DNA of 63,538 bases, filler included, from Ministeria vibrans ATCC 50519 (lineage: Eukaryota; Protista; Filasterea), in assembly GCA_943704425.1 (NCBI GenBank). It is 9 parts of 9 records of this genome, joined end to end, with 100 filler letters (N's around TTAATTAATTAA, not from the genome) between each part and the next. Parts side by side here need not be neighbours in the genome. Positions count along the whole stretch, not along the records: positions 15,727 to 35,599 come from CALSCP010000848.1; 8 more parts are not named here. One strand, 5' to 3'. The notes beneath the pieces are model-generated. The model did not search any database. It was not told where the DNA came from and saw only the letters and a list, made by a program, of their open reading frames with translations. Below, one piece after another: positions 1 to 63,538 of the stretch. The first letter of the stretch is position 1. Each line of letters begins with the position of its first letter. Position numbers and translations under genes: made by a program.

Positions 1-13998: not shown

Positions 13999-14109
13999 GC
14001 TGAAATTTTTATGGTGAGTCAGACACACTCAAAACTGATCTTTCGATTGACATTTGTGATTTGACGATGAACGATTAATTATTTTTTTTTGAGTTTTAAA
14101 CCTCTTGTG

Positions 14110-15454
14110 ATGAGTGACGAAGCGGGACCTTCAACGAGTTCGGCGGCCACTTCAGGTGCGTTGGTGTTTTCTTCGCTTTTTCGCTCATCTCATCCTCTTC
14201 TCCATTTCTCACTCCATCTCAACCGGTAGCTGCGCCGCCCACGGGCGCATTCAACTTCTCCAAGGCCGAAGAGAAGGTTCTGGAGTTCTGGAAGGAGACG
14301 GTATGCGTTGCATCAGCGCCCAATGGATTGCGTGTCTCGTCTCGTCTCTCTGTCGTGTCTTCCTTCGCTCTGCGTCTGCCCCGCTCATTTTGTGTCGCTT
14401 TGCACTAGGATGCCTTTCAAGAATCGATGCGCCAGTCTACAGCCAGAGTAAGAGATTTTTTTTTTTTTTTTCTCGGTCAGACAAAATGATGAAACTTTTT
14501 TTCTCTCTGTCTGTCTGTTTCATTCGTTAGAACGATCCTCCCTTCAACTTTTACGATGGACCTCCGTTTGCCACGGGAACACCCCATTATGGACACATTC
14601 TTGCGGGTACCATCAAGGTAAGAAACGCCAAAATCGTATGTTTCTTATGATTGATGGTAATATTGCATACCTCTTGTTAGGATACGGTGACGCGATATGC
14701 TCACCAGACTGGCCATCATGTTGATCGGCGTTTTGGCTGGGATTGCCATGGTCTTCCTGTTGAGTATGAGATTGGTAAGTGGAAGTGAGCGAGGGGCGCC
14801 AGTGGCATCTTCTGACACATTCTCCTTTTGTGTGTCTGTGTGTGTGTGCAGACAAGACTCTGGGCATCACTGGCCCACAGGACGTCGAAAAGATGGGCAT
14901 TGCAGCGTACAACGCTGAATGTCGCAAGATTGTCATGCGTTACTCTGGTGAGTGGCGTACGGTCGTGACACGTCTGGGTCGCTGGATTGATTTTGACAAT
15001 GACTACAAGACCCTTTACCCGTCCTTCATGGAGGTGAGTCTGCGTGCCAACGATTATATCCATGTACAGTGCTCTGATACACTCTTACGTCATATATGTA
15101 TGTATTTAGTCTGTGTGGAACGTGTTCCAGACGATTCACGAGAAGGAGCTTGTCTACCGCGGGTTCAAGGTGATGCCTTACAGGTACGCGCGTCATAATT
15201 TTTTTTTTACTAACGCTCTCTCTCTGTCGGTACAAACGAATATACAGTACTGGGTGCTGCACACCGTTGTCCAACTTTGAAGCAACGTCCAATTACAAAG
15301 AGGTATCGGACCCGGCAGTGTTCATTACATTTCCGCTGCGTGACGACTCTGCAGCACTGGTTGCGTGGACGACGACGCCCTGGACACTTCCCAGCAACCT
15401 CGCTGTCTGTGTTCATCCGACCATGCAGTATGTTCGCGTGCGCCTTCGCGATGG
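14110..15454 (+). CDS. IARS1: Isoleucyl-tRNA synthetase, cytosolic type, 5' part (truncated by contig end)
   Basis: [16 protein letters not shown] (HIGH motif), [47 protein letters not shown]. Confidence 0.96.
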
Positions 15455-15528
15455 GTACGCACACATATGCATACACATACACAAACACATACAAGAGAAA
15501 GAGTGTGTGTGGAGAAAGAAACAAAGTG

Positions 15529-15626
<98 letters not shown>

Positions 15627-15726
15627 NNNNNNNNNNNNNNNNNNNNNNNNNNNNNNNNNNNNNNNNNNNNTTAATTAATTAANNNNNNNNNNNNNNNNNN
15701 NNNNNNNNNNNNNNNNNNNNNNNNNN
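15627..15726. other. Artificial contig linker N44-TTAATTAATTAA-N44
   Basis: 12-mer with stops in all six frames flanked by 44 N each side; identical at 8 positions. Confidence 0.98.
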
Positions 15727-15835
<109 letters not shown>

Positions 15836-15848
15836 CTTTGTGTTGTAG

Positions 15849-16329
15849 TGGCGATTTGAATATCACTGTCAAATTTCTTGTTGAGGTGGATAAACTTGTG
15901 CAGCTCATTGAATCGCCCATTTTCACCTGTACGACAAACAAACACGCCTATTCTCTCTTGATACTAATGGACGGTATGATATGATACAGACCTGCGACTG
16001 CAGTTGCTGGAGCCCGAGAGCTATGCGTCGCTGGTCAAGACGCTCTATGGGCTGCTGATGCTCCTGCCGCAGTCGTCTGCCTTTGTCCTTCTCCAGAAAC
16101 GACTTGCTGCCATTCCCAATTTGTTTGCCTACCTCCCGAACATGTAAGTCACATAATATGGTGTGTCTGATTGACCTGTGGTTCTAATGGGGCATTTGGT
16201 GTGTGTAGGAAAGCAACGAAGAAACCGGAGAAGCTCAAGGACGCAAAGGAATTGATGGATGCCTTTATTGCGACCCAGGAGAAACACGCAAAGCTCATTA
16301 TGAAGAATGCCCGCCACATGTACGAGTGA
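15849..16329 (+). CDS. VAC14: VAC14 C-terminal exons
   Basis: [18 protein letters not shown] / LRLQLLEP...[25 protein letters not shown]; TGA at 16327-16329. Confidence 0.93.
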
Positions 16330-16476
16330 AGTGACAGACACAACAAGTGGGTTACGACGTAAATAGCGGCATCAGACGAAAATTCAAAACACTTCACCCT
16401 TTGCTTTTCTATTCGTTGACAATCAGTGCGTATTCTTCCTTGAATCAAGTGTTATAAGCAACCCTTCGAGGAAAGA

Positions 16477-18989
16477 ATGGGAGGCGAGAAGAAGCAAATC
16501 ATTGCGTTGGATGAAGACGTATGTGGTCGTTTTCTCCCATCTGTACAAACCAACGGGAGCGACTGATGCGCATAACACGGTAGAAGATATTCACAACTGC
16601 CAAAATATCAGTCAAGTGTCAACAATGATAATTCATAACTTTTCTTCCTTCTGAATCTGTGCCAGCTGACTATAGAATAGCCGACGAACTGGCTGCGTAG
16701 CTGTGCAGGAGGCTGGTTGGACTCATGACGGATCGAGAGAAGCATCAACTGACGGCCATGGGCTGGAAAGAGGGTATGAAGAGGGTACAGTCGTGTCGGA
16801 GGGGCCGCCTCGCTCACGCTCCCTTCTCTCTTCTCTCCTCGCTCCCTTGCTCCGCTTCTGCGCGCTGTGTAGGTGCCGAGAGCAAGGCCCCTCTGTGGCG
16901 CTGCTTTGGCCAGACAACTCTGTCGGGCTTGCCGCAGTTTAGCGACGCGGGAAGGTCGGTTGTGCGCTTGGTGGGTCATGCCGATGTGTCGCTCACTCCT
17001 CTCCGCTGCTCTGCAGGTCCTCTGGTGTCCGGTGGATGTGGATGATCATTGCATTTGTTGGAATAGGCCTCTCGATCAACGGAACCATCACGGCCGTCAA
17101 CACTTACTTGGCGTACACGCGAGAGCAGGCGAGAGCCACTCTTGACACTCGCCCTCTTTCCTTACAGATACGAAACCTCCACCTCGATTACAGTCTTCCC
17201 GCGCAGTGCTGCGCGTTTCCCCGCCGTCACCATGTGTCCTCTCTCTGTGTACTCGCAAGCGAAGATGGAGACGTCGCCCTACGCCTCCCTTACCAACGCG
17301 TCCTTCCTCGACGACCTTACCGTCACCTTGGCGTCGATCAATGCCTCTGAGCGTGCCAATCTCGTGCCCGACTCGCCTATTATCGGTGCTTTCTATAATG
17401 GTGCGCTTCTTCCCGAGTACGCCATTGAAAAGGTCGATTACGGTCCGCTCTATGGAGTCTGCTACACTTACAATGTAACTATATCATTGTAGTATTGTTC
17501 CCTTTCCCTCACTCTCTCCTTCACCGTCTTTTTTTTTCCTAGATCAACGGCACTGCGCCTAGTGTAGGGCTGGGCGGGCGTCGCTACGGCTTCACTGTGT
17601 ACCTCAACTCGAATATTGATGACCAAATGAGTATATTCGAGGCGGAAGGCTTCCTTGTGACAGTGCATCCACCCAAGACTCGTGCAGACATCCAAAAGAA
17701 CGTACGCCGACGCGACGTACTATGTGCGCAGTACATTATGTGTGTCTGTCGGTGTAATCCCCTTGCATTGCTTTTAGGCGTTTGCAGTGGGTCCTGGGCA
17801 GTACATGCGGGCGGGACTGCAGGAGGAGACGCACACGTCGCCGGGCTTTCCCTACTCGCTGTGCGAGCCCAGTCCGCCTCCTGGCACCTCTACCGAAGAG
17901 TATCTCAACCAGGTTGAGTTCTGTCGCCAGACCTGTCTTGGCAGTAATCTTCTTTTTCAGTGCGGCTGTGTAAGCCTGTGACTTCCCTTTGATCTGCCTC
18001 GAAGGCCTCTAAGTGCTCCCTCGTCTTTAGATTACTCCATCCCTCATCTACTTGTTCTTCGACCGTTTTGGCACGAACAACATCACCTTTTGTGACACAC
18101 CCGCCCAAGCACTGTGCATTAGCGAACTCTCTGCTCAGATTGAGGACGTGTCCGCCGACGTCTTTCAGCGCATCTGTGGTACTCCAAGAAAGAATAAGCA
18201 AACACAACGGAGTTGCTCAGCAATCCATTTTTAGAGTGTCCTGCACCTCTCTGCTACAGCACCAACTATCAAGTCACTACGTCGTCCGCTTTGTGGCCTA
18301 ATCCCCAGACAGCCCAAGGTACTCTCACTTTCAAAAAGTAAATGAACCAGTTTCCAACCAGTTCACTCACCGGCCTGCACTCTTTTTTCCAAAGACATAT
18401 CCGCTGTGTTTAACTACACTGCCGCTCAGATTGAGCGCAATGGCGTGAGCCTTCAGGTTTTCTACACTGTACGACCACACACACATATATACGTACATGT
18501 GTAAAAGCAAGTAGAGACTGTCTCATCCTTGTGTTGATCTCCTTTTCCAGACGTTGGATCGAGTGGATGTCAAACAAGAACCGTCGACTTCTCTTTCAGA
18601 GACCATTTCAAGTCAGACCATTTCTCTCTTTCTCTGCTCTGGACTGATATGTGTGTGTTTAGACATTGGTGGTGTTGTGGGTTTGTTTATCGGTGCGTCC
18701 TTGCTCACTGCATTTGAACTTATTGAGTTCTCTCTCTTACTCATTCCTCGAAAGTGGCGCAAAAAGATTTGGTAAAGCCCTTTGAATAATAATTTGTGAT
18801 GTATTTACAAGTACGCTCTGGATAGGTTGCACCGCACAGCGTACGAAGTCAAGCCGACTGTATCCAACGACGAAGATCACGACTCGTCAGGAAAGGTCTC
18901 CATTGCACTGCACTCACTTCCCGTACGAACACACACACACACACATCCTTATACCAATACACCACACCACAAAGACACAAAGACATACT

Positions 18990-19040
<51 letters not shown>

Positions 19041-19150
19041 CTTTGTTTTTCTCACTGTAGAGTGCCTCGTCGCTAAGCGGTGGGGGAAACAACTCATCTG
19101 CGACCGTCTTCACCGACCTGTACAAACCAATGGGAGCGACTGACGCATGA
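16477..19150 (+). CDS. DEG/ENaC (ASIC/ENaC family) ion channel subunit, multi-exon; start uncertain
   Basis: Pre-M1 FGQTTLSG; TM1 RWMWMIIAFVGIGLS; FPAVTMC; thumb cysteines (CRQTC..QCGC, CPAPLCYSTNY..SSALWP); TM2 ISNIGGVVGLFIGASLLTAFELIE. Confidence 0.9.
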
Positions 19151-19193
19151 CGCATAGTAGAACCCAATTTATTATTATTATACTACATTTAAT

Positions 19194-20546
19194 TCACATG
19201 AGCGACTTGCACGGACTGAAGGAGAGAGTGCTGAACTGATGAGTGAGGTCGAAGGCAGTGACGATGTTGTTAGCATTGTTGCGCTGGACGTAGCTGTGCC
19301 AGTTGAGTTTGTGATTGCGACGGTGGTGGGGCGTAGAAGGTGTGTGAGCGAGACGTAGGGACATATGGACGGGGCCCTTGGGCCGGCTGAGCGAGATGTG
19401 AACGAGCGAAGGGTCTGCTGTGTCGTACTCGAAGCGGCCGTGTTCGACAAGGGACGACGTAATGCCGTGCGGCTGTGAGTGGTGTGACTGCACTGCACCA
19501 CTGTGGATCGACGAGAGTGGGACGGTGCGACGGGGAGCACGGCACAGACGCGCCACAACGGACCGAATGTCGTCCGCCGTGCTCACTTCCCAGACAGAGC
19601 CGTCGCGGGCAAAGCGGAACAACCGGTGATAGGTGATGGTGTGCACGGGATTGTAGTAGAGGGTCATGCCCTTTTCGCCCTCGCGCACGTACGACACGCG
19701 TGAGACGTAGACGCCGTGGAAGAGAACGCGCGGACGCAGATAGAACGCACGCCGCCACCCACTGAAGCCATTGGGCAATATGGTTCGAGCAAGTGTGTCT
19801 TTGTCGTGAGGCCATGTACGAGCGCACACTTGACGCCATAGCAGGGGGTCGCGTGCCAGGACGTAAAAGTAGCGACACACTGCGGCGCACTCGTCGAGCG
19901 ATCCGGCGTCAATGCGTCCTCCCGCCACGTGGTCCAGGATCTTCTGCAGGATTTCTACCGGTAACACCGAAATGTGCTTGGACCATTGGTCCCGAGCACG
20001 CCTCAACGAGAGTGACTGATCGTTTTTCAGCGACTCATACAACCAGTTCCCTTCGCGTTCTCCTTCTCCTCTCTCCGCTTCCCCCTCGACTGTTGCTGCT
20101 GCTGCTGCTGCTGCTGCTGACGCACTCGAGGGATGCTCGTCCACCATGCTATCGTCCCGTGGCGTGGTGTCTACGCTAAGCTTGTCCATTTGCGCGACGA
20201 GTGCCCGTGCCTCCTGGCGCATGCGTGCCTCCACCGTGCTGTCCTTTTGGATCGCGGCACGATAGAACCGAATTGCGTCGAAGGCCGAGCCGCCGCGCTC
20301 TTGTCGCTCGGCTTCGCGCCACAGCGCGTCTGCTTGGCTTGCCAGCGACGGCTCCATCTCTCGTCGGCTGTTGTTGCTGGCGTCGTCTTGTGCGTCGGCT
20401 TTTGTTGATGTTGTTGTGGCTGACTGAGACGCACCAGATTGCGCAAGCGCCTGTCTCCGTCTCAATTCCGCCTCCCATTCCTCTCGAAATGCAGCAAGCG
20501 TGTCTGTGGGCGTCATGGGGGCGACGGGGGGGAGCTCGTCGAGCAT
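19194..20546 (-). CDS. FBXO9: F-box only protein 9 / Hrt3 (a small 5' exon near 20626 is likely)
   Basis: FREEWEAEL; DAIRFYRAAIQKD; F-box ISVLPVEILQKI; RPRVLFHGVYVSRVSYVREGE; HTITYHRLFRF. Confidence 0.9.
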   Translation of the reverse strand: MLDELPPVAPMTPTDTLAAFREEWEAELRRRQALAQSGASQSATTTSTKADAQDDASNNSRREMEPSLASQADALWREAERQERGGSAFDAIRFYRAAIQKDSTVEARMRQEARALVAQMDKLSVDTTPRDDSMVDEHPSSASAAAAAAAATVEGEAERGEGEREGNWLYESLKNDQSLSLRRARDQWSKHISVLPVEILQKILDHVAGGRIDAGSLDECAAVCRYFYVLARDPLLWRQVCARTWPHDKDTLARTILPNGFSGWRRAFYLRPRVLFHGVYVSRVSYVREGEKGMTLYYNPVHTITYHRLFRFARDGSVWEVSTADDIRSVVARLCRAPRRTVPLSSIHSGAVQSHHSQPHGITSSLVEHGRFEYDTADPSLVHISLSRPKGPVHMSLRLAHTPSTPHHRRNHKLNWHSYVQRNNANNIVTAFDLTHQFSTLSFSPCKSLM

Positions 20547-20971
20547 CAGGTCGTCCTACACAGCACAATGAGCAACACGCGAAGGACCGAGAGAGAGCGC
20601 GCATGACTTGCCTCCAGGTCGTCCATCTGCTTGGGTGTGTATGGGTGTGCGTGAGGGTATGCGGAGGTGGGTGTAGGCCTCCGTGGCAGAGGTGCGTGGT
20701 GCTTTGGGGAAGAGTGACGAAAGTCCGAACGATAAAAAAAATCGGAAACGTCCCACTTGTGCTAGACTGTATGCGTGGCGATGGAGGCTGTCCTGGTGGG
20801 GTGCAGTGGCGTATACCCTGGGGTGGGGGTTGATTTGTGGGCGTTTCGAGGGTGTTTGAGAAAATGCGATTGGAACTTGGATGAGAGTGCGCCAAAAAAA
20901 ATATTCGCGCCCTGACTGGATCGAAATAAATTTTACAAAATCATTCAAATCGATCTCTTTTTGTGTCCCCC

Positions 20972-23900
20972 ATGCTTACACGCACTCGTTGGACCGCTCG
21001 CCCCACGGCTATGGACGTGTCGGACGCGGTGACGCCGCCTAGCAAGAAGGGAGCGAACGAGGCGGCTTTGACACCGCCGCGTCGCCGAAAGGCAGTTCGC
21101 CGACGCCGCGGCAACGACGATGTGTATGGTGAAGAGGAAGAGGAACTTGATGACTCCAGTATACCCTTTCCGCCTTCGCCACAACGGCCAATTTTGCCTG
21201 GACTTGAAGAAGCGTTTCTCCAAGAAACCGGTACGCTACCCTCACGTTCGCGTGCTCTCTCTCCCAAATCCGTCTGTTCCATTGTCCTTTAATCTGGTCC
21301 TCGTGATGGGTTTCGTCGCGAGATGGCTTTGCGTCGACAGTTTTCGTTTTTTTTTCTCGTTTTGTCAGCGTGTGATTTGTCATTTGTTATGTTGCTTATC
21401 AACTCTGCGTGTCCTCTGTCCATCGTCTCTGATCGATTGTGTGATATTGCTGCTTTTGTTTTTTGTGTCCGCTAGGCGTACGCTTTGTTGTTTTAGTATG
21501 GAGCAACTCTCTTTGTGAGTTGAGTTGCACTAACTTTATTTGTCAGCCTGTGATTTGTAATTTTGTTATGTTGTTCATGAAAACTGATCAAACCTGCTTG
21601 TCCTTTTTTTTGTCTTCTCTGAGTGATTGTGTGGTGTTGGTGCTTTTGTTTTTCATGTCCGCCAGGCGCCGTTTATTATGCACTCACTCTCTTTGTGAGT
21701 TGAGTTGGATTAACCTTGTGTCGCATTGTCTTGTTGTTGCGGTGTTAACGGTGGCATGGTTTTTGCGTTGAGTGTCACTCGATTGTGGAAATAGGGGTTG
21801 CTGTTCTGCTGAGAAATCATGCTAGTCGAAAAAATAAGATAGAGAATCAATACTATTTGCTTCTCTTTTGATATTGTGACATTCATTTCTTCAATATTGT
21901 TTCTAATCAAATTTATGTTGTTGTGGTTGCAGGGACGTACATTTCACCGCCGTCGGTTCAGTTCCGCCAGAGTAAACGACCGCGCAAACACCTTGTGTCG
22001 CCCGAGCGTCCCACCGCCGACACGACCACCATCAAAATACGCACCGTTGTCACTTCTCCATCCTCCTTCTCCCCCTCCTCCTCTTCCAGCACCGCTCACG
22101 CCGCTGCAGTCTCGACTCGCGCGTCTGCTTTACCATCATCGTCGTTGTCGTCAACATCTGTGCGTCCCGTGCGCGAGTCGGCGCGTCGTCCTCGTTCACT
22201 CTTCGCGTCCTCTCACGACTCCATTGTGGGTCCCGTGGCACTGTCGCCCTCCCCACCGCGTCCCACCACCACCATCTCCATTGCGTCATCGGCAACTCCC
22301 ACTCCGCGTGACTTTCTTCTTCCCTCCCTCTTTCCCGTGCCCCTCGACGCCCCCGACTGGTCCGCGTGCATCAGCCCCGCCGATCTCGTCGCTTCTTTCT
22401 CCTGGGAGCTCGCCTGCATTCTCAACGAGCGATGGGCCAACGCTCGCTACTACAAAGTATGATAATAAATGATGTGCTTGATACTGTATGACTTGCTACT
22501 TACAATTGGTTGTCTTTTTTTTTTTTTTTCCAGTCTCTGTTTGGGACATTTATGCGAGACTATGCGGCTGCGAGCTGGGCAGTGCGCGAGCAACTGGTGG
22601 CCATTGTCGACGAGCTGGGGTTGCAGTCGGCGCTGATCAGTCGCCATGTGGATGCATCTGCGGATGAAGGGGCGCGTGCAGCGGTGCAGGCTACCTTTGG
22701 CGACGAAGGGCGTTTGTTTGGGCCGTTGTTCAATGTCCAACGTGATCCCAAGGTGGTTCTGTTGCGGGTGAAGCTGCCGCTGCGCCGTCGAAGTGACCTG
22801 GCTATTGTGGCAAGTATCCTCGAAGAATGGTGGACCTCCGTCGCCGAGCCTTTTTGCATGCGTGAGCTGCGTCTACGGTCCAAGGGGGATGTGTGTCGTC
22901 TCATTCGTGTGCCCTATGCCGATCCCAGTGCGCCTCATGTCATGCGCGTGCGTCTGCGAATGCACCGTCTTGGCACCAAGAAGATCTGGCGTCGTTTGGT
23001 GCTCCCTTCGAACGCGTCTCTAGCCGACTTGGCCGTGTGGGCCGCGCAATGCTTTGGCTGGAACCTTGCCAACCGCACCAACTATTCGTTTCTGGTGCGC
23101 GACAAGGGCGTCTTCCACGAGGGTGACGACGAGGAGGAAGGCGAGAGGGGTGATGGCGAGTCGCGCTATGTCGATGTTGTGACGATGAGTCCACGAGTGG
23201 CCGCGTCAACGACACCTGTGAAGAAGAAGAAGAAGGAGAAGAAGAAGACGACGAAAAAGGGAGCGCCAGTAACGACAAAGAAGATGTCAATTAAGGACAA
23301 GCGTAGGAGAAAGGACATGAGCGATGCTATTGGTCATGACAACGACGAGGAGGCAGTCAATGATGGTGATGGCGATGATGTGAGTGACGGCGAAGGTGGT
23401 GGTGGTGATGATGATGATGATGGTGATGGTGATGATGATGACAACGACGACGACGATACTGACGCTGATGGGCGACGACGACGCTCTGGCCGACGTCTTG
23501 CCAAGGTGTCTGCCAAAGTGTTGCGTGCACTTTCGTCGACGGTGCGTGCAGAAGAGGACGAGGAGGAGGAGGAGGACGAGGACGACGCGCGACACCGAGC
23601 CGTTGATGGCGTGCGCATTACCGAGTACCACGGTCTGTTGGGCAATGGCGAGGCGGTGGAGCAATTGCGCTCTCTGTGGCACTTGTCCGAGGGTCGCATT
23701 GACTACCGGCCTTCCGCGAGTGCTGCCGAGCCTTTTGTCCTCGATGGCAACACAGGTGTGCTTACCGACGAGGACATTGTGTCGCTGCAGGTGCCTCCAC
23801 GTGCCGTCGCGCGTCGTCACGCGGTGCCTCTGCTGCGCGCAGACCAAGCGATTCTGTCGCATGTGTTGCGCCCTGCCGAGCTCACGGGGGGCGTGCATCC

Positions 23901-24233
23901 GTCGCTCACCGTGACCCTTTCGATCGCAGGCATGGGCGAGGACGCCCACTCGGTTGAGCTTGAAGAGGTCATGCCGCGTGTCAAGGGCCAAGTGCTGCCC
24001 GCCGTCACTGGGGGTGCAAGGTAAATTTTAAGTTTATGAATGTGTGTTTGTGTTTCATTTGATATAATTATATTCATGTGTGTGTGTACGCGCCTGTGGG
24101 TGTTGACCTGCTTTCTTTGTGTAGGACTCCGGACAAACGCAACAACTGGAGTTCGCCTGGCACAGAGCAATTTTCCAAGCGCGCGGTGAACCTCAGCCTC
24201 ACTCATGCGGTGTTCACCACCTCCCCCAAATGA
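20972..24233 (+). CDS. Low-complexity protein with split pRiA4b-ORF3-like domain
   Basis: RVRLRMHRLGTKKIWRRLVLPSNASLADLAVWAAQCFGW and GEDAHSVELEEVMPRVKGQVLPAVTGGAR resemble the two halves of the domain; GT-AG introns link ORFs 20963, 21923 and 22510; TGA at 24231-24233. Confidence 0.6.
21361..21716. repeat. Diverged tandem duplication (~180 bp x2) in an intron
   Basis: ttgtcagc(g/c)tgtgatttgt...ctctctttgtgagttgagttg at ~21361-21535 and ~21540-21716. Confidence 0.8.
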
Positions 24234-24326
24234 AAGAGTGGATATATAAGTTATTTTTTTAGTATCAAGTTTATTATTATTTTTCATGTTATACAGCCGT
24301 TGCATTGTCCGGGTCCGTTTGCCAGG

Positions 24327-25423
24327 CTACGTCGAGAAAAGATAGAGTTGTCCAAAGATGCAAATATCAATGGCGAGCTGGACGGAGCCGCATAGAATGA
24401 ACTGGAAAGCAGACTGCTTCCATACGAAGTAGATCGTCTTGAAAAGGTCGCCAACGAACCAACCCAGGGCCATATAAATGCTATGAGAGAGTGAAAAAAA
24501 AAAGATTAGAGAGCATGACAGAGAAGTGAGAGTGCGAAAGAGAGAGAGTCTCTTATATAGAATTATACAAATTATGACAATTTCGCTGCTCTTTGTTTTG
24601 TACATAGTCTTGTTTCGACATGTTTCGAAATGGAGTAGTTAATTCACTATTATAATTCTTATATCTAATTATATGATTGTGTGTGTGTGCGTGTGTGTGT
24701 GTGTGTGGTTGGTGTGTCGTAGCAGTGCCTTGTCGCCGTGCTCTACGTACCTCATTCCTTTGGTTGAGCGTGACTTCTGGTTCTTGATGAGTTGAGGGAG
24801 TGCAAGAGTCGACTCGAGCATGAGTGAAGCAAAGCCAAGCACCTCGACGTAGATGGGGTTGCTGTTAAGAAGAAGTCCAAGACATGCTAGGATGCCGCTG
24901 AATGCCCCGAGCGCAACGACGTAGTCGACAAACTCGCTCCATTGCCAAAAAGTAGCCAACAAGTTCAAGTCTACGAAAAGTTGAGAATCAAGTGCGTTCT
25001 TGCTTGGACTGAGTGCGCAAAGGAAAACCTGCTAGGCGAACGGGCGTCTTGCTGGGCCCGTCGTCTCGATTCAGACGGACGCACAGCTCGAGAAGCAACA
25101 GCTGGACAAGGATCATGAAGAGCGCCTGAAGGAGCAAGGGCGTTTCAAAGGGACGCCCGAGCCAGAAGAAGCACCGACCAATCTGGGAGAGCAGCAGCAC
25201 CAGACAGACCATGGTCGAGAACCCCTTGGCGCTCTTGCTGCTGCGGATGTTAAGGTACTGTGGGACGTATGGCAGCGCCTACGCGGGAGAGAGGGAGAGA
25301 GAGAGAGGGGGGGGGGAGAGAAAGAGGGTGTTTTTGCTTGTTCAAAACAGAGAAAACGGCACGTACTCCGCCGACGATCATGACCAGGCTGGCCGCCGAT
25401 GAGAGCATTTCAATTGGGTCCAT
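24327..25423 (-). CDS. SLC66A2: PQ-loop protein SLC66A2/PQLC1 (yeast Any1-like)
   Basis: PYVPQY..I...KGFSTMVCLVLL, FFWLGRPFETPLLLQ, FWQWSEF, ESTLALPQL, GDLFKTIYF, QFILCG. Confidence 0.92.
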
Positions 25424-27365
25424 TGTGACTTGTGGTGTGAGGGATAAAAACAAATGAGAACAAAAATCAATCATAATAATAATTTTTTTATTATTATTAA
25501 TCAATAAGAAGAAGAACGATAATGAAATTTACCCTATAAACCCTATGAAATGATTCTCCCTCCCAGAGGGATATGGTGTATTTGGTACCTATCACGTCAC
25601 TTGTCCGGCTATCAATCAACCTGTCTTTGCTCCTTCTCGATGCTTCTGTAGCTTAGAAAGCGGTTCTGAGCTGTTTGTATTGTCGCTTTTCTCTTCATTG
25701 GCAAAGAATAAGTAATATTATTCTCATTATTATTCTTCTTCTTTAATGAATGGACGACATCCGAAATTCGCCGTTGGTTCTTATATCCTTCAATTTCATT
25801 AATCATTTCATTCATTTGTCGAGAACTGGGCAAAAGGCTTTGTAAAACATTTTGAAAGCGTCTCCTGGAAAAAACGAAGCAACGACGCGAGATGGGACCT
25901 AGGGTAGCGCTGTTAGAACGGAGAGGAGGGGGGGCTATCTATGACGTGACAGTTTGAAAAGTTGGCAAGAATTCGTCTGGGCCGTGCCGACAGACGAAAA
26001 GCCCTTGAGGGTTTTACTTCGATAGTGTATAAACGAAACAATTCTCTTTGGGGAACGAACTACTTTGGAATTTTTTTGGAATGTAAAATTCGGATGGATT
26101 TCGGATCTTCCAATTCTCACAGTCGGCACAGTGACACACTCATCATTTCTTTTTACTCGTTGCCCCAAATATCAGATTAGCATTTAGCAGCACTCAGTCA
26201 AACAGTAAGCATGCGCGGGGGTTCGTTTCTGTGTCACGGCCGAGAGCGACAACAAAAATTATATTGTTAAGTTAATGTTCAGTTAATGTTCCCTCCTGAG
26301 GCAAACTCGCGGTCCGCCGAGTGAGATTAGAGGTGGGCTCTTGACTTTGTGTGTGCTGAGGGTTGGGGTTGCGGCTGAGACTGGCTGTCTTGTGTGAGGA
26401 TTGTTACTTTTTGTAGCTTTGCATTTTTTTTTCCTTTTCTTTTTTTTTTTTCGCCTCACTCTGCTCGCCGGCCGACCGTGAGCTGCCCTGTGTGCCTTGA
26501 CACATTCTAAGTATGTGGGTAGTGTGGTGGCGGGTGCGATGCGATGGCGGGCGACGTCGTTCTTGCGTGGTGTCGTTGAAGTGTCGTTCTCGCCGTTGTT
26601 ATCGTCTGAAAAAAAGTAGTGACATACGTTTCTCATTAATATCGCTCCTCGGTTTGCCGCCGGTGCCGCGATAGCTGCTGTGTGTTTGCCAGTTTGATGT
26701 GTTACGACTTACAAGGTTTTGATCGTGGACGGGGCCTGCTGTTTCCTGCGAGAGTGTTTGATGCCTGTATTTTAAGCTGTCTCCGGGGGTTGGGGGCTGG
26801 CTGTGTTTAGCGCTCGCTTGGTCGTGCATGACCCTTGGAAAATGAAAGTCATGTCGATTGTGTTTCGGTTATTTGCGTGGTGTGCAGAAGGTGGGAAGGT
26901 GTTGGATGACGGTGCGTTTGTTTGGGTGTCTCCCATTTGCACTTTTTCTATTGGCTGCCTGTGACGCGTAGGACTGGTCGGCAATAAAAATACCCCCTCC
27001 CCTCCTCTCCTTTGGTTTTTTTTGCCTGGCCTTTCCAGTAGTCTCTCTTTCCTGATGTTTACCGTTGGCATGTTTGCTTGGCGTTCATTTTCCACGCCTG
27101 TGTCTCTCCCCATGGTCATTGAAGTCTCAACCTAAAAAATATTAAGCAAGGACATATTTTTGTGTTTCGTCGCGCCTGCGAATTCTGCACAACTATCGCG
27201 CCCTCCGTTGCATACATCTTGTTTGTGGCTAGTCATAATGTCATTTTCCCATTAAAAAAGCACGGGTTTGTTCATAAGAGGACGCCCTAGGGGTAATAGA
27301 GCGTAGAAGCTTCAATTGACCCTTTTTGTGCTTTTTCTTGAAGGACAAACCCAAACAACGCAAGA

Positions 27366-29509
27366 ATGGCGGATCTCGGTGCAGGACTTGCGATTGACTC
27401 TATTATCAAAGCAGCGCGTTATGTGATGGAGGCGCGTCGACGCCAGAAAAACCTTAACCATGATGCGAATGAGCTTGCGGTAAGAGACTCAACGCCCATT
27501 CCCCTTCTAACAGAAAAATATCCGTGGATATATGCCACTGACAAGAAAGACGTCATGTTGTATCTTCTGCGCTTACCCAGTCTGTATGTTGATCAGTATG
27601 TGTGATGCAACACCGGATACACTCCTTTCGCTTACACCCCTTTTCCTTGTTCCTTCAAATTTCTTTCAAATTTCTCCCGCTCGTATTGAACCCATATTCG
27701 TGTGGACTTGCAGGTCTCACCTTCGTCTCACTTCTTAGAACGCAATGCGAATCACATACGATAATGTTCTTGAACCCGCTCGTCAGCGCATGGTAGGCGT
27801 GGAGGCTTCGGCAGCCTGGAGTGCGCTGGCGGGTACCATCAATGACTGCAAAGCGCTTCTTCGTCGCAAAGCGAAGGAAAAAGGCAACTTGGAGTACACG
27901 ACGGCCGACACAGAGCTAGTCATCCGTCTGAAGAACCAGCTCAAGGAGTACTCGCAAGAAGTGCAGACCTTTGTTGACATCCGCATCAAGAAGCAAGAGG
28001 AAGAAGCGAAACTTCACCCCGAGTTGGATCTTCGTGATCCGAAAGCCCTTCTCGCACTGCCGGGTGTCGCTCAGCACATGGTCAACTATTTCCGCAGCAA
28101 CCCCAACGCGGCAATTGGTAAGTGCCAAACAATGACAATTATTTTGTTGCTAAAGACGTTGTGTTTTCCCAAAGAACACGAGTATGCATCGCTCGATGCA
28201 CTGCGTGACACTCTGACGGACAAGGGAGTGGACGGAATCCAGCTGATTGTTGCCCTCGACTTCACCAAGGTACTGAAACAAACACCAAGCAAAATATAAT
28301 AGCATACTTTTTCAGAGCAACATGACCAGCGGCCGTAAGTCGTTTGGAGAGCCCCTTCACAGTACGAAAACTCGTAGTAGATAAACTGATATTATTGCTC
28401 TAAAATTACGTCTTTTGTTTTCAGCGATCAGTGATCAGCGCCAGAATCCTTATCAGCGGGTAAAGCGAGAGACAATAGAGAAGGATAAGAAAAAATGGAG
28501 AGAGGGAGAAGAGAGAGAGAGAGTGTGTGTGGAAAAAGAAACAAAGTGATAGAAAGAGAGCATGGAAAAAGAAACAAAGACTAGTGATAGAGAGAGAGGG
28601 TGTGGAAAAAGAAACAAAGTGATAGAGAGAGAGCNNNNNNNNNNNNNNNNNNNNNNNNNNNNNNNNNNNNNNNNNNNNNNNNNNNNNNNNNNNNNNNNNN
28701 NNNNNNNNNNNNNNNNNNNNNNNNNNNNNNNNNNNNNNNNNNNNNNNNNNNNNNNNNNNNNNNNNNNNNNNNNNNNNNNNNNNNNNNNNNNNNNNNNNNN
28801 NNNNNNNNNNNNNNNNNNNNNNNNNNNNNNNNNNNNNNNNNNNNNNNNNNNNNNNNNNNNNNNNNNNNNNNNNNNNNNNNNNNNCCCCCCCCCCCCCCCC
28901 CCCAAGGAGTGCATTGATGCGATTGTGGAGGCATCGCACTACCCCTTGAGCATTGTCTGTGTGGGAGTGGGCGACGGTCCCTGGGACAAGATGCGCAAGT
29001 TTGACGATCGCATTGAAGGTCGAGAGTTTGACAACTTTGATTTTGTGGAGTACGATCCGCAGGTGAGCGCAAAAATAATAATAATAAATAAATAAAATAT
29101 AATTATTATTATTATTATAGTAATAATAATAATAATTATTATTATTATTATTATTGTTATTATTCGTATTATTCGTACTATTCTTGTTATTTGTATTATT
29201 CGTATTATTCGTATTATTATTATCATTATTATTATTCGTATTAATAATAAATAAATAAATAAAATAATAATTATTATTATTATTTTTTATAATATTATTA
29301 TTATTATTATTGCTATTAATATTCGTATTATTAATTATTACTTTTCTCGATTCTATTTACTTTCTTATTGATTACTTTTATTATAGGTTCACGTTGACTC
29401 TGCTTCGCTTTGCAAGGATATTCTCAAGGAGATTCCCGAGCAGTACACGCGAATCACAACCCTCAGTCTGTTTGATAAGCTGGCAATTGAGAACAAAAAC
29501 GCGAAGTAA
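27366..29509 (+). CDS. RGLG-type copine VWA protein without RING, with ~140-aa helical N-terminal domain; middle exons hidden in N gap
   Basis: LIVALDFTK|[60 protein letters not shown]; TAA at 29507-29509. Confidence 0.85.
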
Positions 29510-29808
29510 TAAAGTATCTCAACGAACTCTGGAAAATGTGATACCCCGGTATTTTAATTGTCGACTCGAGCCACACTTGATCGTGAAGGGGCGGGAAGTA
29601 CATAGTGTGTATGTTGTTTTTGAGAGTTGTATGTGTACTGAAACTGAACCTAAATTTTACGGGCGGGATATGAAGGAAAGAGGTTATTGATGCACAGAAT
29701 GTGCCGAGACGCGTAGTAGTATTGATTGCTTGGCACTTACCACTTTCATCTTTCGATTGACGTGGTTGCGCTCTCTCGTCCCATCCGCGTTTTTTTCTTA
29801 GCATCGTA

Positions 29809-31525
29809 TTTTTTGGAAGTTCTAGGGCAAAAGCTTCATTGTACAAGACAAGATAAACCAATCATTCAAAGCGGCTGCTTCACCTTCGCAGGAGCCGAGT
29901 CGGGCGTTTCGAAAGACTTTTTCTTTTTGAAAACCAAAATGCAGAGCCGTTCAGCACCGCTGGAACCGGGCATGCTTCCCTTTGGCGATATAATTGCCCC
30001 GAGTAGACTGATGATGTGTACTTGTGTGGCACGCGATGACGGCTACAATGAAGCTTTTGCCCCTAGGGACTTCCAAAAAAAAAAAAAAGAATGACACTCT
30101 GTGCGATCGACGAGCCCATTTCGGACAAGCTGACGGCGGATCTTGAGCGACGTCTGTGGAGGGAGTGGGGCCAACACAGAACACAAGGCACAGTGGTCAG
30201 ACTATGTGACCATGAGTGGTGGTGTGCAGCGGTGGGTCGCAGGCTCTTCCCGACAAAGCGAAGGTTCCTAGTCAGGCTGTTGGGTGTTATTCTACCGGCA
30301 GCAAGTGTACAGCACAGGAGGGGCCTGTTTACTTGCTTGGGTGAATGGCTCTGCATGAAAGTCTCTTGGAATGTCCGTTTCGGCCCATGCGGGGGTGAAG
30401 CAGCCGCTTTGGATGGTTAGATTGTCTTGTACAATGAAGCTTTTGCCCTAGGAACTTCCAGAAAAAAATTATTGTCCCACTTTGTCCTTTCCTTTTTGAC
30501 GTGCGTTAATTTTTAGTTACAATCACCTAAGTGTCTCCAGCTGCAGAGCTTTGGGTGAACGGCCCTGCATGCTAGATTGTCTTGTACACTGAAGCTTTCA
30601 TCCTAGGTTTTCAAAAAAAAAAAAGTCGTTTGAAATGTCTGCTTCCTCTTATGCGAGTTGTACAATGAATTCAGCTTTAGCGCTAAATAGAACTCCCCAA
30701 AAAAAACGGTTTATCCGTCGTCTCCTTCTGCGTTCATAGCCTTTTGCTGCCCGTTGACTGATAAGGGCGGTTTGGACAATTCATGCTTTCAAAGATTCTT
30801 CAAGGGTCTAATTTGTACACAATTTCACCGTATGAAGTGTTTTAGTGTAAAGTATATCTGTCTGATTTCGCATGATACATTGTTTCAATATATTGAACGT
30901 TTGAGTATGTTATATAAGGCGAAAGTAATCCACATTACGATTCTGCTTTAACACGGCTTATTGCACGATTATCAAATTTTCAAAAATCAAACGTCGACTG
31001 TAATTTTATAAAACATCTTGCTGTGTTAACAACATTGTGAGCGGCCCTGCGACCGGAGATGACGGTGCATGCGGGACACATCACTTTTGAGCACGTCAAG
31101 GTTTCACGATTGGGAGGCAGGAGACGGGCGCGAACCGGACTGGCGGGAGAGGGCGAGCGATGAGCTGGCCAAGGAGGGGTGTCAATTGAAGTGCACGAGC
31201 ATTTTCAGTCTGAGGCGATTCAACGGCGAAGAAAGACAGTTTTTTTTTTTTTTTTGGAAGTCCTAGCTAGGGCAAAAGCTTCATTGTACAAGACAATCTA
31301 GCCATCCGAAGCGGCTGCTTTACCCCCGCATGGGCCGAAGCGGAGATTCCGAGAGACTTGCATACAGAAAAGAACATTGTGGGGAAAGATGGGACAGAAC
31401 AGTCCATGAGAAGCGACAATTACGGACGAGTTCCTCTTAATTTTTTTTGGAAGTCCTAGGGCAAATGCTTCATTGTACAAGACAATCTAATCATCCGAAG
31501 CGGCTGCTTCACCTCCGCATGAGCC
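29809..31525. mobile_element. Cluster of 5'-truncated non-LTR retroelement 3' ends (about 7 copies, both orientations) plus an RNase H-like remnant
   Basis: Shared end ...GATTGTCTTGTACAATGAAGCTTTTGCCCTAGGAACTTCC-(A)n; copies ~29809-29953(-), 30045-30088(+), ~30100-30468(+), 30550-30624(+), 30658-30706(+, degenerate), 31240-31368(-), 31441-31525(-); frameshifted HITFEHVK..H...ASDELAKEG at ~31075-31182. Confidence 0.6.
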
Positions 31526-31734
31526 CTCTTAATTGATCGCCAGAAATAAAGTGCGCATTAAGAGGCAAGATGAACAATCTCGACCTGGTGAGGCATGAAA
31601 GCACGAAGGACAGAGGACCGTGTGTGCAGAAGAAGAGAAAAAGAAGAGGAAAGTTTACTCTCAATATTCAAAGTCCCCTGGAAAAAGGTTCACTTTTTAA
31701 AAAAAATCAGAAATAGAAAATGAAAAGAATACTC

Positions 31735-33015
31735 TCAAGAAGTCGCCCACAACACGCCGGACCACACATAGAACACCAGGTAAACCGACAAAACGGCAAG
31801 GAGCACTATCCATTTTTGATTGTGTCCCTCCAGCGCTGATGTGTAGTACTTGCCCAAGATCGAGGCTTCCATCTTATCAAAGTTGCGCTTGTCCGGCTCA
31901 CGGAGGTACACCAGTGATGAAAGCACCACTCCGAGAGCAAGACCAAATGGAAGGGGCTTAAACGCTGTGTGAAACTGTCCCAGGCCAGGAAGGTAGAAGA
32001 AGCAGAGCTGCAACGTGCCGCCAAAGGCACTGGCCATGGCATTGTAGATGGCACTCTGATCGAGCGCAATGACGCCCGACGTGATGGTATACACGTACGA
32101 AGCAACGACCATCAGCACCCAAAAGAGAATCTTGGGCTGCGCGAAGATGCGCACATCAATGAGGTTGAACAAGGAGGCAGCAGGTGCATTGTTAGCCGGA
32201 TAACTCAGCGAGTAGGCGGCAATGGGCAAGCCAAGCAGGCAACACAAAATGCCGTAACAGTTGGCGCAGAAATTCAGCATGACGACCTCTTCAACAGAGC
32301 GAAAAGTGGGCTGCTCTGTCTCTTCCGCGTAACTTCCGTCACCGTCGTGCTTGTTTACATTGGTCCGCATCTGCTTCTCAAAACGACGACGTTTTACTTT
32401 AAGTAGAGTCTCCGTGGAAAGACTCGCGAGACCAGATGCAATGGAATTGGCGGCAAACACAATCGCCCAGAAAACAACTTCTTTCTTTGGCTCCTCAGAT
32501 GTCTGAACCTCCACAGCAACGCTTGCAATGCCAAAGGCGACTCCGCTGCAAATGCATACGACCTTTTCCTTTGTCAAAATAATGCCCACAAATTTCCAGT
32601 CGATGATGGCGATCAGCACGGATTGCATTTGGGCAAGTACGACTTGTATGACGTTGGGCACGTAAGGCGCGGAGAGCAGAATAAAAATGTAATTCATCGA
32701 CCAAAGAAGTCCAATGAGAGCATACTCGCGCCATTGTTTCAGCTCACTCCAAACGTGACGCAGGGATAGACGGTAGTAGAAAAGCAAGGTGAGAAGAAAG
32801 AGGAGGTCAAACGTCGCAATGTAGAGAGTCGTCAGAAGCCACTGATTGAGTGGAAACGACGTGGATTCCATCACAATCGCCGATCCCATACTTGCCATGG
32901 AGAAAGAGAGCACCACAAGGATGGTAAATGTTTGCCATGGGCTATAGCGACTCGTGGTAATCTGAGGCGAGTCAGCGAGCGTAGATTCCGTAATGAGAAA
33001 ATCTTTCTCCGACAT
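31735..33015 (-). CDS. Intronless CRT-like / DMT-superfamily membrane transporter
   Basis: 426-aa ORF with ~10-11 hydrophobic segments; YALIGLLWSMNYIFILLSAPYVPNVIQVVLAQ and FWAIVFAANSIASGLASLSTE fit CRT-like/EamA proteins. Confidence 0.7.
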   Translation of the reverse strand: MSEKDFLITESTLADSPQITTSRYSPWQTFTILVVLSFSMASMGSAIVMESTSFPLNQWLLTTLYIATFDLLFLLTLLFYYRLSLRHVWSELKQWREYALIGLLWSMNYIFILLSAPYVPNVIQVVLAQMQSVLIAIIDWKFVGIILTKEKVVCICSGVAFGIASVAVEVQTSEEPKKEVVFWAIVFAANSIASGLASLSTETLLKVKRRRFEKQMRTNVNKHDGDGSYAEETEQPTFRSVEEVVMLNFCANCYGILCCLLGLPIAAYSLSYPANNAPAASLFNLIDVRIFAQPKILFWVLMVVASYVYTITSGVIALDQSAIYNAMASAFGGTLQLCFFYLPGLGQFHTAFKPLPFGLALGVVLSSLVYLREPDKRNFDKMEASILGKYYTSALEGHNQKWIVLLAVLSVYLVFYVWSGVLWATS

Positions 33016-34604
33016 GATGAGATGGCTATAAAAAAGTAGGAACCCCCAAGAGGGTCGTCACTGTGAGTCGTACGGTAAAGGGGCAATTTATCGAATTTAA
33101 GTGTGATATTTCAAGTCTTGACAACGGCATTCAATGAATACGAGACGAGATTTCCAGCGGCATTGGCCACTTCCTCCCCCTGGCCAGCCAGGCCTGTATA
33201 GTGTTTGTTGTCTCAAATTCCTCAATGTTTGTAACCCACACGTAAAAAATGTCACACAAGACACGACGGGTTACTACATACACTCGTCTTTTGTGTTGGG
33301 GTGAAATTCAGTGGAGGGAAAAAATTGTTGGCAAAAATAAAAAAAAACAACACAGAGACGTCGGTGTGGCGAATCTTGGCAAAGTGCTCAGATGGAATCA
33401 CTATTTCCGAATGAAGCACAAAGGAGAATCGGCTGGTATGTACTTGCGGGAAAGAGATAGCGTTTTTTTTGATTGCAATTTTAATGTTGTTGACGGTATG
33501 AAAAATGTTTGACAAAGAAAAAGATTTTGGGGTGATGATCTCTAAGCAAACGTGTTGGATTGAAGTCACTATTTACCAAAAACAGCAAACTAGGAGCGAG
33601 CGGCTTGAAATACAAGAGAGGAAGGCGTGTTGTTTTTTGGACGATTTTCTTTGTTTGGCCAACTGGGGGGGGGGGGGGGTGGGGCCAACGAAGCAAAACA
33701 ACTTTCCTGTCGCGGCCGAAGCTAAGGGGCCAGCTTGATGTCATGAGTTACGACTTGGTGACTACCATTGGCGTTTTTTTTTGGGTTTGGTGAGCATTGG
33801 GACGAATACATTGCGTGAAAAATAAGCGAAAAAAAACACCCCCGACAAAACGGCGCACAAAATTATCCACTGTCCACTCTCATCTCGCGTGAAACAACAC
33901 AATAAACAGAAACAAAGGAAGTTCAAAAGAACCAGCGCTTGAACTCATGAAAATGGGGGTTTAGGTACGACAATAACAGAGAGTGAGCAGTGTGGGTTTC
34001 AAAAAAGAGCAAACAGCGCCTCATCTCATTCTTTTGAGACACAACAATGAAACGTACTCTGAATTTGTTGAGGGCTCAAAAGGTTCAAAAAAGTGACGAA
34101 CTTGAAGTGAACAGTGGAAGCTCAAGCAAGTAGAAAAAGGCAAGGGCGCTCAACTGCGGATTGAAATACTGACTGCAAGGCCAGCCTTTGTGCGTAGCGC
34201 GTGCATATTTAGGCCCCTGCGCTGAACTTCCGCTGTCTGGGCCTGAGTGCTTTGAGCAGACAGTCGTTGTCTGAGAGCTTGCCTTCTATGGAGGTTGGCG
34301 GGTTGCATGCTGCTTGATGTACACGATTGTGAAGCTGTGCGCGTTGAAGGCTTCGCACGCTACTACCGACACGAACCATTACAAAGACGGGTTCGTCGTC
34401 GATAGAATATTTTCGGAATATCTTCAAGGGGCGGCGCTTCACGTCGTAAACAACCCTCCAGTGCTGTTTGCCGTTTGGTTTACACACCTCTTCCTTCAGC
34501 TCGATTGTACTCTGAGTGCGAGTTTAGCCCTGCGCGAGTCTTTCCATTTTCTGCGCCAAATTGGAAGTCCCACGTTAGGCTAAGTTAGGCTAAGTAGTAG
34601 CTAC

Positions 34605-34800
34605 TTAGAGCAAAAGCTTCATTGTACAAGACAATCTACGTAGCCATTCAAAGCGGCTGCTTCACCCTCGCAGGAGCCAAAGCGGACATTCCGAGAGACT
34701 TGATGCAGAGCCGGTTGTCTCCCCTTGCCTGGACTTGGCATTCATTGTTTCGCCACACTCTCTGCACGCCCGTGCACACCCGTCTGTTGGGAGCGACGAT
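34605..34800 (-). mobile_element. Further copy of the same retroelement 3' end with degenerate zinc-knuckle coding (CRECGE...ECP)
   Basis: GCAAAAGCTTCATTGTACAAGACAATCTA...AAGCGGCTGCTTCACC...CGGACATTCCGAGAGACTT on the + strand. Confidence 0.6.
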
Positions 34801-34840
34801 CCATTTGGATTAAAGAGCCATTTCAAAGCCATTGTGATAC

Positions 34841-34875
<35 letters not shown>

Positions 34876-34876
<1 letters not shown>

Positions 34877-34969
34877 TATAATAAATTATTGTTATTATTA
34901 TTATTATTATTATTATTGTTATTATTATTATTATTATTATTATTGTTATTATTATTGTTATTATTATTA

Positions 34970-35007
<38 letters not shown>

Positions 35008-35560
35008 GTTAAACTCAAACGGGTTCGGGGCAGTGACCACAGGTGGGACAGACCTGCAGGGCTCGTTGCGCGGAGGCAATTGCAGCTGTGACTGTTTGTG
35101 CGGTTGCGACTGTGGATGCAACTGCGGGCGCATTGAATATGACGTGTTCTCTGCAGGGGACCGTTCGTAACGTGCGGGTTTGGTGGGGTGAACTAAAGAG
35201 GCAGAACCGAAAAGTGACAAATTATCAAGCAGTTCTGCTCCTTGGACAGCCGGGGCTTCAAATTTGTCCTCGAACGCGTTGATAACCGCGCGCATCTTCT
35301 CCGGTGCGCGTGCCACAAAAATAGTGAATTATTTTATAATTATAAGAAAATAAATAGAGAATCGAGAGCTGTACTCAATGTCAAAACAAAGCAGCACAAT
35401 ACTTCCGCCGTAGACTTCCAGACGAGAATATAATAATAATAATAATAATAAATTTTATGCTTAACTGTTTGTTTCGCCCACTTCACGCTGTTGCGCCATG
35501 CATCGTCTAGACCATTGGCTTCAACAACACATCTTGCTTAATATGCGCAAAGTACGAAAG
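34876..35560 (-). CDS. 3' exons of an unidentified protein, possibly ending in poly-Asn
   Basis: Open frame 35316-34876 with ordinary composition then (AAT)n; small upstream exon-like blocks; no family motif recognised. Confidence 0.35.
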
Positions 35561-35599
35561 CGGGTGGAAAGTTTGAATTCAAGAGGATCATTGCAGAGT

Positions 35600-35699
35600 N
35601 NNNNNNNNNNNNNNNNNNNNNNNNNNNNNNNNNNNNNNNNNNNTTAATTAATTAANNNNNNNNNNNNNNNNNNNNNNNNNNNNNNNNNNNNNNNNNNNN
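35600..35699. other. Artificial contig linker
   Basis: N44-TTAATTAATTAA-N44. Confidence 0.98.
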
Positions 35700-35787
<88 letters not shown>

Positions 35788-35831
35788 CACTTATGTCTAA
35801 CCTGTGTATGTGTGTGTGTGTGTCGTCATAG

Positions 35832-36836
35832 GCTGGTGACAACATTGTGTCAATCAACGAGCAGCCCATGTCTGGCACGAGCCACCACAATGCCGTCACT
35901 GCCATCAAGAACTCAGGAAACACTGTCAATCTTACTGTCTCTCGCAACAAAGGTGATAAATTAAATGCTATCATTATCGAGTTTGGCACTGACGTGGTTA
36001 CTTTTTTATTTTGTCTCTCTCGCTGTGTTTTTTTTGTCTGTACCGTGCGCAGAGGTGTCTGGGTTTCCCGATTCGATCCGAGTGAAGATGAACAAAGAGC
36101 CGGGAGTGTCTGGCTGGGGCTTTATGATGATTGGTGGCAGCGAAGCAAACCGCATTGTGACCGTCAGCAAGGTTCTTGAGGGGTCTGTAGCATCAAAGAA
36201 GGGTGCACTCAAGGTTATTATATGTGCATATTTATGGAACTCACTTTGCTCACACATACACACACACTCTCTCTCTTTCTGATTTTAGACTGGCGATGAG
36301 ATTCTGACGGTGAACGGTGAGAATGTGATTGGTCTGTCGCACCACGACGCCGTGGGACTCGTCAAGAAAGCAGGCAGTACGCTTGAGCTCACGCTGCGCC
36401 GTCGTCCAACGATGGCCAGCCGCAGTAGCAGCAAGACTAGTGGTGTTGCATTGAATGCTACCACGGCGGCAGTGACTACACCTTCTCCGGCCGCCACATC
36501 AACAGCGGCAGCCACAACAACTCCGACCAAGACCACCACGACTGAAGCTGCTGCTGCTGCTGCTCCTGTTGCCGCCGCCGCTGCTGCTACTACTACTACT
36601 GCTGCTGCTACTACTGCTGCTGCTTCCACTGCCAGTGCGAACACCAATGGTCCTCCCCCCGTTACTCCCTCTCGTGCTGCCATTCGCCGCACTTCCTCCT
36701 ACGAACTTATGTGCTCTCTCTCAGACAGGTACACCGAAAGAATTCATAGCATTGTATTGTGTCGCTCATTCCTCGTTGTTTGTTTTTATTTAGTCCTCTG
36801 GCGAAGCCTTCTGCTTTCAAGCTCGATCTCATGTGA
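35832..36836 (+). CDS. Multi-PDZ protein, 3' part (at least two PDZ domains, then Ala/Thr-rich tail)
   Basis: GDNIVSINEQPMSGTSHHNAVTAIK; GWGFMMIGG; GDEILTVNGENVIGLSHHDAVGLVK; TGA at 36834-36836. Confidence 0.88.
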
Positions 36837-37143
36837 TTGAATGAACTTTTTTGACTTTTTTTTTCCATCATTCCATTCTGTGCTTATTGGAAAAATGGAC
36901 CAACCTTGAATAGAGAAAGAAAGAGGGTCGAAATGCTTATATTCAAGTCATAATAATCCCAGTCAGTGCTCACTGACAGTCTGTCCCAGCAAAGACTCAC
37001 AAGCTTGAGTGAGAGTTGAGTCTTTTGTCTTGACTCTAAAGTCTTATCACAAATCACTGACTAAACCAAATTCTCACCTAAATCCTAATGGCTAATACAG
37101 ATTACTCACTCTGAGACACTCTCTTTTTGACTTCAACTTTGCA

Positions 37144-37188
37144 ATGTCTAGCGAACCGCTGTTGAAGGACAACGGCGCCAATGCCTAC
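37144..37188 (+). CDS. Probable first exon of a truncated gene (MSSEPLLKDNGANAY)
   Basis: ATG followed by a gtaag donor; remainder lost at contig end. Confidence 0.35.
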
Positions 37189-37595
37189 GTAAGAAACCCC
37201 CCACCCTCTATCTTAGCATTGTCTGTTCTTTTTCGAACACGCAGAGAGACAGACAGAGAAAAAAAAAATGAAAAGAACCTCTCATGCTCGCAAATCGCAC
37301 GTTATGCGATGCGTGAGAGCACAGCGACACTGCGCACGCTTCACCACGCGCCCATTGACGAAGCAGCGGCTGCGTCCGGGTCCGCTCGCGCCCGTTGGCG
37401 TCCGTCGTGTGGATGACACCGATAAAGTGCGACATGGGCGCGCCGGACGCGTCTGCTGCAGCCACGCCGCGCCCATGCGCACTCCCACTGCGCGCCCCGT
37501 CCACACATACACACACTCACACCGTCGTATCGCTTCATTTCTCTCTCCTTCTTCTTTGCTTCTTCTCCTCTTTCTCTCTCTCCTTTTTTTTTTTT

Positions 37596-37695
37596 NNNNN
37601 NNNNNNNNNNNNNNNNNNNNNNNNNNNNNNNNNNNNNNNTTAATTAATTAANNNNNNNNNNNNNNNNNNNNNNNNNNNNNNNNNNNNNNNNNNNN
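37596..37695. other. Artificial contig linker
   Basis: N44-TTAATTAATTAA-N44. Confidence 0.98.
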
Positions 37696-37757
<62 letters not shown>

Positions 37758-37794
37758 CAGTGTGTGTGTTCTCCGATCATTCACCATTGTGTAG

Positions 37795-37953
37795 TGCTGT
37801 GACACCGTGTACTACACCCGAGTGGATCTTGATGTCGAGTGCGACACTTTCTTCCCGGAACTTCCAGAGTCAGAGTGGCGGTTGGACAGTGAGCAAGAGC
37901 TGATGGAAGAGAAAGGGACCACCTTTCAGTTTCAGGTGTTCAAAAGAGTGTAA
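37795..37953 (+). CDS. DHFR: Dihydrofolate reductase last exon (monofunctional)
   Basis: Not in the ORF track: CCDTVYYTRVDLDVECDTFFPELPESEWRLDSEQELMEEKGTTFQFQVFKRV*. Confidence 0.88.
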   Translation, partial: CCDTVYYTRVDLDVECDTFFPELPESEWRLDSEQELMEEKGTTFQFQVFKRV

Positions 37954-38147
37954 CGTTCGTTAATGTTATTGCATCTTTTCTTACGTCGTCTTTCCAATGA
38001 AAACCTAGCTCGCCTAAAAGTATTCTTATAAACCCTATTACTTTTTGACGTTTCGCTCTGATAACGTCATCTTTTCCGCTCCATTCAATGAAATTATTTC
38101 ACTCAAATGAGTAATGACTCGACAATACAAATTTTTTTGTTTATCTC

Positions 38148-39533
38148 ATGGAGTTTATCGGCAACGGTCCAACTCAGCCATCGAGACTGGTGTACGACAG
38201 TGATGATGATGAGCTGTCGTCTTTTGTTCCCGCTAGCGTTGGATTTGATGGAATTGGGAAACCAGAGTGGTAATCACTGCAGAACACATTTTGCATATTT
38301 TTGCTCACTCCTCCTCGCGCTGTACACACGGCAGTGTGCTTACGAGAGGCATCGTAGCAATCGGAACAGCTTCGTGTGCTTTAGTGCAGGCTGCCTATGG
38401 CGACGCACTGAGCGTACTCGGTTGTGTTTCAACGGAGAACATTCACGACCAAGACAGCTCAAGAATAAGTATACACACCACACAGACACACCACACATAC
38501 ACATCACACAGACACATATACATTCACACCACACCACAAAGACATAGATACACACCACAATTACACACGCACACACACCACAAAGACGCACTCACACGCC
38601 ATGAAAACACACTCACGCACACCATGAAAACACACTCACACACCATGAACACACACTCACACACACCATGAAAACACACTCGCACACACCATGGAAACAC
38701 ACTCACACACACCATGAAAACACACTCACACACACCATGAAAACACACTCACACACAGCATGAACACACACTCACACACACCATGAAAACACACTCACAC
38801 ACACCATGAAAACACACTCACACACACCATGAAAACACACTCACACACACCATGAAAACACACTCACACACACCATGAAAACACACTCGCACACACCATG
38901 AAAACACACCCACACACACCATGAACAACTCCATGAAAACACACTCACACCCGTATCACCCTCATTTGATTTTTATTGCATTTTGTAGCCATTGCCAATG
39001 TGTACGCCGTTACGTCACAAGACATTGCCATTGTGTTGGTGGCCGAGACAGTTGACGCAGAGTTGGCGCGCGCATTTGCCTCGCTTCTTGCTTCAGCGTC
39101 GTCCACCTCAACAGTGACGCAGTGGTACGTCCACACGCTGCGTGCCGCCTCGTCAAGTCCCTTCCACCCTGTCGACACCGACGGCGGACCATTGTTGCGT
39201 GCTCTCCACAGCGCCAACACAGACACTGCCGCTGCCTCGTTCACCACAAAAGACGTTCCTTCCCTCGAGCCTGGCGTCACCCTTGACGGCCTCACCGCCA
39301 GTCTTGTCGAACTCGCAACAATCACGCGCACTTTCACCTGCACCGTCCTCTTGGCCTTCTTCGAACCCGGCTACGTCCTCGCCGCCGCCACTCTTCTTTC
39401 TCCTCACCTTCTCCTCTCCTCTCCCACCCCAATCGACCTCTCCCTTCTCCAACGCCACCTCTCTCTCCTTGAATCAGACTCTCGTGCTGTCTCTCACCCC
39501 GAACGCTCCGTCCCCGACACTCTCTACATGTAA
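38148..39533 (+). CDS. PSMG1: Proteasome assembly chaperone 1
   Basis: PSRLVYDSDDDE N-terminus; LLRALHS, PSLEPGVTLDGLTASLV; C-terminal HbYX motif LYM*. Confidence 0.72.
38599..38950. repeat. Intronic 23-bp minisatellite (CCATGAAAACACACTCACACACA) x ~15
   Basis: Direct reading. Confidence 0.92.
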
Positions 39534-39593
39534 AAAAAGGAAAACGCAAAAAAAAGTACATTCTTTTATTATCATAATATTATTGACGTTGTG

Positions 39594-39961
39594 CTAAGAC
39601 GACTGTGCGACAAACTCCTTGAGACGAAGTTTCTTGAGCTTGAGAGCGGCATTAAGGGTGGTGGCAGTCTCGACAAGGGCATCGAGGTGGGCACGGTAGC
39701 GCACGTAGTAGCCGTGGACGTCGCAGTAGGCGCGAGAGTGGGCGTCTGTGCCCTCGACCGTCTCGTCGTACTGTGCCATGAGAGCACGGAACTCCGCTTT
39801 GGTCCGGTCGATGCGCGACTGCAGCGATTGGAAGGCGTCGTAGTCACGCAGGAAGGCCGCACGAACAGCATCGAACTCGGCCGGAGAGGAAATGGGGGAC
39901 GATGCACCCAAGTCAAAGAGACACGCGGCAGCCTCTTCGTCAGTTGGAGTAGTAGTAGTAC

Positions 39962-39993
<32 letters not shown>

Positions 39994-41534
39994 CTAGTAG
40001 TAGTAGGAGGAGGAGGAGGAGGAGGAGGAGGAGGAGAGAGCAGCAGCAGAGGAGGAGCAGCAGCAGTAGCAGCTGTAGTATTTGTAGCAGTAGTGGTAGT
40101 AGGGGCTGTTGTTGTTGTGGTAGTGGCGGTGGCGGTGGAGCGGGAGGAGCGACGTAGTGGCGTTGTTTGTATTGTTGGTGCTGCAGGTGGAACAGTGCGC
40201 TTGGGCTGCGCTGGTACCACACCATCACGGGACACGCTGCCTACGACCGATCCTGCAATCGCACCAGCTCCAGCACCCGCCGCACCCACACTCGCGTCCC
40301 CTGAGCGTGACAGTGTGCGCGGTCTCTTCCGTCGACTTGCCTCCTCCGTCAGTTCCAGCGCTTCGTCTCTTCTGCGTCGTATTTGCACCCGTTCCGTATT
40401 GCTAAACTCCGGGTGCTTCACACACACCCCTGCGTATCGTTCTCGCAACAAATGATACCGCTCAGTGCCCTTTTCATCCGTTCGCTTCTCTGTCGCCTAC
40501 AAAATGTTAAAACAAAACGGTACTTATGAGTATTCGTTGCTTTGTACAATAGCAGTACCTCATTCAGAAACCGGTCGACAAAAAGCAAGGCAGGGCGGTC
40601 CTTGATAAGGCCTTTGCCCAGCAGCGTAATGAGCTCCTGACGCGTCAGGGCCTTCCACGCCAGTCGATGCAACAGCGCACTCCGTAGATGTGCATACTGC
40701 CATATGCATACACCGGTGCGTTATGTTACGACACACTATTTGGTTGATGCTTTTACCTTGTCTGAACTGGGCGCTCGGCCTGTCTCCAGTTTCGCTCTAT
40801 ATCAAAAGGAAAAATTCAATTGCACAGCTCAATTGTGCAACAACAAAACAGAATACATCACTTACGCGGCTTTGGTCTTTTTCGCCTCTTCGAGCGCAAC
40901 TCGCTCCTGTGTCTTGCTTGACAAACTCGATGAGAGTGGTGCTCGTGCAGTCAGGCGAAACGCGGCGGGTCCAATCGACTGCAGATTCGTCGGATCCGAC
41001 TTGCGCTGCAACAGTAACTCAAAGAGACCCCGATCATCAACGCGCTCAACCACTTCGTGACGGATTTCAGCAGCACCCTCACCAACGGCAATCCACTACA
41101 ATAATATCAGTGAGACAGAGAAACACAGTGACACACACAGAGACACAGTGACACAGAGACATAGACAGAGAAAGAGAGAAGCAGAAGGGAAAGAAACAAA
41201 GCAAGTGTGTGTGTGTGAGAGAGAGAGAGAGGAGGGTGATAAAGAAACAAGATGAGAGAGAGAGAGAGGAGAGACACAACGCGATAGTGAGAGAGACAGA
41301 CAAAGTGCTAAAGACAAAAACGTACGCCATTGCGATTGTCTGATGGAAGCTGAACACGCATTCCCGCTCCTTTTGAGGCAATGGCCTTCTCCATAATCTC
41401 GGTGGTGAGCCGTAGCGGGACAATCTGCAATGGTGGACGAATGAGAGTTTGTTCTGACGCAATTTTTGACGGACGTGAAACCGATCATTGTCAAATGCTT
41501 TGATCGTATACGAGCGATCCTGCCGAAGGTCCAT
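39594..41534 (-). CDS. ELL: RNA polymerase II elongation factor ELL
   Basis: N-terminal VPLRLTTEIMEKA; LLHRLAWKALTRQEL; YHLLRERY..HPEFSNTER; Pro/Thr linker; occludin/ELL C-domain SPISSPAEFDAVRAAFLRDYDAF...LKLKKLRLKEF. Confidence 0.78.
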
Positions 41535-41829
41535 CGCAAACAAGTGATGTATCGTTGAGAAACGACGAAATAAAATAATAAATATGGTTATTATGGCCGA
41601 TTGGCGATTAGTGATTACTAGAATTCGACTCAACTTTTGATTGATCGCATTAACCAAATATCCGTCCATCAGAATTTGCAAAGCGATCAAATCTCAATCT
41701 CAAGCGCTCTTTATCGTCAGCTTGATTCTCGTCTCCCTTTCTCTCTCTCTGTCTCTCTCTCTCTCTCGTATACAGTACAGCATGGCATCGTCGTCGGCAA
41801 CCATCATGTACGCGACTCACGTCGTTCCG

Positions 41830-41868
<39 letters not shown>

Positions 41869-41983
41869 CTCCTATGCTTCGACCTATCACTCTCACTCTC
41901 CACCCACTTGTCTCCCATGCACCCTCCACCCGCTTCCCTCTCTCATCTCCCAATCTGTCTCCCTTTCTTTTTTTTTTTTTTTT

Positions 41984-42083
41984 NNNNNNNNNNNNNNNNN
42001 NNNNNNNNNNNNNNNNNNNNNNNNNNNTTAATTAATTAANNNNNNNNNNNNNNNNNNNNNNNNNNNNNNNNNNNNNNNNNNNN
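41984..42083. other. Artificial contig linker
   Basis: N44-TTAATTAATTAA-N44. Confidence 0.98.
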
Positions 42084-42191
<108 letters not shown>

Positions 42192-42231
42192 TATCCTTTC
42201 TCTTTATCCTTTCTCTCTCTTCTTCTCCTAA

Positions 42232-43430
<1,199 letters not shown>

Positions 43431-43528
43431 GGCAATTGTCATTCGTTTATTCAGATTTCACACTGACCGACTGACTGGAACACGATTGGAAAAAGAAATG
43501 AAAAAAACATCCTCTTTTTTTCTCTGTT

Positions 43529-45565
43529 TCATATTCTACTCATCGAGAGTGTAACATTGTTCTGACGCTGTCGAATAGATTCTTTGAGTTCGCGCATGTT
43601 CTGTGCCACAATGCGTGTGCTCTCGAGTGCCTCGCCCAAGTCACGTCCTAACAGAATCGCAGAAGACGCGTCGCGGTGCTGCGTCTGTTCCTCTCGTTGC
43701 CACTGCTGTTGTTGTTGTTGTTGTTGTTGTTCTTGCTCCTCCACTACCTCAGTCTCAACCTCACTCGCAAACGCCGTCTTAAATTGAACACCATGTATCA
43801 CTGCAATTGCTCGCATCGCTGCCAACTCCCGTCGCAACCGCGACACCGTCTGCTCGCCCTCCACCGCCGCGTACTCCAGTTGTTCGACGGTGCTCTTGAG
43901 TGTTGCACACTCGTCGCGTGTCCCTGCAAGCTGCCGCGTCAATCGCTCGTGGCTCTTGCTCATGCGACTCACACGTGTCTCTGCCTCACGTGCTCTACGC
44001 GCCAGCCCATCCCGGTACGACGCCACTTGCTCTGCCACAATCTGCTCACTGACTTGCGTCGCATTCTCTTTACAACTCTCCAGAGCCCTCTCGCCACGCA
44101 TTCGCTCTTCTGTAATCTGCTGCCGCAGCGTACCCACTACCGTTTCGCTTTGACGAAGCTGTCGCTGCACTCCCGCCAGCTCTTCTTCGAGCGCGTTCAC
44201 GCGGGTCTCTCGCTCACGCGCGCTCCGTCTCAGTTCGTGTATCTCGCGCGCTTGTGCGTCCTCACGCGCCTCCATGTCACCCAAACGCCGCTCTCGCTCC
44301 GCCAGCACCTCGCTCAATGTCTCGGCCGAGGCCTTGTCACGCGCCACTGCAGCCTCAATGGACTGCAGTCTGCCTTCAAGTTGGCGACACTGCGCCTGGT
44401 GTCGCTGCCGCGCTCGCTCATGCTCGTGTCCGCTCTTCTCCGCCACCAATTGCACACGATCACGCTCGGCGGCTAGTTCGTCGCGCGCTTGAATCGCTTC
44501 CTCAAGCAACTGTTGAAGCTCACCAATGGCCTGTCGACACACGGAGGTGTCTGCCTGCGCTGCCTGTACCTGCGTAGAGGCCTCTTCGCGCTCCCGCTCC
44601 AGCCTCTCCCGCACATGTTGTGTCTCCGCCTCGGCGGCGCTTTTCCGTTCGTTCGCATCGCTAAGTGCCGACTGTGCCTCCGCGGTGCGCCGCAACGCCG
44701 TCTCAAGACGCTCCTCAAGACCATCGACATGTCGCTGCGCAAGTTGACGTTCCTGCTCGGTGTGAGCACGCAGCAGCTCCAGAGCTCGCTCTTGCTCGGC
44801 GCGCACTTGCTCGACTTCAACTGCGGCACGCGCATTTGCTCTGTTTACGTCCGCCTCAAGAGCCTCGCCAGCACGAATCGACTCCGCAAGGCGCGACTCG
44901 GCTTTCTCGGCGCGCGCTCGCTGCTCCTGCAACCGTTCTTCGGTGTCCACCAGTCGCGCGCTTTGCAGCTCAAACCGACGGACGTGCGCCGCATCGTCTG
45001 CCTGCAGCGTCAATAAGCGCTGTCGATGACTCTCCTCGGCGCTCTCCAGTTCCTGTCTCAACGTGCGGCACTGTTCTTGAAGATCGTGCAGACGCACTTG
45101 GTGACACACATCCGACGCGGGAGCCGGTGCTGCTGCAATGCCCTGGACAAGACCAAGCAGTGCGGCACGACTAGCTGTTGTGTGAGCATGTGCTTGCTCG
45201 AGCAACTCGCTGCGGTGGCGGCGCTCCGCTGAGGACGAAGAAAAGGCAATGTTTTTGAAAAGGGCGCGTCGTCGCGTTGACACTGATTGCTTTGGCTTCG
45301 AATTAGTATTTGCATCTGTCGCTCTCCCGGACGCGCCCACTCGCCGCTGCGTTGCTCTAAGTTCGTCGTGCAGCTCAACTGTGTGTGCCCGAAGCGCGTC
45401 GCGCGCTGCGTTGGCCGCGAGCAATTCGCGTTCTGCGGTGCGCGCTCGTTCTAACAGCCCCTCAGACGTCGCCGTGCGAGAGGTGCGACCCGCCATCTCA
45501 TGTAGCGGTGCTTTTCTTTGGGTGCTTGTAAGAAGCGGAGGCTCGTCGTCTATAAGAAGCGACAT
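43529..45565 (-). CDS. Intronless long coiled-coil protein (678 aa), family unknown
   Basis: Uninterrupted E/R/A/Q/L-rich ORF with heptad character. Confidence 0.8.
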   Translation of the reverse strand: MSLLIDDEPPLLTSTQRKAPLHEMAGRTSRTATSEGLLERARTAERELLAANAARDALRAHTVELHDELRATQRRVGASGRATDANTNSKPKQSVSTRRRALFKNIAFSSSSAERRHRSELLEQAHAHTTASRAALLGLVQGIAAAPAPASDVCHQVRLHDLQEQCRTLRQELESAEESHRQRLLTLQADDAAHVRRFELQSARLVDTEERLQEQRARAEKAESRLAESIRAGEALEADVNRANARAAVEVEQVRAEQERALELLRAHTEQERQLAQRHVDGLEERLETALRRTAEAQSALSDANERKSAAEAETQHVRERLEREREEASTQVQAAQADTSVCRQAIGELQQLLEEAIQARDELAAERDRVQLVAEKSGHEHERARQRHQAQCRQLEGRLQSIEAAVARDKASAETLSEVLAERERRLGDMEAREDAQAREIHELRRSARERETRVNALEEELAGVQRQLRQSETVVGTLRQQITEERMRGERALESCKENATQVSEQIVAEQVASYRDGLARRAREAETRVSRMSKSHERLTRQLAGTRDECATLKSTVEQLEYAAVEGEQTVSRLRRELAAMRAIAVIHGVQFKTAFASEVETEVVEEQEQQQQQQQQQWQREEQTQHRDASSAILLGRDLGEALESTRIVAQNMRELKESIRQRQNNVTLSMSRI

Positions 45566-45840
45566 AATAATTATGAGTATAAAATTTGAAAATAATTATT
45601 ACTAATATGACAGTGAGTACACAGACGGACCGTCTACTCAATATTCAGGGAGAGAAGAAATATCAATATGTTTTATCTAACACTGAATCTATCATCACTC
45701 ATCTATGGACTACGGCGAAAGCATCCAGCCACCAGGGTTGTAATCTCATTGAATGGATGACTTGCATTTCTCTTTTTTGACCTTGTTCTCTGAGTGTCTC
45801 TTTACACTTTCGATTGTACTAATTGTTTTTGGTTTGTTTA

Positions 45841-46664
45841 TTACTTGGTTGACACACGAGTTCTTCTAGAGTGATGGTAGTTGTCCGCGTACGATCGTGG
45901 CTTCGAAATGCGCGACGGCTACAAGAAAAAGAAACACAAACCAAAAATAATTCAATCGACGATTCACACTATAACAAAAAACACACACACACACACGCGC
46001 GCGCGCGACAGAGCTACAGTGCACACAAGTCGGGTGGATGATTCAACATGCGACATGATAGTCTCACAAAAAGCAAAATCTGTTGTTGACGTGTGTTTCA
46101 GTTCGCTCACCTTCTCAGTCACAAACGGTTTGTATCCATTTTTGATAGCAAAATTTGTCGCCTCTTCCTTTGTATCAAAGTGCAGCTATAAAAACAGAGA
46201 AGAAGATAAGACAATATAATAATATAATAATAAAACAGAGTAAGTGAGAGAGTCTGACCTGCATATTTGAGTGAGGGTCTGCAGTGCTGCCCCAGCCCAT
46301 CAGAGGGTTCTCCCACTTCTCAGGCACGTCGAAATCCATAGTCCAGCCATGGCTGATGTGGGTGCCGGACTGCGTGGCGCTCTTGGACAGCTAATACGGA
46401 CGAAAAGGTGTCAAAAAAAACGCTTTTTTTTTTCTTTCAAAGAACCCTTTTTACCTGATAAATGTGGGCGCGTCGGCCTTGGTACTGTTCGGGAGTGCCG
46501 CTGATAGGGTTGAGGAGGCCGGGTGCGGGCGTGTCCTCGGGCGCGGATGTGTCTGTGCGGGTGACGGCAGCGCGCGTCATTGTCACGACCCCAGAGGGCG
46601 CGTTGGACGACGCCAGCCTCGCAGCAAGGCGCCCTGTGGTGACCGCTGAGACTAAGCGCAACAT
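45841..46664 (-). CDS. NDUFS4: Complex I accessory subunit NDUFS4
   Basis: Presequence; [16 protein letters not shown]; ATQSG; [14 protein letters not shown]; LHFDTKEEA; PRSYADNY...RVSTK*. Confidence 0.95.
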
Positions 46665-46799
46665 GCTAAACAAGGCCAAGAAATAACAATTATTTTGAGT
46701 TATTTACTTATTCTTGACAGATCGAGATGAGTAATGATCTTTCCCAAGAAATCTTTCACTTTCTTTTACTCGAAAAAAAAAAAAAAAAAATCAATCCTC

Positions 46800-46899
46800 N
46801 NNNNNNNNNNNNNNNNNNNNNNNNNNNNNNNNNNNNNNNNNNNTTAATTAATTAANNNNNNNNNNNNNNNNNNNNNNNNNNNNNNNNNNNNNNNNNNNN
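46800..46899. other. Artificial contig linker
   Basis: N44-TTAATTAATTAA-N44. Confidence 0.98.
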
Positions 46900-47001
<102 letters not shown>

Positions 47002-47067
47002 TCTCTCTCTTTCTCTCTCTCTGGTGCCCATTGTGTCATGTAGGAAATTAAAGATATAATTATTGTA

Positions 47068-47533
47068 TTACATTGCACGTCGATCCGCCTCGAGTGCCTT
47101 GGCCTTCTCCTTGATACGCACAAGCTGCGCCTTCTTCTTTTCCTTGTCCAGGGCAAACGGCGAGCGCAACAGATCAACGTTGCGTGCAACCTCTCGAATG
47201 TCGCGCTCCTTGGCGGCCTCTGTGCCCACCTTGAGGCGGTTGAGCATAAACTGTCGTTGCCTATACATAAACACACCACGTAAGAACGACGGGAGGCCAA
47301 AAGAAACATAGAAACGATCACAAATCGTCTCTCAATGGATTGCTTGCTCTCGCAATCACGTTTGTCTCGCAATGGATTGTTTGCAGTCACAATCACGTTT
47401 GTCTCGCAATGGGTTGTTTGCAGTCACAATCACTTTTGTCTCTCGATGGATTGATTGCTCTCACAATCAATTTGTCTCTCGATTGATGGATTGTTCTCTG
47501 TTCTCTCTCTCTCTCTATCACTTTGTTTCTTTC

Positions 47534-47628
<95 letters not shown>

Positions 47629-48365
47629 TACCGCTTCTCACGAATTTCGTTGACACGAGCCATGGCACGCAAAGTAGTCGCCCACAATTGTCTGTCGTAC
47701 TTGATAGGAACCTGTCGTCGACGCTCAAACTCATACGACGCATCCTGTCAAAAAAAATGTCGTAACTTGTGAGCACTCCATCAATTCCTCTCTCTCTCCC
47801 TTTCGCCTTACCACCACCATTTCCTTGCCGTGCGCCTTGCGAAACGCCTTTGTCCATCGCACCTAGTAATACAAACAAGACAAGGAAGTCAGTGACGCCT
47901 TGAACGGGGGCGAAGCGTCGCTGGCAAAATCCATCCACGTGTATTGCTCTACTCGTCGACTACGGCGCGCGTAAGTCGCATTTCACTTATTCGCCCCTGA
48001 TACCACATGATCATGGACCAAATGCATCCGGCCATTGATAATTCCAACGACATACGCGGCAGACGGGCGCGTTCAACCGCACGAAAGTGTGAACTCAAAA
48101 ACCAAAGACAAAATATCCTTCGTTCGCGCGTGTCGTCAAACCAACGCCACGCAGAGTAGCCGCACGCCGCACAAACCCCCTGCAACACATCTGAAGCCCC
48201 CTCCCCGCCCCCATCCACTACCTTTCTCGGGTTGCGCTTCATCTTGAAGGCTCTGTGACACTTGGACCGGCAGAAGCGGAAGATTTTGCAATCGTTTCGC
48301 ACAAAGCAAACACCATGCCCCGGGTACACCGAGCTACTACAAAAGTAACACTTCTCAATACGCAT
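47068..48365 (-). CDS. RSL24D1: Ribosome biogenesis protein RLP24
   Basis: [43 protein letters not shown]|[15 protein letters not shown]; [13 protein letters not shown]. Confidence 0.96.
47320..47495. repeat. Intronic ~37-bp degenerate tandem repeat (CAATCACGTTTGTCTCGCAATGGATTGTTTGCAGTCA)
   Basis: About 4-5 diverged units by direct reading. Confidence 0.75.
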
Positions 48366-48489
48366 GATGAAAGTCGATGAAAAAGAATGAAACTTTAGTC
48401 AGAGTGTCAGACACACTGACAGTCTGACACACTGCTGACCGCTCTGATGATCTGATCACACTTTTATACCTTTTATTCTACTCAACACT

Positions 48490-51694
<3,205 letters not shown>

Positions 51695-51984
51695 GCTTTG
51701 CCATGCCGCTGTGTGAAAGAGAGAGAGAGAGTCAACGACAATAGTAAACAAACGCCAAAATTATCAACAAAAATAATATAACGAACATGAAGGAGTGCAT
51801 TACCACCCTCAACTGAGCTTTGCCATGCCGCTGTGTGAAAGAGAGAGAGAGTCAACGACAATAGTGAGCAAATGCCAACAAAATATTTAATACCATTATA
51901 ATTTATACCAAAATCCAAATTACAATTGTTTTTTAAAAAAAATTCACCCGTCTTCTTCATCACTTGGCCGACACCCTTGCCACG

Positions 51985-52389
51985 ATGGATCCCCGCCGCT
52001 TTAGTGATAAGATCGCTTTGCAGCGGAAGAAACAGGAAGACCAAGAACGAATGTTTCGCGACATTTTCAACGCAAGCAAAGAAGAAACGAACCTCTCCGC
52101 GCCGGCGTTTGCTCCTCATGGGGCACGGCTTGAACAGGACAAAGAGGTATGGACCTTTTGGTTTCACTTTTGTGCCTGTTTTGTTTTTTTTTTTTTTTTT
52201 TTTTTTCTCCTTTCTGTCAACGTTTTGCGAATGTTCTGAAGAGACGTCAAAGGGAGCTGTCCGGCTGCACGGTGCCCCCGATGCGTGTGGGGGGCCTTGC
52301 CATATGTGTGATCCCCACCCATTGACGCGTCGTTCGCGCTGTCCCCCGCAATGGCAAAGACCGCAATGACACCCTTCGCCAAAACCCCC

Positions 52390-52437
<48 letters not shown>

Positions 52438-52565
52438 NNNNNNNNNNNNNNNNNNNNNNNNNNNNNNNNNNNNNNNNNNNNNNNNNNNNNNNNNNNNNNN
52501 NNNNNNNNNNNNNNNNNNNNNNNNNNNNNNNNNNNNNNNNNNNNNNNNNNNNNNNNNNNACCCCC

Positions 52566-52612
<47 letters not shown>

Positions 52613-55028
52613 CCGCACACCCTCCCAACCCACGGCGCAGCCCGCCCTCCTCCTTCGATCTACTTACTCCTGCCCTATCCCTTTCCCCTGCCATATGCAC
52701 GTCTCTCCTGCTCTCTACGTCGTTTCTTTTAACGTGAAGGATGTGGTTTTTTTTTTTTTTTTTTTTTTTTTTCCTGCCCATTTCTGTATTTCTGTCGTCT
52801 CTCTCTCTCTCTCTCTCTATCCGTCACCGGGGAAGCTCCCTTCCACGGCCGGTCAAACGCAAGAATCCCCTCCCCAGTATGCTTGTGTGTCCGTGGCGGC
52901 GCATGCGTTGCTGGGGCTTCTGTGTGCGGGTTTGTCTGTTTGGAGAAAGAAAGAAGAAGAGAAAAAAAATCGCTTCTGCTGAGTTTTTTGCCACCGCCTA
53001 CCGCCCAATCTGCCTTCTGTTGTTGTTGACGATGGGTTTCTATGCACGCGTGGCATTCCTGCTGCTTTTGGAGCGCTGTGCACCCAAATAATACCCAATG
53101 TGAAATGTCGTTGCCGTTCTTTGTTTCTTGTGTGGCTGAAACGAATCGTGTTGCGCTTGCGGTTGGTTCATTGGGTCAGTACAGCGTCTTTACATTGCTG
53201 TCATGGCTGTCCGTGTCGCTTCGTTTATAACACTCACATTACGCACTTTTTGGTTTGTTCAGTCACAACAGATTCGTGTGCAACAAATGTACGCACGCAT
53301 GCAAGGACTACCAGACAACCATCTGGCCATGGACCAGACCATGTCATCAGCATCACCGGCGTCGCCGTCACCCGCTCTCGGTGATGTGGTGGGCGAGCTC
53401 TACGAAATGCGTCTGTCCTCGCCCAAGACGGACCGTCGCTCACGGCCACGCACTCCCTCGTCAAACCCAAACTCAACGACCTCACCCGAATCCAAGCAGC
53501 ACTTAAGTACTCCCGGAAGCCCGCGTCCGACTGGCGGTCGGCGACGTGCCGGCTCAGAGAGCAAGCCAGTGAGTGTTGAGGCAGCGCGCAATGCCTGGAC
53601 ACAGTCACAGCTGCCGCCGTCGCCCCTCGTGGCCCGCCGCCGCCTCATGACTGTCGACCCAGACCTCTACGAGATGGGAGGCGAAGGTGATGCGGGTGGG
53701 GCAACTACGACAACAGGGAGAAAAATGCGGGGATCAGGACGCAAACGAGCCATGAGTGACTCAACGGCATTCAAACGAGCCGCGGTCGCATCGGCGGGCA
53801 AGGCAGCAGCTGCTGCCGCTGCCTACCACGCTGCAATGACTGCCTCGCTAGGAAGTGGTAGTGGTGCAGGCAGTGCAGCTGGGTCGGCAGGCGCAAGCGG
53901 GGCTAATAGTTCCACCACCACGCCCACCCCCGGCACTCCCACCTCCTTCCACGTCCCCTTTGCCTCCTCAAATCTCCCTCAGTCCTTTTGGAACCCATCC
54001 GATCAACAACAGCAACTGCAACTGCAGCAACAACAACAGCAGCAATCGGGAAGCCCTCTTTTCGACGTATCACAGTCACAGCGGCATCTCATGACAAGTG
54101 CCCCTGAACTTGGTTATGACGGTAAGCAGATCGTATGTGTGTTTATGGGTGTGTGTGTGTGTGTGTTGTGTTTGCGTGTTTGTACAAGTGTTTTAATGGA
54201 CCGATGCTCTCTGTAGATTATGGCTCGTCTGGCACGGCACCGGCTGCGTCGGTCTCTGCGGCGCCTCAAGGCGACATATACGCATCGCGGCAGCAGCAAC
54301 TGGCAACCCTGCGCCAACAGCACCAGCAGCGCGTCAATGCTTTGCGTCAGCAGCAACAACAACAACAGGCGGTGGTCGATGCTGCTGCTCTGTCTGCGTC
54401 GTCTGCTGTGCCTCTGGATGGCTCTGGGGCGTCCCCTGTGCGTTCCGATGACATGTCTCTCCAGCAACAGCTCATCTTTCAGCAGCAACTGTACATGCAG
54501 CAGCAGCTCTACCAACAGCGCCACCAAAACACATACGACCAGCCCCCACAAGACCAACTGCAACACCAACTGCACCAACAACAGCACCAACAACTTCAAC
54601 CACAACGGCACCAGTCGGCCGATGCGCTCTTCTCGCCCAACCTTCAGCCCGGCCCCGACTCCTACGCCGAAGAAGACCTCGGCTCATTTTTAGCGCAACT
54701 TGACCCGCAACCCAACGGCACCCACATCATCAAGAGCACCAACGACCTTTCCAACACTAGCACCACCGTGACCACAGGCGGCACCAACTCCAATGCACAC
54801 AGAATACCCCAACCCTCCACCACCACCTCCTCCGGCTCCTCTATCGCCCCTGCCACCACCAGCTCAGCCCCGTCTGCGTCCTCCGACCCCAACAACGACG
54901 TTCTCAGTCATGAGGACATGCAGACCGTCGAGGGCATTATCATGGGCGACGACCCTCTCCTCGCTGACAACATTCTCTCCTCTTTTAACGAGGAGGAACT
55001 CTATTCTCTCGACTCCACCTCTCCTTAA
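51985..55028 (+). CDS. CRTC: CREB-regulated transcription coactivator (CRTC/TORC)-like protein; exons 51985-52146, 53263-54121, 54218-55028
   Basis: MDPRRFSDKIALQRKKQEDQERMFRDIF matches the TORC_N helix (NPRKFSEKIAL..Q.QAEE..AF); RAMSDS site; Q-rich middle; acidic end VEGIIMGDDPLLAD. Confidence 0.75.
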
Positions 55029-55032
55029 AATT

Positions 55033-55122
<90 letters not shown>

Positions 55123-55138
55123 TATCTCTATCACTTTG

Positions 55139-55249
<111 letters not shown>

Positions 55250-55445
55250 CCTCTTTTTCCATTTCTCTTCTTTCTTTTGCTGCTCATCAATAACTAATAC
55301 ACTCCATTCGACTAATCAACCTTAGAAAAGCATTGTTTTTTACCATAATAATTATTTGCATTATTAGATTATAATTGTTCAAAGCGGTTGCGGGAGTACG
55401 AGAGAGAGAGAGGAAAGTTATGGATGTATCAGTAGTGCGCAGTTT

Positions 55446-55758
55446 TAGAAGGGTGGGCTCTGCAAGAGAGCTTTGCAAAGCGAGATGTTGTCGGAATGGG
55501 CATTGAGGGAGGCCAGGAGAGGCGCCGCAGGAGAGCACACCTGCGCAACGCAGAAGTACGCTGGTTTGTTGTACTTGGTCAGGATTGCCTATGCAACAGA
55601 GAGAAAGAGAAGTACAAGAAGTGAGTGAGTGGTGTATATGTCATGCATTTTAGGATTTGAGATGTGTGTGTGTGTGTATGAGTGCATTGCACTTACTCGC
55701 TTCCAGCAGGGAAGACGACCGGGTGCTCCACTGGGAGTGGGTGCAATAGGAAGGTACA
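55446..55758 (-). CDS. Last two exons of an unidentified gene
   Basis: GT-AG-bounded in-frame exons VYLPIAPTPSGAPGRLPCWKR|AILTKYNKPAYF...LLQSPPF*. Confidence 0.45.
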
Positions 55759-55765
55759 CCTGCAC

Positions 55766-55877
<112 letters not shown>

Positions 55878-55977
55878 NNNNNNNNNNNNNNNNNNNNNNN
55901 NNNNNNNNNNNNNNNNNNNNNTTAATTAATTAANNNNNNNNNNNNNNNNNNNNNNNNNNNNNNNNNNNNNNNNNNNN
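55878..55977. other. Artificial contig linker
   Basis: N44-TTAATTAATTAA-N44. Confidence 0.98.
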
Positions 55978-58820
55978 AGCGTTCCGTGCACGCACACCGT
56001 AGTAGCGGGTGTCGCGATGCTTGAGTTGCACACGCTGGAAATCCAACAAGGTGAAGCCAACAAATGTCCATGGTTTCACATCGGGGTGAGAAACGGCAGT
56101 GCCAGTTGCGACAAAGAATTCCGTGGGACTCTCCGGGTCAATCACGTCGGGCCACGAGCCGACCAAGAAATTGTCCATCCCTGTAAGAGCAATAAGAGGG
56201 AGAAAAAAAAGAGAGAAAGAGAGGTAGTGTGTGTGATTGTGAGTGTGTGAGTGTGTGTGTGTGTGAGTGTGTGTGTTGCAACGAATTGAAGAAATAATCG
56301 CTTACACTGATAGTCGGAATCGCCCTCTTCGAGCCAAATGCCATCCGCGACGGGTGCGGCGGGAGGCGCAGTGCTGTCAACAAGGAAGCCATTCGAAATA
56401 TATTCCTAAACAAGTTAGAGCAGGTAGCATCAATAGGAGAATGATGAACAGAAAACTACTTACGCCCGCAAGAGAGCTCTTTGCGAGTGCTCGCACAACA
56501 CAGAAGTAGCGCGTTCGCGGTTGCTAAGAAGGAGATAGAGTGAGTCTCCAGTTGCGCTATAACTGTGTCATACAAAGTCCTGGGGTGCGGTGAGCTCGAA
56601 GGTATTACGCAGACCGACTTTGACATACGGAACCACGTCAGCATCGAATCGAGTGAGAAAGAAGCCACGGCCAATGCCCACCTAGAAAATCGAAGAGAAA
56701 TGAAAAAGAGACACGAAGACGTGTGCAAGAAACAAAAAAAAAATGTTTACCTCGTAAGTATCCATACAGGAGGCGTCGGAGCGTGACTCCTTCCAGGCAC
56801 AGGTAATCTTGCGCAGACTAGGGCTATACTCAATGTCAGAGTTGAGGCCGCCGTCGAAGACGACGACGTTGCTGTCGGCGCCAGTTGGGTCAGCGATGCC
56901 TGGTGCCGTCGGGGGTCGCGTGTCAGTCGTGCCCAAATTGAGCGAGAAGATGGTGATGCGATCGGTAATGTCGATTTTAAGTTTAAACAGGACCGTGGTG
57001 TACGCAGCTTCCCATTCAAATTTGAGGGGTTTGAGATAGTCGATCTGGAAGGAAAGAATAAGAGAGTTAAAAGGGTAAAAGTTTGTGAGAAAAAGAGAAA
57101 GAAAAAAGGAAAGAAAAGAGAGAGAGAGAGAAGCAACAAATATAATGGTGAGGGAGTAAGAGAAACAAAGTGACAGTGAGAGAGGGAGAGAAACAAAGTG
57201 ACAGTGAGAGAGGAAGAGAAACAAAGTGACAGTGAGAGGGAGAAAGAAACAAAGTGATAGTATAGGAAGAGAGAGACAAAGTAATAGTGAAGGGAAAGAG
57301 AGCCAAAGTGATAGTGAAGGGAGAGTAAGCCAAAGTGATAGAGAGAGAGAGAGAAAGAGAAGACGAAGAAGAAGAAGAAGAAGAAGAGGACAAATACAAG
57401 AAACATAACACCGAGTGACTGAAATTACCCGAAATTGGAACTTGAGTTCAAGTGGACCCAGGTCAAGGTACAAAAAGACATCATTGAGGGTTGGGTTGCC
57501 GACGAGAGCAAGATCAAATGTGGGCACAAGCCCAACTGGAAGGCTCACTTCAAGAGCAAGACCCGCACGCACGACTTTAAGCGATGGACCGGCAAAAAAA
57601 GTCGCGATGAACTAAAAGACAAACAATGGAATTAATAATATATAATTAGGGGGTCATGGAACTCAAGAGAGATACTTACTGTGGCAATAGGGTTTAGCTC
57701 AAGCGAAGATGTTTCCTTAGTCAGGTCCACATTGAGTGTGATCTTGATCTTGATCTCTACTTCCACCTTGAGCTCAATGTCAATGGGAATCGGGCCCGCC
57801 ATAATAGTGTGTTCGTATGTAAAAATTTCCAAGAGAATTGGTGGAATCCTCAAGCTGATCTATACAATGCAAAATTAAGCGTCTTAGTACTCTAAAGCAG
57901 ATATTATCTTTCTTGGAGAAAGAAAAGGGTTCAAACCTTAAATTCGGGCCCGAGAACGGCGTTTCCTTCGATTCCATCGGCATCCTCAGCCGCCGGTGTC
58001 TGGTCAAGCCGCACTTCATTAGGGTCCACAGGCTCGTCATCTTCATCATCGCCATCCACACGACCCAGGCCAAGGGCATCCTCCAATTCTGAGATCTTCT
58101 CATTTGCTTCTTCCGACTCGAGCTCCCCTTCATCTTCGCGCGCAAAGTCCTCCTCAGTAAGTGTATCCCCCGAACGCAGCGCGTCGGTGAGTTTCTTCAG
58201 ATCAAAGATCTTCTTGTCGTCCTTTACATCGCCGTTGATGATGCGCAGAAAATGATCTGTTGAAGCGATGAAAGAAAAAAAAATAGTTGTTTTTGGATGC
58301 TAAATTTTGGCGTGCAATCATGCACGGAGAGAAAGAATGACCACTTACCTCGATATGTCTTGAGGTAGTAGCGCATCGTAAGGAATGCTTCAAAGAGGTA
58401 CTGCTCGTGCTCGCCACGGTCGTTCTTGCGGTAGGGGTTGCCGGAGGATCCTTCTTGGAACATGTTCTAAGACGAAACAAACAAATAATAATAATAATTT
58501 ATTTATTAATCTTCCACACCAATTTTTTTTCACTTTGATAAGAGGCTTATATATATATATATATATATACCTGAAAATCTGAAGTGCCACCGTTGCTCAC
58601 AAATTTTTTAAAGGCAGACTTGTTCAGGAGGGCTGAGCACAGCTTGAGATCCGTTCCATTGTGGTATCGCTATATACGCAGAACAGTTCAGCCACAAGAG
58701 GAAGACGCGGAACATGTATACCTTGGCAGACCACAATGCGTTTTTGAATAGATACTCGGACAGTGCAAACGACACAAGAGCACCAAACTGATTGTTGTTG
58801 ATTTCGACTGAAGCAGGAAT
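55978..58820 (-). CDS. Internal fragment of a large extracellular protein: beta-rich region followed by FN3-like repeats
   Basis: DTRPP..VFDG..DIEY..CAW; VDSTAP..VADG..DSDYQ..GSWPDVIDPES..VATGT..RYYGVRARNA; multiple GT-AG exons. Confidence 0.65.
57160..57350. repeat. Tandem array (~29 bp x7) of the GAAACAAAGTGA(T/C)AG motif in an intron
   Basis: Direct reading; the same core is dispersed throughout the window. Confidence 0.85.
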
Positions 58821-58872
58821 CGCTTCGTTGATGCACTATAATTATGAAATTTGTTAGAAACAGTATTTTGAG

Positions 58873-58972
58873 NNNNNNNNNNNNNNNNNNNNNNNNNNNN
58901 NNNNNNNNNNNNNNNNTTAATTAATTAANNNNNNNNNNNNNNNNNNNNNNNNNNNNNNNNNNNNNNNNNNNN
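58873..58972. other. Artificial contig linker
   Basis: N44-TTAATTAATTAA-N44. Confidence 0.98.
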
Positions 58973-58984
58973 GGGGGGGAATAA

Positions 58985-59971
58985 GCTTTTGTTGGTTTTC
59001 TTGCTTTGGAGTCAAGGGTGGAGGTGGTGAACGGCGGAGCATATGTTTGGTAGAGAAAGCGACGACGCGTGCGTTGGTCTGAGACAAGCGGCTGTACGGC
59101 GGCAAGCATCTGATTGGCCTCGACCAGGTGGCGATCGCACTGTTCGACGGTGAGCGACACATACTCGGACATGTCGGTGTCCGGATGGCGCTGGTGACCG
59201 ACGGGCCACTTGAAGATGCCAATGTGCTCGCTGGCACTCACTTCGCCGCTCTCGATGGCGTCGTGGTAGGCCAAGACGGCACGTGTGAAGCGCAAGTCGG
59301 CCAGACGGTTGTACAGCTCGCGTTCGAAGCGCAGACGGTTGCCAAACTTGAAGAGCGCCGACGCCTTGTTGAATCCGGCCAGGTACTCGCGAAAGTTGCG
59401 CATGCACTTGTACTTCTCGTGGCACACGTACGACAGGCAGTAGGGGCGCACAAAGCCGCGCGCGCTGAGGTCGTGCAGCGTCATGTGGTGGACGTACGCG
59501 GCGGCATTCTCCGCCGGCTCCTCCAGCACCACCTGCGCGTCTTCAGGGATGACGAAGCCCTGCGACGCCGCCGCCTGCGTCTGGTAGTCCACCGACATGA
59601 TCCGGAGCACAAAGCGCATTGTGTCAAACTGTCCGTCGCCGCCGTGCGGCAGAACGTGGACTGGCAAGGGTCCTTCGAGCTCACTGAACTCGGAAACCTG
59701 AGCAAACGAAAAAAAAGAAGAAGAAAAAAAAAAGGGACGAAACGAACAAAGAGACGAAAAAAGTCAGCGAAAGAGAAAAAAAAGGCAGAGAGGGAAGGGA
59801 AGGAAGAGGAGGAGGGAGAGTGGTGGGTGTGGGCGGGATGACGGGACGTACAATGACAAAGTCGGCGGTGAACGACATGGGCTGCGTCTGCTGCTGCGCC
59901 TCCAGGCCCGCTGCGGCTGCCGGCGTGCGCCCCAGGATCGCAGCTGCCGTTGGGTCCAACGGCATGGACAT
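58985..59971 (-). CDS. SMCR8: SMCR8 (uDENN/longin), 5' part
   Basis: DFVI|VSEFSELEGPLP; FVLRIMSVDYQ; EDAQVVL; AYVHHMTLHDLSARGFVRPYCLSY; FKFGNRLRF..L.DL. Confidence 0.93.
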
Positions 59972-60121
59972 GACAACCCAAATCTATAATATGAATAATA
60001 ATTATTGTTGAATGTTGATTTTTGTGATATTTTGAGTCTTGAGATTTCACGCATTTCAGATAGTAAAAATTAATAATAATAATAATACTTATTTTTGTTA
60101 TTATACATTACTCGCTCCTTA

Positions 60122-61127
60122 TTATTTAGGGAAAAGTGCAGCAACGTACACCCACACAGAGAGCACATTGGCGGGATAAGCATGCACGTAGACTGCTAGC
60201 GCAAACTCAACGGTGTCGTTATGTGTTGCGTGTACTCCTTAAATAAGAAACATACATGTTAGTGTGTGTGGGTTCGAAAGTCCGTCAAATTTACAGATAG
60301 TCCTCGAACTGGTCTCACCTGTGTTATACAATGCCTCTACGATAGGATGTTCGTCGGTCCACGCATGCCGTATTGGGAATCCCTGCAACTCATATCTATC
60401 AACGGAGAAAGTGCAGTATGAATCAGATACCCGAGAAATACACACCATGTACACGAAACACTCACAACTGCCACCTCTCACTGAGCTCTCACTTTCTTTC
60501 TTCTCTCTCCCCTCTCTCTCCCCTCTCTTCCTCCTCTCTTTCTGACTCTCTCTCATTTTGTTTCTCCCTCCTCTCTCTGTCTCTCTCATCGTTACGATGC
60601 GTGAATGTCGGCTAATCGTGTGCGATGGCGCTCCCCCAGCGCATCTTCTGTGCCACCAACACCACGCGTGTGCGCACTCTGATGGTACTCAAAGTGTGGC
60701 AAGAGCGAGCGCAGAGCACGTGCACCCGCCTTGTTCCAGCGAGTCGTAAAGCGCTGTGCCCGCCACGAGTCCACCTGAGCACAAAGCAGACGCGTGAGAC
60801 GGCGCTCCAGCTGCGCCACCTTGTGCGGGTCTGTGACGGGAAACGACAGGGACGCAGACTGCACCGAGGATAGTTGCGGGGAGGGAAAGGATGGCGCAAA
60901 AAAGGGCCGCCAGTCACTGCGCTGGGCCAAGTCCCACCGCATACGCACCGGATCACCATTTTCTTGCACATTTGCCCACACATTGTCTCCGTTGAGCACT
61001 GCATGAATGTCCCGCAGCGGGCACGTCTGGTCGTCTACAGAATACCACAGTCCCCCATGCGCACTCCACAACGTCACTCTCTCGTCCACACGCGTCAAAA
61101 CATACGCAGTGTCTCCTTCCGGAATCC
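60122..61127 (-). CDS. CC2D2A: CC2D2A/MKS6 ciliary transition-zone protein, 3' exons
   Basis: [12 protein letters not shown]; [20 protein letters not shown]; WRPFF; TRWN; GFPI; [29 protein letters not shown]. Confidence 0.93.
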
Positions 61128-61165
61128 CTATCGTATAATTATATTAATAATAATTATACGAAAAA

Positions 61166-61259
<94 letters not shown>

Positions 61260-61276
61260 TATTATTATTATTATTA

Positions 61277-61376
61277 NNNNNNNNNNNNNNNNNNNNNNNN
61301 NNNNNNNNNNNNNNNNNNNNTTAATTAATTAANNNNNNNNNNNNNNNNNNNNNNNNNNNNNNNNNNNNNNNNNNNN
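61277..61376. other. Artificial contig linker
   Basis: N44-TTAATTAATTAA-N44. Confidence 0.98.
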
Positions 61377-61459
<83 letters not shown>

Positions 61460-61470
61460 GTCTTATTTAG

Positions 61471-63538
61471 ATTTTCGGAATGTTCATTGGGTTTCGGTTT
61501 GGCAACGAAGGAGATCGTCTGCTTTTGCACGAGATTAAGCAGTGGGGCAGCGCACGAGTGGGAAACCACGCGGAGGGAGGGTACTTTTGGGGATGTAGCC
61601 ACCTTGTCATCACGGCAACCGACACGCTTGATCTGACGGGCACGAGGACCCTGCACAGTATGTTTCGTATGAGCGGGATTGACACACGAGGTGGCTTGTT
61701 CCGCTGGAATACTACGGTCAGCCATCATTACAAGTCCATTTTGATTAATTTTATTGTGTGTGTTTTTTTTTTTGCTTTGGAAAATTCTTAAAAGGACTCA
61801 TTTCTTTAGAGTGTCACTGATATGTCATACATGTTTGCTGGAGCTCGTTTGTTTAATCAGCCACTGACATTTGACACTTCGGTGAGTCTATCTGAATGAT
61901 TTTCTTTGTTCTCTAACGGAGTAATTCTTTCTTTCACTATTCTTCACTGTATTTAGCGAGTTACCACTATGCGTTCCATGTTCTCATGTGCCACCTCGTT
62001 CAATGAGCCAATTTCATTTGACACTTCGGTGCAAACTTTCGTCTTAAGTCGTCGCACTTTATCTGATACACTCTTCTTATGTCATTTAGAGCGTCACGGA
62101 TATGTCTCAGATGTTCTCTGGTGCATCCAAATTTGATCAGCAGTTTTCATCAAAATTTGTTACTCGGGTGAGTGCTTGAGGTGAAATGCTCACTTCAAAT
62201 TTACACGTCATTCCTATCTTAGCGGGTCACTTCTATGCGTTCGATGTTCTACAATGCCCAATCGTTCAATCACCCTTTGACCTATTTTGAGACTTCGGTG
62301 CGTCAATTCAATTTTATTCAGTGTCTCTCTGACTCTTTTCTTTCTTCTTTTCTCTCTCCCTCTCTCCATCACTTTGTTTCTTTCTCTCCATTACATTGTG
62401 TTTTTTTCACTCTTTCACTTTGTTTATGTATTTTTTCTCTCTACCACGCCCTGTCATTTTCTCTCTTTTCTTCCGTCTTTTTTAGAGTGTCACAGACATG
62501 CGGTCTATGTTCTATGGAGCATCATCTTTTAACCAAAAACTTCCATTCGACACTTCGGTAGGTGAAATCAATCAATGTTAATCATGGTTCTCATTTGTTG
62601 TTTGTATCTCAGCGTGTCACTTCCATGCGTTCCATGTTCTCGGGAGCAAGAGCGTTCAACCAGCCATTGAATTTTAACACTGCAGTACGTTAAAAGAAGT
62701 CGATTTCTCGTAGTAGTGACCCTGCCTTAGAACGTTGTAGACATGCATTATATGTTCTACCGAGCAAAATCATTCAATCAAGAGTAAGTTGTCTATTTGT
62801 CTATTACTATTAGGGTCACTTTACTGAGTATTGTGCAATTGGGTTTTACGGATAACCTCATCAGCACAATTTTATTATTGTTATTCTAACGATTGCTGAC
62901 ATTGCTGTAGTTTGAGCTTCTGGTGTGTTTCAGTCATCTCCAGTCAACCGGAACTTTTCGATTGGACGGCCAAAGCATGGAGACAGCGTCGTCCCGAGTG
63001 GGGAGCATGTCCACAGAAGAGCTTCTCGTTTCTATCCTATTTTTTTAATTAGTAAATAATTTTCTCTTTTTCGAAAGTAGTTTGTTGTTTTGGTCGCCCT
63101 TTGCCTTGTGATTATTTTTAGTAATTGAAACCTCATTAAATAATAAAATTTAATAATAATAATTATGGAACTTGATGGTTTCCTGTAGCGAGGCATACGA
63201 GGCCAAGTACAATGAACTTGTGGACGGGATTCACGGCTTGACGGGCCACGGCGGGAACACAGCGAATTTGAGTCCGTGCGAGGAGTCGAGCCGGACCACT
63301 GTGCGTCGTCTGGTGCGCGATGTAGCAGTGTCGCTGTTTGGCAAAGACAACCTCGAAAGCATCCAAGAGCATCTCGCGCGGTATGCACGCGACATAGCTA
63401 GCTGTCGTGTCGACAATATTTAGAGGTTAAAGGAACAATAAACATTGATTTGATTTCGATTTGATAGTGACTAACGTACAATGTATATTCTTCCTCCCCA
63501 CGCATTCTTGTGTTGACAGTGGGTTTGAGTTGTTTGGT
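61471..63538 (+). CDS. BspA-like/DUF285 repeat protein (partial at both ends), one repeat per exon
   Basis: GFRFGNEGDRLLLHEIKQWG..GGYFWGCSHL.ITATD.LDLTG cap; exons 61810-61881, 61957-62028, 62090-62167, 62223-62297, 62486-62557, 62613-62684, 62731-62783 each xVTxMxxMFxxAxxFNQ; C-cap LSFWCVSVISSQPELF..PEWGACP. Confidence 0.9.

What the first reader, a model, noticed from the sequence alone, without database searches (positions are those of the whole stretch)
16477..19150. Complete intron-rich DEG/ENaC channel in an apparently non-animal genome
Seen: TM1, FPAVTMC, palm strands, Cys-rich thumb, WP and TM2 with the GAS belt, spread over many short exons in host style, on the same contig as VAC14, FBXO9, an RGLG-type copine and a CRT-like transporter. 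Knowledge: DEG/ENaCs are overwhelmingly metazoan, with only sporadic protist homologues reported. Inference: an informative out-group channel for the origin of ASIC/ENaC gating; the region after FPAVTMC is short, suggesting a compact finger domain.
Basis: partly seen in the sequence, partly recalled or inferred. Interest (0 to 1): 0.8.

Follow-up and report, generated by a model that had tools for sequence, protein, structure and literature searches.

The report
DEG/ENaC channel gene in Ministeria
A complete, intron-rich gene for an ASIC/ENaC-family (DEG/ENaC) ion channel sits between ordinary host genes in the genome of the single-celled animal relative Ministeria vibrans, giving a culturable non-animal out-group for this channel family, though homologues in such protists have been reported before.

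Summary
At 16477-19150 (+) there is an uninterrupted 14-exon gene with 13 GT-AG introns of 51-182 nt and 1614 coding bases without an internal stop. Its exons match the Pfam ASC (DEG/ENaC) profile in colinear order. It has two hydrophobic helices, FPAVTMC after TM1 and a 10-cysteine thumb pattern. TM2 reads IGG..GLFIGAS..T..E, aligning with the GAS belt of solved ASIC1.

The host is not an animal. The assembly's 55,949-bp mitochondrial contig matches the published Ministeria vibrans mtDNA in size, UGA=Trp, ribosomal-protein genes and 12 of 14 protein lengths. The nuclear genome has the opisthokont EF-1alpha insertion, T-box genes and integrin-beta genes.

The gene lies 148 nt after VAC14 and 44 nt from a convergent FBXO9-like gene, with no gaps. 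Three paralogues sit on other contigs, and intron positions differ between paralogues. It is therefore a resident gene, not contamination.

Differences from textbook members are Ser-Gly instead of the His-Gly gating motif, a short finger region, one missing disulphide pair, an uncertain start codon and a duplicated LYKPxGATDA tail motif.

DEG/ENaC homologues are already published for Tunicaraptor, Cafeteria and choanoflagellates. This is a new member of a known kind. Interest is moderate.

The parts
15850..16329 (+). 3' end of the upstream host gene VAC14. It is cut by the contig start, and its stop codon ends at 16329.
   Evidence: Two exon pieces hit PF11916 Vac14_Fig4_bd at profile 113-137 and 139-179 (E 1.3e-7 and 8.4e-15).
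16477..16518 (+). It may instead be 5' UTR or a uORF.
   Evidence: Frame and splice sites. No equivalent was seen in paralogue C2647.
16511..16578 (+). Alternative first exon (ATG 16511, donor GTAGAA, joining at 16709). It would encode a second copy of the VFxxLYKPxGATDA motif at the N-terminus.
   Evidence: This alternative is also in frame (18 nt longer). The roughly 65-nt repeat with the last exon carries synonymous differences.
16701..16773 (+). E2, cytoplasmic N-terminus. It holds ATG 16725, the start conserved with paralogue C2647 (M..R...GWKEG).
16873..16954 (+). E3, the pre-TM1 segment FGQTTLSGLPQF. This is the position of the family's HG motif, here Ser-Gly.
   Evidence: Sequence. Paralogue C2647 also has SG. 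Paralogue C913 has TTVHG.
17017..17112 (+). E4, transmembrane helix 1.
   Evidence: Maximum Kyte-Doolittle 19-residue mean of 1.90. Similar to TM1 of paralogues C470 and C2647.
17168..17474 (+). E5, holding the first palm strand, FPAVTMC, a short finger region and YGVCYTYN.
   Evidence: PF00858 profile 50-96. The paralogue profile A1 hits ENaC and ASIC structures at E 4e-9 to 2e-7. 27 of 30 Atlas neighbours are ASC clusters.
17543..17701 (+). E6, beta-ball and palm strands.
   Evidence: PF00858 profile 199-244, E 0.016. Conserved in paralogues C470 and C2647.
17778..17969 (+). E7, start of the thumb, with five cysteines (C, CxxxC, CxC).
   Evidence: The only PDB hits are FaNaC chains, with all five Cys aligned. 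40% identical to C2647.
18031..18178 (+). E8, thumb continued, with three cysteines.
   Evidence: Cys count. Splice sites and frame.
18235..18318 (+). E9, the CxC...C end of the thumb and the conserved WP.
   Evidence: PF00858 profile 363-384. Conserved in C2647 and C913.
18395..18468 (+). E10, a palm strand.
   Evidence: 39% identical to C2647. Splice sites.
18551..18611 (+). E11, the last palm strand and the wrist before TM2.
   Evidence: Splice sites and phase.
18663..18771 (+). E12, transmembrane helix 2 with the GAS belt and two lower-pore acidic residues.
   Evidence: PF00858 profile 434-455, E 1.1e-4. Aligns with ASIC1 TM2 at E 0.0025, with GAS on GAS, E on E and E on D. Hydropathy 1.88.
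18826..18922 (+). E13, cytoplasmic C-terminal tail.
   Evidence: 47% identical to the equivalent exon of C2647.
19061..19150 (+). E14, the end of the tail with FTDLYKPMGATDA and stop TGA at 19148-19150.
   Evidence: 11 of 13 residues identical to the C-terminus of C2647. The 25-nt core occurs only twice in the genome.
19194..20546 (-). Convergent downstream host gene, a single-exon FBXO9-like F-box protein.
   Evidence: PF12937 F-box-like (E 6.9e-11) and PF19270 FBO_C (E 3.7e-15).

Best explanation
This is an intact, resident nuclear gene of the filasterean Ministeria vibrans (or a very near relative). It encodes a member of the DEG/ENaC (ASIC/ENaC/degenerin) channel family and is one of at least four paralogues.

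Shown here: the exon structure, two membrane helices around a cysteine-rich ectodomain of about 400 residues, the family's post-TM1 motif, the thumb cysteine pattern, and a TM2 with the GAS belt and lower-pore acidic residues.

Inferred from the family's solved structures: the protein forms trimers, alone or with its paralogues, in the plasma membrane. It conducts mainly Na+ through a pore lined by TM2, the ectodomain acts as the sensor that opens the gate, and it should be amiloride-sensitive.

The stimulus is not known. In seawater any opening would depolarise the cell, so a sensory role fits best, for example touch or prey contact on the filopodia, or pH or another small-ligand cue.

Ser-Gly in place of His-Gly, the short finger and the loss of one disulphide suggest altered gating compared with ASIC and ENaC.
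For: Gene model:
- 14 exons and 13 GT-AG introns, 1614 nt in frame, no internal stop.

Family assignment:
- Four exons hit PF00858 colinearly.
- The four-paralogue profile hits ENaC gamma/beta at E 4e-9 and ASIC1 at E 4e-8.
- TM2 aligns with ASIC1.
- The thumb cysteines align with FaNaC.
- 27 of 30 Atlas neighbours are ASC clusters.
- The representative search gave 291 hits at E<=1e-3. The full-length ones inspected are ASC-type proteins.

Topology:
- Only E4 and E12 are hydrophobic enough for a membrane helix.
- The exons between them hold 12 Cys and 5 N-glycosylation sequons.

Resident in the host:
- No N between VAC14, this gene and the FBXO9-like gene.
- Paralogues lie on C470, C913 and C2647. 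C2647 shares the tail exons but differs by intron gain and loss.

Host identity:
- mtDNA of 55,949 bp with UGA=Trp.
- Mitochondrial rps12, rps13, rpl2, rpl14 and rpl16.
- 12 of 14 mitochondrial protein lengths equal those of M. vibrans (against PMC7027106).
- EF-1alpha insertion, T-box genes, integrin beta genes.
Against: - No transcript evidence was found. No full-length transcript-derived copy appeared among 1.84 billion representatives, so the splicing, the start codon and expression are unverified.
- Each exon alone is below Pfam's gathering score.
- E5 alone finds nothing in the PDB.
- The HG motif is SG.
- The fold and the trimer are therefore inferred, not modelled.
- Ion selectivity, amiloride block and the stimulus are untested.
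Confidence: 0.85

Rival explanations
1. The contig is animal contamination or an assembly chimera, so the channel belongs to a small metazoan and not to the protist.
For: The nearest non-self relatives in the big library are intronless, AT-rich ASC proteins from metagenomes. One lies on a contig with homeobox, PAX and p53 genes, so it comes from an animal. The assembly was made from a mixed culture (PMC9492541).
Against: - Those relatives score only 50-61 bits (E 1e-11 to 1e-8) over 104 positions, so they are not close.
- The gene lies 148 nt from VAC14 and 44 nt from the FBXO9-like gene with no gap.
- Intron size and the (TC)n and (AC)n microsatellites match the other contigs of the assembly.
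- Three paralogues lie on contigs of 28-86 kb.
- This gene's E5 exon, and separately the host's HSP70, recur at 100% identity in two independent ENA metagenomes of the SCHR19-1 series.
- The only mitochondrial genome found is filasterean.
Confidence: 0.02
2. The gene was acquired from an animal by horizontal transfer, rather than inherited from the common ancestor of filastereans and animals.
For: The family's distribution outside animals is patchy, and published authors raise lateral transfer as one option (PMC10507113). It is absent from Capsaspora according to that paper. The exon-level tree does not recover the four Ministeria copies as one group.
Against: - There are thirteen host-style introns.
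- The four paralogues are only 26-49% identical in the E5 region.
- Introns were gained or lost between the two closest paralogues. All of this indicates long residence.
- No animal sequence is close.
- The tree is unresolved rather than contradictory. One origin is not ruled out.
Confidence: 0.08
3. The protein is a family member that no longer conducts by itself. It would be a silent or modulatory subunit that works only in heteromers with the HG-bearing paralogue(s), or a decaying gene.
For: Ser-Gly replaces the His-Gly motif, which established ENaC and ASIC work ties to open probability. This knowledge was not tested here. One conserved disulphide pair (SC.F.G..C) present in paralogues C470 and C913 is missing here. 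E5 alone is too diverged to find any solved structure. No transcript was found.
Against: - The reading frame is intact over 14 exons.
- TM2, the GAS belt and both lower-pore acidic residues are fully conserved.
- The closest paralogue shares the same SG and the same tail motif at 47% identity in E5. This indicates that both copies have been kept by selection since an old duplication.
Confidence: 0.15

Closest known systems
Acid-sensing ion channel 1 (chicken and human ASIC1; solved structures such as 6ave, 7cfs, 9e4a)
   Same: - The TM2 stretch IGG..GLFIGAS.LT..EL aligns with ASIC1, with G-A-S on G-A-S and the two lower-pore acidic positions kept.
- The post-TM1 strand and FPAVT.C match.
- Same two-helix topology.
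   Different: - Ser-Gly instead of His-Gly before TM1.
- 12 rather than 14 ectodomain cysteines.
- A shorter region between the two palm cysteines: 75 residues against about 100 in ASIC1 (the ASIC1 figure is from memory of C94-C195).
- No evidence for proton-sensing residues.
- Different cytoplasmic tails.
Epithelial sodium channel subunits beta and gamma (solved structures 6bqn, 6wth, 9blr)
   Same: These are the best PDB matches of the paralogue profile (E 4e-9). Both FPAVTICN and the ...C.F.G..C...GNCYTFN block align.
   Different: - ENaC gamma has 183 residues between the two cysteines against 75 here, so the large finger and its protease-cleaved inhibitory tracts have no room here.
- TM2 of this gene did not reach ENaC at E<=10.
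- There is no PY motif. The tail ends in LYKPMGATDA instead.
FMRFamide-gated sodium channel FaNaC (solved structures 7yvb, 8on7)
   Same: FaNaC chains are the only PDB chains hit by the first thumb exon, with all five cysteines in register. They were also hit by the E5 profile and by TM2.
   Different: The similarity is weak (E 0.8-1.6). Nothing suggests a peptide-binding pocket or peptide ligands in a filasterean.
Published non-metazoan DEG/ENaC homologues: Tunicaraptor unikontum, Cafeteria roenbergensis and choanoflagellates (PMC10507113, PMC9822975, PMC10770216)
   Same: The same kind of finding: bona fide family members in unicellular eukaryotes, including relatives of animals.
   Different: - Those sequences could not be compared here, because they were not available by reference.
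- No paper in the searchable library mentions Ministeria vibrans together with ENaC.
- PMC10507113 examined only Capsaspora among true filastereans and found none.
- Here the evidence is genomic, with introns and synteny, and shows a four-gene family.

Membership tests
DEG/ENaC (Pfam PF00858, ASC) | Significant match to the family profile along the whole ectodomain and both ends | tested here: met
Four exons match in colinear order at profile 50-96, 199-244, 363-384 and 434-455, with 17.1, 14.7, 12.1 and 21.8 bits. Each is under the 23.6-bit cut-off alone. The paralogue profile of E5 hits ENaC and ASIC structures at E 4e-9.
DEG/ENaC (Pfam PF00858, ASC) | Two transmembrane helices flanking a large extracellular domain, with short cytoplasmic termini | tested here: met
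   Only E4 and E12 reach a hydropathy of 1.9. The seven exons between them carry 12 Cys and 5 N-glycosylation sequons.
DEG/ENaC (Pfam PF00858, ASC) | Post-TM1 motif FPxVTxC and the palm motif G.CYTFN | tested here: met
   FPAVTMC and YGVCYTYN in E5 align with the same motifs of ENaC gamma and beta.
DEG/ENaC (Pfam PF00858, ASC) | Cysteine-rich thumb (ten cysteines: C, CxxxC, CxC, C, C, CxC...C) | tested here: met
   5, 3 and 2 Cys in E7, E8 and E9. The first five are in register with FaNaC. E9 matches profile 363-384.
DEG/ENaC (Pfam PF00858, ASC) | TM2 with the G/S-x-S selectivity filter (GAS belt) and conserved lower-pore acidic residues | tested here: met
   The residue-by-residue alignment with ASIC1 has GAS on GAS, E on E and E on D. 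The paralogues read GAT, GAT and GIS.
DEG/ENaC (Pfam PF00858, ASC) | His-Gly (HG) motif in the pre-TM1 re-entrant loop | tested here: not met
   This gene reads TTLSG and its closest paralogue reads TSLSG. Paralogue C913 has the canonical TTVHG. The Gly is kept and the His is Ser. The motif is not universal in the family, so this does not exclude membership.
DEG/ENaC (Pfam PF00858, ASC) | Trimeric assembly, Na+ preference and amiloride block | not testable with these tools
   This needs a full-length model or an experiment. The joined sequence was not folded.
ASIC subfamily (proton-gated) | Proton-sensing determinants (His73 and Lys211 of ASIC1a, acidic pocket) and placement in clade A | not tested
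   No residue-level alignment of this region to ASIC1 was obtained, because E5 alone gave no PDB hit. The PDB scores do not favour ASIC over ENaC.
Host: Filasterea, Ministeria vibrans | Mitochondrial genome as published: 55.9 kb, UGA=Trp, listed ribosomal-protein genes, listed protein lengths | tested here: met
   The contig C1523 is 55,949 bp and carries a tRNA with anticodon tca. rps12, rps13, rpl2, rpl14 and rpl16 are present. 12 of 14 protein lengths are identical (against PMC7027106).
Host: Metazoa (the refutation condition) | Animal-type mtDNA without ribosomal-protein genes | tested here: not met
   Five mitochondrial ribosomal-protein genes were found. The assembly is 29.7 Mb.

The most novel reading that the evidence does not exclude
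The four Ministeria copies may not be a lineage-specific expansion. They may include lineages that split before the metazoan clade A / clade B divergence. The HG-bearing C913 type and the SG-bearing C848/C2647 type would then both be older than animals, and the family would already have been multi-copy and functionally split in the common ancestor of filastereans and animals.

Within that picture, the SG pair would be a previously undescribed channel subtype. Its features would be the short finger, the missing disulphide and the conserved C-terminal LYKPMGA(T/S)DA motif, which holds a YxxM sorting-type signal and is duplicated near this gene's 5' end. Its own trafficking or gating control would replace the PY-motif/Nedd4 logic of ENaC.
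Probability: 0.2. Interest if true: 0.65.

Novelty: new member of a known kind. Interest (0 to 1): 0.45.

Why it matters
DEG/ENaC channels underlie sodium reabsorption, acid sensing, touch and peptide signalling in animals. What the first of them sensed, and where the root of their tree lies, are open questions.

Published trees are rooted on transcriptome sequences from Tunicaraptor. One group could not find the family in the lineages between filastereans and animals and therefore raised lateral transfer (PMC10507113).

A four-gene family with host introns and host synteny in a true, culturable filasterean with a genome assembly argues for vertical descent, with loss in Capsaspora. It also supplies several independent out-group sequences, and it offers real proteins to express and test for the ancestral stimulus and selectivity. 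It extends, rather than overturns, what is known.

Tried and rejected
- Exact look-ups of the two complete neighbouring ORFs found nothing.
- The word-index protein search with the FBXO9-like ORF gave no hit.
- The HSP70 search gave only generic 70-73% matches to animals and plants. That was useless for placing the host, apart from the 100% metagenome copy and the EukProt contaminant.
- Literature searches for the metagenome and MMETSP identifiers returned nothing.
- E5 alone against the PDB gave no hit. E6 alone gave one irrelevant weak hit.
- Cluster look-ups of the best library hits gave no organism names.
- An exon-level tree of 42 sequences and 127 columns left the positions of C470 and C913 unresolved. 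Only the C848+C2647 pair was supported, at 100/99.
- No Rfam family was found in the piece.
- Considered and rejected as host before the mtDNA match: Capsaspora (its mtDNA is 196.9 kb) and any animal.
- In one search the exons were concatenated in memory only to count frame and stop codons.
Full report
**What is in the sequence**

Three-frame translation of 16400-19200 shows a chain of open segments on the + strand. GT...AG introns join them into one reading frame. The model has 14 exons:
- 16477-16518
- 16701-16773
- 16873-16954
- 17017-17112
- 17168-17474
- 17543-17701
- 17778-17969
- 18031-18178
- 18235-18318
- 18395-18468
- 18551-18611
- 18663-18771
- 18826-18922
- 19061-19150

The 13 introns are 51-182 nt long and all begin with GT and end with AG. 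The exons sum to 1614 nt, which is 538 codons, ending in TGA with no internal stop. In one search the exons were concatenated in memory only to count frame and stops. No joined sequence was printed, saved, searched or folded. All searches were made exon by exon, by reference.

**Family assignment**

- E5, E6, E9 and E12 hit Pfam PF00858 (ASC) at profile positions 50-96, 199-244, 363-384 and 434-455. They are in the right order and score 17.1, 14.7, 12.1 and 21.8 bits.
- A profile built from the E5 region of this gene and its three paralogues (alignment A1) hits solved ENaC gamma and beta at E 4e-9 and ASIC1 at E 4e-8. FPAVT.C and the ...C.F.G..C...G.CYTFN block are aligned.
- E12 aligns with ASIC1 TM2 (E 0.0025). 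G-A-S falls on G-A-S, and the two lower-pore acidic residues are conserved.
- E7 finds only FaNaC chains in the whole PDB, with its five cysteines in register.
- Feature-based neighbours of E5 in the ESM Atlas are ASC clusters in 27 of 30 cases.
- Only E4 and E12 are hydrophobic enough for membrane helices. The exons between them hold 12 cysteines and five N-glycosylation sequons.

**Departures from the textbook pattern**

- The pre-TM1 segment reads FGQTTLSG, that is Ser-Gly where the family's HG motif stands. The closest paralogue (C2647) has the same, while paralogue C913 has TTVHG.
- The cysteine pair of the SC.F.G..C motif, present in C470 and C913, is absent here and in C2647. This gives 12 rather than 14 ectodomain cysteines.
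- The two palm cysteines are 75 residues apart, against 183 in ENaC gamma. In 38 other family members the same matched region is 101-253 residues long, against 102 here.

**The start codon is uncertain**

- ATG 16511, with a weaker donor at 16579 and an acceptor at 16708, is also in frame.
- ATG 16725, inside E2, corresponds to the likely start of paralogue C2647, where a stop lies just upstream of M..R...GWKEG.

All three give the same channel core.

**A local repeat**

A stretch of about 65 nt near the 5' end (16528-16571) resembles the end of the last exon (19105-19148). In both places it would encode VF(S/T)(H/D)LYKP(T/M)GATDA. Its 25-nt core occurs only at these two places in the 29.7-Mb genome. 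Paralogue C2647 ends in FQDLYKPMGASDA, so the C-terminal copy is a conserved tail motif. YKPM fits the YxxPhi sorting-signal pattern, which is an inference only. Whether the 5' copy is coding or an intronic relic cannot be told without transcripts.

**Is it the host's own gene?**

- VAC14 ends at 16329, 148 nt before ATG 16477. Two of its exon pieces hit Vac14_Fig4_bd.
- A convergent single-exon F-box gene with F-box-like and FBO_C domains ends 44 nt after the channel's stop.
- There is no N in 15727-20600.
- Intron sizes and the (TC)n and (AC)n microsatellites are the same as on other contigs of the assembly.
- The six-frame family search finds three more ASC loci, on C470, C913 and C2647.
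- C2647 is the sister copy: 47% identity in E5 and the same tail exons. It has E3 and E4 fused and E5 split, so introns have changed since the duplication.
- The E5 exon of this gene and the host's HSP70 each recur at 100% identity in two independent ENA metagenomes of the SCHR19-1 series.

**Who is the host?**

The assembly is 29.7 Mb in 2860 contigs.

- Mitochondrial genome:
  - Contig C1523 is a 55,949-bp AT-rich mitochondrial genome. It has a tRNA with anticodon tca, so UGA codes for Trp.
  - It carries rps12, rps13, rpl2, rpl14 and rpl16. Established knowledge is that animal mtDNAs lack ribosomal-protein genes.
  - PMC7027106 tabulates the M. vibrans mtDNA as 55.9 kb, UGA=Trp, with these ribosomal-protein genes.
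  - Its listed protein lengths are atp6 247, atp8 206, cox2 251, cox3 261, cob 394, nad1 336, nad2 451, nad3 118, nad4 494, nad4L 109, nad5 638 and nad6 198. All twelve are reproduced by the ORFs of this contig.
- Nuclear markers:
  - EF-1alpha carries the insertion between WYK and TL.DALD that marks opisthokonts (the marker is established knowledge).
  - There are two T-box loci and three strong integrin-beta loci.

The host is therefore Ministeria vibrans or a very near relative. It is a filasterean, not an animal.

**Relatives elsewhere**

The profile search of 1.84 billion representatives gave 291 hits at E<=1e-3. The top four are the query exons themselves, called as short ORFs on metagenome contigs. 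The next true relatives score only 50-61 bits and are intronless, AT-rich, full-length ASC proteins. One of them lies on a contig with homeobox, PAX and p53 genes, so it comes from a small animal. Nothing close to the Ministeria genes is present, and no full-length transcript-derived copy was seen.

An exon-level tree supports only the C848+C2647 pair (100/99). It neither supports nor rejects a single origin of the four copies.

**Literature**

- PMC10507113 reports DEG/ENaC homologues in Tunicaraptor unikontum and Cafeteria roenbergensis. Among true filastereans it examined only Capsaspora. It did not find the family in choanoflagellates and discusses loss versus lateral transfer.
- PMC9822975 repeats that exceptions exist in Heterokonta and Filasterea.
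- PMC10770216 states that choanoflagellates have DEG/ENaC homologues.
- No paper in the library mentions Ministeria vibrans together with ENaC.

**How it most likely works**

By homology with solved ASIC, ENaC and FaNaC structures, the protein should form a trimer whose TM2 helices line a Na+-preferring pore. The GAS belt and the two acidic residues below it are intact. The ectodomain would transmit a stimulus to the gate. The stimulus is unknown. For a marine, filopodiate bacterivore, a depolarising sensory channel for touch, prey contact, pH or another small cue is the best guess. The SG motif, the short finger and the missing disulphide predict gating that differs from ASIC and ENaC. Heteromers with the HG-bearing paralogue are possible.

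**Verdict**

The gene is real and complete, it is native, and the host is not an animal. Because unicellular holozoan and heterokont homologues are already published, this is a new member of a known kind. Its value is as genomic, intron- and synteny-backed evidence in a culturable filasterean, and as a source of out-group channels to root the family tree and test ancestral function.

Noticed in passing
L016:1489-3399 (G000:C2175) versus P0122: The EukProt protein labelled Alexandrium margalefii (MMETSP0661) is 636/637 identical to this genome's cytosolic HSP70. That dinoflagellate transcriptome therefore appears to contain Ministeria-like transcripts. The same organism also occurs in the ENA metagenomes SCHR19-1_SAMN09406007 and SCHR19-1_SAMN09406010.
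   Followed up: partly
window 16528-16571 and 19105-19148: A repeat of about 65 nt within the gene encodes VFxxLYKPxGATDA in both copies, with synonymous differences. Its 25-nt core occurs nowhere else in the genome.
   Followed up: partly
L002 2630-2052 (-) = G000:C913; L003 3-1031 (+) = G000:C2647: Two of the three paralogous DEG/ENaC genes lie directly next to genes for EGF-repeat single-pass membrane proteins. This could be chance in an EGF-rich genome.
   Followed up: no
Its identity is open.
   Followed up: partly
G000:C1523 (mtDNA), e.g. 8666-2523 (-), 34093-38172 (+), 45798-50384 (+): Under code 4 the mitochondrial genome holds six very long ORFs (783-2048 aa) rich in K, N and I. I did not identify them.
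   Followed up: no
window 22510-24024 (+): A 504-aa single-exon ORF has a sub-threshold match to PRiA4_ORF3 (24.8 bits against a cut-off of 26.6) and a long acidic low-complexity tract.
   Followed up: no
window 24672-24968 (-), 27745-29092 (+), 28635-28884: There is a PQ-loop protein exon and a copine-domain gene. The copine gene is interrupted by the only assembly gap of the piece (N at 28635-28884). Long (ATT)n/(AAT)n arrays lie at about 28940-29230 and 34660-35320.
   Followed up: partly
L010 (G000:C1833:34-1831, -): The 18S rRNA gene scores 1750 bits against the eukaryotic SSU model. By eye, from memory of the usual consensus, it departs from that consensus in otherwise conserved helices, for example CCATTAGACACGGTTTTAGTCC. 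This would suggest a fairly fast-evolving rRNA.
   Followed up: no
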